From: Leptospira sp.
GTDB lineage: Bacteria; Spirochaetota; Leptospiria; Leptospirales; Leptospiraceae
Assembly: GCA_034439575.1 (NCBI GenBank)
Contig: JAWXAQ010000007.1
Coordinates: 96,001 to 160,000, forward strand
Length of the DNA stretch: 64,000 nt
Reading direction: 5' to 3'
Numbering within the stretch: the stretch's first letter is position 1; every line of letters starts with the position of its first letter. The notes below the pieces were generated by a model. It was not told the DNA's origin. It did no database searches and worked only from the letters and a program-made list of their open reading frames with translations. Of this stretch, positions 1 through 64,000 are shown piece by piece. Position numbers and translations under genes: made by a program.

Positions 1-371
1 TGTTCTATATTACGTGATGTGATATGTCCTCGTTCTTTTAATGTTAAATAAATTTGCTCAGAAAACTTTTTGTTCTCTTCGGAATTTGTCGTATAATAAT
101 TGTCATACTCCACCATAAACGAAGTTAAGTCTTTATAATGTTCTTTTTTAACTTCAATTATAAGTGCCTCTGGAGTTTTTCCAGCTTTTTTGGCTGCTAT
201 CATAATGGGTGTCCCGTGCGTATCATCGGCACAGAAAAAAAGACATTCGTTACCTATTAACTTTTGGAATCTAACCCAAATGTCTGTTTGGACTGCTTCT
301 AAAACATGCCCTAAATGAATGGAACCGTTCGCATATGGAAGAGCGCTTGTGACTAAGATTTTTTTCGCCAT
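1..371 (-). CDS. metG: Methionine--tRNA ligase, N-terminal part (runs off the window)
   Basis: Manual translation from ATG at 371 (GGAG upstream): [36 protein letters not shown]...[14 protein letters not shown]-type motif (HLGH) of class I MetRS. Not in the ORF track. Confidence 0.95.
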
Positions 372-493
372 AAAGATATACTCCAATTTCTTTCGAGTGA
401 GATCGAATTCAGCCTATTTTTAGGAAATTTTAAGAAAAGTTTTCAAAAATGATGTTGATGATATTATTTTAATATTTATCGTCAGGGATTGCT

Positions 494-991
494 ATGGCTA
501 AGAAAATTCTACATAATATAAAACAAGGTAAAACACATAAGAGTGCCCATACCGATTCCCTGAAAAAGGATTTTACTCTAGAAGAAGATCTTCATGTAGA
601 ATACGCTAAAATTTTAGTAAGCCTATGGTCCTACGCATGTAATGTAGATGGGCAATTAAAAAAGGGAGAGGGCGAACTAGTTTCCGATCTTGTCAATGTT
701 CTCTTCGAACCAAATTGTTTGCTCAGTGATTACCGAGATCGCAAAAAGGATGTCCTTTCCATTCTTTCAGATACCTTTGAAAACCCATTACCTATGAAAA
801 CAGTTGCGAAGGCCGTACTTGGTAATGACCAGTATTGTCTAAATTTTTATGAAGATGCAGTCTGTATTGTTGCGAGTGATGGAAACTTAAACCCACAGGA
901 AGTGACCTTCTTAGATGAATTATCACAAGAATTACAAATTTCACCTATGGACAAACACCAGGTGGAAAGAAAATATTTAGGTGCTTCTTAA
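494..991 (+). CDS. TerB-like (tellurite-resistance family) helical protein
   Basis: Two TerB-type half-motifs: 'ACNVDGQLKKGE' and 'IVASDGNLNPQEVTFLDELSQELQIS'. Confidence 0.7.
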   Translation: MAKKILHNIKQGKTHKSAHTDSLKKDFTLEEDLHVEYAKILVSLWSYACNVDGQLKKGEGELVSDLVNVLFEPNCLLSDYRDRKKDVLSILSDTFENPLPMKTVAKAVLGNDQYCLNFYEDAVCIVASDGNLNPQEVTFLDELSQELQISPMDKHQVERKYLGAS

Positions 992-3674
992 AACTTTTTA
1001 TTTTCTACTTTTCTTACTTTATTTTGTAAGTGAGATTTCCCCACGTCCTGGGATGGGGGGTTCCTATCGGTCTTCATCGTCTGGAAGTTCTGGATACAGA
1101 TCAAGTTCGAGTTCTAGTTATCGATCTTCAAGTTCGTACGGAAGTTCCAGTAATTCTTCGTACAATTCTAACTCTTCATATTCTGGACCCGAATCTACAT
1201 CTTATTTCCAGGCAAAAGATTATGAAATATCTATACATTTTAATAAAGATAGATCCGCTCATATAAAAGAAACATTTACCGTCATTAGCAAATCTGCAGA
1301 GGTTGGAATTTTAAGAAAAAAATTACCAATAATGTTGGATTGGAAAGTAGATAATTTAAAAGTTTCCCCTAAGGATTATTCGCACTCATCATTTGATCAT
1401 CAAATTGACATTAGTTGGCCTAAAGGAACAAATGATGTTGATCTACCTTTAGAAATTGAATACGATATAAAAAATGGAATCGGACTACTTGGTGAATTTC
1501 CCATTGTGTATTGGGAACTTAAAAAAATTACAAAAAATTCCGCTGATGGGAAATTGGAAATAACTTGGGATCCGGAAATCCATTGGAATTCGCTAGTATT
1601 TAAACAAAAAATTTATGATACAAATATTTCAGATTATGTGATCCAACCAGTTAAGCAAATCATCGAAGGAAACAAACTCACATTAAATTTCAACACACTG
1701 AATGAAAAATATTTATCTTTGATTCTTTCTGGATTTCCAGAGCCATTAACCTTAAATCAAGTAGAAGTTAAAGAAAACCCATCTCAAAAATACTATCTTA
1801 TCAAACAAAGAACAGAATTTCTCACAAATACCGCAAACATTCATTCTGGACAAATTTATCTGGAATCATCTGCATTAACAGAAAATATGCGACCCAATAT
1901 CGAATTTGAACATAGATACTTTTTGGATACAGAACCATATTCATGGCAATCATACTTTCAGCCTTCTTATCAATTTACGTATGCCCTTTCCGATGGATTA
2001 GATGCATCATTTTGGCATTTATATAGCATTGGAATTGAACAAGAACCTACAAAAGAGTATTTCAATAATAAAGAATATTTGAAATACGATATCGCTTATT
2101 CTAGATTAGGTGAACATAAGACAATCAATGATAATAATACAGAAATAATATACTTTGCTCCTTTTAAATTACAGTATGGTACTACGAAATTAAAATCCAT
2201 TTCTAATGAAATTATTTTCCCCATAGGTACCGATCTATCAAAAGTAACAGTCGGTCTGTATTTATCCGAATGTTCTTATTGCGCAGAAATATCATCTACC
2301 TTGGAATTACCAGCATCCATAGGAAAAGATAAAAATCGCATCTTACTCAATTGGGAACATCCAATTCCGAATGATTATTCCCCAATTATCAAAATAGAAA
2401 TGGAGAATCATTCTTTTTCACGGGGATACTTTTTTACTTATTTGGCCGCCTTACGTTCGCTATGGTTATCTCCTGGGTCAGGAACTAACATTGGATATAT
2501 CATAAAAAGCACCATCTTACTATGTATTCCACTCTTCGCCTTATATTTTTACACTCGCATCAAATTAATGCACCTAAAGAAAAAGCAAAAATTTGCAGAA
2601 TTCATAAGTACCCTAAAATCGTCCGACGCCTCTTTTGATTTAGAAGAATTTTTGAACAAAACGAAACAAATTGCCGAAAAAATAGTTTCGGCTTGGTGTG
2701 AAGGAAATATGGAACCTGCAAGACATTTCATTTCGGCAGGTGTTTTTCAAAGATTTCAAATCCAATTAAAACTGTTAAATGAATTGGATAAGATGAAAAA
2801 TTATATGGATGAATTCCAAGTTTTGTCTCAAGAAATCATACATTCTTCGACATATAACGGATACACAACGGTCCATCTCAAAATGAGATGTCGCGCCAAA
2901 GATATCTCATTGCCAATTATTACATCAAAAGATGAGATTCAAAAGGCCATTCAACAATCGAATGCTGGCACGTATGAAGAAGTATATAGTTTTACTCGTA
3001 AATCAACAACACAAACCAAGTTGGGTGTCAATTTATTTTCCAATCTTTGTCCTTCCTGTGGGGGAGATACAAAAAGTAGCCATATCACCAACAAATGCCA
3101 GTATTGTGGAACCATTTACAATTCTGGAGAGGCAGATTGGGTTCTATCTGAAATCACCCAAATAATAGAATGGGATTTTGATGATGTAAATTCTAAAAAA
3201 TCTATGGAACAAATGATTCAAAAATCTCCGACACCAATTCAAATCATTGAAGATAGAGCTTCAGCTCTCTTGTGGAAATGGTTATTCGCAAAGTTCCATG
3301 CTGATCCAAGATATTTAAAACGGGAGTCTTCCAACACAAAGCTTCTCGAAAGTTTAAAAAACCAAGAAAACTTTTATATTCCAGTGATTGGTTCGGCAGA
3401 GATAAATGATATTAGTATAAATCCTTCTGAAGCGATTGCAAATGTTTCAATACGCTGGAGTGCAGCAAGGTCATTGAATGCCATTCCCGAAAACCGTTTA
3501 TCAAATCTGAGATTAAAATTAAATGTCAATCGGGACACAAAACTTGGCTTTGGCGAAGTTTCTTGCAAAAATTGCGGTGCTCCATTTCCTGAAATAGATG
3601 CTAACCAATGTTCTTATTGTGGAGAAATCATACCGACACAAGTCGCAGATTGGTTGTTGGATAATATAAATTAA
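981..3674 (+). CDS. Large membrane protein: signal peptide, Ser/Gly-rich segment, extracytoplasmic region (DUF2207-like), one TM, Tim44-like domains with paired zinc ribbons
   Basis: RPGMGGSYRSSSS low-complexity start; TM near aa 505-525; 'DASFDLEEFLNKTKQIAEKIVSAW' Tim44-like; CPSC..CQYC and CKNC..CSYC. Overlaps the TerB-like stop codon. Confidence 0.7.
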   Translation: MLLKTFYFLLFLLYFVSEISPRPGMGGSYRSSSSGSSGYRSSSSSSYRSSSSYGSSSNSSYNSNSSYSGPESTSYFQAKDYEISIHFNKDRSAHIKETFTVISKSAEVGILRKKLPIMLDWKVDNLKVSPKDYSHSSFDHQIDISWPKGTNDVDLPLEIEYDIKNGIGLLGEFPIVYWELKKITKNSADGKLEITWDPEIHWNSLVFKQKIYDTNISDYVIQPVKQIIEGNKLTLNFNTLNEKYLSLILSGFPEPLTLNQVEVKENPSQKYYLIKQRTEFLTNTANIHSGQIYLESSALTENMRPNIEFEHRYFLDTEPYSWQSYFQPSYQFTYALSDGLDASFWHLYSIGIEQEPTKEYFNNKEYLKYDIAYSRLGEHKTINDNNTEIIYFAPFKLQYGTTKLKSISNEIIFPIGTDLSKVTVGLYLSECSYCAEISSTLELPASIGKDKNRILLNWEHPIPNDYSPIIKIEMENHSFSRGYFFTYLAALRSLWLSPGSGTNIGYIIKSTILLCIPLFALYFYTRIKLMHLKKKQKFAEFISTLKSSDASFDLEEFLNKTKQIAEKIVSAWCEGNMEPARHFISAGVFQRFQIQLKLLNELDKMKNYMDEFQVLSQEIIHSSTYNGYTTVHLKMRCRAKDISLPIITSKDEIQKAIQQSNAGTYEEVYSFTRKSTTQTKLGVNLFSNLCPSCGGDTKSSHITNKCQYCGTIYNSGEADWVLSEITQIIEWDFDDVNSKKSMEQMIQKSPTPIQIIEDRASALLWKWLFAKFHADPRYLKRESSNTKLLESLKNQENFYIPVIGSAEINDISINPSEAIANVSIRWSAARSLNAIPENRLSNLRLKLNVNRDTKLGFGEVSCKNCGAPFPEIDANQCSYCGEIIPTQVADWLLDNIN

Positions 3675-3702
3675 AATATTACTTTACTTTTTTATTTTAT
3701 AT

Positions 3703-4407
3703 TTAGTATAAATTTTTGGAATAACAAATCCAATGGCGATCTGTGATTTGATCTACACTAAGTTTGTCTGCCATTTTTATGACACCTAACATTGACTTTA
3801 CTTCTTCGATCGTATATGAGGCAAGAAGACTATTATAAAAATCTTTTTTCAATATTTCTGATTCATTTTTAGTATATAAATTAACTAAGTTTTTCGCATC
3901 CAATGTGCTTATAGGTCGTATCAAATCACAAATAAATAGGAAACTATCGGCATGTATCGACCTCTGCATAGTGGCCCATAATTCAAAAGGATCTTCTAAA
4001 TGATGTAAGAGAGAATTTGAAAAAAATAAATCATATTTATACTCTGGTATCCATTCTTGGATTTGTGATTGATGCCATTGAATTTGATGTTTATTAAATC
4101 TATTTGTAATATATGATTTATTAATATTTATCATCGGTAAGGAACCATCAACTGCATCCAAATTTGCATTTGGAAACGTTTCAAAAAGTCGAGCCGTCAT
4201 ATCACCGGAACCTGCACCAAGATCGAGAATACGATTTGGATGAAATGAATTCGGTAGATGATTCTTTAGTTGTTGGATGATATAGGAATGTGATTCAGAA
4301 AAATCAGCATTGGCATAACTCTGAATTTGTTCTGAGTCCAACATCAATTCTTGTTCCGGAATTCTTTGGAGATTGAACGATGGATAAGCTAAAGAACGAA
4401 TCTGCAT
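3703..4407 (-). CDS. Class I SAM-dependent methyltransferase
   Basis: Motif I 'ILDLGAGSG', 'AVDGS', 'SNSLLHH'. Confidence 0.85.
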   Translation of the reverse strand: MQIRSLAYPSFNLQRIPEQELMLDSEQIQSYANADFSESHSYIIQQLKNHLPNSFHPNRILDLGAGSGDMTARLFETFPNANLDAVDGSLPMININKSYITNRFNKHQIQWHQSQIQEWIPEYKYDLFFSNSLLHHLEDPFELWATMQRSIHADSFLFICDLIRPISTLDAKNLVNLYTKNESEILKKDFYNSLLASYTIEEVKSMLGVIKMADKLSVDQITDRHWICYSKNLY

Positions 4408-4452
4408 CTTTGGTAATGATTATATATTCTATAGGGATAATCCATCATTTTA

Positions 4453-4480
4453 TTGACATTTACCATTCGGTAGATAGTAT
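4453..4480 (+). promoter_or_regulatory. Candidate sigma70 promoter for the START-domain gene
   Basis: TTGACA (4453-4458), 16-nt spacer, TAGTAT (4475-4480), ~45 nt upstream of ATG 4527. Confidence 0.4.
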
Positions 4481-4526
4481 TTAAGGAATTGATTTAAAAT
4501 TTTATATTCAATTTAGGAAAATCGTT

Positions 4527-5207
4527 ATGATGTCATTTCAAAGTTTCAAATTCTTATTTTCGTTATTCATTGTTAGTTTTCTAACAATTACAAATGTTAT
4601 ACTAGCAGATGAGCCGACATGGAAAGAAGCTAAAAAGAAAAATGGAGTCACCGTTCTCACTCGCGACTTTCCTGGTTCCAAAGTAGAAGAATTTATCGGC
4701 AAAACGGAAGTCGATGCAACTATCTCTCAAGTGTTTGGTCTTTTATCAGATCCGGAATCTTGTAAATATCTCTACTTCAACTGCAAAGAGTTAGAAGTTC
4801 TTTCGAAAGTTAATAGAAAGAGCGTTGTTTATGTTCGAAATGGTGCGCCTTGGCCAGTCTCAGATAGAGATGTAGTGATGGATAGAGTTGTTGATCAAAA
4901 TTCAAAGACAAAAATCGGAACGATGAAACTTAAAAAAAACGAATCAGTCTCTAAGCCTTCTCCCTCCGGTGTGACAAGAATGGATTCCTTTGAAGCGACA
5001 TGGAGGATCATTCCGACAGCACCTGGAAAAATCAAAATCGAATACCAGGCTCACTTTGAACCAGGCGGATCTATCCCTCAATCTGTGATCAATTTAGCAA
5101 TTACCGATACACCTTACAATACTTTGGTGAATCTTAGAAAAGCCATTGAAGAAGGAAAATTCAAAGATAACAAATTGGATTGGGTTGTTGAAATGGAAAG
5201 TGAATGA
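4527..5207 (+). CDS. START-domain lipid-binding protein, exported
   Basis: Signal peptide; 'W...KKNGVTV', 'APWPVSDRDVV', 'EPGGSIPQSVIN' START signatures. Confidence 0.85.
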   Translation: MMSFQSFKFLFSLFIVSFLTITNVILADEPTWKEAKKKNGVTVLTRDFPGSKVEEFIGKTEVDATISQVFGLLSDPESCKYLYFNCKELEVLSKVNRKSVVYVRNGAPWPVSDRDVVMDRVVDQNSKTKIGTMKLKKNESVSKPSPSGVTRMDSFEATWRIIPTAPGKIKIEYQAHFEPGGSIPQSVINLAITDTPYNTLVNLRKAIEEGKFKDNKLDWVVEMESE

Positions 5208-5222
5208 TTTAAATTATTTTTT

Positions 5223-5870
5223 TTATTTTGGATAAAGCATTAAATTGATTTTGTTTTCCAATTCTTCAACTTGGCTTTTTTCATCTTTTGTTAGGTGCTC
5301 CCAAATGCCATGTTCTTTTTTCCATTCGCGCAATTGTTTAGAAGCGGTCAGTAAATCCTTTCTCTGGCCAGTCTTCACATAACATTCACAATTCTCTCTT
5401 ACCAATTTTGAAACATCGTCATAATCAAAATCGCGAAGGGAATTTGTATTGTCCCAAACTTTCTTTGTGTATTCGTACCCACCCTCTGCGGCAAGTCCGA
5501 CTGCCACCTTTGAACCCACTTCCAAAACACAACTAGCTCCTTCACTGGATTTTGATTTGCTTGATGCTTCCAAAGCTAAAATAGGAGCACAAATGAGAAT
5601 TCCGACCACAGCACCACCACCTAAGTAAACAATCGTCTCTGTAACAGCTGTTCCACCAGTGGCGACAACGGAGACCACCTGACCGGATCTCGCTTCAATA
5701 TTTTCCTTTGACTTTTCCAAGAATAAGGATTCGAAAATATCTTCAGAATTTTCTTCACACATTTCCCGATGTTGGATGATATGTTCTGGCTCCAAAGAAC
5801 GAACTACAGGCTTTGGCGCGCACTGAACTATAAAAATGAAAACCAATAAATAAGTAAAAATCTGTCGCAT
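5223..5870 (-). CDS. Hypothetical lipoprotein
   Basis: Hydrophobic N-terminus ending 'FIVQC'; internal Gly-rich hydrophobic stretch; no recognised family. Confidence 0.65.
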   Translation of the reverse strand: MRQIFTYLLVFIFIVQCAPKPVVRSLEPEHIIQHREMCEENSEDIFESLFLEKSKENIEARSGQVVSVVATGGTAVTETIVYLGGGAVVGILICAPILALEASSKSKSSEGASCVLEVGSKVAVGLAAEGGYEYTKKVWDNTNSLRDFDYDDVSKLVRENCECYVKTGQRKDLLTASKQLREWKKEHGIWEHLTKDEKSQVEELENKINLMLYPK

Positions 5871-6026
5871 TTTAAAAACCTTTTTGATGGTCTTTTTAAT
5901 ACAATTGTTTCCAATAGCAAGGAATTTTTGGTAGGTATTTTGGAGACTATAATGGAATTCAATATGTCGCCTAATTATAATTAAATGGCGTACCTAGTTC
6001 CCATCCCGGGGCTGTCGATAGCAAAC

Positions 6027-6132
6027 CTCGCTCCCATCTCCCTTCCCTCTCGCACTCCTGCTCGAAGGAAGGACTACGACATCCATGTCTCCGTTACCGA
6101 TGGAAACAAGCTTTGCTAGGTGAAGAAAGATC
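6027..6132 (+). repeat. Intergenic GC-rich repeat, copy 1 (~105 bp, REP/MITE-like)
   Basis: ctcgctcccatctcccttccctctcgcactcctgctcgaaggaaggactacgacatccatgtctccgttaccgatggaaacaagctttgctaggtgaagaaagatc; aligns over its full length with 9655-9759. Confidence 0.85.
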
Positions 6133-6735
6133 TATTAACCAAATTATTATAATGAGATATAGATCAATGCATTTACAAATATTGTAAATTGGTTAAATCT
6201 TTCATTTTTGATAAAAATCTCATTTTATGACAATGGATTTCTTAAATTCGAAGAAATAAATTATTTCTTATTTAAATTCACATTTTTTTTAAAATATTTA
6301 TCTAGCGCTTAATTTTTGGAATAACATGGGACTGTAAGTTTATATTGTCATTAAAATTTCTGTTTTAGCGAAGAATGTTTCTGTAATTGAACTTTTTACG
6401 AGGCAAGATTTATTGACGATGAAATAAGGCTTTGGCAACTATTGACTATTTTTTGGGTCTCACTAAGAATGAGATTCCTTCCACAAGTTGACAATCGATA
6501 ATATACTACTTTTCTTAACCTCCTCCGATGTCGAATATCATAAGAGACATAATAGTCTTGTAAATGTATAAGCTAAGAATTAAGACTATTTTGTACGGGG
6601 TGAACCGTTTTGGATTCGATACTTCAATAATGGAAAAACTATAACTTAAATCCTCAGTGGTTAATTGAGATTCAATAAAATATATCTGGCAATTTCGTTG
6701 TATTAAATAGCTATGAAATAAAAGTTTATATATTC

Positions 6736-8004
6736 ATGAAAAAAATGGTTAACGCGAAACATATAGCTTTCTTTCTCACATTTTGCATTTTTACGCTCAT
6801 CAGTTATGGCATTTTTATTTATAGTTTTTCATTGAACTTACCCATGTGGGATGATTATGATTCTGCACTAGGTTTTTTAAATAGTTGGTCATCAGAAATT
6901 AATTATAATGATAGGATTCAATTATTATTTTCTCAACACAATGAGCACAGAATTGTACTTACAAGATTGATAGAATTATCATATTTCAAAATTTTTAACA
7001 ATTTGAATTTTTTTCACTTAATATTAATATCCAATGTATTTCTCTTTGTTATAATCGGACTTCATGTCTTTTATTTCTATAAATACCAATATGAATATTT
7101 TTGGCAATTAACAACAATTTGCCTCTTCCTTTTGTTATCACCAATTCAATGGGAAGCCCAACTTTGGACATGCGGTGGGTTGCAGAATTTTGGCCAGGTA
7201 ATGTTCTCAATGGCAACCATCTTTCTAATAAAACCAGTTCTAACGAAAACAGGATATGTCAAGATTGCACATGCAGCATTGCTTTTGCTATTCAGCGGAA
7301 TAAATATCTTCATTGGGGGTGCGTTCGTTCCTCTTTTTATAAGCATTAGTTTATTTTTCTTAATTAAGAGAGAATATAAATTAGTTACCCTTTCTATTTT
7401 TGTGTATAGTGCATTCTTTTATTTCTACTTCGTACTTCTTAATTATAATCATTCGCCTCATCCATCACCTTCCATATTCAATTTTATAGTATTCTTTTTT
7501 GCCTTTGTTGGTAATGGACTGCATATCTTTCATCCGTTAATAACCCTTCTTTGTGGTTTATTCATTGTAATACTTGGGTTTTATTTTAGGAAAATAATTT
7601 TAAGAAACGAAATACACCTTCTTTACATAATTTTCTTTATTCTCGTAAATTTGTTAACTGATTATTCAAGATCATATATGGACCCTGCTTTGGGGCATTC
7701 CAGTCGATATGCAATTTATAGTTTAATACTAATTTTATTTTTAATTGAAATGTCCTTGTATTATTCAGTAATAAGAAAGTTTTTCACTTGGATTGTGTTT
7801 CTTTGCTTATTGCATTTTTTAGTATCATTTAATTCTGTTTTAAAAAATCGCGATTTCCTTGCCAGATATAACACAACTAAATCAGATATTTTCTATCCGG
7901 ATATCTCGGTTGCTATTGAAAAATATAATCTAGCGAAGATGAATAAGATATTTAGTAGCACAGAATTAGATTTGAATATTGAAAAATATTCCAACATGAA
8001 ATAA
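6736..8004 (+). CDS. Polytopic membrane protein, possible GT-C-fold glycosyltransferase / surface-modification protein
   Basis: About 10 hydrophobic segments; acidic 'PMWDDYD' loop after TM1, 'QHNEHR', 'SSRY'; very AT-rich coding sequence. Confidence 0.55.
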   Translation: MKKMVNAKHIAFFLTFCIFTLISYGIFIYSFSLNLPMWDDYDSALGFLNSWSSEINYNDRIQLLFSQHNEHRIVLTRLIELSYFKIFNNLNFFHLILISNVFLFVIIGLHVFYFYKYQYEYFWQLTTICLFLLLSPIQWEAQLWTCGGLQNFGQVMFSMATIFLIKPVLTKTGYVKIAHAALLLLFSGINIFIGGAFVPLFISISLFFLIKREYKLVTLSIFVYSAFFYFYFVLLNYNHSPHPSPSIFNFIVFFFAFVGNGLHIFHPLITLLCGLFIVILGFYFRKIILRNEIHLLYIIFFILVNLLTDYSRSYMDPALGHSSRYAIYSLILILFLIEMSLYYSVIRKFFTWIVFLCLLHFLVSFNSVLKNRDFLARYNTTKSDIFYPDISVAIEKYNLAKMNKIFSSTELDLNIEKYSNMK

Positions 8005-8667
8005 TAGAAATCTTGAAAAATTATTTTTTATTCAATTTGAATATTAAAAGGTAAAATAGCAGTTATTAAGCGGTCTTACTTTATTGATGAGCGACTAAAT
8101 ATTTATTGTCGCCTTTCCTTTATACAGACTGATATCTATACTGGCTAATCTATCAAGAAGGCTTGGTATTCAAATTTGGAATGCCAATTAAATAAAATTG
8201 CAAAGTTTTAACTAAAAATAAATTGCTTGTGCTTCCATAATTTTTGCCAAATAATCTTTCTGATGTAAAGCCTTTGTTATTATTTCGATCTTCACTTTGG
8301 GCACCTCGCATCCGTTATATTGAGCAACACTTCGTTAATGACGCGCTCTCCACTTCGGTCGTGCTCATCACTGCATCTATAACATTGAATATACTACTTT
8401 TTTAATGCTAATGGCCAATTCTATCCTCAATTGAGAATTGGAATAAAATCAATCTAAAATTTTTTGAATCCAATATCTTATAAGGAAATTTATGAAAGAT
8501 ATATTTCCTGATTTCTCCAATTTCAACAGACCAAGTTTTCGGAAAGCCAAATATCTTTTTTGAAGCCTTCCAAATGTAATCTCGAAATCGTAAGCCAAGA
8601 CCCTCGTATTCAATTTCGTAAAAAAAAATGGCATCTTCTAACGTATGAGCTTACCAACGTAAGTGCA

Positions 8668-9123
8668 TTATAAAATAGAATTTAATAACTTTTGATTATT
8701 GTTCTTAAAGGGATTAATGATTTTTAGTTTATTTATCTTAGCACCATCATTAAAATCTTCAGAAAATAAATAATCACAATCAAGATCCAAAGCCGCTAAA
8801 GCTATTAAAGAATCATAGTAAGACAATTTATTTTTTTCTCTCAATTTTAGAGCATTTTTATAGAAATTTATGTTTGGATAAAAAGAACATATCGGATCTA
8901 GAATTTTATCAATTAAACTTAAAATATCTTTTTCCTTCATAGGTGGTTGACCTCTTGTAAGCATAACATTGCTAAATTCTTGGATAACTTGGTAACTTAC
9001 GTAAAACCTATCGGATTTGAATGAAGCCTTAATAATATTTGAAGAGATTTTCTTTTTATCTAAATCCGTTGCAGAGAAGAAATAAATAAAGATATTTGTA
9101 TCAATGAAAACTTTACCTTTCAT
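8668..9123 (-). CDS. vapC: PIN-domain (VapC-like) toxin
   Basis: 'VFIDTNIFIY', 'QVIQEF', 'LSYYDSLIALAA', 'LFSEDF' acidic PIN catalytic residues. Confidence 0.9.
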   Translation of the reverse strand: MKGKVFIDTNIFIYFFSATDLDKKKISSNIIKASFKSDRFYVSYQVIQEFSNVMLTRGQPPMKEKDILSLIDKILDPICSFYPNINFYKNALKLREKNKLSYYDSLIALAALDLDCDYLFSEDFNDGAKINKLKIINPFKNNNQKLLNSIL

Positions 9124-9331
9124 TAGCTTCTTCGCGTGTGATTTTTCTATTAATCTTTACATATTCGAATTTTTTTAAATAACTATCTAAATCAAAGTCT
9201 TTAGGTTCAGACTCAGAATAAGCACGAAGCCAATCATTAAATATGTCATTTAAAGATCTTTTTTGTTGACTTGCTTTTAAACGAGCTTTATCGATTGCCC
9301 TCTCATCTGCTCTAAAAGTAATATTTTTCAT
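9113..9331 (-). CDS. Antitoxin (ribbon-helix-helix-like) of a type II TA pair
   Basis: ~72 aa, 'MKNITFRADE...AR...RSLN..FNDWL', C-terminal 'TREEANER'; lies upstream of and overlaps the PIN gene. Confidence 0.85.
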   Translation of the reverse strand: MKNITFRADERAIDKARLKASQQKRSLNDIFNDWLRAYSESEPKDFDLDSYLKKFEYVKINRKITREEANER

Positions 9332-9338
9332 CAATTTT

Positions 9339-9368
9339 AAATTACACGAATTTCGTGCAATTAGTCAA
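9339..9368 (-). promoter_or_regulatory. TA promoter with operator palindrome
   Basis: Minus strand TTGACT (9368-9363), 18 nt, TAATTT (9344-9339). Palindrome AATTACACGAA-T-TTCGTGCAATT (9340-9362, 1 mismatch) covers the spacer and -10. Confidence 0.65.
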
Positions 9369-9461
9369 ACTAATAATTGAATAAATTAATTGCACTTTGA
9401 AGAATAAATCTGACCGGTTTATCTAAACTCGTAATAAGTCCATCAGTGCCTTTTCTAAGAT

Positions 9462-9606
9462 CCCTACCCCCCGCGACACCGATTGTAGCGGACATCCTTC
9501 CGTTATTATAAAATATTTGGGTCATAAAAAATTCGGAAGATGGGAGCGGAAAGCGGGTTCGGGTAATGTATATTATGTGACTGGACAGATGAGATCCGAG
9601 TCGCCC
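9462..9606. repeat. GC-rich intergenic stem-loop element (MITE/REP-like)
   Basis: 'gattgtagcggacatccttccg' ... AT-rich loop ... 'cggaagatgggagcggaaagcggg'; catccttccg pairs with cggaagatg. Only one copy in this window. Confidence 0.45.
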
Positions 9607-9619
9607 TAATCTTATAAAT

Positions 9620-9645
9620 AAAAAAGCCCGATCATAAGACCGGGC
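9620..9645 (-). terminator. Rho-independent terminator downstream of the acyl-CoA dehydrogenase
   Basis: Minus strand GCCCGGTC-ttat-GATCGGGC followed by a T tract. Confidence 0.8.
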
Positions 9646-9654
9646 AATCTAACA

Positions 9655-9759
9655 CTCGTTCCCATCTCCCTTCCCTCTCACATCCGTGCTCGAAGGAAGG
9701 ACTTCGCCATCCTGGATACGTTACCGATGGAAACAAGCTTTGATGGCCGGAGAAAGATC
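9655..9759 (+). repeat. Intergenic GC-rich repeat, copy 2 (same orientation as copy 1)
   Basis: Shares exact blocks 'cccatctcccttccctctc', 'tgctcgaaggaaggact', 'cgttaccgatggaaacaagctttg' and 'agaaagatc' with 6027-6132. Confidence 0.85.
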
Positions 9760-9777
9760 GAACAACAAGAACTTTAT

Positions 9778-11454
9778 CTAAGCAGATAAAGCCTGATCAA
9801 GTAAGTCTTTTGCGACTACGCGGAGAGCCATTACTTCTTCTGCACCTTCGAAGATGGAGAAAACGCGAGCATCTACAAAGTATCTTGAAACAGGATATTC
9901 TTCTGCATAACCCATACCACCATGAATCTGCATTGCTTCACGTGTTACCCACTCTGCAATTTTTGATGCATAGAGTTTAACAAGCGTTGCTTCCATTTGA
10001 CCTTTGTGGTCGTCGAGAAGTGTTGCAACATAGTTTGTATATTGGCGAGTGGCTTGTGTGATCATAGCCATCTTTGCGATTTTGAATTTTGTTAAAGTAT
10101 AATCGTAGATTGGTTTTGAGAATACTTTTCTTTCTTGCGCATAACGAAGAGCAGCTTCTAAAGCGGCTTGCATCACACCATTGGCACGAGCCGCAGTTTG
10201 GATACGTCCACCAGCAAAACCTTCCATTTGGTAATAAAAACCTTTACCACGTCCAGCCTCGCCACCAAGAAGATTTTCTTTTGGAATAAAATAATCTTCA
10301 AAGGATACTTCATAAGAATGCATTCCACGATAACCGATAGTGCCGATCGCTTTTCCTTGGATCACACCACCACCATCTTGTTTATAACTAAACTCATGTC
10401 CGTCAAAACTTGGCTTTTCAGCGAGCATAATCGATAGGCCTCTATGTTTGAGGCTAGGATCAGATTCAGTACGGCACAAAACAAGAAGAAGGTTCGCATA
10501 ACCTGCGAATGTGCACCATGTCTTAACTCCGTTAATGACAAAGCCACCTTCTACTTCTTTGGCGGTTACAGAAATACCAGCAACATCTGAACCGTAATTT
10601 GGTTCTGTTACCATAATGCCAGCCATTCTTTCGCCGGAAGCAAGGAGTGGTAACCATTTGTTTTTCTGTTCGTCGGTTCCACCTTTTAGTAGAGCCTTTG
10701 ACATGATTTCTGGACGAGTGATTAATGATCCAGCCGCACCGAGAGAACCACGAGAAAGTTCTTCCGTCACAACTAACATAGATATGTTGTCTGGGCGATC
10801 ATCTGGTTGGATACCGCCAAACTTTTCTGGGATACAAAGTCCGAAACAACCCATATCCTTTAATCCATTGATGATCTCCATAGGGATCAAATCATCATGT
10901 CTGTGAACATGTTCTGCTTGTGGAACGACTACGTTCTCTGCGAAGTCTTTGAATATTTGGCGGAAATTTTCGTGATCTTCAGAAAGACCATAGGCACCGA
11001 AGTGACCAAGGTCTACGATCTTATCAACTATGGCTGTATAGTTGTCAATTTTTGAACCAGCTTCTACGTAAGAATTGATTTCATCTGTGAATAATTTGGA
11101 AAAAATTTCTGGATAAGTTAATTCGTATTCGGCGGGTCTTGCGGCCAATTCAGAACGAATGTTTGTAATCGTTTCTGCGGCAAAGGAAAGAGCCATTTGT
11201 TTTTCCAATTCGCCTGTGCCTTTTTTTTCGTCCCAAGCATAAACGATAAAATTCTCAGCAACTCTTTGCTGAGCTGTTAGCCATGCCAATTGATAGAATA
11301 CGTGTTGGGTTTGGTCCATTTTGCTGACAGAAACTTTTCCGTTATCGGAATTTTTCTTTGCCAAACGTTTTGTGACTTCGTTAAGTAGGGAGGCTTGGGC
11401 TTCGAGTGCCTTTTGCGCGGTTGATTTTTCGAGTTTAACTGCAGTTGCGGTCAT
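9778..11454 (-). CDS. Acyl-CoA dehydrogenase with ~150-aa N-terminal extension ((2S)-methylsuccinyl-CoA dehydrogenase-like)
   Basis: 'VTEPNYGSDVA', 'NGVKTWCTFA', 'RIQTAARA', 'QIHGGMGYAEE', 'IFEGAEE'. 558-aa length and N-terminal 'QLAWL' segment resemble the Mcd subfamily. Confidence 0.85.
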   Translation of the reverse strand: MTATAVKLEKSTAQKALEAQASLLNEVTKRLAKKNSDNGKVSVSKMDQTQHVFYQLAWLTAQQRVAENFIVYAWDEKKGTGELEKQMALSFAAETITNIRSELAARPAEYELTYPEIFSKLFTDEINSYVEAGSKIDNYTAIVDKIVDLGHFGAYGLSEDHENFRQIFKDFAENVVVPQAEHVHRHDDLIPMEIINGLKDMGCFGLCIPEKFGGIQPDDRPDNISMLVVTEELSRGSLGAAGSLITRPEIMSKALLKGGTDEQKNKWLPLLASGERMAGIMVTEPNYGSDVAGISVTAKEVEGGFVINGVKTWCTFAGYANLLLVLCRTESDPSLKHRGLSIMLAEKPSFDGHEFSYKQDGGGVIQGKAIGTIGYRGMHSYEVSFEDYFIPKENLLGGEAGRGKGFYYQMEGFAGGRIQTAARANGVMQAALEAALRYAQERKVFSKPIYDYTLTKFKIAKMAMITQATRQYTNYVATLLDDHKGQMEATLVKLYASKIAEWVTREAMQIHGGMGYAEEYPVSRYFVDARVFSIFEGAEEVMALRVVAKDLLDQALSA

Positions 11455-11588
11455 GTTGTTTTCGGTCCTGCGGGAATGTTTTCTTCCACAATACTGAAGG
11501 AAAGTACCCTGTCATTTTCATTTTAGACAAGAGAAAGACCGATTTGGCCGATGGGAAATCATGGTCGGAAGGAGAATTTATCAACGTT

Positions 11589-12104
11589 ATGAGAATTATC
11601 GGCATTGATCCTGGCTCGCACCGTGTTGGCTATGCAGTTCTCTCTTTTCCTGAGGCAAATCGTTCCAAACCAGAACTTCTGGTCTATGGAACCATTGAAG
11701 TGGCACCAAAAACTCCATCTCCCGATAACTTATTACAAATCAAAGAGGAACTCGATGGCATCCTCCAAGAATATAAACCCGACTTCGGATCGGTGGAAGA
11801 ACTATTTTTTTTAAAAAATGTAACAACGGGTATGCGGGTTTCTGAATCGAGAGGTGTGATTTTACTATCTCTGGGAGAAAAAAAAATCCCAGCTGTCCAA
11901 CCTTCAGCTACCCAAATTAAAAAAGGGATCTCAGCTAAGGGCAATGCTTCCAAAAAAGAAGTGCGTCAGGCAATCAAACTTATATTGGGATTTAATAACC
12001 TGACTGGCCACGATGATTCTTGGGATGCCATCGCCGCGGCCTTTGTCGGAAAATCGTTAATTCATGGTTTGGTGCAAGTCAAAAGAAAATCTTCAAACAC
12101 TTGA
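11589..12104 (+). CDS. ruvC: Crossover junction endodeoxyribonuclease RuvC
   Basis: Starts MRIIGIDPG; 'VEELFF', 'GNASKKEV', 'DDSWDAIAAA'. Start moved from 11445 to ATG 11589 (GGAG upstream). Confidence 0.93.
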   Translation: MRIIGIDPGSHRVGYAVLSFPEANRSKPELLVYGTIEVAPKTPSPDNLLQIKEELDGILQEYKPDFGSVEELFFLKNVTTGMRVSESRGVILLSLGEKKIPAVQPSATQIKKGISAKGNASKKEVRQAIKLILGFNNLTGHDDSWDAIAAAFVGKSLIHGLVQVKRKSSNT

Positions 12105-13096
12105 GAAATATAAATTTGTTTGCCAATTGGTAAAGCAGTACTTCCCGCAGAAATTTCTGAACCATCATTGGAATACATGGTTTGCACTTCTTTTGTTTTT
12201 CCGTTAATTTTGAATACTTGAGTGGGAGCCAAATTATCTTTGTTAGACGCATGGCGTAAAAATTTGAACGTCGATGGATGTCCGACTGCCCAAAGGTTTC
12301 CTTCTTCATCTTGCAAAATATTATCTGCCCCACTATCAATGGAGATTTTACTTTGAAAATCCAAGGTTAAATTTCCATTTTCACGTTTGATTTTAAACAC
12401 AGAAAGTGCTTTCTCCGAAAATACAGATCTGTATAATATTTCTTCCCCATTTTCCATACGAATAAAAATTCCATTACCTAAAACCACTTTGTTATCCAAG
12501 TTTTGAAATTTTGTTCCGTCATAATAGGCAATATCAGCTGTTCCCCGTTTGATGATCATATTAAAATATTGCATAAATTTATTTTCTGGACCTCGGTCAT
12601 TGGAGGCAAAAATTTCACCTCTCTCATTTAGAAAAATATCATTCGGTCCAGTGAGGAGCTCGTCTTTCAAAGTTTTTGTATGAACCCATTCATTTCCCGT
12701 TTTTCTCTCAAATAGCTCTATTGAATGTGGAGGTTCATTTTGATTTGTATGTGAAATCACAGCTAAAATATCTTTTCCGTTTACTTTCGCATAACTAATT
12801 CCATGTGGTCTGAAATTTTCAGGATAATTTGTAACTAGTTTAACTGGCTTTTGTTCTGCGATCGGTAGACTTAGATCGATCGTTGCTATCCATCCCAAGT
12901 CTTCCATGTTACGTCTGTTATGCACAGAAACAATTAAATATGGTTTTTGGTCGATTCTGACTAGATCTAAATCTTCAGGACCAGGCACTCCACTTATCTT
13001 TGCACAGGCGACCATATCCTTTTTTTCGATCGGTGAGCCACAAGAAATAAAAAACAGAGTAAGAAACACTACAGTAATGGTGGTTTTTGCGTACAT
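12062..13096 (-). CDS. Arylesterase/paraoxonase (PON)-like six-bladed beta-propeller lipoprotein
   Basis: Lipobox 'FFISC'; 'GPEDL', 'FRPHGIS', 'PNDI', 'NGI', 'ADNI', 'HP' motifs as in PON. Confidence 0.8.
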   Translation of the reverse strand: MYAKTTITVVFLTLFFISCGSPIEKKDMVACAKISGVPGPEDLDLVRIDQKPYLIVSVHNRRNMEDLGWIATIDLSLPIAEQKPVKLVTNYPENFRPHGISYAKVNGKDILAVISHTNQNEPPHSIELFERKTGNEWVHTKTLKDELLTGPNDIFLNERGEIFASNDRGPENKFMQYFNMIIKRGTADIAYYDGTKFQNLDNKVVLGNGIFIRMENGEEILYRSVFSEKALSVFKIKRENGNLTLDFQSKISIDSGADNILQDEEGNLWAVGHPSTFKFLRHASNKDNLAPTQVFKINGKTKEVQTMYSNDGSEISAGSTALPIGKQIYISQVFEDFLLTCTKP

Positions 13097-13197
13097 AGAC
13101 TGAAATTCCTATCGATTCTGGTTTTCTCTAGAAAAATATATTTTCCTTGTCACTTTTGTGCAGTGCAAAATAATGGATTGAGAAGGAGTACTCTCCT

Positions 13198-13491
13198 ATG
13201 AGCAATGTGGAAAACAAATTACAAGAAATCGTAAACGCCGGAATCGGTGCCGTAAAGACTTCGAAAGAAGTTTGGGAAAAACTCGTGGTCGACCTGAACG
13301 AAAAGAAGAGCGAATTTGAAGTAAATTTCAAAAAACTCTCGGAACAAGGCGAAAAAGATACGAGCGACAGTGCCTTGAAAGTAAAAATGGGCGTGGCTTG
13401 GGGAATCGTTCGATTTGACGAACTCAAAGACAATGTCGTAAACTATTTCAACAAAGCGAAGGAACAAAAAACAGAAAATCCTTCTAAATAA
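13198..13491 (+). CDS. Small amphipathic helical (phasin-like) conserved protein
   Basis: Strong RBS AAGGAG; 'IVNAGIGAV...EKLVVDL...GE' phasin-like pattern. Confidence 0.6.
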   Translation: MSNVENKLQEIVNAGIGAVKTSKEVWEKLVVDLNEKKSEFEVNFKKLSEQGEKDTSDSALKVKMGVAWGIVRFDELKDNVVNYFNKAKEQKTENPSK

Positions 13492-13523
13492 GCGGATTCA
13501 TCTCACCATCCTGAATTTTTTCT

Positions 13524-13557
13524 GGCAGGTTTTCTTAGGAAGGCCTGCCGGTTTTTT
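13524..13557 (+). terminator. Rho-independent terminator
   Basis: GGCAGGTTTTC-ttag-GAAGGCCTGCC followed by GGTTTTTT. Confidence 0.7.
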
Positions 13558-13585
13558 CAAGAGTTATGGTCCAATTTTGAATTCC

Positions 13586-13657
13586 TCGGAATGACCAGAT
13601 TTGAACTGGCGACCCCTTGCCCCCCAGACAAGTGCGCTACCGCTGCGCTACATCCCG
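13586..13657 (-). tRNA. tRNA-Pro(GGG)
   Basis: Minus strand CGGGATGTAGCGCAGCGGTAGCGCACTTGT-CTGGGGG-GCAAGGGGTCGCCAGTTCAAATCTGGTCATTCCGA; cloverleaf with anticodon GGG; CCA not encoded. Confidence 0.95.
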
Positions 13658-13756
13658 TTTGATATCTACAATTTTGACAATTGCCGAAATAAACTAAAAA
13701 TAGCAATTCTTTCTCGTAAGGTTTTTCGATTGATCACTTCCATCGAAACAAACATC

Positions 13757-13783
13757 GTTTCCATCGGTAGCGGAGACATGGAT
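13757..13783 (-). repeat. 27-nt fragment of the intergenic repeat (inverted), overlapping the AraC RBS and ATG
   Basis: gtttccatcggtagcggagacatggat matches the reverse complement of 6081-6107 at 26/27. Confidence 0.8.
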
Positions 13784-14572
13784 TTTGAAAGCAAAAGCAG
13801 ACTTTATTTATGGAATAGTCGAGTTATGTTTGCAACTAACAGTATGCAAACGGATTTCCATTCGCATTATGCCGCTACACTTGCCATTTCATTAGATAAA
13901 AATATTACAATCGAAACGGAGATAGGCAAAGAAGATTACCGCGTTGCTTTAGTGGGCCCAAATACTTACCACCGAACCATTTCGCCTGGTGTAGAAATGA
14001 TAGCCTTACTCATAGATCCAGAAACTTATGAATTTGGTTCGATTTCTAATTCTATTTCAACGGGGGAAGTGAAAAGATTAGACATTCAAAAATTTTACCC
14101 CCTAATCGATTCTCTTTGGTCATTGTATTATGGTAATTTGAACGACGAAGACGCCACCAAACTTCAATTAAATTTACTTCGAACTGTATATCCATTCGAA
14201 TCATTAGAAAAGGATATAGATCCAAGGATTCAAAAGATTGCAAAAAAAATTCGATTAGAAGTCCCCGATAGCATTCGCATGAAAGAAATTGGAAAAGACT
14301 TTTCTATTTCAGAAGATAGATTGATTCGATTGTTTAAAGAAAATCTAGGAATTCCACTTCGAAGGTATTTATTATGGGTTCGTATCCTACGGGCAGTCAA
14401 AGAAATTAAAGCTGGGAATAACTTAACAGAAGCGGCTCATGCAGCTGGATTTTCTGATTCTGCTCATTTTTCCAGAACCTTTAAAGAAAACTTTGGATTT
14501 ATACCTTCGTTATTTTTCGGACATCTTAAAACCGCAGAAGTTCGATTTTGTGAACCAGATGATATTTATTAA
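13778..14572 (+). CDS. AraC-family transcriptional regulator
   Basis: N-terminal 'HSH' cupin-like region; C-terminal 'SEDRLIRLFKE..G', 'LTEAAHAAGFSDSAHFSRTFK'. Start placed at ATG 13778 because the longer ORF overlaps tRNA-Pro. Confidence 0.92.
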   Translation: MDFESKSRLYLWNSRVMFATNSMQTDFHSHYAATLAISLDKNITIETEIGKEDYRVALVGPNTYHRTISPGVEMIALLIDPETYEFGSISNSISTGEVKRLDIQKFYPLIDSLWSLYYGNLNDEDATKLQLNLLRTVYPFESLEKDIDPRIQKIAKKIRLEVPDSIRMKEIGKDFSISEDRLIRLFKENLGIPLRRYLLWVRILRAVKEIKAGNNLTEAAHAAGFSDSAHFSRTFKENFGFIPSLFFGHLKTAEVRFCEPDDIY

Positions 14573-14655
14573 TAAATCTTAAAAACAACGGAATCATTCA
14601 AGCCTAGAATTTTTATATTTGTTATTCTCTTTTTCTAACAAGGAAAAGAAAACCA

Positions 14656-15543
14656 ATGCCCATAACTAAAGAAAGAGGATTCTTATCCAAATTATCTTCC
14701 AAGTTCTCCAAACTAAATTCTGAATCGATTCGAATTCCCAATGCGGAAGAAAAAGCAGGGTTTTTAAAAGCACAAAAACTTGCTTATGAATGTGTAACCA
14801 CCATTGAAAAAGAAATGGTCCCTGGATGTACGGAAAAACAAACCACCAAACGGATGGATGAATTTTTACGCGATCATGGTGTGAAAGTATTTTTACACCG
14901 ACCCTTTGCTTGGTTTGGTGAACATGCAAGGTTTGATGGTTATAAACGATTTACTCAATTTCATCCTGGTAACAAAACTTTAAAAGAAGAGGAAACATTC
15001 ATTCTGGATGTTTCCCCAGTTGTTGATGGTTATATCGGTGATATTGGTTACTCATCTTCTTTAGTTAAAAATTCTGAACTCGATTTTGGTATGGAATATC
15101 TATTAGAACTTCGAGATAAAATTCCTAAATACTTTAGTTCCTCGCTAACTCCATCAGAGATTTGGTGGCAAATTGATTTAGAAGCAAAAAATGCTGGATT
15201 TGATAATGTACATGCTTTGTATCCCTTTGCAGTACTAGGACATCGAGTGTATAAAGTCAATTTACCCAATATCTCTTTTCCATTATTGCCAATTAGTTTT
15301 GCTAGTTGGTTTAGTTTGCAGGGATCGTATGAATTTTTATCACATAAAGTTTTACCTGAACTATTAACACCAGATCACGAAGGAGACAAGGTCGGGTTAT
15401 GGGCCATTGAGCCGCATTTAGGTAGAGGAAAAACTGGATTTAAATTCGAAGAAATATTAGTCGTTGAAGAAAACAAAGCTTACTGGTTAGACGATGATGT
15501 TCCGCATGTTAAAAAATACCAAACCCTAAAGGAAACAATATGA
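14656..15543 (+). CDS. M24-family (pita-bread fold) metallohydrolase
   Basis: Metal ligands D (LDVSP), D (GDIG), H (LGHR), E (IEPH), E (FEE). Confidence 0.8.
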   Translation: MPITKERGFLSKLSSKFSKLNSESIRIPNAEEKAGFLKAQKLAYECVTTIEKEMVPGCTEKQTTKRMDEFLRDHGVKVFLHRPFAWFGEHARFDGYKRFTQFHPGNKTLKEEETFILDVSPVVDGYIGDIGYSSSLVKNSELDFGMEYLLELRDKIPKYFSSSLTPSEIWWQIDLEAKNAGFDNVHALYPFAVLGHRVYKVNLPNISFPLLPISFASWFSLQGSYEFLSHKVLPELLTPDHEGDKVGLWAIEPHLGRGKTGFKFEEILVVEENKAYWLDDDVPHVKKYQTLKETI

Positions 15544-16775
15544 ATTTTAAATTACCTCAATCTTTAGTAATCATCTTTTTATTATCCTTTGGATGTAATA
15601 CTGGAAATATCAAAATTGGCAAAGCTTACAAACTAGGTAATGTTCCAAATTCTATTTTAGAAGTAAATAAACCAGATCCTTTTTTAACTAATTTAAAAGT
15701 CGACTTACCTGAGTTACCTGGTCATGATGATCTAATTTTTGATAATCAAAATCAGATCGCCTTTGCTTCCGGTATGGATGGTTGGATTTGGAAATTAGAT
15801 TTTAAATCGAATTCTGCAACAGCTTGGGTAAAACCTCCTGTGAATCCAGCAGGATTACAATTTTCAAATCAATCAAATGAATCTATTTTGGTATGTGCTT
15901 CAAAACTTGGTGGAGTTACTTATGATGAAACCAATCGTGTTGGTTTGTATGAAGTGAACATAAAATCAAAAACAATTCTACCACTTCTAATCTCATTACC
16001 AAAAATCGAAATTAATGATTTTGAAACCGTATATTCCGAATCGAATCGGCCAACGTTTGCATTAAAGAGTTTAAACGAATCTAACTCGAGAGCTTTTTCA
16101 TTATGTAATGACCTTGCTGTGTCCAAAGATGGAAACAGAGTTTATATCTCGGAACCTTTTGAAAGGTCTGATGCCGCTATGGGAAGTGGAGCTGTTCCTG
16201 AAGCAATTGGTCTCTATCCCCATGGAAAACTTTGGATGTTTGATCGAAAACAAAATACCGTTTCACTGATTATGAATGGATTCACTTTTGTGGACGGTAT
16301 CATCATCGCAGAACATTCCAATACAAAAGAAGAAGCAGTGATCATCACTGAAACAACAAAGTTTAGAATCATCAAAGCATATATTAGTGGAATCAAAGAA
16401 GGAACTTCGGAAGTTTTATTTGAAAACCTACCTGGCCTTGCCGATGGAATCGAACGAGATACAAAAGGAAGGCTTTGGATTGGGATCATCAAACCACGTT
16501 CTGGTCTTATCAATATGGTTCACAACAATCCATGGCTAAAACCTTTTTTGTTATCAATTCCAAAGCGAATTTTACCAATTGCTAAAAAAACAGGAATTTT
16601 GGTGCTCGATCCCACTGGTAAAAAAGCACTTTATTATTCAATGCATGATGGATCTAAAATAAAAGATATCTCTGTCGCTGTTCCCAATTTAGAAACGGTT
16701 TACTTTCCATCGTTTGATACATCCTCTCGAGGTCTATATTCAATTCCTATCACAAGTTTTAAGTTAGGCGAATAG
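15540..16775 (+). CDS. Strictosidine-synthase-like / SMP-30 beta-propeller lipoprotein
   Basis: Lipobox 'LSFGC'; 'CNDLAVSKDG', 'FVDGI', 'LPGLADGI...GRLWIG'. ATGA overlap with the M24 gene. Confidence 0.8.
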   Translation: MNFKLPQSLVIIFLLSFGCNTGNIKIGKAYKLGNVPNSILEVNKPDPFLTNLKVDLPELPGHDDLIFDNQNQIAFASGMDGWIWKLDFKSNSATAWVKPPVNPAGLQFSNQSNESILVCASKLGGVTYDETNRVGLYEVNIKSKTILPLLISLPKIEINDFETVYSESNRPTFALKSLNESNSRAFSLCNDLAVSKDGNRVYISEPFERSDAAMGSGAVPEAIGLYPHGKLWMFDRKQNTVSLIMNGFTFVDGIIIAEHSNTKEEAVIITETTKFRIIKAYISGIKEGTSEVLFENLPGLADGIERDTKGRLWIGIIKPRSGLINMVHNNPWLKPFLLSIPKRILPIAKKTGILVLDPTGKKALYYSMHDGSKIKDISVAVPNLETVYFPSFDTSSRGLYSIPITSFKLGE

Positions 16776-16786
16776 AAAATAAAATT

Positions 16787-18082
16787 ATGAAGATCAATAT
16801 GAACCAACCTACAATGAATTTTTGGACTCTTAAAACACTTACAATCATTAGTTTGTTTTTAATTTTATTTTCTTGTCGAACACCAGAGGAATACTTTAAA
16901 AACCAAATTAAAGGTCCGGTGGATCTACCTTACCATCCATCCATAATCGCTTTAAAATCAGAAGGAGATCCTATCAAAGAAAATGTTACGATCAGCGGGT
17001 CAACACTGCCGGCGCAAGATGAAATTCTATTACAAGAAGATTTAGGTAGGGCATTCGTTGCTTCAATTGATGGATGGATTTGGAAAGTTGACCTTACCAA
17101 CAATCATGCAGAACCGTTTGTAAAAACTCCACTTTTACCAGGAGGAATGGTCTTTCATCCCAAAAATAAGGATATCATTTTTATGTGTTTGTCGAGGGGA
17201 AAACAACATGTTGATAATCTCGTTGATATACCTGGAATTTATGAATTAACGATTTCAACCAAACAATTTCGTAAAATTGGAACTCGTGTCCCTTTAGTTG
17301 ATAAAACAAAAGAACCTTCAGTCAATCAGATAGGTATATTTTATCCTCATGGCAAAGAAACAAAAATCCCAATCTCTGGATTAAATGATACTAACAGTCG
17401 CAATGTGGAAAAGGCAGACGACCTAGCAATTAGTAAAGACGGGGAACGAATTTATTTTACAGAACCATACGATCATCCTAACTCTATTCTTGGTGTGAGT
17501 TCCCAATCCAAACATGAAGTACTCACTTTGGGACGTAATGGCCATCTCTGGAAATACGATCTAAAAGATAACACAGCAAGTTTAATCGCATACCAATATA
17601 CCTACTTAGATGGAATTTTATTTGAATACAACCAAGGGGAAAAAGAATCTTCCATTTTACTAAATGAACTTTCCAAATCTCGACTCATTCGATTACACCT
17701 AACTGGCGATAAAGAAGGAAAAGATGAGAATGTGATCGAAGGGCTTCCTGGTTTTCCCGATGGTATGGATAGAGATCCCTCTGGCAGAATTTGGATCGCC
17801 ATTCCTGTGGAAAGATCCAAATTAATTACTTGGTTACACAAACATCCTTTTTGGAAACGAATTGCCCTCTATATACCAGAGAGTCTACAACCAGTTTCTA
17901 AAAAAACAGGAATACTAACATTATCTCCTGACGGATCAAAACCATTGTATTATTCCCTTCATAATGGTAGTTTATTTTCCTATATCATCGTAGTTGTTCC
18001 TGGCAAAGAAAAATTATATTTGGCAGTATACCAAGATGGATTCAAAGGATTTGTCACAATGCCATATCCTAACAATATTTAG
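16787..18082 (+). CDS. Strictosidine-synthase-like / SMP-30 beta-propeller lipoprotein (paralog of the previous gene)
   Basis: Lipobox 'LFSC'; 'DGWIWK', 'ADDLAISKDG', 'LPGFPDGMDRD..GRIWIA', 'KKTGIL' shared with 15540-16775. Confidence 0.8.
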   Translation: MKINMNQPTMNFWTLKTLTIISLFLILFSCRTPEEYFKNQIKGPVDLPYHPSIIALKSEGDPIKENVTISGSTLPAQDEILLQEDLGRAFVASIDGWIWKVDLTNNHAEPFVKTPLLPGGMVFHPKNKDIIFMCLSRGKQHVDNLVDIPGIYELTISTKQFRKIGTRVPLVDKTKEPSVNQIGIFYPHGKETKIPISGLNDTNSRNVEKADDLAISKDGERIYFTEPYDHPNSILGVSSQSKHEVLTLGRNGHLWKYDLKDNTASLIAYQYTYLDGILFEYNQGEKESSILLNELSKSRLIRLHLTGDKEGKDENVIEGLPGFPDGMDRDPSGRIWIAIPVERSKLITWLHKHPFWKRIALYIPESLQPVSKKTGILTLSPDGSKPLYYSLHNGSLFSYIIVVVPGKEKLYLAVYQDGFKGFVTMPYPNNI

Positions 18083-18136
18083 TTGATAGAATTAAAATTC
18101 TCTTGTTAAATCACAAACGGAAAAAATCATAGGAGC

Positions 18137-18814
18137 ATGGCTATCGTAACTTTTGAGTCTTTCCAAAAATCATTGCGAGATGTTTATATTGATGTTATAC
18201 GACAATGCATCAAGGATTCGCTAAAATCAGAACTTTGGAAATCAGAAGATCTCTATTGGCTAGGATTCATACACGAACAAGATAAATTCTATGTCTCTGA
18301 TTCATTAGGTCGCCTGAAAAAGTCCAAAGGAAATTCATCACAACTTTTTGATTATTTAGAATCCTACAAAATTAACGACGAACATTTTCCAAAGCAAAAG
18401 GTGAGCAGGTTAAATGATGCATTCGATGATCTGCTAAATCCAGGATTGGAAGTTGATTTCGACGAAGATGAAATTGATCAAGAGGAATTAGAAGAAGCAA
18501 AAAGTGAATTGCGGACCCTAGCAGGTCTTGTTGCACTTTCAATTTTTGCCATAGAAATCCAGAATGATCCAAAGAAATTGAAAGTCTCTTGTCATCCTTC
18601 ATTCCATATTAACGTGTCTCATGATATTGAAGCTCCGCTTTTTTCAGCTAAACCACCTTCTATATTATATGATGATGAAGTGATTGACCTAGCACTTTGT
18701 TCACTGACAAAACAGGAATCAACAAAGGCCTTATTTCGAAAAATAATTGGGGCAGCGGGAAAGAAAAAGTCACCTAGTATTCAGGAGATACTCGCATTAA
18801 AGAATGATAAATAG
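18137..18814 (+). CDS. Hypothetical acidic protein
   Basis: 225-aa ORF with RBS AGGAG; no confident family. Confidence 0.6.
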   Translation: MAIVTFESFQKSLRDVYIDVIRQCIKDSLKSELWKSEDLYWLGFIHEQDKFYVSDSLGRLKKSKGNSSQLFDYLESYKINDEHFPKQKVSRLNDAFDDLLNPGLEVDFDEDEIDQEELEEAKSELRTLAGLVALSIFAIEIQNDPKKLKVSCHPSFHINVSHDIEAPLFSAKPPSILYDDEVIDLALCSLTKQESTKALFRKIIGAAGKKKSPSIQEILALKNDK

Positions 18815-18831
18815 GTGTGCGATAATGGATT

Positions 18832-19146
18832 ATGAAACAGACACTTGCTGAATTTGATTCATTACCTGATTTGTTGAGTCTCGCTCGAGACCAAGTTACG
18901 AGTAACAATGATGTTTACCAATTGCAAGAAGAATTACTAAGCAAAATGCGCTTAGAGCGCGTTAGTTGCCGAACTTCGATGCCCCATAGACATATTTTCA
19001 GCTGTCAGTTATGTGGAATCAAATCGCCAGAAGTAATTTATACACTCTACATATATTCATTAGACGGAAAGGAACAAATTATTGAGGTATGGGAAAGTCG
19101 CATTCATCAGATTCGTTTCCATGATTCCGCCTACTCGATTCAATAA
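18832..19146 (+). CDS. Hypothetical protein with CxxC and His residues
   Basis: 104 aa, 'HRHIFSCQLCG', 'HQIRFH'; 17 nt after the previous gene. Confidence 0.5.
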   Translation: MKQTLAEFDSLPDLLSLARDQVTSNNDVYQLQEELLSKMRLERVSCRTSMPHRHIFSCQLCGIKSPEVIYTLYIYSLDGKEQIIEVWESRIHQIRFHDSAYSIQ

Positions 19147-19184
19147 TCGGCTTTTATGTCAGGGCAAAAATTTTCCATGTCTAT

Positions 19185-19670
19185 CTAACCTAACATATCT
19201 GGCGAAATCGCCCAAATGATTTGACCATGCGCAAATTTTTCCCGCGCCACATTGATCGCAATGCTTGAGCCAGGAAGGAATATTAAATTTTCGGCAGTTT
19301 GCGAATTTCCGAGTAATTCAGCGGCAAAATATGTAATATCAGGGTTATGTGCAACTAACAGAACTGTATCGGAATTAGTAAGAGACAATAAGCAGGATAA
19401 AAAATCAGAACACTTAGCTCCGGAGGCAATCGGGTCATACGAAATGGGTTCCCCATTAAAGGAAATTTCCTCTGAAAGTATTTCGGCCGTTAGACGTGTT
19501 CTCGCATAAGGGCTATAGAAAACTTTACTCACCTTAAGTGGCGAATTTCGCAAAAATTTCCCGATTTTGTGAATGTCACTTTTACCTTTTTCGGTAAGAG
19601 TGCGCAACTGATCCGATTTCGCCGAGGCGGGATCCTCCGCTTCGCCATGCCGAACCAAAATGACCTTCAT
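19185..19670 (-). CDS. sixA: Phosphohistidine phosphatase SixA
   Basis: 'LVRHGEAE', 'D..RTLTEKG', 'SPYARTRLTA', 'LVAHNP'. Confidence 0.88.
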   Translation of the reverse strand: MKVILVRHGEAEDPASAKSDQLRTLTEKGKSDIHKIGKFLRNSPLKVSKVFYSPYARTRLTAEILSEEISFNGEPISYDPIASGAKCSDFLSCLLSLTNSDTVLLVAHNPDITYFAAELLGNSQTAENLIFLPGSSIAINVAREKFAHGQIIWAISPDMLG

Positions 19671-19770
19671 GATAAGATCTCCTAATCCAAGTCTAAAATA
19701 TAAATCTTAGACTGAAAGAAAAATTCGGTTAATTCTTGCGATTTTCCAATGTAGGAGAAATGATTCTTTT

Positions 19771-20256
19771 ATGACCGATAAACCCTATCGCAAGAATGTT
19801 GGCATGGTTGTATTCAACGCAAAGGGTCAAGTGATCGTTGGAGAACGGGTAAACTTTCCTGGATCTTGGCAATTTCCTCAAGGTGGCATAGACGAAAATG
19901 AAGATTATATTGATGCCGCCAAACGCGAACTATACGAAGAATTAGGAATTAAAAATGCTGAGTATGTCGGCGAATATCCTGAATGGATTCCTTACGACTT
20001 TCCGAATAATTTGCACTTACACAAAAGTTTACAAAAATACCGTGGCCAATTACAAAGATGGATATTATATTTTTGGAATGGCACGCTTTCTGACTGCGAT
20101 TTAAATCACCATGAAATTGAATTTATTTCTATCAAACATCTAAATCTTTCTGAAACGATTGTTGCTGTGGTTGATTTTAAAAAACCAGTTTATGAAAAGT
20201 TCGTACCATTTTTCAATAATCTCATTCAAATTTACATTGCAGAGAATGTAAAATAA
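19771..20256 (+). CDS. rppH: RNA pyrophosphohydrolase (Nudix)
   Basis: 'YRKNVG', 'WQFPQGGID..E...AAKRELYEELG', 'YRGQ.QRW'. Confidence 0.9.
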   Translation: MTDKPYRKNVGMVVFNAKGQVIVGERVNFPGSWQFPQGGIDENEDYIDAAKRELYEELGIKNAEYVGEYPEWIPYDFPNNLHLHKSLQKYRGQLQRWILYFWNGTLSDCDLNHHEIEFISIKHLNLSETIVAVVDFKKPVYEKFVPFFNNLIQIYIAENVK

Positions 20257-20289
20257 ACAGATATTTTTTTTAATTAGGAGCACTTTCAC

Positions 20290-20577
20290 TTGGGAAAATC
20301 AGTAGAAAAAAAAGCTAGAATCGTTGTTAGGGGATCGGTTCAAGGTGTTGGATTCCGTTATTATATTATGCAAAGAGCCCAAGAAATGAGACTGAAAGGT
20401 TACACACAAAATTTACCTTCCGGTGAAGTAGAAGCAGTTGTAGAAGGAGATGTACTCTTCATTGAAGATCTCTATCGTGCCATGCAAAGAGGACCGACAA
20501 AGGCAAAAGTGACTGATCACGCGATTGAATGGGGTGATCCCAAAAACCAATTCCGCACATTTTCAATTAAGCGATAA
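20290..20577 (+). CDS. acyP: Acylphosphatase
   Basis: 'GSVQGVGFR', 'GYTQNL..GEVE', 'GP..AKV'; TTG start with AGGAG. Confidence 0.92.
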   Translation: MGKSVEKKARIVVRGSVQGVGFRYYIMQRAQEMRLKGYTQNLPSGEVEAVVEGDVLFIEDLYRAMQRGPTKAKVTDHAIEWGDPKNQFRTFSIKR

Positions 20578-20580
20578 ATT

Positions 20581-21597
20581 ATGAAAAAACGAAGACTCGG
20601 CAAAACTGGAATGGTAGTTTCTGAAATTTGTATGGGGACTATGACCTTTGGTTCGTCATGTGATGAATCGGAAGCCTTTAAGATTTTAGATCGTGCTTAT
20701 GATGCTGGCATAGATTTTTATGATACAGCAGAAATTTACCCAGTCCCACCTCAGAAATCATGGGTACATAGAACTGAAGAAATTTTTGGCAAATGGTTGA
20801 AAACAAAACCGAGAGATGGTATTCTTATTGCGACCAAAGTTGCAGGCCCGGGTCATGGTTGGTTTAGTCCACCACTTCGCGAAGGAAAAACTTCATTAGA
20901 TAGATATCACGTGCGTAAGGCGATCGAAGGATCTCTAACAAGGTTAGGTGTAGAGACGATAGATCTGTATCAAACGCATTGGCCAGATCATGATTTTGCT
21001 TATGATGAAACTATGGAAGTTCTCACAGAACTTAAAGAAGAAGGTAAAATTCGTTATGCGGGATGTTCGAATGAAACATCATTTGGATTGATGAAAAGTC
21101 TTTGGATATCTGATAAATACAATTTAGTCAGATACGATTCGATTCAAAATAATTTCAGTATATTGAATCGAAGATTTGAAGATGAATTAGCACAAGTCTG
21201 TAGGAAAGAAGGAGTTTCTCTTCTCCCATATTCTCCGTTAGCTGGTGGAGTTTTGACAGGAAAATACAATAACTCGACTCCTCCTGAAGGAGCACGGTTT
21301 GTAAAATATATGAAGGAAGGCGAAAGACAAAAACGTATGTCAAATCGTTTCCTTAATGAAGAAACAATCGCATCCACTTCTGAAATTATGAAAATAGCCG
21401 CAGAAGCTGGAATGAGTGCGACTGTTCTTTCTGTTGCTTGGAGCAAACAGCATGACTTTGTTGCTTCTACAATTATAGGTGCCAATACAGTAGCACAATT
21501 AGAAGAATCATTGAAAGCTACAGATGTGATTTTAAGTGAAGATACACTTTCGAAAATCAATCAACTTTCAAAGAAAATTCAATACCCGATGGGATGA
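20581..21597 (+). CDS. Aldo/keto reductase (Tas-like)
   Basis: '[17 protein letters not shown]', 'DTAEIY', 'IATKV', 'DLYQTHWP', 'YSPLAGG'. Confidence 0.92.
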
Positions 21598-21598
21598 T

Positions 21599-22234
21599 AT
21601 GAAACTTAGAATTACAACAGAGGACTTAAAAAACTTTATCAATTCGATAGGAAGAAAATCATTAATTCTTTTTTTCGCAATGCTTTTGTTACCTGAATGT
21701 TCTACTTTCGGTCCCAAAAATGCCCAGAGCTCATTAATCATTGTTCAGATGACACTTCAAAAAGATGAACTATTGTTAGATGAATTTTTAGATCCTCGAT
21801 TTCAAAAGGTAACTCTCAGAAAGGGTGATTCTACTTACGAGTATTCTGAAAATTCAGAACACTATTATTATTTTCAAAATTTGAAAGAAGGTCAGTATGA
21901 AATTTATGATGCCGTACACTTGTTAAATCGTGGTGCCTCAGATTTTTCTTATGGTTCAACAAAACAAGCATCCAAAGTTGATATAGACTTTGATAAAAAG
22001 GATATTGAATCTTCTAGGCTAAATCTTGAACCAGGGACTGTCGTTTTTATGGGAACAATTCATGTCCGAGTTAATTTTAAATTTCAGGGAGAACCTGAAA
22101 TTAAAATCAAATTTTCTAAAACGATAGAAGAAGAATCTGCCGCTTTTGATTATCTTTATAAAAATTATCCACGAAATGGTTGGGGCCAAAAAGCGAAAGC
22201 GCGAGCAAAATTCATACAATCCATTGGACAATAG
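21599..22234 (+). CDS. Hypothetical lipoprotein
   Basis: Hydrophobic stretch then 'LPEC'; start moved to ATG 21599, just after the AKR stop. Confidence 0.6.
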   Translation: MKLRITTEDLKNFINSIGRKSLILFFAMLLLPECSTFGPKNAQSSLIIVQMTLQKDELLLDEFLDPRFQKVTLRKGDSTYEYSENSEHYYYFQNLKEGQYEIYDAVHLLNRGASDFSYGSTKQASKVDIDFDKKDIESSRLNLEPGTVVFMGTIHVRVNFKFQGEPEIKIKFSKTIEEESAAFDYLYKNYPRNGWGQKAKARAKFIQSIGQ

Positions 22235-22255
22235 AAATTTAAAACCCAAATAACA

Positions 22256-22969
22256 TTAAACTATTGTTTTGTGGTCTGGGTTTAGTAAATGAGGGGTGCT
22301 ATTAAAAGATACTGGCTCCCAAAATCCTGCTTCTTTCTTAAATACGCTTAAAGAAGAATTCAAAATGTACTTCATAAAAGTAGGAAATTGTTTAGGATTT
22401 AAATTACAAGACAATCCCATAACAATAGCTACTGGTGTGCTAGAAGAAACAACTAATGTACTTTGGACATTCTCAGGAATAGCACCTAATGCCGATTTTA
22501 TGCGATTTACATATTCGGAAAAAGTATAAGGTTCTATCGGATCCCAAACGCCTTCCACCCAATCAGCCAATACTTTTTGAATGAGAATCTGAAAATAATC
22601 ACGAGTTTTTGGATCACCTTTTTCCCATGCTTCTTTGTATGTTTGGTATGTATTTGCAAAGGAATCATCTACATTTCGAATTTTGGCAGCAATAGATAGC
22701 CACATACGAGGATCAAATTCGTTCCAGTTTTCATTAGTTTCTGGATCGGGAATACAAAATTTATTTGAAATCATTGGTTCCATGATTCCTTTCGCAGTTT
22801 GGATCTGACGATTTAAACTGCCAGTAAAAACAGAATCAAATTCAATTCTCTGGTTAATAAAATAATCTCCAAGGGCATGGGCTTGTGTCCATCCAAGTTC
22901 CGTTAGTTGGTCATAATCTTTTCCTAAACGGTCTGCTTGGCCATGACGAACAAGATAAAGATAAGACAT
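22256..22969 (-). CDS. Histidine phosphatase (phosphoglycerate-mutase superfamily)
   Basis: 'LVRHGQA', 'LTELG..QA', 'GSLNRQIQTA', 'SFNSTPHL'. Confidence 0.88.
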   Translation of the reverse strand: MSYLYLVRHGQADRLGKDYDQLTELGWTQAHALGDYFINQRIEFDSVFTGSLNRQIQTAKGIMEPMISNKFCIPDPETNENWNEFDPRMWLSIAAKIRNVDDSFANTYQTYKEAWEKGDPKTRDYFQILIQKVLADWVEGVWDPIEPYTFSEYVNRIKSALGAIPENVQSTLVVSSSTPVAIVMGLSCNLNPKQFPTFMKYILNSSLSVFKKEAGFWEPVSFNSTPHLLNPDHKTIV

Positions 22970-22970
22970 T

Positions 22971-23384
22971 TCAGGTCTGAAACCTAGGACTTGCTATATT
23001 TAAATTGTTTTTTAAATGCAATTTGATATGTGACCAAGTTTCGGATTTTGTATCAGACTCTTTTGTTTCACGTAGGCACCGAGAGAATGTTTTATTCCAT
23101 AATAAAAACATAGAAGTTTTTTCTCTTCTGGTCAATGCTTTGAATTCCAGCTCGCTTAATTTGATAGTATCATTTATCAGTTTTACTTTAGTGAGTGATT
23201 TAAATTCTTCGTTAAGAAATTCATCTTCTTTATCAATTTCGCGAGCGATGACTCCTAACATATTCCAACTAACTAATGTTTTATATGACAATAGTTCCTC
23301 GTCTTCCAATTTTGGCAAAACTTCTTTCATCAAAAAATCTTGGACTGCGAGAAGTAAATCTTTTGCATCAGGTCTATACTGCAT
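22971..23384 (-). CDS. DUF6285 / LvaB-like small helical protein
   Basis: 'MQYRPDAKDLLLAVQDFL..EVLPKL', 'V..NMLGVIARE', C-terminal 'IASPRF'; overlaps the kinase gene. Confidence 0.7.
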   Translation of the reverse strand: MQYRPDAKDLLLAVQDFLMKEVLPKLEDEELLSYKTLVSWNMLGVIAREIDKEDEFLNEEFKSLTKVKLINDTIKLSELEFKALTRREKTSMFLLWNKTFSRCLRETKESDTKSETWSHIKLHLKNNLNIASPRFQT

Positions 23385-24417
23385 TTTCCAATTCCTCAAT
23401 CAATCTCATAGCTTCCCATTCCATCTCCGCAGTTCTTCGTCCGATCGCGGCAAGTTCGATCCCTTTATCTTTTCCTGACAAATGTCTTTCCGCTTGTTGC
23501 GCAGAACCGATCGCCCAACGGATGTTACCCATGATTTCCCAAAAGGTGACTTTTTTGGGATCAACATTGACTCCAGAAGTTTCAGAGTAATGTTTATAAA
23601 ATTCAGGTCGATCCCCAAATCCACCTACTTCTTTGTTTAATTTTCCAAATCGCCAATCACGCATACACAACCAGGCAATATCTTCATGACGATCGCCCCA
23701 ATGTGCGAATTCGTAATCGAGAATTCCTTGTAAGCCTTCTTTTGTGATCATAAAATTTCCAGTGCGAAAATCTCCATGCACAAGGACAATCGCATCGACC
23801 GACGGCTGATTTTTTTCTAACCAATTCAATACTATTTCTATGGCAGGATGTGCTTCAGGCAATTCATCCAATGATATGCGCAATTCGTTTACAGAATCTT
23901 GCACATAACGATTAACATCCGTTAACTTAAGTTTTGATTTTAAATTTTCATCTGCTACTTTTTCTGGAATCACAGTATGGAGTTTTGCTAAATTGCCCGC
24001 AAGATCTGAAACCATTCTGGTTTTTCGATATTCACTTAGTTCGGCATCCTTTATCACATAACGTCCGGTAGCCTTGCCTGAGATTTTTTCCATCAAATAA
24101 AATGGAGTCCCTATTATATCTGTGTTTTCCTCGAGTACAATAGGCTCAGGAGTTTTCACACCAGCCTTATAAACCAATTCGGCAACACGGAACTCATCTC
24201 TTTTAGACAATGAAGAAAGTAAAGAACCGCCTTTATCTGTCCTAAGTACAATGTTTTTTTCCTTTTTAGTAAGGCCATCACCTAATGTAAGATTAATGGA
24301 ATAATTATCCTGACAAGCTCCACCACTTAAATGAAACATTTCTGAAATTTTAACATTCTCTTTCCAAATCGTTTGGAAATGTTTTTCTAAAACAGGAGTT
24401 ATAGTTTCGATTTCCAT
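23374..24417 (-). CDS. Aminoglycoside-phosphotransferase-family kinase (ACAD10/11 kinase domain, LvaA-like)
   Basis: 'LSGGA', 'VLR', 'PFYLME', 'HGDFRTGN', 'ILDYEFAHWGD'. Confidence 0.88.
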   Translation of the reverse strand: MEIETITPVLEKHFQTIWKENVKISEMFHLSGGACQDNYSINLTLGDGLTKKEKNIVLRTDKGGSLLSSLSKRDEFRVAELVYKAGVKTPEPIVLEENTDIIGTPFYLMEKISGKATGRYVIKDAELSEYRKTRMVSDLAGNLAKLHTVIPEKVADENLKSKLKLTDVNRYVQDSVNELRISLDELPEAHPAIEIVLNWLEKNQPSVDAIVLVHGDFRTGNFMITKEGLQGILDYEFAHWGDRHEDIAWLCMRDWRFGKLNKEVGGFGDRPEFYKHYSETSGVNVDPKKVTFWEIMGNIRWAIGSAQQAERHLSGKDKGIELAAIGRRTAEMEWEAMRLIEELENAV

Positions 24418-25593
24418 TTAAAAATCCCATTTGCCTGATACATAATTTCTACCAATTACCATTTTATGAACTTCCGATGGCCCATCAGCAATCCGAGCCG
24501 CTCTTGCGTCTCTGTAAAAAAGTTCCAAAGGTAAATCTCTCGAATATCCTTTACCACCACAAATTTGAATTGCCGTATCTATCGTGTTACATAGTGCTTC
24601 GCTGACTTTCCATTTTGCCATCGAAGTTTCTTGCCTCGCATCTTTTCCATTCTGCAATAACCATGCAGCCTTTAATGTTAGCAAAAATCCCATTTCAATG
24701 GATGTTGCACATTCTGCAAACATCCATTGGATTCCTTGGTGGTCCGCAATTTTTGCAGAAAATACTTCTCTTTCTTTAGCATATTCTCTTGCGATACTGA
24801 GAGCTCTTCGGGCTAATCCCGTCCATCGCATACAATGCGTTAACCTGGCAGGTCCTAGCCTTTCTTGCGACAATCTAAATCCTTCTGCCACTCGACCGAG
24901 CACCATATTTTCTGGTACTTCCACATTTTCAAAATTTAATTCACAATGACCGCCAGGTCCGTGGGACCCCATAAGTTCGATTTCACGAACCATTGTGTAT
25001 CCTTTCGCATCAGTCGGAACAAGAAACATTGTAGTTTTGCGAAAACTACCGTTTACTTTCGCCATTACGATTAAATATTTTGCTCCATTCGCACCAGTGC
25101 AGTACCACTTCCGACCATTTAATATATATTTGTCGCCCACCTTTTCCGCATTAGTTTGCAAACTTGTAGGGTCAGACCCCGCGCCAGGTGAAGGTTCAGT
25201 CATAGCAAATCCAGTTCTTAACTCACCTCGTATCAGTGGATGTAGTATGAGTTCTTTTTGTTTTTCTGTGGCCGCAAGTGACAGAAGATGCATATTCCCT
25301 TCATCAGGAGCATCACAATTAAAAATATAAGGAGCAATTGGGGAACGACCAATTTCAGAGAAAATAATACATGTTCCTATTTGGTCTAATCCTAGTCCGC
25401 CTTCCGACTTTGGTAAATGTGGAGTCCAAAAACCAGCGGTTTTTACTTTAGCGCGTGCTTGTTGGTTTACTGCTTCGGGCATCCTTCCTTTTTCATAATC
25501 ATAAAATTTTTCAAGAGGTATAATCTCATTTTTTATTAATTCACGAATCTTAAGGCGGATAGTTTCGACTGCTTCGGGTATTTCAAAGTCCAT
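24418..25593 (-). CDS. Acyl-CoA dehydrogenase (ACAD10/11, LvaC-like)
   Basis: '[11 protein letters not shown]', 'FAMTEP', '[14 protein letters not shown]', '[11 protein letters not shown]' ACAD10/11-type signatures. Confidence 0.9.
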
Positions 25594-25636
25594 TGAAACA
25601 AGAATGCATATTTTGATTTAGATTGGGAAAACTTTT

Positions 25637-26536
25637 TTAAAGATGGCTTTGAAAAATTGGTCGTTGTCTTTTTGAGTTTCTTCTTACTTCGAAGTGCAAA
25701 TGTGGACCGGTCGTTCTACCCGTCATTCCCACTTTCGCGATCTTCTGACCTTTTTTAACTTTGTCTCCGACTTTTACAAGAAAAGTTGCCAAATGTCCGT
25801 ACCTAGTTTCATAACCCATTGCATGATTTAGAACTATTAATTTTCCATAACCACCATTTGCCCCGGCAAAATTTACCAAACCATCTTGTGAAGCATATAC
25901 GTCTGTTCCTTGTTCGGCGGCAAGATCTATGCCACCATGAAAGGTAGTTTTTTTTGTAAATGGATCAATCCTTTTTCCAAATCCAGAACTCATTAAAATA
26001 CTCTTAATCGGAGTCAAAAAACCAGAACCATCAAAAAATGATTTTTCTATTTTGCCCATAACGATTCCTGGAACGAACCATTTTTCCCTAGTTTGGTCAT
26101 ATTGAAGTTTTTCAGACGGAATATGATATTTATCGGCTAATTTCTGTTTAATTTTTTCAGTGTCGTCAGTTGATTCTGGATGAAAAACCCCACGCATATT
26201 TGGAATTTCCAATATCATCCCTTCCACTAAATCATGAGGAGAGCTCAGTTCATTCACCGAGGAAAGAGTCTCTAAATCCATACCAGTTCTTGCCATGATT
26301 TTAAAAAAATTGTCATCTTGTTTGACTTTGTAATGAAAATACTTTAACGGAATGAGTTTATCATTTGTTCGTTGTGATTTGGATATTCTCAGATTCTCTT
26401 TCACATCGGATCGTAAGCTTTTGAGTATCGGATTGGAATAATCTAAATTGGCAAGTGTCGTAGGCTGGGATGTAAGTTCCCAAGAAAGGAGGAGTGTGGT
26501 GAAAAAAATAAACTGATACAAGCCGTCTCGTTTCAT
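25637..26536 (-). CDS. LysM / M23 family peptidase
   Basis: 'YKVKQDDNF...VNEL' LysM; 'HGGIDLA', 'YGHL', 'TGPHLHFEV'. Confidence 0.9.
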   Translation of the reverse strand: MKRDGLYQFIFFTTLLLSWELTSQPTTLANLDYSNPILKSLRSDVKENLRISKSQRTNDKLIPLKYFHYKVKQDDNFFKIMARTGMDLETLSSVNELSSPHDLVEGMILEIPNMRGVFHPESTDDTEKIKQKLADKYHIPSEKLQYDQTREKWFVPGIVMGKIEKSFFDGSGFLTPIKSILMSSGFGKRIDPFTKKTTFHGGIDLAAEQGTDVYASQDGLVNFAGANGGYGKLIVLNHAMGYETRYGHLATFLVKVGDKVKKGQKIAKVGMTGRTTGPHLHFEVRRNSKRQRPIFQSHL

Positions 26537-26615
26537 CTTGAACCTATACTTTCATTATCGGTAAGGCTTAAAAAAACGATGACGATATTCCCTTTGAACA
26601 GAGCATGGGAAGGAC

Positions 26616-27509
26616 ATGACATCTCGTTTTTTTGAGATTTTTAAACTAACGACCTATTCCCTTGGGACGATTCTGATCGCCTATCTGGCATTTTCAGTGA
26701 TATACCATCAGTTTGTGTATACTGTCGTTTTGAATGAAAGACTCCCTCCAGAACTCACAGAAAAACTTAACGAAGATGCTACAAATCCAAATGTTACTTT
26801 TAGTGAATCCTATCAAAAAGTAAGAACTGCTATCGAAGGTCTAGAAAAAGACCTCCAACAAGAATTCATAGAAAATCCTGAAAAAAGCTTTGAAGTGTTC
26901 TATGATATCATGCTGAAGGACAAGCCATATCTATTATTCTTTCAATCATTATTGTGGTTTTTCGCATATATTGGAAGTGGCTATTTGATCTTAAAGAAAA
27001 TATTAAAATTGAATCTCACTGATTTGAGCGAAGAATTATCTATCCCTATTTTACTTAACGGGATGATGAATGGATTTATTATTTTTTTGGCAGTACTTTT
27101 ATTTGGAGCCTTACTTAAGTTACTTGGTATTGAAGCAAATTCGGGATTATTCCCGAGCAAACTTTTTCATACACTTCCTGGAAATGGAATATTACTAGCT
27201 TGGTCAATTTATAGCGTAGGGCTTATAACAGGCATTATAGAAGAACTATTTTTTAGAGGTTTTTTGTTAAAATTATTTATAGACAAAGACCTTGGCCAAG
27301 AAGGGCTATTGATCATATCTATTATTTTTGGATTTATGCATTTCGGTTACGGTGTTACGCTTGCTGTTCCATTTATAATTACCATAGTAGGTATGTTTTT
27401 TGGTTATTTGTATTTAAAAAATAAGAATATATGGATTTCTATCGCCTGTCATGCGACGTACAATTCATTAGGTTTGCTTGTTGCTTTTGCTGGTGGAGAA
27501 AGTTTATGA
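26616..27509 (+). CDS. CPBP (CAAX/Abi) intramembrane metalloprotease
   Basis: 'EELFFRG', 'FGFMH', 'HATYN' with multiple TMs. Confidence 0.9.
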   Translation: MTSRFFEIFKLTTYSLGTILIAYLAFSVIYHQFVYTVVLNERLPPELTEKLNEDATNPNVTFSESYQKVRTAIEGLEKDLQQEFIENPEKSFEVFYDIMLKDKPYLLFFQSLLWFFAYIGSGYLILKKILKLNLTDLSEELSIPILLNGMMNGFIIFLAVLLFGALLKLLGIEANSGLFPSKLFHTLPGNGILLAWSIYSVGLITGIIEELFFRGFLLKLFIDKDLGQEGLLIISIIFGFMHFGYGVTLAVPFIITIVGMFFGYLYLKNKNIWISIACHATYNSLGLLVAFAGGESL

Positions 27510-28246
27510 TTTCAAAAATTAAAATTTTTATTTTCATTATATTTATCAATTCACTATTCACATTTGAATTATTAGCGGGTGAAACTTTAGAAATTCTTGG
27601 TTCTCCCGATGATTTGAATGTTCGTCTAACAGCGATCTTGACAAAACTAGATCCTGACTTTTATAGTGAAGATAAGACCAGTGGCTTTATTTACCGTTAC
27701 CGCCATAGATGGAAAAATCCTTATGATTTTAATATCTACATCGGAAAAGTCAGTAAAACTTCACCTGATTCTATTTTAAGGATTGAATCCCCGAGATCCG
27801 GACAAGAGAGGATGTGGAAGCAAATCTTTGAACAAGAACTATTACAAAAGGCACCTGCAATTACAGCTGTCCAACTAACACCAAAATACCATATTATATC
27901 GCAAGGATTAAGTTTAATCACCCCTATTGCTTCAGTCGGATACAATTCCTGGAATTCTCCACTCTATACTGGACGTGATACTTTTGTTAGTATGGCAATT
28001 TATTTTTTAACTGATCTGATACTCGTTGGTGGAACTTATCTTTATGCAGAACAAAATCTTCCAAAAAAGAATATTTGGGGGGCCTTGTTAAATGAAAAAG
28101 GACCGGGGAATGTTTGGGAAAGTCCAAATGCGGTCGGAATCTTTGCGGCTCTCGCCGTTTCGAGAACCATACGTGCGTTTGATGCTTGGGAAGATACTAG
28201 TGCACATAACAAAACGGCTCAGTTTTCATGGTCGTTTAAGTTTTAA
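27506..28246 (+). CDS. Hypothetical exported/membrane protein
   Basis: Signal-like N-terminus from ATG 27506 (ATGA overlap with the CPBP stop); C-terminal Phe. Confidence 0.6.
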   Translation: MISKIKIFIFIIFINSLFTFELLAGETLEILGSPDDLNVRLTAILTKLDPDFYSEDKTSGFIYRYRHRWKNPYDFNIYIGKVSKTSPDSILRIESPRSGQERMWKQIFEQELLQKAPAITAVQLTPKYHIISQGLSLITPIASVGYNSWNSPLYTGRDTFVSMAIYFLTDLILVGGTYLYAEQNLPKKNIWGALLNEKGPGNVWESPNAVGIFAALAVSRTIRAFDAWEDTSAHNKTAQFSWSFKF

Positions 28247-28571
28247 ATAAATCTCTTACTGCATCGCGAGCATTTGATTTTTCAAAATCTTCACGTTCAA
28301 TTAATGTTAAGTCCAAATTTTCTTTTTGAATTCTTGCCAGTATTTTACCAACCTCTCCAGGATTTGTAATCTTTGTAGCTAAGTATTTAAAAATAGTTCC
28401 GCACTCTGGACATTTTTTATCTTTTAGATAATTTAACCCCAGTTTTTTGCAATTTCCACAAGTGCCATACAAATCATCTATATAGAGAAGTTGTTTTTTA
28501 ATCGCCTCTCCATCCATTTGTTTCCAAACACGAATAAATTTTGAATTGTTTCCGCCAGCTTCTTGTGTCAT
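28236..28571 (-). CDS. Zinc-ribbon-containing hypothetical protein
   Basis: CGNC...CPEC pair. Confidence 0.65.
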   Translation of the reverse strand: MTQEAGGNNSKFIRVWKQMDGEAIKKQLLYIDDLYGTCGNCKKLGLNYLKDKKCPECGTIFKYLATKITNPGEVGKILARIQKENLDLTLIEREDFEKSNARDAVRDLFKT

Positions 28572-28591
28572 AATTGAAAGAAAGGTCGTTA

Positions 28592-28996
28592 ATGAATCCT
28601 GTCAAGAATCAATCAACAAAGACGTTTATCATAATATCTTGTACTTTTGGCTTTTTAGCCGTGGCAATTGGTGCATTTGGTGCACATGGTTTAAAGGAAA
28701 TTATCGGCTTAGAAAGAATGCCAATTTTTGAAACTGGCAATAAATATCATTTTTATCATACCATTGTTAGTTTGTTTATTTTATTACTCAGTAAACAAAT
28801 CGGTTTCAATCAGTATCTTAAGTTTTCTTTTTGTGCAATGATCATAGGTATTTTTCTATTTTCATTCAGCTTATATGCACTTGCCATTACTGGTATAAAA
28901 ATTTTAGGAGCAATAACTCCTCTTGGTGGACTTTCTTTTCTTATAGGATGGGTATTACTCGGAATCGGGGCAAATCAGTCACGTTCCGAACCATAA
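28592..28996 (+). CDS. DUF423 (YgdD/TMEM256) membrane protein
   Basis: 'GAFGAHGL', 'Y.FYH', 'LFS.SLY', 'GAITPLGG'. Confidence 0.9.
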   Translation: MNPVKNQSTKTFIIISCTFGFLAVAIGAFGAHGLKEIIGLERMPIFETGNKYHFYHTIVSLFILLLSKQIGFNQYLKFSFCAMIIGIFLFSFSLYALAITGIKILGAITPLGGLSFLIGWVLLGIGANQSRSEP

Positions 28997-29304
28997 TAAA
29001 ACTGACCTTTTTTTACGATTAGATTTCTGGAAATTAAACCATCAGCTATCAACAATAATCCGTTAGACGCTGCATCCTTTTCTTCATCACTTACATCTTT
29101 TTGTAATGCCATAAGCTCATGAACAAATTTCCTACGTTTCATATCTAAAACACCTAACATAGAACCGCTGATTTTTTCATCCATTTTTAAAAATGCCAAA
29201 GCCAAAGTCTTTGGTGGAGTCTCGTTGCAAAGATAATACAAAGCTCTGTTATCAAAGTATGATAGTTGTCCAATACGTTCTAATGTTTGTTCTCCGCCTG
29301 ACAT
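28975..29304 (-). CDS. Stand-alone FliG C-terminal-like domain protein
   Basis: 'FDNRAL..L......LALAF....E' ARM-C-like pattern; only 109 aa. Confidence 0.6.
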   Translation of the reverse strand: MSGGEQTLERIGQLSYFDNRALYYLCNETPPKTLALAFLKMDEKISGSMLGVLDMKRRKFVHELMALQKDVSDEEKDAASNGLLLIADGLISRNLIVKKGQFYYGSERD

Positions 29305-29314
29305 GTGTTTATCC

Positions 29315-30823
29315 CTATATAACGTTTATTTCTGAAACTTTCTTTTTCAAATAAGAAATCAAATATTTTGAATTTGGAGTTTCCAAAGTAGCAGATTGAA
29401 TTAATTCATTGGCATCCAAGGATTTTCCTTTGGAATGAACTTCTTTTCGTAACCAATCGAGCAATTTACTAAAATTTCCATTCACTTTAAATTCTGCTTT
29501 GTAATTTGAATTTTCTTTTTCGAATGAAGAAAATAATTGAGCAGAGAAAATATTTCCAAGAGTATAAGTTGGAAAGTATCCGAAAGCACCCATCGACCAA
29601 TGGATATCTTGCAAAACTCCTTCGGCATCATTTTCCACATTTAATCCCAGGTATTCCTTTACTTTGGCATTCCAAATTTCCGGTAAATCTTTAACATTGA
29701 TTTTACCATTAATCAGTTCTCTTTCAATTTCAAATCTCAATATAATATGTAGATTGTAAGTAATTTGGTCAGCTTCGACACGAATTTTACTTTTTTGCGT
29801 AGAGTTAATGGATTGATACAATTGTTTAAAAGATAACTCTTGTTCCGTGAGTTCAAAATCTGAAAGTAAAATTGGATAAATAAATTCCCAAAATGATTGA
29901 GACCTGCCGACTTGATTTTCCCATAAACGGCTTTGTGATTCATGAACACCTAACGAACAAAATTCTGTGATTGGTGTTGGCCATTCTTCCATTTTTGAAA
30001 TCCCTGCTTCATAAAGGGAATGTCCTGTTTCATGCAGCACTCCAAAAATCGATGAAAGTGGATCTGTCTCCGAATAGCGAGTTGTTATGCGTTTATCAAA
30101 TTTTCCTAAACTTGTTGAAAATGGATGATGACTCACATCGAGTCGGCTTTCATCGGGATTAAGCCCCAATAATGCTGGAAGCCTTTTGCATAATTTTTCT
30201 TGTTTCGTTTGTGAAATAGGGTGTTTGAAAGGCGAAGGGAAGTAAGGTGCCGTTTCAACAATAGGTACCAATTCAGCTTTTAAAGATTCAAAAAGAATTG
30301 CGATATCTTCAGTTTTTGCTCCGCGTTCATATCCGTCTAACAGAGCATCATATGGCTCATTCTTGTATCCTAGATATTCGGCTTGTTTCTTTGATAGTGA
30401 GACAATTTTTTCAAGCATTGGGGCAAACTCTGCAAAAGATTGGTTCTTTCTTGCATCTGCCCAGGCACCGTGAGCAAGGTTTGTTGTTTGCGAAAATTCT
30501 GCCACAAACTCCGAAGGAATTTTTTCTGCCTTACTCAACTCTTCTTCTAATATAAAAAATTCTCGTTCCCATTTTACTTTTTCAGGCTGTGAGAATTGTA
30601 CCAATTCCTTCTTTGCCGCCTCAATTTTTTTCTTATATTCATCACTGACACTCCAATCGTGAGTCAGTTGAGTTATGTCGGCAATTTGAGAAGACCTGTA
30701 TTCTCTTCCCTCTTTCGGCATCATCACTTCTGAATCCCAATGTAAAACAGAAGCTATGTCTTGGAATGATTTGAGTTTTTTGTAATAAGATCTATACTCT
30801 TCTAAAGCTTTCGGAATCTGCAT
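29315..30823 (-). CDS. Carboxypeptidase M32 (Taq-type)
   Basis: 'LHWD', 'HPF', 'HETGHSLYE', 'HESQSR', 'IRVEAD', 'QDIHW', 'GYFPTY'. Confidence 0.93.
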   Translation of the reverse strand: MQIPKALEEYRSYYKKLKSFQDIASVLHWDSEVMMPKEGREYRSSQIADITQLTHDWSVSDEYKKKIEAAKKELVQFSQPEKVKWEREFFILEEELSKAEKIPSEFVAEFSQTTNLAHGAWADARKNQSFAEFAPMLEKIVSLSKKQAEYLGYKNEPYDALLDGYERGAKTEDIAILFESLKAELVPIVETAPYFPSPFKHPISQTKQEKLCKRLPALLGLNPDESRLDVSHHPFSTSLGKFDKRITTRYSETDPLSSIFGVLHETGHSLYEAGISKMEEWPTPITEFCSLGVHESQSRLWENQVGRSQSFWEFIYPILLSDFELTEQELSFKQLYQSINSTQKSKIRVEADQITYNLHIILRFEIERELINGKINVKDLPEIWNAKVKEYLGLNVENDAEGVLQDIHWSMGAFGYFPTYTLGNIFSAQLFSSFEKENSNYKAEFKVNGNFSKLLDWLRKEVHSKGKSLDANELIQSATLETPNSKYLISYLKKKVSEINVI

Positions 30824-30909
30824 TATCAACCATTCTAAAAATCGAACCAAATCTGGAATCAAAAATCATTGACCCTTATCCTTCGCAAAAAACTATGTAT
30901 ATACCAATT

Positions 30910-30980
30910 GCGGGTGTGGTGTAACGGTAGCACAGCAGCCTTCCAAGCTTCTGGCGAGGGTTCGAGTCCCTTCGCCCGCA
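30910..30980 (+). tRNA. tRNA-Gly(TCC)
   Basis: GCGGGTG...CGCCCGCA acceptor stem, anticodon loop CTTCCAA, T-arm GAGGG-TTCGAGT-CCCTT; CCA not encoded. Confidence 0.93.
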
Positions 30981-31165
30981 AAGATCCAGTCTTAATTCAA
31001 CAAAAACCAAACTCCCATTTAACAACAGAGCCACGAAGGCCGACGTCGAGGGAGTCAAGCCTCGGAGCTTAAATCGGCACGAGGCCGATTTGCGGAGAGG
31101 GCTTTGTCCCTTCGCCCGCAAAGATCCAGTCTTAGTTCATCAAAAACCAAACTCCCATTTAACAA
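30966..31165 (+). repeat. Direct repeat of the tRNA-Gly 3' end plus trailer (60 bp x2, 140-bp period)
   Basis: 30966-31025 vs 31106-31165, 58/60 identical; GC-rich hairpin-forming spacer between them. Confidence 0.9.
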
Positions 31166-31247
31166 GACTGAGAATTAAGGATGACATAGATTTTCAATCG
31201 ATGCAATATACAAAAATCATTTTAATATATGATCCTAAATTTGCCAA

Positions 31248-32012
31248 ATGAACCCGATTAAAAAAATCAAACTAGAGAAAGAAAACCTCAAACAAACAAT
31301 CGCTAAAAAAGAAAAAGTTGAAATCAATCAACGACGAAGGAAAGTTAATATTTATCGAAACTATTTAAAATTTTATTCTCGTATAACAAAAAGTAATTTT
31401 GGTACTTTTTTAAGTATGTTTTTCCGATTTTTGTCTTTCGATATTTGGATTCTAAATTATACGTTAACAAATCTTTTTTTAGTTTTCGCCTTACCGACAT
31501 TATACATCACTGTATTTTCAGTTCCAGTTTTATTGAAAAATCGAATTGTATTGTTTTTTATACTTTTTTTTCCACTCATCTTATTCTTTGAATCAATCCG
31601 TTTTTTAAAATTTTTATATCAACAGAAGAGAATATCTTTCGCTATAGACACATGGAAATCTTTATGGGAACATCCAAATATTTCCTATTTTCATTGGCAA
31701 AATATCTCTGTAGAATTGAAACTCATAAAAAACAAAGATGTAGTACAAGACTTATGTGAAACCTTTTGCCTTCGAGTGAATCAATTATTTTATAATACGG
31801 AAGATAAAGAAATTAGAATCAAATGGAATTATAAGGATGAGAAGCTTTCTGGATCCGCAAACGGAAGGATTTTACATTTATTATGGTATAAATTTATAAA
31901 ACCGTTAAATGAATTAAATCTATTTGATCAAACTATTGATCAAATAACATTTATTAAACTCAATGATCTAGGAGAAATTTCATCCAAACAAAATGATGGT
32001 TCATCTGATTGA
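31248..32012 (+). CDS. Hypothetical membrane protein
   Basis: Basic N-terminus, 2-3 hydrophobic segments, AT-rich. Confidence 0.55.
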   Translation: MNPIKKIKLEKENLKQTIAKKEKVEINQRRRKVNIYRNYLKFYSRITKSNFGTFLSMFFRFLSFDIWILNYTLTNLFLVFALPTLYITVFSVPVLLKNRIVLFFILFFPLILFFESIRFLKFLYQQKRISFAIDTWKSLWEHPNISYFHWQNISVELKLIKNKDVVQDLCETFCLRVNQLFYNTEDKEIRIKWNYKDEKLSGSANGRILHLLWYKFIKPLNELNLFDQTIDQITFIKLNDLGEISSKQNDGSSD

Positions 32013-32071
32013 AAATAAGTAATAAGCATATCAGTTCTCAAACTTGAAATATAAATTTTTTACTCAATTCT

Positions 32072-32353
32072 TTATCGCCGGCGATAATCTTCTAGATAAT
32101 TGACCTGGTTTCTTTTGTAACAATTGTATTTGCAATTTCTACGATAGGGAATATCAGTAAAATTTATATAAAATTCAGGGAAATTTTCATACCGAAAATA
32201 TCCATCTTTGAATGATTCAGAACATCTACGTAAGCCACATCGTTCTCCAACCATCTCATATGACCCATTTAGAACCGTTCGTTCCCTATTCGTAGAGATG
32301 CATTGGATTGAAAAAAGAATCTGGCAAAGAATGAAAATTTTTAGTAGAGACAT
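32072..32353 (-). CDS. Small Cys-containing putative lipoprotein
   Basis: 'ILFSIQC' lipobox-like; four further Cys. Confidence 0.45.
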   Translation of the reverse strand: MSLLKIFILCQILFSIQCISTNRERTVLNGSYEMVGERCGLRRCSESFKDGYFRYENFPEFYINFTDIPYRRNCKYNCYKRNQVNYLEDYRRR

Positions 32354-32429
32354 CGAACAATTGTTAGATAACGAATAATTATCTTACAATTATACTGAAA
32401 TTACATTCTACAGCAATAGGTGAAACCCA

Positions 32430-32831
32430 CTAAATGTGGATATCCACTAACACTCCTTCGATTTCTAAATCCAATGCCTTGATCGACAAAAGTATTTCCC
32501 AAAAAGACAAAAATAAAGAGCCTATCATAAGCACTAATGCAATTCCAAAAAAATAATAAGCAAGTATTGTGTGAAACATGATACTTCCTAGGGACGTGAT
32601 ACAAAAAATTAAACTCAATATTCCTAAGCTTTGTGTATGTTGAATTAAGGCAATGCGGTACCTAAGTGATTTAATTTGTTCCAAGATTACCGATTCTTTC
32701 GTTTCTTTGTATTTATCTAATAATTTCCTTAAAAGAGATGCTAATCCGAGAAAGCGATTAGTATAAGCTAACATAAGTAATGAGATTGCGGGAAATAATA
32801 GCCCTGGTGTACTGTAGCTGAGTGGTTCCAT
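32430..32831 (-). CDS. DUF2721 membrane protein
   Basis: 'TPGLLFPAISLLMLAYTNRF...L.R', 'SLFLS..EI..S..AL'. Confidence 0.85.
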   Translation of the reverse strand: MEPLSYSTPGLLFPAISLLMLAYTNRFLGLASLLRKLLDKYKETKESVILEQIKSLRYRIALIQHTQSLGILSLIFCITSLGSIMFHTILAYYFFGIALVLMIGSLFLSFWEILLSIKALDLEIEGVLVDIHI

Positions 32832-32921
32832 TTACATCATTCACTAACAGTCCAATTCTTAATAAAAGGATTTTTTTCTTGCATTGAAGATTTAATATAT
32901 AATCATTATCTTTGCTTCCCA

Positions 32922-34736
32922 ATGGATTTAGAAAATAGAATCACAGTCGACCTATGGGAAAAAATTTTTCAATTCAGCCCAATTGGTGTCACACTATCTT
33001 CTTTAGAAACAGGTAGATATTTAGAAGTTAACGATTTATTCCTCAAATGGATAGGGAAAGATTCCCTTTCAGTCATTGGAAAAACTCCATTAGAACTTAA
33101 TGTTTATGGAAATTTAAAAGACCGAGAAATTATCTTAGAAGGTTTGCGAACAGATGGTCAAATCACAAACCTTGAAGTAGAATTTAATTCCGAAGTTGGC
33201 AAACGAATCATTTTATTCAATGCACGCATTCTCGAAGAAGGTAAGTATCTTTTAGCAATTGGACAAGACATTGCTGATTTAAAATTGAAAGAGTCAAGCA
33301 ACTTAAAGTTGCAAGAAGAGCTCAGATTAAATAAAGAACTCTTTGAAAATATTTTTAGATTAAATCCTGCGGCTGTTAGTTTATCAGAAATGAGCACTGG
33401 AAAATATGATGATGTCAATGACGCCTATTGTCAATTAGTTGGTTATTCAAGAGAAGAAATTATTGGAAATACTTCACATAACCTAAATATCTGGATCACT
33501 AAATTTGATAGAGCATTATTGTTAGCTGAAGTTGTCAAAAAAGGCTGGATTACTGGGATGGAAGCAAGTCTTCGTAAAAAATCTGGGGAAATTCGTCACG
33601 TTGTCACGGGTAATGCAATTTTCCAAGTCGGAGGTTCTCCGAAACTACTTGCTATCTTAATAGATATCACTGATTCAAAAAATAATAAAGATGCTCTCGA
33701 AGTAGCAGTTGAAAAAAGAACCAAAGAATTAAACGAAACTCTTGAAAATTTAAAAAAAATGCAAGAACAATTAATTTCTTCAGAAAAAATGGCAGCCTTG
33801 GGACAGTTAGTTGCAGGTGTCGCACATGAGATTAATAATCCTATCGCTGCAATTTCTGCTTTAAGCCAATCCATACAGTCAAAGAATAAAAACTTTGGAC
33901 AAAGTTTATTAAAAATTCATAAAATACTAAATAGATATCCTGAAGAAAAATTAGACCAACTCATCCAAATCATAGATCAACTTCTAAATGCTAAACCAAT
34001 ATTATACAATTTTCAGGAAACCAGAAAGTTGAAAAAAGAATTAGATCAATTATTTTCCAATCATAACTTCAAAAATTCTTTTCACTGGGCAGATCAAACA
34101 GTGGATTTGGGATTAGTGCAAATCGTTTCAAAACACTTACCGTTTTTTGATGGAAATGAAGATGAAGATATTTTAAAAATAGTTTTTGATGAAATACAAA
34201 GTTACAGAAATCAAGATCTTATTCGCCAAGCAGTAGAAAGAACATCAAAAATCGTATATAGTCTGCAAAATTATACTCACTTAGATCAATCCAATAAAAA
34301 GGTAGACACAGATATTATCGAAACCATTGAAACTGTTCTTACATTATACCAAAGCAAACTTCGAATGGGTGTAGAATGCAAATTGGAATATAGTTCTAAA
34401 CCTATCATTCAAGCTTATCCTGATGAATTAATTCAAGTATGGACAAACCTAATCTATAACAGTTTGCAGGCGATGAATTTTAAAGGATTTATATTAATTT
34501 CTGTTTTATCTGATAATGAATCGGTTTCTGTTTCAATAATAGATTCAGGCACAGGCATTCCCGAATCTATTATGGATAAAATCTTTGATCCATTTTTCAC
34601 TACCAAAGCTTATGGTGAAGGATCTGGATTAGGATTAGGGATAGTTAGGCGTTGTGTAGTAGATAAACACCAAGGCAAAATAGATGTTACGTCTGTTCCA
34701 GGCAGGACTGAATTTAAAGTAACATTACCGATATAA
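32922..34736 (+). CDS. Cytoplasmic PAS-PAS sensor histidine kinase (NtrB-like)
   Basis: Two PAS repeats; H-box 'AGVAHEINNP'; 'QVWTNLIYN', 'DSGTGI', 'FFTTK..GEGSGLGL'. Confidence 0.92.
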   Translation: MDLENRITVDLWEKIFQFSPIGVTLSSLETGRYLEVNDLFLKWIGKDSLSVIGKTPLELNVYGNLKDREIILEGLRTDGQITNLEVEFNSEVGKRIILFNARILEEGKYLLAIGQDIADLKLKESSNLKLQEELRLNKELFENIFRLNPAAVSLSEMSTGKYDDVNDAYCQLVGYSREEIIGNTSHNLNIWITKFDRALLLAEVVKKGWITGMEASLRKKSGEIRHVVTGNAIFQVGGSPKLLAILIDITDSKNNKDALEVAVEKRTKELNETLENLKKMQEQLISSEKMAALGQLVAGVAHEINNPIAAISALSQSIQSKNKNFGQSLLKIHKILNRYPEEKLDQLIQIIDQLLNAKPILYNFQETRKLKKELDQLFSNHNFKNSFHWADQTVDLGLVQIVSKHLPFFDGNEDEDILKIVFDEIQSYRNQDLIRQAVERTSKIVYSLQNYTHLDQSNKKVDTDIIETIETVLTLYQSKLRMGVECKLEYSSKPIIQAYPDELIQVWTNLIYNSLQAMNFKGFILISVLSDNESVSVSIIDSGTGIPESIMDKIFDPFFTTKAYGEGSGLGLGIVRRCVVDKHQGKIDVTSVPGRTEFKVTLPI

Positions 34737-34831
34737 TCAAAATGAATATTACTTAAAATTTACTATCACCTTCGGCATTGTCTTTGTTGTTTGCGCTAGA
34801 ACATTGATTCGATTTTATCTTAATATATTTG

Positions 34832-35260
34832 TTAAATTTTCCCATACGTTGATTCTAAGAATTGAATGGTTGCCTTTATCATTTTTTTTAACGCGGCCTG
34901 ATTGATATCAGAAAGTTTATTGATATAGATACAGGCTTTTCCCAATTTAAATTTTCCAAGATCCTTTAACAAGTATTCGTGTTCTTTTTTACCTGTGTAA
35001 ACATACAATGATATGGCGGCCTTTCGAGGTGAAAAACCTACCAATGGCCAATCTCCTTCTTGTTTGCTTCGATCCGATTTATAATGATATTTTCCAAATC
35101 CTATAATCGTTGGTCCCCACATCTTTGCTTTGTGACCTGTGGATTTTTCCATTAGTTGGAGAATCTCCAAGCTATCTTTTCGTTTCTGATCAGTATTAGC
35201 GAAGGAATCTATAAACTTTAGTACATCTTCATTTGTTTGTTTAGTTTTGATATCTGCCAT
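34832..35260 (-). CDS. DUF1801 domain protein
   Basis: 'KMWGPTIIGFGKYHY', 'GFSPRK..ISLY', 'LGKFK.GK.CIYI'. Confidence 0.88.
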   Translation of the reverse strand: MADIKTKQTNEDVLKFIDSFANTDQKRKDSLEILQLMEKSTGHKAKMWGPTIIGFGKYHYKSDRSKQEGDWPLVGFSPRKAAISLYVYTGKKEHEYLLKDLGKFKLGKACIYINKLSDINQAALKKMIKATIQFLESTYGKI

Positions 35261-35450
35261 AAATTTTTACCTTACTAGTAAGTTTTTCTTTAGATAAATG
35301 TTCTGTTTAGATTTTATTGGAGTCAATAAAATATATGATTTTGAAAGGAACTTATCTAACATGTTGTATATGTTGGCTTTTTCCAATTTTTGATTGATCT
35401 AGATATAAATTTATTGATAATATTATCATTCTAATTTGAATACATTCTAT

Positions 35451-37211
35451 ATGGGAAAAAAAATATTTAAAATATTTCACCAAATTATGGTTATAGCATC
35501 TTTTTCCTGTATCCAATATTGCTATTTTAATCCTTTCTGGTCTGAAGTATTGAAGGTCGAGCCCAATGGTGGTCTCCCAAATTATTTACTTTTTCTTTCT
35601 CCCGTTCAAAACAATCAGAGCAATGAATCCAACGCTAACACTGTTACATCTGCCCCTCAGTCTATACGATTTTCAAAACCTCAAATAAAATTGATTCCGG
35701 GTGTCTCAATTAATTATGTTCCTTCAGTTGAGGGAAAAGTTGATTCTTGGAGTTTAAGTCCGACTCTCCCTACGGGACTAGATTTCAGTTCAACTAACGG
35801 AGCAATTTCAGGCACGCCAGATTCCTCTTATCTGACCACGGGTTATCCATTAACAACTTTCACAATAACGGCAACAAACTCACTTGGATCTACTCCTGCT
35901 ACATTTGAATTACAGGTTTTAGCTACTGGTGAAAAAGTATGGACAGTCATCAACGGAGTTAGTGGGGGAAATACGGAAGCCGGTACAAATAGTATGAAAT
36001 TTGATGCATCTTGCAATTGTTTGTATATTGCCGGACAAACAACTGTAAACCTAGATGGACAGACTATACCCAGCACTGGTGGAAATGCATCTGGTTATCT
36101 GAGTAAGTATGATTTAGATGGGAATCGAATTTGGACGAGATTATTTGGGGTTACTGGGGCCTCTGGATCAGGAGTAACTGGACTCGTAACTGATGCTTCT
36201 GGCAATATATTTATCAGTGGATTTATGGGCACAGGTAACTTCCAAGGTTGCAATGTAACAAATACTTATTCTGGTTTTATTTTAAAATACAATTCCGAAG
36301 GTACTTTCCAGTGGACAACTTGTACTGACCCCGCTGTTAGACATTATTATAGTGGTGTTGTAATAGACAGTGCTGGTGATGTCGTCGGTGGCGGAACTAC
36401 ATATGACCAACCTATCAGCGGTATGACGCATTCCAGTGGCTCAGACCAAGCAGCAATCATACAAAAATTCAATCCCAACACTGGTGCAAGAATCTCGGGA
36501 ATCGCAATACCGGGAAATTCTGCCAGAGGAACAGATGGAGAAGGTATATCTATAGATACAACTGGTAAAATATATATGGCTGTCGCCACGAGATCAGGCT
36601 CCTATTGTGGAGATGGATCTCTCAATTGGAGGCCAGCTCTTTTTCGATTTGATTCCAGCATGAATTACTTGGGATGTACTTTTATACCAACTGGTGCCTA
36701 TACATCATTTGCTTTTGGAGTCACAACTACACCAGCTGGAGAATCTTATCTTTCAGGATACGCAAATACAGCAGCCACTTTTGACTCAATTCCTGCTATC
36801 GGGACCACAGATGGGTTTGTGACTAAATTTAACAGTGCCGGAACAAAGGTTTGGACAAGACGATTTGGTGTTACAGGCGGGTTTACATCCATTCTTTCTG
36901 TCGAATATGAATCCACTCTAGACACACTTTATTTTACAGGAATTACCGGTGGAAATATTCAAGGGAATGTGATCAGCGGAACGAAAGATATGTTCATCGC
37001 AAAGTATGATACCTCAGGAAATCAAATTTGGCTAAGAATTCAAGGGTTACAAAATGATACAGCTGGAGCTAGTTTATCTGATAGAACATCAATTGCATTT
37101 GATACGAGCATGACTATGTATTCATTTAGCAATACTAATGGCACTGTAAGCGGGGTCACAAATCCTGCCTCACCAAACAGATCTTTATTTTTAGTTCGCA
37201 ACGTTCGATAA
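35451..37211 (+). CDS. Surface protein with putative Ig (He_PIG-like) domain and SBBP beta-propeller repeats
   Basis: 'CYFNP' after signal; 'LPTGLDFSSTNGAISGTP...FTITATN'; repeats 'KYDLDGNRIWTR', 'KYNSEG..QW', 'KFNSAGTKVWTR', 'KYDTSGNQIW'. Confidence 0.82.
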   Translation: MGKKIFKIFHQIMVIASFSCIQYCYFNPFWSEVLKVEPNGGLPNYLLFLSPVQNNQSNESNANTVTSAPQSIRFSKPQIKLIPGVSINYVPSVEGKVDSWSLSPTLPTGLDFSSTNGAISGTPDSSYLTTGYPLTTFTITATNSLGSTPATFELQVLATGEKVWTVINGVSGGNTEAGTNSMKFDASCNCLYIAGQTTVNLDGQTIPSTGGNASGYLSKYDLDGNRIWTRLFGVTGASGSGVTGLVTDASGNIFISGFMGTGNFQGCNVTNTYSGFILKYNSEGTFQWTTCTDPAVRHYYSGVVIDSAGDVVGGGTTYDQPISGMTHSSGSDQAAIIQKFNPNTGARISGIAIPGNSARGTDGEGISIDTTGKIYMAVATRSGSYCGDGSLNWRPALFRFDSSMNYLGCTFIPTGAYTSFAFGVTTTPAGESYLSGYANTAATFDSIPAIGTTDGFVTKFNSAGTKVWTRRFGVTGGFTSILSVEYESTLDTLYFTGITGGNIQGNVISGTKDMFIAKYDTSGNQIWLRIQGLQNDTAGASLSDRTSIAFDTSMTMYSFSNTNGTVSGVTNPASPNRSLFLVRNVR

Positions 37212-37429
37212 TTTATTATCTCCGATTAAGAATTAGTTTTGAAACCGACGTCTCATTTGAGTTTTTATTTACATGTAAAAATCAAATCTCGAGAGAGAAC
37301 ATTTTACTTAAATAATTCACTATAACTGATGTTCTACTTGAAATTTTTTTTATTAATAAATAATTGAGTAACTTATTAATGGATAAAATCAAATTCTCAT
37401 ACTTGGCAAAAAAAAAGTTATTTTAATAG

Positions 37430-38640
37430 GCAGGAACATAATTAAAAAATTTCATTTCGTATATTTCTGATTATTTTCATTTTTATATTTAACACATGTT
37501 TGCTTAATCCAATGATAAATAATCTTTTCTAGCCCGATAAAAATAAATCAAATTTCAATGTATTTGCCATTTTTTTAATTAGTTCTTTAAATTAATTCTT
37601 CTAATTCAGCCACACCCACTCATCGTTTAACTTTTACTTCATCTTCGTTCGTTTTTATTAAAGGAGGATCTATTGATACTCATACTCCAAATTCGCCAGA
37701 CACTCTAACTGGATGTACATCAAATCCTAGTTTACCAGCAGGGCTAACGATTAATTATTCATCATGTGAAAATAGTCGCACCCGTACAACGATTCAATTT
37801 GCGACAGATTATATAATTAGAGGATTAAACTCATATAGATTTAATTCAACGTCCAACAGAACAGCTAATACATATATCAATTGTTTAACTCAAGTTGAAT
37901 CTTAAGGCTAAGGTCCTTATTCAATTCAAATTCGTTACTATGAAGTTGTGCTGATCACACTTAGAACAAATTTTCGAAGTCCGTATTCGTGTGCTTTTGT
38001 CAATAAGCAATACAAAGTTTCCTGCTTCAGGTTCTTTCACAAATATAATGGATGGCTCGACTCGCATGTCTGTCAAATATTCGGCAACAACTTCAGTTTT
38101 GGAATGGCAATGGTTTTCTTTAGGAAGTATGGTCGGCATCACCGGAACAAATGAAAGTTATCGATTACCCCTTGTGACCACCGAAGACTTATTATTTAAT
38201 TCTGAGTTGCACCTTTCATATTCGAAATATGATAATTCATTAAAATTAATTGGTTTTTAAACACCATCAACCGGGAATTATAGCAAAACATGCATTATTT
38301 CAAATTTAACTGAGATTACATTTTATTATGTGACATCAATGGTAATTAACATTAATATTTCTTATTATCATAAATATCTAATATGTTTTACATCAAACAA
38401 TGCTCATGGTTTTACGGCAGGAGATGTCGGATGTATCTATGGCCTAAACTTAAATGGCTCTGCTCCGATTGCTGAAACAATTTCAGATAAAGATTCAAGA
38501 ATTTTAAGGAGACCATTTAGTATAGTAAAAATAGATAACATACCCGCAGGTACAATTCCAATCACGATTCTGTAACAATACAAAGCATCAACAAACTGCC
38601 ATGTCGATAATGCAGTTATTACAGTCATTCCACTTGAGTG
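37430..38640 (+). pseudogene. Decayed paralog of an Ig-domain surface lipoprotein
   Basis: Broken signal region (..IFNTCLLNPM..). Start-less frame 37591-37905 encodes 'LTFTSSSFVFIKGGSI...TGCTSNPSLPAGLTINYSSCE...TIQFATDYII' (He_PIG-like). Further fragments at 37991-38260 and 38330-38575 are separated by stops or frameshifts. Boundaries approximate. Confidence 0.65.
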
Positions 38641-38719
38641 AAAGTCGGGAAAAGATTAAATATAATTGTACTCAGTCGCGATTTTAATTTCGAAAATTCC
38701 TTAAATTTCTCTGATAATT

Positions 38720-39160
38720 TCAGCTATCCCAAGAATAATAATTGTGATCATTATCCAATTCAAATCCAACTTTAGGATATAACTGATTTCCAATTTTATT
38801 TTTCTTTGCTGTTTCGAGAATCAGTCCACAGGCATCTGTGTCCAAACAAAGTGACTTAGCTTTTTCAATCAATTGGATGGATATTCCTTTTCCTCTATAT
38901 TTTTCTGAAACAAATAAATCATTTAAAAGCCAAAGTCGTCTCATGCGAGTGGAGGAAAAAAGTGGATATAATTGAACAAAACCATTCATAACCGAATCTT
39001 CATTTTCACTGATATAAATCACTGATTCATTTTTTGTGATTCTATCAGTCAAAAAAACTTTCGCCTGTTCTATATCAGAAGGTTTTTCATAAAATACTCG
39101 GTAGGCGTTAAAAAGTAAGGATAAATTTTCTATATCGGATAATTTTACAGCACGAATCAT
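38720..39160 (-). CDS. GNAT-family N-acetyltransferase
   Basis: 'GFVQLYP.FSS', 'LNDLFV...RGKG', 'LET...N....LY..GF'. Confidence 0.92.
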   Translation of the reverse strand: MIRAVKLSDIENLSLLFNAYRVFYEKPSDIEQAKVFLTDRITKNESVIYISENEDSVMNGFVQLYPLFSSTRMRRLWLLNDLFVSEKYRGKGISIQLIEKAKSLCLDTDACGLILETAKKNKIGNQLYPKVGFELDNDHNYYSWDS

Positions 39161-39294
39161 AATTGCAATATTTAATATGCTAATTGATTTGAATATATAT
39201 TTTATTAATACGCGAGGATTTTTATAAATTCAGTTTTTATATGCTATGCGATAATACGCACCCAAAATTAAATTTATACAAAATTTCCCATAAC

Positions 39295-40044
39295 TCATGT
39301 TCGATCAAATAATTTGGATAAGTATTCTTCAAGATTTATTCTAATTGGCATCAGATAAATATTCAGTTCATTGCTTGCACAATAATTAATCACATCCTTA
39401 GCATAACTTACATTCCAGTCTATTGTCGGATTAAAACCTTTTGGAAAGTAGGCCCTATTTCTTGATTCCCAATAGCTTTGAGATTTATCAGAAATCACTG
39501 GACTAATGCCAATATATACTTCCATTCCTCTAAGTTTTTCAGTAAATATATCTATAAGTCTTAAGTCAAAAAATGGTTGAGTTAAAAATCCATCAGCACC
39601 AGCATCCTTCTTCATTTCGATATAATCAAATTCATCTTTAATCCCAACTCGATATTGATCAATTGCAGCATAAACTTTCAAAGAGCTTATTTCTTTTTTG
39701 AGTTTTTTAATCAATTTAATTGAAGTTGTTGGATATACCTTATTTGACATATCTGTTGGCGGATCTCCTTTAATCACAACAACAGATGTTATTTTATTTT
39801 CACGAAGGTAATTTATAATGTGACTGCAATTCTCAATATCAAAATCAATTGCACGTATATGTGGAATAACATTTGGAAAAATATCTTTTATCAAAGTTGC
39901 TGCGACCCAGCTTCTTGTTTCGAATCTTAATAAGTCAGGTATATTTATACCAAAAATTTGATTAAAATTTTTTTTTACATAACTAACTTCAGATAAAAGT
40001 GATTTGACTTCTCTTGGTATGATTTCAAGTAATATCTTGTTCAT
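39295..40044 (-). CDS. Methylenetetrahydrofolate reductase family protein (short form)
   Basis: 'EIIP', 'NIPD', 'IPHIRA', 'VIKGD', 'KKDAGADGFLTQPFFD'. Confidence 0.8.
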   Translation of the reverse strand: MNKILLEIIPREVKSLLSEVSYVKKNFNQIFGINIPDLLRFETRSWVAATLIKDIFPNVIPHIRAIDFDIENCSHIINYLRENKITSVVVIKGDPPTDMSNKVYPTTSIKLIKKLKKEISSLKVYAAIDQYRVGIKDEFDYIEMKKDAGADGFLTQPFFDLRLIDIFTEKLRGMEVYIGISPVISDKSQSYWESRNRAYFPKGFNPTIDWNVSYAKDVINYCASNELNIYLMPIRINLEEYLSKLFDRT

Positions 40045-40134
40045 AATAAATACATAACTTCTTTGTTTAATTTATAATGGCAACTTAAAGTTTAATTACC
40101 GATGTTCTAAATCACAAACCAAATCCTCATCGAC

Positions 40135-40201
40135 GATTCTTACCTTACGGCAAACTTAGTTTCCATCGGAAGCTTAGCCATGGATAATGTAGCGCTGCCT
40201 T
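40135..40201 (-). repeat. Degenerate inverted copy of the intergenic repeat
   Basis: Colinear blocks gcaaa, gtttccatcgg, catggat, gtag, cctt match the reverse complement of 6065-6132. Confidence 0.6.
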
Positions 40202-40446
40202 TTTAGAAGATAGCTAGATCAGGAAATTAAGAATAAATTTATCATTTAACAAATCCGAGGTGCCCATGTATTCAAAAATAATTGCATAAAAATTTGTAAG
40301 AACTCAAAATTATAATTCGTCGCGATTATTAGCATATTGCTTAAATTTTCATAACTATTGAAAGACTTTTAAGTAACTTAAATTTAAAAAATTTATTGAA
40401 TAAAGGATCCATTGATGAATACTTCTGCTGATGAAAATAATAATTT

Positions 40447-42576
40447 ATGATTAAAACTAATTTTGATATTCTTTGGATTATTTTTTCAAGTGGGCTAGTT
40501 TTCTTTATGCAAGCAGGCTTTCTCTGTTTAGAGTCTGGCCTAACAAGAACCAAAAATTCCATCAATGTAGCCATCAAAAATATCACGGACTTCGGGATTG
40601 CCACTGCCGTTTTTTATACACTTGGTTTTGGTATCATGTATGGCGAAAGTTTTTATGGTTTCTTTGGAACAAATTCATTTTTACCTAACTTCGGAATTGT
40701 TTCGCCTGAAATTCCTGTTTTTTTTATTTTTCAATTAATGTTTTGCGGAACAGCGGCAACTATAGTATCAGGAGCTGTCGCCGAACGGATGAAATTCGGT
40801 GCTTATATTATAGTAACGATTATTATATCCGCTTTGATTTATCCACTATTTGGCCACTGGGCTTGGGGGAAAAATTTATCATCTTGGAATATAGCCACGG
40901 GTTGGCTCGCAAAACTTGGATTTATTGATTTTGCAGGATCTACTGTTGTGCATAGTTTAGGTGGATGGGTTGGCCTAGTCGCGATGTCAATTATTGGGCC
41001 AAGGGAAGGAAAGTATTCGGCCTCAGGTGAAATTAGAAATATAACAGGACACAGTTTACCTATTGCCATGCTTGGAACATTGATTCTATGGTTTGGTTGG
41101 ATAGGATTTAATGGTGGTAGCACTTTAGCGTTCTCAGGAAAAGTTCCGGGAATTATCGCAAATACTATGTTGTCTGCTGCAGGTGGATTGGGCGCTGCAT
41201 TAATATACGGATGGAAACGATTAGGTTATGCAGAAGCGACCCTACCATTGAACGGGGCATTGGCTGGTCTTGTTTCAATCACGGCATCTTGTCATGCTGT
41301 AACTTCAGCGCAAGCTTTACTAATTGGAATCGTTGGTGGGATTCTAATGTTTGAGACTCGTCCCCTATTAGATAAATTCAAGATGGATGATGCAGTCGGT
41401 GCCATTCCCGTTCATTTAACAGGTGGAATATGGGGTACTCTCGCCGTCGGTCTTTTTGGAAACTTAACAACTTTAGGAACAGGACTTTCACGTGTTGATC
41501 AAATTTTAATACAACTTACAGGAATCGTATGTTGTAGTTTAAATGCATTGTTCATTAGTTATTTGTTATTGAAATTGATTAATCATTACTATCCGCTTCG
41601 CGTATCATCGCAAGACGAATATGAAGGGCTCAATTTTACTGAACATAGAGCAACGACAGAACTTACTGATTTATTTCTGGAAATGGAATACCAAAAAAGA
41701 ACTGGGGATCTCAGTAAAGATATTTCTGTCGAACCATTTACCGAAGTTGGCCAAATTGCTGAAAGATACAATTTGGTTTTAAAAAAAATAAGAATCGGTA
41801 TCGAAGAAAGGGATCAGCTAACAAAGGATTTACAAAAAAATTTGAGTCTAATTCAGTCTGATCTTTTAACAGCCAAAAAGATTCAAAAGTCAATCATTGC
41901 AGAAAATGATAAAAAAATTCAAGGGTTAAATATTAATGCTCGCTATCTTCCGCTAACAGAAGTAGGTGGAGATTTTTATGATATTTCTGAAGTGAAACCT
42001 GGTGTAACAAGAATATTCCTTGCGGATACGACAGGTCACGGAGTCCAGGCCGCCCTAATGACAATGGCGATCAAAACATTATATGAATCATTAAAGAGGA
42101 AATCATTCTCCGTCGCAGAAATACTCTATTATTTAAATAATGAATTTTTAGATTTTTTTGGAACTTTAAACCAATTCTTAACCTGTATCATTATAGAAAT
42201 AGATATAAATAAAAACCAAATTTTATATTCATCTGCCGGCCATATACCTCAATATTTAGTTGCCGATGGAAAGTTGATTCGATTAGAAAAAACTGGTCGC
42301 TTGTTAGGTGTCAAAAAGAATGCAGAACATGAAAGTAAAATTCTGCCCTTCGCTGGAAATTCTAAGTTATTTTTATTCACAGATGGAATTTCAGAATCTT
42401 GGAATCATGAAAAAATCGAATATGGAGACGAAAGAATTGAAATGATTCTTTCAGATTCTAACAATGCACACGTTTCCGAAACAATAAATCGTTTGTTAGA
42501 TGATCAAAAATTATTTTTAGCAGGCGAAAAGGTAGAAGATGATATTACGATCATCGGCATAGAAAAAGAAAATTAG
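40447..42576 (+). CDS. amt: Ammonium transporter (Amt) fused to a SpoIIE/PP2C-type phosphatase
   Basis: Amt: 'MQAGF..LESG', 'FQLMF', 'HWAW', 'DFAGSTVVH', 'WFGWIGFNGGS', 'DDAVGAIPVH'. PP2C: 'VGGDFYD', 'ADTTGHG', 'SAGH', 'FTDG', 'DDIT'. Confidence 0.92.
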   Translation: MIKTNFDILWIIFSSGLVFFMQAGFLCLESGLTRTKNSINVAIKNITDFGIATAVFYTLGFGIMYGESFYGFFGTNSFLPNFGIVSPEIPVFFIFQLMFCGTAATIVSGAVAERMKFGAYIIVTIIISALIYPLFGHWAWGKNLSSWNIATGWLAKLGFIDFAGSTVVHSLGGWVGLVAMSIIGPREGKYSASGEIRNITGHSLPIAMLGTLILWFGWIGFNGGSTLAFSGKVPGIIANTMLSAAGGLGAALIYGWKRLGYAEATLPLNGALAGLVSITASCHAVTSAQALLIGIVGGILMFETRPLLDKFKMDDAVGAIPVHLTGGIWGTLAVGLFGNLTTLGTGLSRVDQILIQLTGIVCCSLNALFISYLLLKLINHYYPLRVSSQDEYEGLNFTEHRATTELTDLFLEMEYQKRTGDLSKDISVEPFTEVGQIAERYNLVLKKIRIGIEERDQLTKDLQKNLSLIQSDLLTAKKIQKSIIAENDKKIQGLNINARYLPLTEVGGDFYDISEVKPGVTRIFLADTTGHGVQAALMTMAIKTLYESLKRKSFSVAEILYYLNNEFLDFFGTLNQFLTCIIIEIDINKNQILYSSAGHIPQYLVADGKLIRLEKTGRLLGVKKNAEHESKILPFAGNSKLFLFTDGISESWNHEKIEYGDERIEMILSDSNNAHVSETINRLLDDQKLFLAGEKVEDDITIIGIEKEN

Positions 42577-42701
42577 TATATTATGATTCAATAGATTTTA
42601 ATTCAAAAAAGCATTCATGCGTATTTCAATTTATGATCTGGAAACAATTCTTAGTCGAAACTTAAGAAGAATATTAATTTTGGGAGAGTATGATAGAATT
42701 T

Positions 42702-42731
42702 GTTCGGATCACATACATTCGCGATCCGAAC
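42702..42731. terminator. Hairpin between convergent genes (possible terminator)
   Basis: GTTCGGATC-12 nt-GATCCGAAC perfect 9-bp stem; no strong U tract. Confidence 0.5.
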
Positions 42732-42771
42732 TGAGAAATTACTTACGCCTAATCGTATTTAAGCGCTAATT

Positions 42772-43056
42772 TTATTTTTTTCCATTTTTCTCTTCTTTTT
42801 TGGATTCTCGTTTCTCTTCTTTTTTGACTTTTTTGAAGTTCTTTATTTCATCCGCAGTAATAGAGCCATCTGCGTCTTTATCAAATTCAGTAAATCGAGC
42901 ATCGTGAAAAGTTTGCCATTCTTCTTTAGTAATTTTTTTATCTGAATTCGCATCCATTTCTTTAAAATGTCCCATACCATTCCCTTTATCATGAGCGCTC
43001 AGTGCGACTGAAAAAGTAAATAGGGAAATTAGTGAATAATAGTGTAGTTTCATCAT
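42772..43056 (-). CDS. Exported EF-hand protein
   Basis: Signal peptide; 'DANSDKKITKEE' and 'DKDADGSITADE' EF-hand loops. Confidence 0.85.
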   Translation of the reverse strand: MMKLHYYSLISLFTFSVALSAHDKGNGMGHFKEMDANSDKKITKEEWQTFHDARFTEFDKDADGSITADEIKNFKKVKKEEKRESKKEEKNGKK

Positions 43057-43210
43057 GTCCTCTTTGACCTAAAATTAGATGCCAATCCTGAGGAAAGTCA
43101 AGACCAACGAGAACAATTACAAGAAATTATGACGCATTCCAAATTATACAGCAATGTAATAAGTCGTTTAATATTGACAGAGGGACTGATTTTATAAGCA
43201 TTTAAGAATC

Positions 43211-45052
43211 ATGCAAAATGAATACCTACTCGGCATTTCTGCCTATTATCATGACAGTGCTGCGTGTTTGCTAAAGAACGGAGAAATCGTAGCTGCGGCT
43301 CAAGAAGAAAGATTTACTCGGAAAAAACACGATTCCAGATTTCCAATCAATGCTATCCAGTATTGCCTTAAAGAAGCAAATATCAGTTCCGATGATTTAA
43401 CGAATGTTATATTTTACGACAAACCATTAGTTAAATTTGAAAGATTATTAGAAACTTATCTTTCTTACGCACCCCGTGGATTGTTCTCGTTTTTTGCTGC
43501 GATGCCAATTTGGCTGAAAGAAAAACTTTTTCTAAAAAGTACCCTACAAAAAGAATTTAAAAGTTTATCACCCACGAAAAAATCTCCTAAACTTTTATTC
43601 ACCGAACACCACCAAGCACATGCAGCCTCAACTTTCTTTGTTAGCCCTTATGAAAAAGCCATTGTTCTTTGTCTTGATGGGGTTGGTGAATGGGCAACTA
43701 CTTCCGCTTGGGTCGGAGATGGCAACAAACTAACACCTCTTTGGGAGATCGACTTTCCACATTCGATAGGTTTATTATATTCAGCATTTACTTATTATAC
43801 AGGGTTTAAAGTAAATTCAGGTGAGTACAAAGTAATGGGACTCGCACCGTATGGCGAACCAAAGTATGTTGATCTCATTTATAAACATTTGTTAGACCTA
43901 AAAGAAGATGGTACATTTCGTTTAAATATGGAATACTTCAATTATGCAGCTGGCCTAACAATGACAAATGATAAATTTCATAAATTATTTGGTGGGCCAC
44001 CAAGAAAAAGTGAATCTACTCTCACACAAAAGGAAATGGATTTAGCTAGATCAGTCCAAGAAGTCACCGAAGAAGTTATGTTACGACTTGCAAGAGCGGC
44101 AAAAAAAGAAACAGGTATCAATCATATTTGTTTGTCAGGTGGTGTCGCATTAAATTGTGTAGCAAATGGAAAAATACTAAAATCAGGAATTTTTGATGAA
44201 GTATACATTCAACCTGCTGCGGGCGATGCAGGTGGTGCACTAGGTGCTGCACTTTCTGCACACTACGAATATAAAAAACATCCCAGAAAAGTGAATCCGC
44301 TTGATTCTATGAAAGGTTCTTATTTGGGACCATCATATGAAAATCCTGATATTAAAATTTCTTTAGATAAGCTTGGTGCCAAATATACAGAGCTTTCCAA
44401 CGATGCGCTTGATGACCGTTTGGCGAAAGTATTAGAAGAAGGAAATGTAATCGGTTATTTCCAAGGACGAATGGAATTTGGACCACGAGCCCTTGGTGGA
44501 AGGTCTATTATTGGCGATCCAAGAAACCAAAAAATGCAATCGGTGATGAACCTAAAAATCAAATATAGAGAAAGTTTTCGTCCATTTGCTCCCGCAGTAC
44601 TTGCAGAAAAAGTTTCTGAATATTTTGATATCAAAGCAAAAAGCCCTTATATGCTAATAGTCGCAGATGTATTGCCTAAACATCGAATTGAAATGACAAC
44701 CGAACAACAAAAGTTATTCGGTATAGAAAAATTGAATGTTCCAAGGTCTTCATTACCCGCCATAACGCATGTAGATTATTCAGCAAGAATTCAAACGGTC
44801 CATCCTGAAACGAATCCAAGATTTCACTCACTCTTAACAAAATTCTATAAACTGACAAATTGTCCAGTTTTAGTAAATACCTCTTTCAATGTTAGAGGAG
44901 AGCCAATCGTATCTACACCCGAAGATGCTTACAGATGTTTTATGAGAACTGAAATGGATTATCTCGTCATTGAAAATTTTCTATTAGATAAAAAAGATCA
45001 GCCCATAATTGAAAAAGATGATTCTTGGAAACAAGAATTCGAGTTGGATTAA
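43211..45052 (+). CDS. O-carbamoyltransferase (NodU/CmcH/TobZ family; SxtI-like)
   Basis: 'YHDSAA', 'EERFTRKKH', 'EHH.AHA', 'DGVGE', 'GGVALNC.ANG', 'EFGPRALG', 'FRPFAP', 'NTSFN'. Confidence 0.95.
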   Translation: MQNEYLLGISAYYHDSAACLLKNGEIVAAAQEERFTRKKHDSRFPINAIQYCLKEANISSDDLTNVIFYDKPLVKFERLLETYLSYAPRGLFSFFAAMPIWLKEKLFLKSTLQKEFKSLSPTKKSPKLLFTEHHQAHAASTFFVSPYEKAIVLCLDGVGEWATTSAWVGDGNKLTPLWEIDFPHSIGLLYSAFTYYTGFKVNSGEYKVMGLAPYGEPKYVDLIYKHLLDLKEDGTFRLNMEYFNYAAGLTMTNDKFHKLFGGPPRKSESTLTQKEMDLARSVQEVTEEVMLRLARAAKKETGINHICLSGGVALNCVANGKILKSGIFDEVYIQPAAGDAGGALGAALSAHYEYKKHPRKVNPLDSMKGSYLGPSYENPDIKISLDKLGAKYTELSNDALDDRLAKVLEEGNVIGYFQGRMEFGPRALGGRSIIGDPRNQKMQSVMNLKIKYRESFRPFAPAVLAEKVSEYFDIKAKSPYMLIVADVLPKHRIEMTTEQQKLFGIEKLNVPRSSLPAITHVDYSARIQTVHPETNPRFHSLLTKFYKLTNCPVLVNTSFNVRGEPIVSTPEDAYRCFMRTEMDYLVIENFLLDKKDQPIIEKDDSWKQEFELD

Positions 45053-45053
45053 A

Positions 45054-45464
45054 ATGAAAGATACCACCAAACCTACACCCAGCCTTGACGATTTAAGAAA
45101 ATTTGCATTCATAGTCGGGGGTGTCCTTGCTGTGATTTTCGGCGGACTCATTCCCTATTTGAATCGAGGATCTTGGAATCCTAATTTGGTCTATATTGGT
45201 TCGGCCATCATATTCCTTGGAGTCACCGTTCCAAAAATATTGCTATATCCTTACAAACTTTGGATGTTGATCGGTGAAGTTCTCGGTTGGATCAATACAC
45301 GTATCATCTTATCTGTTATCTTTTTCTTGTTGTTTACACCAATTGGAATTATAAAAAAGATCTTCGGTAATGACTCTATGCGAAGAAAGTTGGATTCAAA
45401 GACTGAAACTTACCGCATAGTTTGTATAGAACGAACATCAGATCATATGGAAAGGCCATTTTAG
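45054..45464 (+). CDS. SxtJ-family membrane protein
   Basis: 'LRKF', 'WM.IG..LGWINTRIIL..IFF..FTPIG', 'D.MRRK', terminal 'ERPF'. Start moved to ATG 45054. Confidence 0.85.
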   Translation: MKDTTKPTPSLDDLRKFAFIVGGVLAVIFGGLIPYLNRGSWNPNLVYIGSAIIFLGVTVPKILLYPYKLWMLIGEVLGWINTRIILSVIFFLLFTPIGIIKKIFGNDSMRRKLDSKTETYRIVCIERTSDHMERPF

Positions 45465-45473
45465 AGGAACAAA

Positions 45474-45626
45474 ATGATAGAATTACTTAAGGACTTATGG
45501 GATTTTTTAAGAATACGGAAAAAATTTTGGTTAGCACCCATTATAATCATCTTACTTTTATTAGGTGCTCTGCTTGTATTAACACAAGGTTCAGCAATCG
45601 CTCCTTTTATATATACTTTATTCTAA
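45474..45626 (+). CDS. SxtK / DUF5989-family small membrane protein (50 aa)
   Basis: Not in the ORF track. MIELLKDLWDFLRIRKKFWLAPIIIILLLLGALLVLTQGSAIAPFIYTLF, with GAGGA RBS. Confidence 0.9.
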   Translation: MIELLKDLWDFLRIRKKFWLAPIIIILLLLGALLVLTQGSAIAPFIYTLF

Positions 45627-45627
45627 G

Positions 45628-46785
45628 TTAATTTGAATTAAAAAGGGGAGATTTTTGTAAATGTTGTACGAAAATCTTCCCAAATACTTTGTGACCTTCC
45701 CCATTCCAATGAGCATCATATGGAAAGTATAAATTTTCCGGATTCACATTCCATAAAAGCCTAGATGTCATCAAACAATCAATAAACTTCATTTCACAAA
45801 AGGACTGTATATTTTTAAGATGCGGATTTTTTTGTTCATACGCTTTTATTTCATGGGATTTGATATCACCAAGAATTCCACCTTTTGCAAAAAATTCTTT
45901 TGCTGGGATATATATAATTCCCATTTTAATATTATTTTCAGTTAAAAGATCAAAAATTAAATCAAGATAATATATCTCTTTTTCCAAACGATCCTTCCAA
46001 ATCTGTGTTTCAGCAGATGCGTAAAATTCAAATTGTCCATTGTACTTAGTTTGAATCGATTCCGAGAGCGGTGTTAGTCGACCAAATTTCTGAAGTGATT
46101 CTTGGTGATTCAACAATTTCACATCCGGCACACGATTTTCTTTGTAATATAAAATGGGTTCAGTTCCACCTTTTGCAAATTTTAAGGACCGCTTTATAAG
46201 TCGGATAGTTGTGCTTTCCTTAACAAAATTGTAAAGTGGAGTGCTAAATATTTTAGCTAACAATGGTTTTTTGGGAATTCTAATTCCGTCCTTCTCTTCC
46301 AAAAATATTTCAAATTTATCAATATCATCCAAATCATTATCAAACAATTGAATATAAACAACCTCTGGTCTAAATTTTTTAACGTATTCTTTTAAGTGAA
46401 TGTACATTAAAGATGGAGAAGAGCCATGAACTCCCATATTTCTAATTTTTTTGTCTTTAGGTAATTCTTTATTGGCAATTTCTGTAAAAACTTCGTTCTC
46501 TTCAACTCCCCAACCTTCTGAGAATGAATCACCAACTAACAAAACAGGATAATTATCGGATGTTAATTTTTGTCGTCCGCCAAAATTATTAGTTTCTACT
46601 AAAACTTTATATTCTTCGGAAACAACATACCCAGACTTATTTGGATACATAGAAAATAATAAATCATCATCAAATGATTTTACAAATACAACTTCTGGAT
46701 CAAATAATCTAAGTAAAAATTCTGCAATGCTAATATAAAACAAAATCAAAACAAAATACAATACTAATTTTTTAAATATTTTCAT
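45628..46785 (-). CDS. Membrane-anchored SGNH/GDSL hydrolase-like protein
   Basis: N-terminal TM + 'AEFLLR'; block I 'VGDSFSEG', 'GVHG', 'DND', block V 'DAHWN..GH'. Confidence 0.85.
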   Translation of the reverse strand: MKIFKKLVLYFVLILFYISIAEFLLRLFDPEVVFVKSFDDDLLFSMYPNKSGYVVSEEYKVLVETNNFGGRQKLTSDNYPVLLVGDSFSEGWGVEENEVFTEIANKELPKDKKIRNMGVHGSSPSLMYIHLKEYVKKFRPEVVYIQLFDNDLDDIDKFEIFLEEKDGIRIPKKPLLAKIFSTPLYNFVKESTTIRLIKRSLKFAKGGTEPILYYKENRVPDVKLLNHQESLQKFGRLTPLSESIQTKYNGQFEFYASAETQIWKDRLEKEIYYLDLIFDLLTENNIKMGIIYIPAKEFFAKGGILGDIKSHEIKAYEQKNPHLKNIQSFCEMKFIDCLMTSRLLWNVNPENLYFPYDAHWNGEGHKVFGKIFVQHLQKSPLFNSN

Positions 46786-46843
46786 TCTAATACCAAACCT
46801 GATAATAAATTTTTACTTATTAATAGCAAATGTTATGTGATAT

Positions 46844-47779
46844 TTACGATTCTTGAAAATCAGTAAGTAATTCAGAACTATTATCATTTAACAAAATGGT
46901 GATAATAGCTTTTGAACCATCGTCTTCGTAAGTCAAATCATCGAAGGATAATCGACGAGCCATAAAAATGCCTCGGCCATGTGTTTTAAATGCATTTTTG
47001 GTCATGGCTTGTAATGATAAAAACTTTCTCCAATCAAATCCTTTGCCCTGATCTTTTATAATAATTTTAATCTTATCTTCAAATTTCTCAAACAAAATTT
47101 GTACAAACTTTTGTGCATATTCAGGTTGATTCAATCGATTGAAAATTTCTTCCATCAATTTATCATTATCATGCAATTCCGTTTTTTCTTGATAGGTGAT
47201 GCCTAAATTACCATGTTCAATTGAATTATTCAGAATTTCCATGATCCCAGTTAACACTCGTTCTGGATTTGGACATGCATTCGCTAGAATTGGTGCCAAT
47301 TCATGAGACTCACGAATTGACTTAATTCTAAATTCACCCTTAACAAGGTGACGCAGTGCGCCCATTCCTTTATGCAGATCTTCTTTAGCTTTCTGTAATT
47401 TTATATAATGTTCAACTGCTGTCTGTACGATTGTGACTAACAATGCTCTTGAATAAGGTTTCGTTAAATAATAAAATGCACCTGCATCTAAACCATCAGT
47501 CATATCTGTAACTCCGCTCATAGCAGTCTGAAATATTACTGGGATATCTTTCCATTTCTCAGAATGTTTTATTTTTCTAAGTAATTCTATGCCATCCATC
47601 TTCGGCATCAATCGATCGAGTATAATTGCAAAAAAAGGAAATTCATTTCGATTTAATATGGCAAGTGCTTCTTCTCCATCTCTAGCTTTGACAATATTAA
47701 ATCCTTTTTCGCTTAACGACTCTTCAATGATCATTAAATTGATTGATTCGTCATCGACTGCCAAAAGATTCATAGTCAT
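46844..47779 (-). CDS. Response regulator fused to a HATPase (anti-sigma/RsbW-like kinase) domain
   Basis: REC 'AVDD', 'ILDRLMPKMDG', 'KP'; C-terminal 'EILNNSIEHGN', 'IKDQGKGFDW', 'HGRGI'. Confidence 0.85.
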   Translation of the reverse strand: MTMNLLAVDDESINLMIIEESLSEKGFNIVKARDGEEALAILNRNEFPFFAIILDRLMPKMDGIELLRKIKHSEKWKDIPVIFQTAMSGVTDMTDGLDAGAFYYLTKPYSRALLVTIVQTAVEHYIKLQKAKEDLHKGMGALRHLVKGEFRIKSIRESHELAPILANACPNPERVLTGIMEILNNSIEHGNLGITYQEKTELHDNDKLMEEIFNRLNQPEYAQKFVQILFEKFEDKIKIIIKDQGKGFDWRKFLSLQAMTKNAFKTHGRGIFMARRLSFDDLTYEDDGSKAIITILLNDNSSELLTDFQES

Positions 47780-49359
47780 ACAAATTCTCCTTGTTTGACG
47801 GGTAGAAGTAAAGTAAAAATAGCCCCGCCATCTTCATGATTATCTGCATATAGCAATCCATGATGGTCATTTACAATTTCCCTAGATATTGACAATCCTA
47901 GTCCTGTGCCCTTAGTTCCAGCCTTTACTTGTTTGGATTGAATGAATTTTTCAAAAATTTTATCCAAGTCTTCAGGGAGAATGCCAGGTCCAAAATCCCT
48001 AATTTGAATCCCTATTCCTTTTACATACTTTTTCGTCTTCAAAGGTATAAACTCTCTTTCAGTTTTTGTAATTTCAATCACAGTATTGTCGGGAATAAAT
48101 TTCAAAGCATTCGATAGTATGTTTCGTATAACTTGCTGAATACGCTCAAAATCAAACTCAGCCTGCCAACGTTCATTCGAATTTTCAATTTTAATTTGAA
48201 TATTCTTTTTTTCTAATATAAGACTAAGTTCACCAGTCACATATTGTAATGTTTCTTTCAAACAATTTGGTTCAAATAAATACCTCATTTTGCCAGATTC
48301 CAATTTTGCTAAATCTAAAAGGTTTTCTAACAAATTTAACAATCGTTTTCCGGATGTATCTATGATTTGAAAGTATTCTTGTAATTTTTGTGGATTAGCT
48401 AATGTCGCTTTTGAAAACCCAAGTTCAGCATAACTTAAAATAGCATGAATTGGAGTTTTTAATTCATGCGAAATATTTGCAAGAAATAGTGATTTCATTT
48501 GAGATGCTTCTTCCGCGACTTCTTTAGCAATTTTTAAATCTAAGGTTTGTTGCTCTACTAATTCCTCTAAGTGATTTCGATAATGGAAAATTTCTTCTTC
48601 TTGTTGTCTACGAATCGTAATATCTCGTATGATACCAAAAAACATCTTTCCAGTATTTGTTTTAAATTCTCCGACAGATATATCGCAAGGAAAAGAATCA
48701 CCATTTTTCCTTAATCCTTGTGACTCAAATTGCGATTGGGCCAAATTTTCCCAAGCATTCGCATTACCAGTATTAACTAATTTTGGTAGAATGCCATAAA
48801 TTTCTCTTGAAAGTATTTCTTCCTGTTTATATCCAAACGAAATTTCTGCAGCCTTATTGAAAAATTGTATGATACCTGATTCATTGAAGATCACTATAGA
48901 ATCTGCAGCATTCTGAGCCATTGATAAAAATCTAGATTCACTCTCTAGAAATGCCGCTTCTAAACGTTTACGTTCCGTTATATCACGATGTGTTGAAACA
49001 ATATATCCTTCATATATTACAACGAATCTTACTTCTGCAAATCGGACTTCATCAGTAGAATTATATTCATATTCTTTCCAGAAGACTTGATTCTTTTTAA
49101 TACTTAAATATCCAATTGCTTCTTCGGCAAGTTTACTTAAATAAGGAGGCAATCCTTCCCATAATTGTTTACCTACGATTTCTTCATTGGATTTTCCCAT
49201 CGTCATATAACGAGAAGGTTTAAAATCTACTATCAAACCATCGAAAGTAAATTTTAGCCAAAAATCTGGATTTGAGCGTAAAAGATTTTCAAGTTCGCGT
49301 AATACTTCTTCGGAAGTAAAAGCCCTTGGATTTTGCCAAATTCTTTTTAATTGATTCAT
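47776..49359 (-). CDS. PAS-domain sensor histidine kinase
   Basis: PAS domains; 'FLANISHELKTP'; 'NILSNALKF', 'DFGPGI', 'GTGLGL'. Overlaps the regulator start. Confidence 0.92.
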   Translation of the reverse strand: MNQLKRIWQNPRAFTSEEVLRELENLLRSNPDFWLKFTFDGLIVDFKPSRYMTMGKSNEEIVGKQLWEGLPPYLSKLAEEAIGYLSIKKNQVFWKEYEYNSTDEVRFAEVRFVVIYEGYIVSTHRDITERKRLEAAFLESESRFLSMAQNAADSIVIFNESGIIQFFNKAAEISFGYKQEEILSREIYGILPKLVNTGNANAWENLAQSQFESQGLRKNGDSFPCDISVGEFKTNTGKMFFGIIRDITIRRQQEEEIFHYRNHLEELVEQQTLDLKIAKEVAEEASQMKSLFLANISHELKTPIHAILSYAELGFSKATLANPQKLQEYFQIIDTSGKRLLNLLENLLDLAKLESGKMRYLFEPNCLKETLQYVTGELSLILEKKNIQIKIENSNERWQAEFDFERIQQVIRNILSNALKFIPDNTVIEITKTEREFIPLKTKKYVKGIGIQIRDFGPGILPEDLDKIFEKFIQSKQVKAGTKGTGLGLSISREIVNDHHGLLYADNHEDGGAIFTLLLPVKQGEFV

Positions 49360-49472
49360 TCGAATATTGCTATTGATTAAGGATTCGAAATCAGCTTACA
49401 AACAAGGATATATTTCGGAAAGAAATTGTAAGTTTCAGTAAAGAAAAAAGGCTGAACTTAAAGAAGCTCATT

Positions 49473-50543
49473 GTGATCTACGAGAACCTATTAAAACCTA
49501 TTCTTTTCCAATTGGATCCGGAATCAGCTCATCATTTTGCAGCCTCACTGATAAATCTTTCAAAAAATATTCCCTTTTTTCATCATTCTCTGCGTATGCT
49601 CTTGGAATACCGATCAGATAGACTCAGGCAGTCAATTTGGGGCATAGAATTTAAAAACCCTATCGGACTGGCGGCAGGTTTCGACAAAACTGCTGAACTT
49701 TATCCCTCTTTAGTCAATATGGGTTTTGGATTCATTGAAATCGGCACTATTACTGCTAAGGAACAACCTGGAAATGATCTACCACGACTCTTTCGTTATC
49801 CAAAAGAAAAAGCTTTAATCAATAGGATGGGTTTTAATAACCCTGGAGCAGATAAAACCGAGCTTACATTAAAAAGACAAAAGAAAACAGGCATTAGGGG
49901 AATCAACGCAGGTAAATCAAAAATTACACCTATAGAAGAATCTACATCCGATTATATTTATACTTTAAAAAAACTTTTACCTTATGCTGATTATGCTGTA
50001 ATTAACATCAGTTCACCAAATACTCCAGGCTTACGTTCCTTACAAAATAAAAAATCTTTGATTGACCTGATAGATGGAATTCAAAGTGAATTTGGAAATA
50101 AATTTCCTGTTCCATTATTTTTTAAATTTGCACCCGATCTTACTTTTGATGAATTAAAAGAAAATTTGGAGATTTGCCTTTCAAAGAAAATTGATGGAGT
50201 CATACTTACAAATACCACTTTAGATAAAGGATTATTAGGCGAAGGTAGCTTTCCAGAAGGCGGATTATCTGGTGCCCCTCTATTCGAAAAATCACTTTCT
50301 TTTGTTTCGGAAGCTTATAAAATATTACAGGGCAATATACCAATCATCGGAGTTGGTGGTATTGATTCTGGCGAAAAGGCATTAAAAATGATATTAGCTG
50401 GTGCTAATTTACTTCAAGTCTATACAGGTTACATTTATGAAGGTCCATTCCTTCCCAACCAAATATGTGCTTTCTTAGATAAATATTTGAAAAACAATAA
50501 ATATAATCATATTTCAGAGATCGTCGGACTAAATCACAAATAA
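49473..50543 (+). CDS. pyrD: Dihydroorotate dehydrogenase (quinone), class 2
   Basis: 'GLAAGFDK', 'INRMGFNN', 'NISSPNTPGLR', 'TNTT', 'GGLSG'. Confidence 0.95.
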   Translation: MIYENLLKPILFQLDPESAHHFAASLINLSKNIPFFHHSLRMLLEYRSDRLRQSIWGIEFKNPIGLAAGFDKTAELYPSLVNMGFGFIEIGTITAKEQPGNDLPRLFRYPKEKALINRMGFNNPGADKTELTLKRQKKTGIRGINAGKSKITPIEESTSDYIYTLKKLLPYADYAVINISSPNTPGLRSLQNKKSLIDLIDGIQSEFGNKFPVPLFFKFAPDLTFDELKENLEICLSKKIDGVILTNTTLDKGLLGEGSFPEGGLSGAPLFEKSLSFVSEAYKILQGNIPIIGVGGIDSGEKALKMILAGANLLQVYTGYIYEGPFLPNQICAFLDKYLKNNKYNHISEIVGLNHK

Positions 50544-51728
50544 ATGAGCAAAATACATTGCACTCACTTCGGATTATGCGGAGGATGTTCTTCGCTAAAC
50601 ATAGATTATGGTAAAGAATTAGTAAAAAAAGAAACTCTCATAAAAGAATTATTTAATGACCTAAGGCATCTTCAGTTTCGACCCATAATCCCTAGTCCAA
50701 ATTCAGAACTTTATCGATACAAACTTCAATTGCCTTTTGGTAGAAGGACCATTGGCAGAAAAACACTCACTACCTTAGGACTCTTTAATATTGAGTCCTC
50801 ATTCATTGTAGATCAAACCGAATGTCAAATTCAAGAACCAGCTCTTTCGGAAATAGCACAAGCTGTCAAATTGTGGGCAAGAAAAGAGGGTTTACCACCT
50901 TACAATGAAAAATCGAGAAAAGGGATTCTTAAATATTTGGTGGCGAGAAAATCATTTTCTACTAATGAAATATTGGTAGGTATCGTCACCAACCAAGAAG
51001 ACCTACCCCATCCAAAGGATATGTCAAAACGATTACACAATCATATTACAGATCGTATCGGTAAATCTGGCAAATATGGAAAGTTAGTTGGCATCATACA
51101 AAATATTAATTTAAGACATACAAGCATGGCACTAGGTAAGGATGAAAATCTTTTATGGGGCCGACCTTATATGAATGAATTTGTCGGGAAATTTAAGTAT
51201 AGAGTAGGATTATCTACTTTTTTACAGGTAAATCCTGCACAAACACCTAGTTTATACAATCTTATATTGGACGAAATAACTCCAGGATCCAAAGTCATAG
51301 ATGCTTACTCTGGGATTGGTACAATCGCATTATGGATATCAGGCGTTGCAAAAGAAGTCCTAGGTCTTGAAGACAATCCAAATTCACACAAAACAGCTAT
51401 TGAAGCCTTAAAAGTAAATCATATTAGAAATGTAAGGTACAGGAGAGGACGAGTCAATGAATCCCTCCCGAGCGTAGTCAATAAAGACTTTAGTACAATC
51501 GTTATCGATCCACCTAGAACTGGTATCGGTGAAGAAGTTGCTAATATCATATCAGACTCCACCTTACAAAAGATAATTTATGTTTCATGTGATCCAAAAA
51601 CGCTTAGAGAAGACACCAGATTTTTATCAAAAAACTTTTTTTTGAACTCATTGCAACCAGTTGATATGTTTCCTCGCACTGAACATTTGGAAACGGTTGC
51701 CGTATTTACAAGAAAATCTCAAATTTGA
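50544..51728 (+). CDS. rlmD: 23S rRNA (uracil-C5)-methyltransferase RlmD family
   Basis: 'C.HFGLCGGC' Fe-S motif, 'FLQVN', 'DAYSGIG', 'DPPR', 'YVSC', 'DMFP.T.H.E'. Confidence 0.88.
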   Translation: MSKIHCTHFGLCGGCSSLNIDYGKELVKKETLIKELFNDLRHLQFRPIIPSPNSELYRYKLQLPFGRRTIGRKTLTTLGLFNIESSFIVDQTECQIQEPALSEIAQAVKLWARKEGLPPYNEKSRKGILKYLVARKSFSTNEILVGIVTNQEDLPHPKDMSKRLHNHITDRIGKSGKYGKLVGIIQNINLRHTSMALGKDENLLWGRPYMNEFVGKFKYRVGLSTFLQVNPAQTPSLYNLILDEITPGSKVIDAYSGIGTIALWISGVAKEVLGLEDNPNSHKTAIEALKVNHIRNVRYRRGRVNESLPSVVNKDFSTIVIDPPRTGIGEEVANIISDSTLQKIIYVSCDPKTLREDTRFLSKNFFLNSLQPVDMFPRTEHLETVAVFTRKSQI

Positions 51729-53272
51729 TTTAATACTTGTTTGCTTGCAATTTTACTAAAAGCCATAATTGTAAAACTCGGATCTACACTCACACCCGTA
51801 GGAAATACAGAAGAATCTGATACAAATAGATTTTTAAAACCGTGCACTCTATGGCTAGAATCCACCACCGAATCAAAAACAGTTTTTCCCATTCGGCAAC
51901 CACCAGCGGGATGAGGGGCCGCCATTGGAAATTCAGCTGGTTTCCATTGAAGGGAATCAATATCTTCTTTTTTCGGAATTTTTGAAAAACGAATCAATTT
52001 ACTTCCTGGTAAAAAAACTTCTTTGGCACCTGCTTGGAAGTTTAAAACTATTTGTTTGTAAGTTAAATCATTAAATATTTGTTTGGTGATACTTCCAAAA
52101 GGATAATGAATTTTTCGATCTCCAAATTGATTCACCTCAATACGTCCAAGTTCTGATGGAACATCATCTATCCAGCCTATTGTACCGCCAAGATTTGGTA
52201 ATTGTTTCATATAATGAAAGTGATCCTTTCCGAAACCTGGAAGTAATGCGGCAAGCGTTGCTGGTTGCAATTGATTTGGCATAAGCATGTATCCTCCCTT
52301 AGAATACTTACCATTTTGGTATTCTGCTAATCGGAATGAATCTATACCAAAAGCGGCAGGGATGTTACGCCATTGTATGATAGGCTCATCAAATAGTGCA
52401 TGAACCATAGGAGAAGGGTTAATAGCTAGATATTCACCTAATTTGGGCAAACGATCTTTTAATCCATTTCGTAATAAAAAAGTAGAGCTACCAAATCCAC
52501 CAGCGGCTATGACCACGGCCTTCGACTTAAAAATAACTTTTTTAGAATCTTCTTTTTGCGACTTACGATTGATAACATGTGTTTCTAAACCACTAACCTG
52601 ATTTCCATTTTTTATTAATTTTATGGCTCGAAGATCAGTATAGACCTCCAAACCTAGGCTGACTGCTCGTGGAATATGTGTGACAAGTTGTGATTGTTTT
52701 GCACCGAAGATACATCCTTGCATACAATGTCCAGATTTCTGACAATTTTTTCTTGCCTGTGGTACATTGTGTCCTTCCCAACCTAATTCTTTTGCAGACC
52801 TACGAAATAATTGATTCATTCGATTGAAATATTCTTCGCTAGCAGGAGAAACATACAAATCTGATTCTAATTCTTGCCAATGTGGTTTCAAATCATCAGG
52901 TAAATGATGATCTACTCCGTAATTCTTATGCCACAACAGCAAACGGTCATCAGGTGTTCTGTAACTGTCTGCCCAATAATGAACGGACGCACCACCCAGA
53001 TTGTTTCCATATACTAATGATACTCCCCCATCTGAAGTGGTATGAAAATTTCTCTCCGCTGAAATTTTACCCGCCATATTTAATTCATAATTATCAAATG
53101 TACCAGTATGATAATTACCACCTTGCTCGACTAAGGCGACTTTAACTCCCTTTTTTGCCAATTCGTATGCCATTGTCGCACCACCACAACCCGATCCTAT
53201 GACGACAACATCAACAAAAATCTCTTCGCCACTGACATATGATTTCCAATCCCGATAAAACCCTGATTTCAT
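51719..53272 (-). CDS. GMC-family FAD oxidoreductase
   Basis: 'VVIGSGCGG', 'LGG.SV', Cys cluster 'C..SGHCMQGC', 'HP.GGCRMG', 'DSSVFP'. Start moved to ATG 53272 (ATGA overlap with the upstream gene). Confidence 0.9.
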   Translation of the reverse strand: MKSGFYRDWKSYVSGEEIFVDVVVIGSGCGGATMAYELAKKGVKVALVEQGGNYHTGTFDNYELNMAGKISAERNFHTTSDGGVSLVYGNNLGGASVHYWADSYRTPDDRLLLWHKNYGVDHHLPDDLKPHWQELESDLYVSPASEEYFNRMNQLFRRSAKELGWEGHNVPQARKNCQKSGHCMQGCIFGAKQSQLVTHIPRAVSLGLEVYTDLRAIKLIKNGNQVSGLETHVINRKSQKEDSKKVIFKSKAVVIAAGGFGSSTFLLRNGLKDRLPKLGEYLAINPSPMVHALFDEPIIQWRNIPAAFGIDSFRLAEYQNGKYSKGGYMLMPNQLQPATLAALLPGFGKDHFHYMKQLPNLGGTIGWIDDVPSELGRIEVNQFGDRKIHYPFGSITKQIFNDLTYKQIVLNFQAGAKEVFLPGSKLIRFSKIPKKEDIDSLQWKPAEFPMAAPHPAGGCRMGKTVFDSVVDSSHRVHGFKNLFVSDSSVFPTGVSVDPSFTIMAFSKIASKQVLNQI

Positions 53273-53817
53273 TTTTGGTTCCGAAGCATTTCTTGATAAT
53301 AAATCCGAGATTCGCTCCATTTTTCAGGAGGATCACCAAAGGGACCATCATATCCGATCTGTTCCCATGAACTTCGATGTCCATAATAGGCAAGAAATGT
53401 GACTAACTTTAAATTTCCGATTACGGCTCGGATGATATCTGAATTCGTATCATTGCATAACATAAGTAATGCGAATCTGTCCGTTTGATTTAGTTTTTGA
53501 AATTTTGAAAAATATCCATAAAAAAACGGAAGATACTCTAATATAAAAATTGCATTATGAAATTCTTCTTGGATGTCTTCTGAAACAAAAGAAAATTCTT
53601 CATCAAGCCTTCTAATCACCTCGGCCTTAGCAATCGTTGGCATATTGTCTTCTAAGTTTGGTAAAATAGTTTCTGAAAAACACGAAACTATTTCTTGTTC
53701 TCGTTCCGAAAAATATAAAAAATTCTTTTTATCAATCTTACGACAAACGAAAACAAAACTCGAAAAAAATAACCCTGAAACAATTTGAAAAAAATATTTT
53801 CTAGATACCGATGGCAT
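53269..53817 (-). CDS. Gluconate 2-dehydrogenase subunit-3-like partner protein
   Basis: Tat-like 'SRKYFF'; 'ETILP', 'F..L...R...L', 'AYY....W..IGYDGP'; coupled to the GMC gene. Confidence 0.65.
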   Translation of the reverse strand: MPSVSRKYFFQIVSGLFFSSFVFVCRKIDKKNFLYFSEREQEIVSCFSETILPNLEDNMPTIAKAEVIRRLDEEFSFVSEDIQEEFHNAIFILEYLPFFYGYFSKFQKLNQTDRFALLMLCNDTNSDIIRAVIGNLKLVTFLAYYGHRSSWEQIGYDGPFGDPPEKWSESRIYYQEMLRNQK

Positions 53818-54958
53818 ATATTCTTCCAAGACCTTTTTCTTTTTTTCTAATTACAGGAATTGTTTTTTCATTTTTTATTATAAAGGCATCGCCAGTAGAT
53901 TCCAAATCCCAGATTTTTCCTCTAAAAAAAATGTTCATTCCATTAGGAATTTTATATTTCTTTGCTTTACCAAGAAGAGCATATTTTTGCCAAGCTTGAT
54001 ATTCTGTTAGCTTATGAACATCCGATTTATTTACATCACTTGGAGTTTTTTCTCCATTATATCCATTCCATTTTTCATCCCAAGATTTACTTGGTGCGAC
54101 TAACGAAGGTATTGCTATTAATGTGACATTGTTCTTAATTGCTGATTCATAAGGATTTGGATACCAAGAATCAGCGCAGATCATAATTTTGAGATTACCC
54201 AAAGAAGTATTATAAAAAACATCTTCGCTTAAATTTTCTTTAGATAAAAATGATTTTTCTTCTTCAATTAGAAATTGCTTTCGAGTAATATTGGGATGAA
54301 CAACTCCCGTAGAATCAAAATAAAAACTTACGTTTTGTAATGGCCCATCTGATATAGTAATTTTTCCTTCCACAACTTTTGGTTCAGGTAATACAATTGA
54401 ACCTGCTACGATTCCTACTCTATATTCACTTGCCAATTTACTAAATACATTTTGATAGGTTTCTGCCATTCTAAGAGCTTTCATTCTGAACAAAGTTTCT
54501 TTGGTTTTATCTTTCGCATAACTAGTATCAAATAAATATGTCCAGATATATCGAATCAAATGATTGAAAACAAGAGTTTCCATGGCCGCATTGATTGTTT
54601 CTTCTTTGAAAACATTTTGATTTTCACCACTGGCAACTAACCAAGTACCAATGTATTCTGGGAATATGAGAATCGTACGATCAGACTGAAGTAATTCTTC
54701 TTTTTTCGCAGTATCCAGATAAAATTTAAGAAGCTGGTAAAACGTATCCTCTGTTAGGTAATCTTCCTTTTCAAGATAGGGTTCGATACCTAACAAATAA
54801 CCTTTATGTGGTTTCCCCTCAATTTGAATTAGAACATTGGGAATTTTTGATGGTGAGTGTGGAAAATCATTTGTAATGTTCTGATTGGAACAAGACAAGC
54901 TTAACAATGAGAACGAAATGATAAGACCTAAGATCTTGCGATTCATACTTTGGAACAT
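53801..54958 (-). CDS. Carbon-nitrogen hydrolase (nitrilase superfamily) lipoprotein
   Basis: Lipobox 'SLSC'; triad 'FPE', 'RK', 'ICADSW'. Confidence 0.78.
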   Translation of the reverse strand: MFQSMNRKILGLIISFSLLSLSCSNQNITNDFPHSPSKIPNVLIQIEGKPHKGYLLGIEPYLEKEDYLTEDTFYQLLKFYLDTAKKEELLQSDRTILIFPEYIGTWLVASGENQNVFKEETINAAMETLVFNHLIRYIWTYLFDTSYAKDKTKETLFRMKALRMAETYQNVFSKLASEYRVGIVAGSIVLPEPKVVEGKITISDGPLQNVSFYFDSTGVVHPNITRKQFLIEEEKSFLSKENLSEDVFYNTSLGNLKIMICADSWYPNPYESAIKNNVTLIAIPSLVAPSKSWDEKWNGYNGEKTPSDVNKSDVHKLTEYQAWQKYALLGKAKKYKIPNGMNIFFRGKIWDLESTGDAFIIKNEKTIPVIRKKEKGLGRIYAIGI

Positions 54959-55018
54959 TCGAAAGGAACAATATTTTATTGTCTTCCTTCATTTTTCTTT
55001 TACTTTGACTCATAACCT

Positions 55019-56227
55019 ATGAAAGAGAAAAACCCTCCTAAAAAAATCGTACTGGCTTACTCAGGCGGTTTAGATACCTCAGTCATCCTAGCATGGCTTA
55101 AAGATACTTATGGTTGCGAAGTCATCGCGTTTTGTGCTGATGTGGGCCAAAAAGAAGAACTCACTGGCTTAGAAGAAAAAGGAAAAAACACTGGGGCTTC
55201 GAAGGTATTTATAGAAGATTTACGTTTAGAATTTGCTCGAGATTTCATCTATCCAGCCATTCGCGGATCAGCCATTTATGAAATGCGATACTTACTCGGC
55301 ACTTCATTAGCGAGACCACTGATAGCAAAAGCGATGGTCGATGTAGCTTTAAAAGAAGGAGCTGATGCTTTTTCGCATGGTGCCACAGGAAAGGGAAACG
55401 ACCAAGTACGATTTGAACTCACATTTAAAGCATTATCCCCTGATTTACAAATCATTGCCCCTTGGCGTATTTGGGAATTTGGTGGCCGACAAGACTTAGT
55501 AGAATATGCGAAGAAAAAAGGAATACCTGTTCCCGTAACAGCCGCTAAGCCTTATTCGATGGATAGAAATCTTATGCATCTTTCTTTTGAAGGTGGTATA
55601 TTAGAAGATCCGTATACGGAACCCAAGGAAGATATGTTTATTCTCACTGTCTCACCAGAGAAAGCACCCGACAAAGCCACTTATTTAGAGTTAGGTTTTG
55701 AGAAGGGGGATTGTACTTCAATTGATGGAAAAAAAATGAATCCATTAGAAGTTATGGACTTCTTAAACGATGTGGGTGGTAAAAATGGAATCGGTCGTGT
55801 GGACATCGTAGAAAATAGATTGGTTGGGATCAAATCTAGAGGTGTATACGAAACCCCTGGTGGAACGATACTACATACTGCTCATAGAGATCTTGAATCG
55901 ATAACTATAGACCGCGACACTCAACACAAAAAAGACGAACTCTCTCATGAGTTTGCTCGTTATATTTACAACGGCCAATGGTATTCAAATCAAATGAATG
56001 CTTTAAGAGTATTTATGGACTATACACAAACGTCTGTTACGGGAACTGTTCGTATAAAACTTTATAAAGGAACTTGCAGTGTCGTGGGCAGAAAATCTGA
56101 TAAATCCTTATATAACGCTGGATTATCTACTTTCGAAAAAGAAGAATTGTACAATCAGAAAGATGCAGAAGGTTTTATAAACCTCTTTGGTTTACCGATG
56201 AAGGAATGGGCAAGAGTAAGGAAATAA
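55019..56227 (+). CDS. argG: Argininosuccinate synthase
   Basis: '[10 protein letters not shown]', '[13 protein letters not shown]', 'SMDRNL', '[10 protein letters not shown]'. Confidence 0.98.
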
Positions 56228-56228
56228 G

Positions 56229-56723
56229 ATGAAATCCATAGCCATATATCCCGGTTCTTTTGATCCATTTACTAATGGTCACCTTGATATAATTAGGCGT
56301 GCCCATCCTTTATTCGAAAAAATAATTATTGCTGTAGCGATAAACTCAAAAAAATCTTCTCTCTTTTCACCTGAAGAGAGAGTGGATTTGATTAGTCAAA
56401 TTTTCAAGGGATGGGATAAAATCGAAATAGATACTTTCCAAGGTTTAACTGTCGATTATTGCAAATCAAAAAATTCGCATGTCATTCTTCGAGGTCTACG
56501 AGCTGTGACAGACTTTGATTATGAGTATGCGATTTCACTAATGAATAAGAAATTAGCTCCAGATATAGAGACTTTTTTTCTAATGGCGGATAATGAGTAC
56601 TCTTTTGTGTCTTCTACTATAGTCAAAGAAGTAGCACGTCATGGTAGAGCTGTTTCCAATCAAGTTCCAGACATTGTCAATGATGCACTTTTAAAAAAAT
56701 ATCAAAACGGCGAATCACATTAG
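56229..56723 (+). CDS. coaD: Pantetheine-phosphate adenylyltransferase
   Basis: '[14 protein letters not shown]', 'RGLRA..DFDYE', 'SST.VKE'. Confidence 0.97.
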
Positions 56724-56727
56724 CACA

Positions 56728-58836
56728 ATGAAATCTAGATCATCAATTTTCTACCTTGTATCAATCATTGTTTTTGGAATCATTGCCTATTTGATAATTA
56801 ATCTAGGTGGAGAATTAAAAGCTCCCATTCCTGACCAAATCATTCAGGATAAAGATGAACTGTCATTTGATATATTAAAAAAACTTAAACACCCCTTAGC
56901 CTTATTATTTTTACAAATTATTATCGTTTCTGCATTCGCCAGGATACTTGGATATATTTTTTCCAGAAGACTCAAACAACCAAGTGTTATGGGAGAAATC
57001 GTCGCAGGTATTTTACTCGGACCTTCATTATTGGGATATTATTTTCCAGAGATAATGAATTCTCTTTTTCCACCAGCTAGTTTGTCTAACCTAACAACAT
57101 TTAGTCAAATTGGTTTAGTACTTTTTATGTTCATCATAGGAATGGAATTGGACATTAAAATATTAAAATCAAAAGTACATTCAGCTATTATCATCAGTCA
57201 TGCGAGTATTCTATTTCCATTTATATTGGGAATGACGCTTGCATATTATTTATATACTGATTACGCTCCCGCAAATATTTCATTTTTATCTTTTTCTCTC
57301 TTTTTAGGAATTGCTATGAGCATCACAGCTTTTCCTGTTCTGGCACGTATCTTACAAGAAAGAAACTTAACTCGTACCCCACTGGGGGCATTAGTTCTAA
57401 CTTGTGCGGCAGCGGATGATATAACAGCTTGGATACTCCTTGCCATCATCGTCACAATTGCCAAAGCAGGTAACCTTAGTTCTGCACTTTTTACAATTGG
57501 TTTATCATTTACTTATATTTTAGGGATGTTGTTCTTGGTTGCACCATTTCTAAAAAGACTTGGAATGATTTATATCTCCAGGGAAAACCTAACACGCACA
57601 GCCGTTGCGATGATTTTACTTATTGTATTTGGATCTGCATTTACAACAGAAATAATCGGAATACACGCATTATTCGGAGCATTTTTAGCAGGTGTAATCA
57701 TGCCAGCTGAAGGAAATTTGAAAAAATTGATCGCAGAAAAAATAGAAGATTTAGCGGTTATATTATTTCTCCCCATTTTCTTTGTGATAACAGGTTTAAG
57801 AACACAAATAACTCTATTAAATGATCCAAATTTATGGGCAGTTTTGGGACTCGTTATTTCCATCGCAGTAATTGGAAAATTTTTCGGCAGTGCAATGGCT
57901 GCTCGCATTTCAGGTGCTAATTGGGAAGAATCACTTTCCATCGGTGCTTTGATGAATACACGCGGACTAATGGAACTTGTCGTTTTAAATATTGGATATG
58001 ATCTCGGGATTTTAAGTCCTGAAATATTTGCCGTATTTGTCCTCATGGCACTAGTAACCACTCTTTCCACAGGTCCTTTGTTAGATGGGATTCAAAAATG
58101 GTTTTCACATTCGCCATCGGATTCCGTAGCTACAAAAGTTGTTGAAAATAAATTGAAAGTCGTAGTGGCTTTTGCCCAAGAAAAAATGGGAAGTAGCCTT
58201 GTTCGTTTTGCATATGCACTTACCGGAAATCAGAAAAAAAATCTCGATTTGACCGCCTTACATATTTCACCAAATGATACTTTGACCAATGAAGAATTAA
58301 TTCGTTATCGAGAATCTAGTTTTGAAAGTATTCGTGATACTGCCAAAGAAATAGGTATCAATGTAAAAACTGAGTATCGGGTGACAGATAATATTACCTA
58401 TGAAATTGTTAACTTCGCCAAACAATATCAATCCGATCTTTTACTAATTGGAGCTGCAAAACCTTTATTTTCCAGAAGTTATACCGGAGGAAGGATCAAA
58501 AGTATATTAAATTATTCTCCAGCAACTGTAGGTGTACTGATTGATAATGGATTAGAATCTTATGATAAAGTTGGAATACTCTATCACGCAAGTAATGATA
58601 CAATCTTATCCTTTGCCGAAAAATTAACAACTCTCAAAGGGATGAAATCTTCGAAAATAAAAATCAGTGATATCTTACAACCTGAAACAGATTTAAATCC
58701 TGAACCTATCTCAGTCGTTAAATTATCCCCTTATTCTTTATTAATTATTGATCTCAAAGATTGGGAAGAAGCTGGTTTCGAAAAATTGGACAATCTTCCC
58801 ACTTCATTTCTACTCGTCCGATTTTTGCATTCATAA
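56728..58836 (+). CDS. Cation:proton antiporter (CPA2) with C-terminal USP-like domain
   Basis: 'QPSVMGEIVAGILLGP', 'SITAFPVLARIL', 'AAADD', 'LMNTRGL'; C-terminal 'SDLLLIG'. Confidence 0.9.
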   Translation: MKSRSSIFYLVSIIVFGIIAYLIINLGGELKAPIPDQIIQDKDELSFDILKKLKHPLALLFLQIIIVSAFARILGYIFSRRLKQPSVMGEIVAGILLGPSLLGYYFPEIMNSLFPPASLSNLTTFSQIGLVLFMFIIGMELDIKILKSKVHSAIIISHASILFPFILGMTLAYYLYTDYAPANISFLSFSLFLGIAMSITAFPVLARILQERNLTRTPLGALVLTCAAADDITAWILLAIIVTIAKAGNLSSALFTIGLSFTYILGMLFLVAPFLKRLGMIYISRENLTRTAVAMILLIVFGSAFTTEIIGIHALFGAFLAGVIMPAEGNLKKLIAEKIEDLAVILFLPIFFVITGLRTQITLLNDPNLWAVLGLVISIAVIGKFFGSAMAARISGANWEESLSIGALMNTRGLMELVVLNIGYDLGILSPEIFAVFVLMALVTTLSTGPLLDGIQKWFSHSPSDSVATKVVENKLKVVVAFAQEKMGSSLVRFAYALTGNQKKNLDLTALHISPNDTLTNEELIRYRESSFESIRDTAKEIGINVKTEYRVTDNITYEIVNFAKQYQSDLLLIGAAKPLFSRSYTGGRIKSILNYSPATVGVLIDNGLESYDKVGILYHASNDTILSFAEKLTTLKGMKSSKIKISDILQPETDLNPEPISVVKLSPYSLLIIDLKDWEEAGFEKLDNLPTSFLLVRFLHS

Positions 58837-58878
58837 AGATTCGGTTGCTTTTTTGCGTTCTTAGGGCGATCTGGACTT

Positions 58879-59292
58879 ATGGAAAGAACTTTCATTATGC
58901 TAAAACCTGATGCTGTTAAAAACAAGCATATAGGTGACATCCTTCAAAGAATTGAAAAAGAAGGATTTAAAATTCTAGGATTAAAATTCCTTAAACTCAG
59001 TTTAGAAGACGCGAAACAGTTTTATAAAGTACACTCTGCTCGCCCTTTTTACAATGACCTTTGTAACTACATGGCATCTGGTCCTATAGTTGCTGCTGCC
59101 CTCGAGAGAGATAACGCTGTATTACATTGGAGAGATGTTATCGGTGCTACGGATCCTAAAGAAGCAAAAGCTGGAACGATCAGAGCCTTATTTGCAGAAA
59201 GCAAAGAAGCAAATGCGGTTCATGGATCAGATTCCGTTGACAATGCATTGCAAGAAATTGCATTTTTCTTTAAAGGTTACGAGCTTAACTAA
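58879..59292 (+). CDS. ndk: Nucleoside diphosphate kinase
   Basis: '[12 protein letters not shown]', 'GATDP', 'GTIR', 'NAVHGSDS'. Confidence 0.98.
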
Positions 59293-59299
59293 AAAAATT

Positions 59300-59327
59300 T
59301 ACCGGCCTGTTTTTTTACAGGTCGGTA
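59300..59327. terminator. Hairpin after ndk (terminator or mRNA stabiliser)
   Basis: TACCGGCCTGT-tttttt-ACAGGTCGGTA; A tract upstream, no U tract on +. Confidence 0.5.
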
Positions 59328-59338
59328 GGTATATGTAA

Positions 59339-60283
59339 ATGAATGCATTTCTACTTTCTGTTGATAATGCTAAATCACTTTTTGACTCTTTTTTCCTTCC
59401 CTTTATAAAATCTATACTTTCATCTTATTCAAATTCTCGCGTAAGTGATGCATGTTTATATAGTTTGGAAGCTGGTGGAAAACGCATTCGACCAATTATT
59501 GCCATTAACAGTTATTATGGGAAAAATCCTTTTCCGAATACATTTTTTGAAAATTTATCCCAACAAAATATTTTATATATAGCTTCTGCCTTAGAATGCC
59601 TCCACACCTATTCTTTAATTCATGATGATTTGCCATCTATGGATGATGATGATTTAAGAAGAGGAAGGCCCACATGCCACAAACAATTTGATGTTCCCAC
59701 AGCCATTCTAGCAGGGGATGCGCTTAATTCATTAGGATTTTACATTTTAAGTTTGCTTGAAGTAGATACTAGTACTTTAAAATCTTGTTTCGCCTATTTA
59801 CATGAAGGTGTTGGAATTCCAGGAATGATCACAGGCCAAATGGAAGATCTGCAAGAGGAAGGAAAAGCGCTAGTTTCCATCATAGAAAAAAATATTTCTA
59901 GAGAAGATCGTTTAGAATCCATTCATTCTAAAAAAACTGGAGCCTTAATCGTTGCTAGTTTTTTGCTTGGCAATAGGTTACGCGAAGACTATTCAGATAG
60001 AGAAAATTTAATTCGTCAATATGGTAAAGAAATTGGTCTCTTGTTCCAGATAACAGATGATATATTGGATGTTGAAGGAAATGAATTAGAAATCGGCAAA
60101 ACACCAGGAAAAGACCAAAGATCTGGAAAATTGACCTACCCTGCATTATATGGCATGGAACAATCCAAAAAATTACGAGAAAACACTAAAGAAAAAGCCA
60201 TCTCTATCGCCAAACAACTAAAAGAAGAAGATAATTCATTTTTGATCGGATTTCCAAATTACCTTGCAGAACGAAAAAATTAG
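59339..60283 (+). CDS. ispA: Polyprenyl (farnesyl/geranylgeranyl) diphosphate synthase
   Basis: 'GGKRIRP', FARM 'HDDLPSMDDDDLRRG', 'KTG', SARM 'FQITDDILD'. Confidence 0.92.
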   Translation: MNAFLLSVDNAKSLFDSFFLPFIKSILSSYSNSRVSDACLYSLEAGGKRIRPIIAINSYYGKNPFPNTFFENLSQQNILYIASALECLHTYSLIHDDLPSMDDDDLRRGRPTCHKQFDVPTAILAGDALNSLGFYILSLLEVDTSTLKSCFAYLHEGVGIPGMITGQMEDLQEEGKALVSIIEKNISREDRLESIHSKKTGALIVASFLLGNRLREDYSDRENLIRQYGKEIGLLFQITDDILDVEGNELEIGKTPGKDQRSGKLTYPALYGMEQSKKLRENTKEKAISIAKQLKEEDNSFLIGFPNYLAERKN

Positions 60284-61034
60284 ACTGGATATTTTTTTGC
60301 AGTCTTCGGATTTAATCCCCGAAAAACATTTAATTCCATCCTTTATCCTTTCTGGATCCATCCTTGTCAATGACCGTGTTATCACAAAGCCAGGCACCTT
60401 AATCCACAAAACAGACATAGTACGAATTAAGGAAAAAATTAAAAAATATGTTTCAAGAGGTGCTTATAAATTAATCGGTGCCTTTGATGCTTTTAAAGAT
60501 ATCGATATAAATGAAAAAGTTTGTTTAGATTTAGGGGCTTCAACTGGTGGATTCACTCAAATTCTTTTAGAAAAAAATGCAAAGCATGTATACGCAGTTG
60601 ATGTCGGTTATGGCCAATTAGCACAAAAACTAGCAAATGATAAACGAGTTACTGTATTTGATAGAACTCACATCAAAGATCTTCACTTTTCAGAATTACA
60701 TTTTCCAAATGAAAAATATTTTGTTTGTATGGATTTAAGCTTTATTTCATTAACAGCTGTCTTTCCATATCTTTCTAATCTAATTCAAGAATCAAATTTA
60801 GAATATTGGGAGGGAGTCTCATTGATTAAACCTCAATTTGAATTACCGTCTCGTTATTTAGAAAAAGGTATTGTTCGAGATCGTTTTATTCAGCTTATTG
60901 CCATAAGACACGTTTGGCGAGAGATAAAAAGACAAAATCCAAATTTCTGTTTTGTAGCATTGGCCGAATCACCTATACAGGGTACAGATGGAAATCATGA
61001 ATTTTTATTAAGATGGAAATGGAAAAGATCGTAG
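60264..61034 (+). CDS. tlyA: TlyA-family rRNA 2'-O-methyltransferase
   Basis: S4 'RLD', 'YVSRG..KL', 'DLGASTGGFT', 'DLSFISL', 'LIKPQFE', 'SPI.G..GN.EF'. Confidence 0.93.
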   Translation: MQNEKIRLDIFLQSSDLIPEKHLIPSFILSGSILVNDRVITKPGTLIHKTDIVRIKEKIKKYVSRGAYKLIGAFDAFKDIDINEKVCLDLGASTGGFTQILLEKNAKHVYAVDVGYGQLAQKLANDKRVTVFDRTHIKDLHFSELHFPNEKYFVCMDLSFISLTAVFPYLSNLIQESNLEYWEGVSLIKPQFELPSRYLEKGIVRDRFIQLIAIRHVWREIKRQNPNFCFVALAESPIQGTDGNHEFLLRWKWKRS

Positions 61035-61048
61035 GATACTTTGTTATA

Positions 61049-61414
61049 CTAATTGAAGAATGAGGAAATTGATTCTCTGAGTTGGTCGGTTGTGAAAGGT
61101 TTAAGCAAGATATGGTAAGTGGGAATTTTCCGTATTTTGTTTTGATGGTCTTCAGCTAAATTGCCAGTCAGAAAAAGAATCGGTACTGAAAATCTTTCCA
61201 ACAATGAGTCGGCAGTTTCCATGCCATCAAGGCTACCTTCCAAATTTATATCCATTAGGATCAAATCGGGTACTCGTTCAGATACGACTTGGAAAGCCTC
61301 ATCTCCAGATGGAACTACGGCGATTACGTGGTGTCCAAAAGACTCAATTTTTTGTTTTATATTGAGTCCGAGGAAGGGTTCATCCTCAACCACCAAAACA
61401 TTTATTTTCGCCAT
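61049..61414 (-). CDS. Single-domain response regulator
   Basis: 'VVEDE', 'PDLILMDINL', 'FLTG', 'KPF'. Confidence 0.9.
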   Translation of the reverse strand: MAKINVLVVEDEPFLGLNIKQKIESFGHHVIAVVPSGDEAFQVVSERVPDLILMDINLEGSLDGMETADSLLERFSVPILFLTGNLAEDHQNKIRKIPTYHILLKPFTTDQLRESISSFFN

Positions 61415-61506
61415 ATTGACTCCATTTTATAGTGGGGGGTCGGTTATGAAGTAAAAATCTTTTTCATTTTGTAAAAGTAATGCCTTAACACCCGTCAGGA
61501 AAATCC

Positions 61507-62379
61507 CTAATACTTTATAGAAAAATTTCTAATTTGAATGGCAATTTCTTTCGGTTTTTCCAGGTGAATCGCGTGTTTTGCCTTAGGTAACCAAATGATA
61601 TTGGACTTACTTATGTACGTTTTCATTTTTTTTATCATGGAAGGAGGTGTAATTTCATCCGCTTCACCAGAAATGATCAATGTCGGAATTTTAATTCCTT
61701 TCATCGCCTTACCATGAAAAATTTCAGCTTCTCTGCTTAGGGTATTTTCTTGCAAATAAACGTTTTCCCAACTATTCCAAACGGTAACCAGTGTTCTACG
61801 TAAGAGAAAATTAGGATCGGGTGCCTCTTCCCCATACAAATGGTTTAGTAATGAAACAACATCACGTTCCGTTTTTGGAAAAAGTATCTCTTGCATTTCT
61901 TGTCTTTTAGGATGTGGCATTCCACCAGGAGCTAACATAATCAACTTTTTTATAAAACGTTTGGTATCTTTAAGAACTATATGCTGGGAAACTAAACCTC
62001 CCATTGAATGTCCTACAAGTAGAATGTTTTTTAAACCTAATGATTCAAAAGCGAGTAAAAGTAAATCTGCCCAAACATCGATTTGGTATAAATATTTTAC
62101 TTTTGGCATTCGACTCCGACCGTAACCAGGAAGATCAAAAACAAGAATATTTTTTCCTTCTCCTAACAACTCCTTAACGATTCGCCTATTGCTAAAACCT
62201 TCATCTAAAAGACCATGCAAAAAAACAATTGGACTTTCCTTATTTCCTTCAAATTTCCAATAAAAAAGTTTGTGTCCACCAAGATCTACATAAGATGGAA
62301 TACCACCCATAATTTTCATTGATTTGCTTCTCTGATATTGGTATAGTCTATATATAAGTTTATAAAAATATGAAAACAT
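61507..62379 (-). CDS. Alpha/beta-fold hydrolase
   Basis: 'FLHG', 'DLPGYGRS', nucleophile 'GHSMGG', 'GEAD', His in 'KHAIHLEKP'. Confidence 0.9.
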   Translation of the reverse strand: MFSYFYKLIYRLYQYQRSKSMKIMGGIPSYVDLGGHKLFYWKFEGNKESPIVFLHGLLDEGFSNRRIVKELLGEGKNILVFDLPGYGRSRMPKVKYLYQIDVWADLLLLAFESLGLKNILLVGHSMGGLVSQHIVLKDTKRFIKKLIMLAPGGMPHPKRQEMQEILFPKTERDVVSLLNHLYGEEAPDPNFLLRRTLVTVWNSWENVYLQENTLSREAEIFHGKAMKGIKIPTLIISGEADEITPPSMIKKMKTYISKSNIIWLPKAKHAIHLEKPKEIAIQIRNFSIKY

Positions 62380-62410
62380 ACTTAGCTAAAATTCCTTCTT
62401 AATCATCAAT

Positions 62411-63895
62411 ATGAAAGATACATTAAAATCATTCCTAGATCAGTTATTCACATCTTCTGATGTCAGTATTCTTTTAGTCGATTCTAAAAGTTTTAAAATC
62501 ATAATGATGAGTGATTCTCTAGCTATGGAACTAGAATATCAAAAAAATGAATTAGAATCATTCTCCTTATTTGACTTATTATTGTTTGGTGAAGAAAGAC
62601 ACAGCTCGAGTATAAACTCTATGGGTTCATTAGATAGAATCGATGCTAGCTGGGAATTTTTGAAAAAAGATAAATCAATAGTTCCATTATCTTTTAAATT
62701 AACTAAAATTCCAAACCCAGAAGACCCAATCGATTTTATTTTCTATTTTCAATTTTTAAATAAAACTGTGGTAAATTTAGGAAATCAAGACATTCATTTC
62801 GCAAAGGAAGCAGAAACTCTTAGAACCATTATTGCTACAATGAATAACGGTATTGTAATGGTTGATGATAATGGAATCATACAAGAGATCGCACCAATTT
62901 TCAAATTTTTACTTTTTCAATATCTTCCACTAGAAAAGGGAGATTTTATTTTTTCCTTTTTGGAAGAATCACTCCAAAAAGAATTTTTACAAGCAACCCA
63001 AGATGCCATTCATCTGATGGAAACCAAAACAAAAGAATTCAATTATACAATTCTTGAATCAGAGTACAATTTTATTGTTCGCTTCATCCCAATTAGGCGA
63101 TCCATTAAATCTCAAAAAATAATCATGCTAGTTTTTACTGATCAAACAGAAACCAAACGATTGGATAGACAGTTAATTGAGTCTATGAAATTTGTAAGTA
63201 TTGGTGAAATTGCCGCAGGATTGGCACATGAAATCAATAATCCATTACAAAGTGCACTTCTTTATCTAGATGATCTAATTCTTATAGGTGAAGATGATCC
63301 TGTCGAAAGAAAGGCGATTTTAAAAAAAATTGAATCTGCCAATTTGAGAATCAGAGATTTAGTTCGCTCCCTTCTCGATCTTGGACGCGTAGAAAGCCAA
63401 ACTCGTGATTTAGTTTCACCCTATTATATTTTGGTCCGAGCTAGTGAACTTGTCGAAGTTAGTTGTAAGAAAAAAGGTATTGAATTTGTCCGTCATGCAG
63501 GACCAAATCTTCCTGGTATCATTGTTCGTTGGCAAGAAATCGAACAAGTACTAATAAATTGTGTAGTAAATGCTATCAATGCTATATCAGAAATGGAATC
63601 TCAAAGGCAAAGTCCGAAAATAGAAATTGGTATTGATTTGATTACTTCAAACAAAAAAGATTGGGTAGTATTTTCCATAGAAGATAATGGTCCAGGAATG
63701 AACGATACAGTTTTAGATAAAGCTTTTCTACCTTTGTTCACGACTCGTCGCGATAAACAGGGCACAGGACTTGGACTTTCCATCTCTAAAAAAATAATCA
63801 ACGATCATGATGGAGAAATATTAATCAAATCTAAGTATGGTGTAGGAACCAAAATAGAGATCTATTTACCTGCACAATTGGACAAAAATGACTAA
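62411..63895 (+). CDS. PAS-containing sensor histidine kinase (NtrB-like)
   Basis: 'AGLAHEINNPL', 'QVLINCVVNA', 'DNGPG', 'FTT...GTGLGL'. Confidence 0.9.
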   Translation: MKDTLKSFLDQLFTSSDVSILLVDSKSFKIIMMSDSLAMELEYQKNELESFSLFDLLLFGEERHSSSINSMGSLDRIDASWEFLKKDKSIVPLSFKLTKIPNPEDPIDFIFYFQFLNKTVVNLGNQDIHFAKEAETLRTIIATMNNGIVMVDDNGIIQEIAPIFKFLLFQYLPLEKGDFIFSFLEESLQKEFLQATQDAIHLMETKTKEFNYTILESEYNFIVRFIPIRRSIKSQKIIMLVFTDQTETKRLDRQLIESMKFVSIGEIAAGLAHEINNPLQSALLYLDDLILIGEDDPVERKAILKKIESANLRIRDLVRSLLDLGRVESQTRDLVSPYYILVRASELVEVSCKKKGIEFVRHAGPNLPGIIVRWQEIEQVLINCVVNAINAISEMESQRQSPKIEIGIDLITSNKKDWVVFSIEDNGPGMNDTVLDKAFLPLFTTRRDKQGTGLGLSISKKIINDHDGEILIKSKYGVGTKIEIYLPAQLDKND

Positions 63896-64000
63896 GATTT
63901 TAATTATTGATGATGAAGAAGAAATAAGAATAGCTTTAAAAAGAGTTCTCACTCGAGAAGGATACGAGGTCGAGTTAGCCGACTCAGTAGAATCAGCAAT
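63888..64000 (+). CDS. Response regulator, N-terminal part (runs off the window)
   Basis: MTKILIIDDEEEIRIALKRVLTREGYEVELADS; overlaps the kinase stop. Confidence 0.85.
   Translation, partial: MTKILIIDDEEEIRIALKRVLTREGYEVELADSVESA

Follow-up and report, generated by a model that had tools for sequence, protein, structure and literature searches.

The sensor Amts were recognised as a class of receptors only recently, and two of them have been studied, one with a kinase and one with a cyclase output. Ks-Amt5 of 'Candidatus Kuenenia stuttgartiensis' (6eu6, PMC5764959) is described as a sensor-type Amt with an N1/N2 site and a C-terminal transducer, a histidine kinase, joined without a HAMP-type module. 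Sd-Amt1 of Shewanella denitrificans (8qj3, 8qj4, 8qpf; PMC11152129) has a GGDEF diguanylate cyclase as its output, and binding, absence of transport and an ammonium-dependent output are reported for it. According to these two papers, both of these characterised fused members bind ammonium and do not transport it. The N1/N2 ligands of Sd-Amt1 are given as E29, N45, D48, T104 and S107, along with Q22 and F25, and a Tyr/Ser exit is given as the transporter signature of assimilatory Amts (PMC11152129). The same source places the plant AMT1 transporters in the residue cluster of the N1/N2 sensor Amts, and its authors suggest a dual role for them.

A role in ammonium sensing has been put forward for one Amt with a phosphatase output (PMC11796062, Microbiome 2025). 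This protein, Amt-GI5 of the SAR11 genomospecies gMED, has 716 amino acids and is described as an 11-helix Amt followed by a 'HAMP-like domain' and a phosphatase (IPR001932); SAR11_0049/SAR11_0050 of HTCC1062 are named alongside it. Its gene is part of a genomic island, and 6 of 64 single-cell genomes carried it. In the marine dataset of that paper the fusion occurred only in SAR11, whose genomes had no other phosphatase domain. Besides PMC11796062 our literature search found no paper on an Amt-phosphatase fusion, and it found no binding, transport or phosphatase measurement for any Amt-PP2C.

We describe an Amt-PP2C fusion gene of Leptospira, found in a stretch of 64,000 nucleotides that is called the window below. 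Our reading is that its product is a sensor-class Amt serving as an ammonium receptor, with a Ser/Thr phosphatase as output, and that it works by the mechanism proposed below on a STAS-type target; we put the probability of this reading at roughly 0.6. The core of this reading, a protein that senses ammonium and answers through a phosphatase, is a well-supported prediction from sequence. Since a sensor-type Amt is joined to an intact phosphatase, the fusion probably reports outside ammonium to a phospho-switch network. Such an output would tie ammonium directly to partner-switching, which sets sigma-factor activity and related switches. Partner switches are unusually many in Leptospiraceae, and a member whose input can be read, as in the fusion, is a useful entry to the network. 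The general rule proposed for PPM phosphatases, switching through a coiled-coil linker that forms a dimer, could also be tested cleanly on the fusion, where the linker is placed under a trimeric membrane sensor.

The sequence-only reading of this DNA knew of no experimental characterisation of such a route, which agrees with our literature search; the design itself is already reported, in SAR11. Novelty is limited, a SAR11 Amt-HAMP-like-phosphatase protein having already been proposed as an ammonium sensor (PMC11796062). By description, Amt-GI5 and the present fusion share the same design, a similar size and a patchy occurrence. SAR11 belongs to a different phylum, however, and is described as having no other phosphatase domain, against 48 SpoIIE matches in the genome of the fusion. 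New here are the spread of the fusion among Leptospiraceae and, across the family, a GAF-PP2C-TPR gene that immediately precedes the gene of a sensor-type Amt.

Gene and domain architecture

The gene is a single open reading frame that starts with ATG and has no internal stop. Its features are as follows.

40045..40446, no strand: upstream intergenic region of 402 nt, common to the divergent gene 39295..40044 (-)
40447..42576, + strand: whole gene including the stop codon, Amt-HAMP-like-PP2C fusion of 709 amino acids in a single ORF
40471..41655, + strand: Amt module with ammonium transporter fold, residues 9-403 (Pfam, alignments to 8qj3 and 6eu6)
41635..41796, + strand: HAMP-like module, residues 397-450 (Sd-Amt1 alignment, AF2 model)
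41797..41895, + strand: coiled-coil signalling linker continuing the second helix, residues 451-483 (AF2, predicted dimer)
41896..42573, + strand: PP2C/PPM phosphatase domain of SpoIIE/RsbU type, residues 484-709
41998..42564, + strand: Pfam SpoIIE match inside the PP2C domain, residues 518-706

Domain searches found Ammonium_transp (PF00909) at residues 9-403 (E 8e-111) and SpoIIE (PF07228) at residues 518-706 (E 1.9e-36; 126.2 bits, curated cut-off 25), both far over their curated cut-offs, with the SpoIIE domain as a C-terminal cytoplasmic transducer in the same frame as the Amt. NCBIfam model TIGR00836 'amt' scored 379.5 bits against a cut-off of 343.3. Two strings that had been quoted from the protein were both located, LRVSSQDEYEGLNFTEH at residues 384-400 towards the C terminus of the Amt domain and DLSKDISVEPFTEVGQIAERYN at residues 421-442 in the linker. 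The order proposed in the sequence-only reading, an Amt, a HAMP-like linker and an intact PP2C domain, is borne out by Pfam, the Sd-Amt1 alignment and the AF2 model.

That two separate genes were joined through an assembly error or a frameshift is a negligible prospect. The frame is open across the whole fusion, and no part of the linker is better conserved than the region of the junction. Full-length collinear orthologs, matching from query residue 1 to at least 706, are present in 47 of the 113 other genomes of the family, so the fusion is no artefact; a further family ortholog is interrupted by a contig end, and collinear full-length matches also occur in 20 public contigs. The pair PF00909 and PF07228 was found together in 92 of the best 120 protein clusters listed by a cluster search. 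Within the genus the fusion is present in only 3 of 40 other genomes, and the arrangement of the genomic region around it is unmatched in any other genome of the genus. The fusion is patchy and apparently mobile within the family.

Receptor-type residues in the Amt module

The canonical pore residues are all in place (W140 and S225 of the Trp/Ser site, F99 and F221 of the Phe gate, and the twin His H169 and H323), in accord with the complete Amt domain of the sequence-only reading, and all six are invariant in 31 Amt-PP2C fusions. The closest solved relative is Sd-Amt1 (8qj3; E 2.5e-121), aligned over residues 9-456, HAMP region included, with almost identical numbering; Ks-Amt5 (6eu6; E 1.9e-89) is second. 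Alignment to these two structures places the sensor-site residues at Q22, F25, E29, N45, D48, T105 and S108 and the exit plug Asn at N269. The fusion thereby has the complete ligand set of the N1/N2 site, a lateral site for two ammonium ions. Sd-Amt1 shares with the fusion its pore residues, its N1/N2 ligands and the Asn-269 plug (PMC11152129), and differs in having its diguanylate cyclase in the position of the PP2C domain. The N1/N2 ligands are invariant in the 31 Amt-PP2C proteins, at identities down to 41%, and N269 is kept in at least 90% of them. Of 59 relatives that have other outputs, 58 carry the sensor signature in full.

The amtB gene that adjoins glnK in the same genome encodes Tyr at position 29 and Ser at position 269, in the columns of the fusion. 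AmtB-GlnK systems share the Amt fold and pore residues with the fusion, which is without a glnK partner, has sensor-site residues where those systems have the Tyr/Ser exit, and extends by 306 extra cytoplasmic residues. By these residues the Amt module of the fusion belongs to the receptor (sensor) type.

The relatives of the module have diverse outputs. Among 36 ORFs scanned, drawn from 59 loci whose match ends at query residue 449-523, there were 5 with a cyclase, 8 with a histidine kinase, 3 with a hybrid kinase, 4 with Hpt and HATPase, 2 with MCP, 2 with GGDEF-EAL and 1 with SpoIIE, and 11 had no second Pfam domain. The Amt and linker therefore form a reusable input module.

The protein had been called an ammonium transceptor. 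The sensor half of that term is in keeping with the presence of all sensor-site ligands; the transport half fits poorly with characterised class members that bind and with two amt-glnK operons in the genome. A true transceptor or regulated transporter would bring in ammonium at a useful rate, while its PP2C domain either reported flux or, by dephosphorylation, regulated transport through its own or another Amt. The intact pore would allow this, and one standalone Amt of the same genome bears the full N1/N2 signature as well. The signature by itself is no proof of transport loss, because plant AMT1 transporters share the cluster (PMC11152129). Against this, the two characterised fused members bind and do not translocate (PMC11152129, PMC5764959), the Asn-269 exit constriction is conserved, uptake is already served by the two amt-glnK operons, and the closest relatives of the module have outputs devoted purely to signalling, MCP and CheA-like domains among them. 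We regard a transceptor as unlikely and a receptor as the better reading.

Linker

In the AF2 model a first helix (residues 397-419) is followed by a connector loop (420-432, GDLSKDISVEPFT) and a second helix that spans 433-483. This is a HAMP-like layout in which two amphipathic helices flank a connector of some 13 residues, the whole being about 50 residues long and placed after the last membrane helix, and it is homologous to the stretch of Sd-Amt1 (its residues 404-450) that the authors of that structure named HAMP; there too the second helix starts from residue 433. The presence of this module sets the fusion apart from Ks-Amt5 as described in PMC5764959. The conserved linker motif is P430-F431-T432..G435....Y441-N442.

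The Pfam HAMP model PF00672 had no match to residues 394-484 or 394-709 at E up to 10. A profile built from 60 linkers found Sd-Amt1 as its top match (E 2.6e-4) and next the 'histidine kinase,Gcn4p' chimera 9trk (E 0.006), in two stretches with the pattern 'GDxSxRxPV...N'; we take the 9trk chain to be a HAMP array. In the predicted homodimer the core of the coiled coil is formed by I448, I452, R455, T459, L462, L466 and I469, with self-contacts at 3-4 spacing, and two of these core residues, R455 and T459, are polar.

Phosphatase domain and predicted homodimer

The PP2C motifs are GGDFYD (507), DTTGHG (527), FTDG (644) and EDDIT (697). By alignment D527, D646 and D698 correspond to D628, D746 and D795 of SpoIIE, which are metal ligands (PMC8080068); further Asp residues are D509 and D699. 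The claim that all metal-binding Asp motifs are present thus holds, and the three ligands are invariant, with their flanking Gly, in the 31 fusions. The AF2 model (mean pLDDT 81.6) has a PP2C beta-sandwich with two switch helices, residues 533-550 and 556-574.

The nearest folds found with Foldseek are Pseudomonas aeruginosa RssB, SiaA, the Rv1364c RsbU domain, SpoIIE and RsbX (E 1e-17 to 1e-12). Scores on the NCBIfam equivalog models for RssB of Pseudomonas (68 against 700), SiaA (39.8 against 700) and SpoIIE (32 against 490.8) are far under the cut-offs, so the fusion is no ortholog of any characterised phosphatase. The nearest solved relatives of the domain by sequence are RssB proteins, and structures of Escherichia coli RssB appear low in the list from the fold search; these would be expected if the PP2C domain were catalytically dead and served as a binding adaptor like E. 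coli RssB. Such a role is highly improbable, as the three metal-ligand Asp residues and their flanking Gly do not vary across the fusions.

A homodimer of the cytoplasmic part was predicted with a score of 0.48, the best of three controls scoring 0.00; of 30 proteins whose solved structure is a pair of one chain, 20 attained this mark, as did 1 of 23 solved as single chains, counts that hold only roughly since an alignment of our own was used. Contact agreement between runs was at least 82% and partner pLDDT at least 80. The predicted interface consists of the first helix packed on the second (model residues 33, 36 and 37 with 60 and 64 across chains), the coiled coil with its heptad spacing, and the two helices with which the PP2C domain begins. 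The protein is thus predicted to dimerize through its HAMP bundle, coiled coil and switch helices. The score may be due to resemblance to solved RssB dimers.

A like dimer arrangement has been proposed for RsbU, RssB and HAMP-PPM proteins (PMC12143880). These proteins (PMC12143880, PMC8080068) share with the fusion the SpoIIE/RsbU-type PP2C fold with its metal ligands and switch helices, a dimer formed by a crossing helical linker and the first PP2C helices (in the fusion, a predicted one) and polar residues in the linker core. Their input comes from a soluble domain that is itself dimeric or from a partner protein, whereas that of the fusion comes from a trimeric Amt within the membrane. Coupling a dimeric output to this trimer would require a break of symmetry, and even for Sd-Amt1 such a break is a model.

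Search for the target of the phosphatase

The genome has 48 SpoIIE, 27 STAS and 21 RsbW-like matches. No STAS or RsbW gene was found near the fusion among the window ORFs scanned (58 of 59 non-nested ORFs of at least 100 amino acids and one of 94); the closest STAS match lies some 27 kb off, beyond the window. The sole partner-switch-like protein among these ORFs has Response_reg and HATPase_c_2 domains (46844..47779, - strand) and lies 4.3 kb off. Beside the orthologs, the scan covered 48 of 114 listed neighbour ORFs, at 16 of the 19 orthologous loci, and found no STAS gene, and a cyanobacterial locus (Leptolyngbya) had no STAS or RsbW neighbour. At one orthologous locus the upstream gene encodes a HisKA_2 kinase with a sub-threshold HATPase_c_2 match. 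With no STAS or RsbW neighbour found at these loci, we infer a STAS-type target from the PP2C subfamily.

The substrate could instead be something other than a STAS anti-sigma antagonist, such as a SiaC-type cyclase controller, a substrate of a Ser/Thr kinase or a nitrogen-regulatory protein. Such a substrate would accord with the lack of a linked STAS or RsbW gene in every locus examined, and the PP2C domain of SiaA is among the best matches by both sequence and fold. P. aeruginosa SiaA (6k4e) is, like the fusion, a membrane-anchored HAMP-PP2C protein (Foldseek E 6.4e-16, TM 0.80 on the target); unlike in the SiaA system, no siaB, siaC or siaD adjoins the fusion. A SiaC-type target was considered and is disfavoured: the only SiaC-family gene (PF09345) of the genome directly adjoins a different SpoIIE gene, on contig C15. 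Many of the 27 STAS matches have no obvious phosphatase, and variants exist in which an RsbW-like HATPase_c_2 domain is fused after the PP2C domain (P0060, P0069). The characterised phosphatases nearest in fold, P. aeruginosa RssB, Rv1364c, SpoIIE and RsbX, are all known to act on STAS-fold proteins. These points speak against a non-STAS substrate, which we consider improbable, and for a STAS-type one. A metagenome match to P0069 was rejected; its one locus reads HAMP-PAS-SpoIIE-HATPase_c_2, has no Amt fusion and is without an annotated neighbour.

Proposed mechanism

Periplasmic NH4+ would travel past Trp/Ser site, Phe gate and twin His and would then be diverted into the N1/N2 pocket (E29, N45, D48, T105, S108) and not leave through the exit narrowed by N269. 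Occupancy of the pocket would shift the Amt domain at its C terminus. Of the trimer's three HAMP modules, two would pair into a four-helix bundle. This bundle would set the register or the stability of the coiled-coil linker, with its polar core residues, and the linker in turn would position the two switch helices of the PP2C dimer and so control metal binding and activity. Ammonium may turn the phosphatase either on or off. When active, the phosphatase would dephosphorylate a protein of STAS type, similar to an anti-sigma antagonist, whose gene lies elsewhere in the genome, and would thereby feed the very large partner-switching network counted above. Uptake for growth would fall to the two amt-glnK operons.

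A wider reading is more tentative, with the odds against it: that in Leptospiraceae external ammonium is wired to the PP2C/STAS/RsbW network, and not only to P-II, in two parallel forms, the fused receptor and the operon of a soluble GAF-PP2C-TPR phosphatase and a standalone Amt. If this were true, Amts could control PP2C phosphatases in cis, when fused, and in trans, as membrane partners, as AmtB controls GlnK, and a P-II-independent nitrogen signal would reach sigma factors or other partner-switch outputs.

Genome context

No match to the sigma-54 motif TGGCAC-N4-6-TTGC was found in the window. Around the gene, scans for sigma-70-like promoters (13 against a shuffle mean of 14.8) and for terminator-like structures (1 against 1.9 in shuffles) gave no excess, and no promoter is assigned. 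The three P-II matches of the genome lie on other contigs, two on C33 and one on C5, and none was found on that of the window (C7), confirming that no glnK or glnB is adjacent to the fusion. The two amt-glnK operons are of the ordinary kind. The family-wide pair consists of the GAF-PP2C-TPR gene and, directly downstream of it, a standalone Amt gene with the full sensor-site signature.

The fusion gene and its surroundings

One uninterrupted reading frame of 709 codons fills 40447..42576, and in it Pfam places Ammonium_transp at residues 9-403 (E 8e-111) and SpoIIE, the PP2C/PPM domain, at residues 518-706 (E 1.9e-36); the protein scores 379.5 with the NCBIfam 'amt' subfamily model (cut-off 343.3) and contains all of the sequence strings quoted in the sequence-only reading. 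A sequencing artefact, which that reading had named as a way to be wrong, is ruled out by the single frame, by full-length matches in 47 of the 113 other family genomes (one more is broken by a contig end), and by complete collinear fusions of 708-720 aa, at 62-69% identity to the query, on 20 public Leptospira/Leptospiraceae contigs; on a 21st public contig (L012) the fusion runs off the contig end. Among the 120 best-matching protein clusters listed, 92 have both Pfam domains. Judged on this record, the fusion is a real, intact and conserved sensor-type Amt with a PP2C output.

Genes around the fusion (window coordinates)
39295..40044, divergent from the fusion: MTHFR-like gene, upstream neighbour
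40447..42576 (+): Amt-PP2C fusion
42772..43056, convergent with the fusion: EF-hand gene, downstream neighbour
43211..45052: carbamoyltransferase (N- and C-terminal domains)
45009..45464: small SxtJ-family membrane protein
45628..46785: SGNH/AlgX-like protein
46844..47779 (-): Response_reg plus RsbW-like HATPase_c_2
47776..49359 (-): PAS histidine kinase

The fusion gene stands alone, since its upstream neighbour is divergent and its downstream neighbour convergent. No glnK/glnB is adjacent, as had been read from the sequence: the three P-II genes of this genome all sit on contigs other than that of the window. The carbamoyltransferase, SxtJ-family and SGNH genes beside the fusion make up a small cluster with a putative role in carbamoylation or acylation.

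The Amt module

Among solved structures the fusion is closest to Shewanella denitrificans Sd-Amt1 (8qj3/8qj4/8qpf, E 2.5e-121), one of the two characterised ammonium receptors, followed by the other, Ks-Amt5 (6eu6, E 1.9e-89), and then by E. coli AmtB entries (about 1e-32). The fusion and Sd-Amt1 align over residues 9-456 of each, a range that extends beyond the membrane domain. The receptor class, established in 2018 (PMC5764959) and 2024 (PMC11152129), is defined by a lateral two-ion site, N1/N2, whose ligands in Sd-Amt1 are E29, N45, D48, T104 and S107, with Q22 and F25 close by; its cytoplasmic exit is constricted by Asn-269, while the wide exit of assimilatory Amts is lined by Tyr and Ser (PMC11152129).

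Every N1/N2 ligand and the Asn-269 plug have counterparts in the query (Q22, F25, E29, N45, D48, T105, S108, N269). Across 31 aligned Amt-PP2C proteins, some as distant as 41% identity, the sensor-site residues are invariant and N269 is kept in at least 90%. Where the fusion has E29 and N269, the amtB product encoded before glnK in the same genome has, as an assimilatory AmtB, Tyr and Ser at the respective columns. Two amt-glnK operons are present, so the genome has ordinary uptake systems; the fusion instead has the receptor signature. Because plant AMT1 transporters fall into the same residue cluster as receptors (PMC11152129), and one standalone Amt of this genome also has the full signature, the signature argues for predicted ammonium binding at N1/N2, not alone for loss of transport.

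The linker and the predicted dimer

The linker of the fusion was not matched by the Pfam HAMP model, even at E up to 10. For residues 381-709, AlphaFold2 (21 aligned sequences, mean pLDDT 81.6) predicts two helices, 397-419 and 433-483, joined by a loop at 420-432; the second helix is 51 residues long and leads into the PP2C fold. A profile of 60 linkers recovers Sd-Amt1 (E 2.6e-4), and next a 'histidine kinase,Gcn4p' chimera (9trk, E 0.006, two stretches) with a 'GDxSxRxPV...N' pattern, a weak hint of a HAMP connector/second-helix motif. The linker aligns to the stretch of Sd-Amt1 that its authors term a HAMP domain (PMC11152129). We call it HAMP-like since by alignment it is a homologue of the Sd-Amt1 module and in the model it has the shape of a HAMP domain, yet it lies outside Pfam's model.

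A homodimer prediction for residues 381-709 scored 0.48, against 0.00 for the best of three controls; of reference proteins, 20 of 30 whose solved structures pair two copies of one chain reached the dimer mark, as did 1 of 23 solved as single chains, counts that apply only roughly since a custom alignment was used. Three runs share at least 82% of contacts, with partner pLDDT of at least 80. The score may stem from likeness to solved dimers of related phosphatases. The predicted interface has three parts: a four-helix bundle, in which the first helix packs on the second across chains; self-contacts at model residues 57, 61, 64, 68, 72, 75, 79, 82, 86 and 89 (I437, Y441, V444, I448, I452, R455, T459, L462, L466, I469); and the first two PP2C helices. 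The same architecture was predicted for PPM proteins with receiver, GAF, PAS and HAMP inputs, in whose linkers core positions are often polar (PMC12143880). R455 and T459 are polar core residues of the predicted coiled coil, as that linker-stability model expects, and position 455 is Lys in 20 of the 31 fusions. A dimeric output on a trimeric Amt would require a break of symmetry, as modelled for Sd-Amt1.

The phosphatase domain and its target

D527, D646 and D698 align on D628, D746 and D795 of SpoIIE (5mqh, chain offset applied), its metal-binding residues (PMC8080068). Together with D509, D699 and the adjoining glycines they are invariant across the 31 Amt-PP2C fusions. The closest folds are those of Pseudomonas aeruginosa RssB (3eq2/3f79, E about 1e-17), with SiaA (6k4e), the Rv1364c RsbU domain (3ke6), SpoIIE (5ucg) and RsbX (3w40) also near; these are partner-switching enzymes whose substrates are phosphoproteins with a STAS or STAS-like fold. 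These substrates, and variants in which an RsbW-like HATPase_c_2 domain follows the PP2C domain (protein clusters P0060 and P0069), are the whole basis on which a STAS target is expected. Orthology to RssB, SiaA or SpoIIE is excluded, since the NCBIfam equivalog scores are far under cut-off. The most likely function of the fusion is that of an ammonium receptor controlling how far a STAS-type switch protein is phosphorylated.

Genome-wide there are 48 SpoIIE, 27 STAS, 22 STAS_2 and 21 HATPase_c_2 matches, those to STAS_2 largely in the same places as those to STAS. All 27 STAS matches fall outside the window, the closest of them about 27 kb downstream of the fusion. Neighbours of orthologous fusions vary between loci, and no STAS or RsbW gene was found among 48 neighbour ORFs of 16 such loci, nor beside a Leptolyngbya copy. 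When the variant with the fused RsbW-like domain was used to scan metagenomes, it returned one non-Amt protein only, and the only SiaC-family gene of the genome adjoins a different SpoIIE gene. With no STAS-, RsbW- or SiaC-type link at the loci examined, the target is not readable from gene context.

The sole partner-switch-like gene in the window is the Response_reg-HATPase_c_2 gene, 4.3 kb from the fusion, which follows the PAS histidine kinase gene and overlaps it by 4 nt; the pair resembles a two-component system feeding a partner-switch kinase. At a Leptospira ainazelensis locus (L022), a gene for alanine dehydrogenase, an ammonium-releasing enzyme, lies divergent and just upstream of Amt-PP2C (4443-5558, -), beside that of a LuxR-type response regulator (3772-4440, +); a second locus (L023) has an ORF of similar size in a similar place.

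Unfused Amt-phosphatase pairs

Of the four Amt genes in the genome, three have a SpoIIE-family phosphatase gene either fused to them or directly in front.

Unfused pairs
L085:2628-4457 and 4467-5894 (contig C27, about 409127-412393): GAF-SpoIIE-TPR gene and standalone Amt, 10 nt apart
L086:2079-3470, 3565-4860 and 4872-5216 (contig C33): SpoIIE gene, then amtB-glnK

The standalone Amt has the full sensor signature and is without glnK. In the other pair the phosphatase, encoded about 95 nt upstream of amtB-glnK, has SpoIIE as its sole Pfam domain; its N-terminal half is hydrophobic. The GAF-SpoIIE-TPR protein is found in 99 of 114 family genomes; a same-strand Amt follows at 30/30 loci of the window's genus, this genome included, and at 15/15 loci sampled from 11 other genera, counts that are not independent as the genomes are kin. 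Persistence of this pair at 50-68% protein identity suggests that Amt-PP2C coupling is old and general in Leptospiraceae.

An input cassette with varied outputs

A further 59 loci of the genome collection, from spirochaetes, planctomycetes, cyanobacteria, Marinomonas and others, share 44-61% identity with the fusion, but their match begins at residue 1 and stops at about 449-523. Pore residues are retained in all 59, and the eight-residue sensor signature and the linker motif P-F-T..G....Y-N are each entire in 58.

Outputs by Pfam scan of 36 of the 59 ORFs
HisKA+HATPase kinase: 8
Adenylate/guanylate cyclase: 5
Hpt+HATPase (CheA-like): 4
Hybrid kinase with receiver: 3
MCP signalling domain: 2
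GGDEF-EAL: 2
SpoIIE: 1
No second Pfam domain at E 1e-6, tails of roughly 130-200 residues: 11

Given these varied outputs on kept sensor and linker residues, Amt-plus-linker is, at the level of sequence, a sensor cassette of wide occurrence, with the phosphatase as one of its interchangeable outputs. The MCP fusions (L036, L075, and L040 as assigned by size) and CheA-like fusions (L031, L039, L046, L055) of a planctomycete/Rhodothermaceae/spirochaete set are possible ammonium chemoreceptors. Eleven sensor-type Amts of 526-646 aa (L042, L043, L044, L047, L051, L057, L060, L064, L077, L081, L084) keep the HAMP-like motif; their tails, which have no Pfam domain at E 1e-6, may be short outputs or outputs of an unrecognised kind.

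Relation to published fusions

Neither PMC5764959 nor PMC11152129 mentions a phosphatase output. SAR11 Amt-GI5 (716 aa) has the same design, an Amt, a 'HAMP-like domain' and a phosphatase domain (IPR001932); it lies in a genomic island, with 6 of 64 single-cell genomes carrying it, and was proposed as an ammonium sensor whose role its authors could not assess; within the marine dataset that they used, such a fusion seemed confined to SAR11 (PMC11796062). The sequence-only reading knew of no experimental characterisation of this route. Our literature search likewise found no experimental work on any Amt-PP2C fusion, and nothing on such fusions in Leptospiraceae, but both the design and the sensor idea were already in print for SAR11 (PMC11796062). 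The present fusion thus adds a member to a kind already proposed.

Distribution in Leptospiraceae

Genomes with the full-length fusion, by genus
g14: 6/8
g13: 19/24
g12: 12/22
g4: 4/5
g3: 1/2, plus one broken by a contig end
g10: 1/1
g11: 1/1
Window's own genus: 3/40 other genomes

The three own-genus copies are 66-67% identical to the window's fusion, no nearer to it than those of other genera (65-69%); by contrast, a comparison phosphatase in the same own-genus genomes is 89-92% identical. By DNA search, the arrangement at 37300-46800 (MTHFR-like, Amt-PP2C, EF-hand, carbamoyltransferase-SxtJ-like-SGNH) is contiguous in none of the 40 other genus genomes. The carbamoyltransferase cluster is in about 9 of the 40, at just 70-73% DNA identity; of the three other own-genus holders of the fusion, two (G067, G070) have it and the fusion on separate contigs, and in the third (G074) the cluster is absent among the matches listed. 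This stretch looks like a variable region, and the fusion gene would seem to move or be lost easily within the family.

A protein of roughly 700 aa matching only up to residue 488-519, probably the Amt-cyclase form as in Leptospira meyeri, is found in 19 other own-genus genomes and not in that of the window; within the genus it and the PP2C form are never listed together in one genome. In two other genera both co-occur with a third form of about 760-800 aa.
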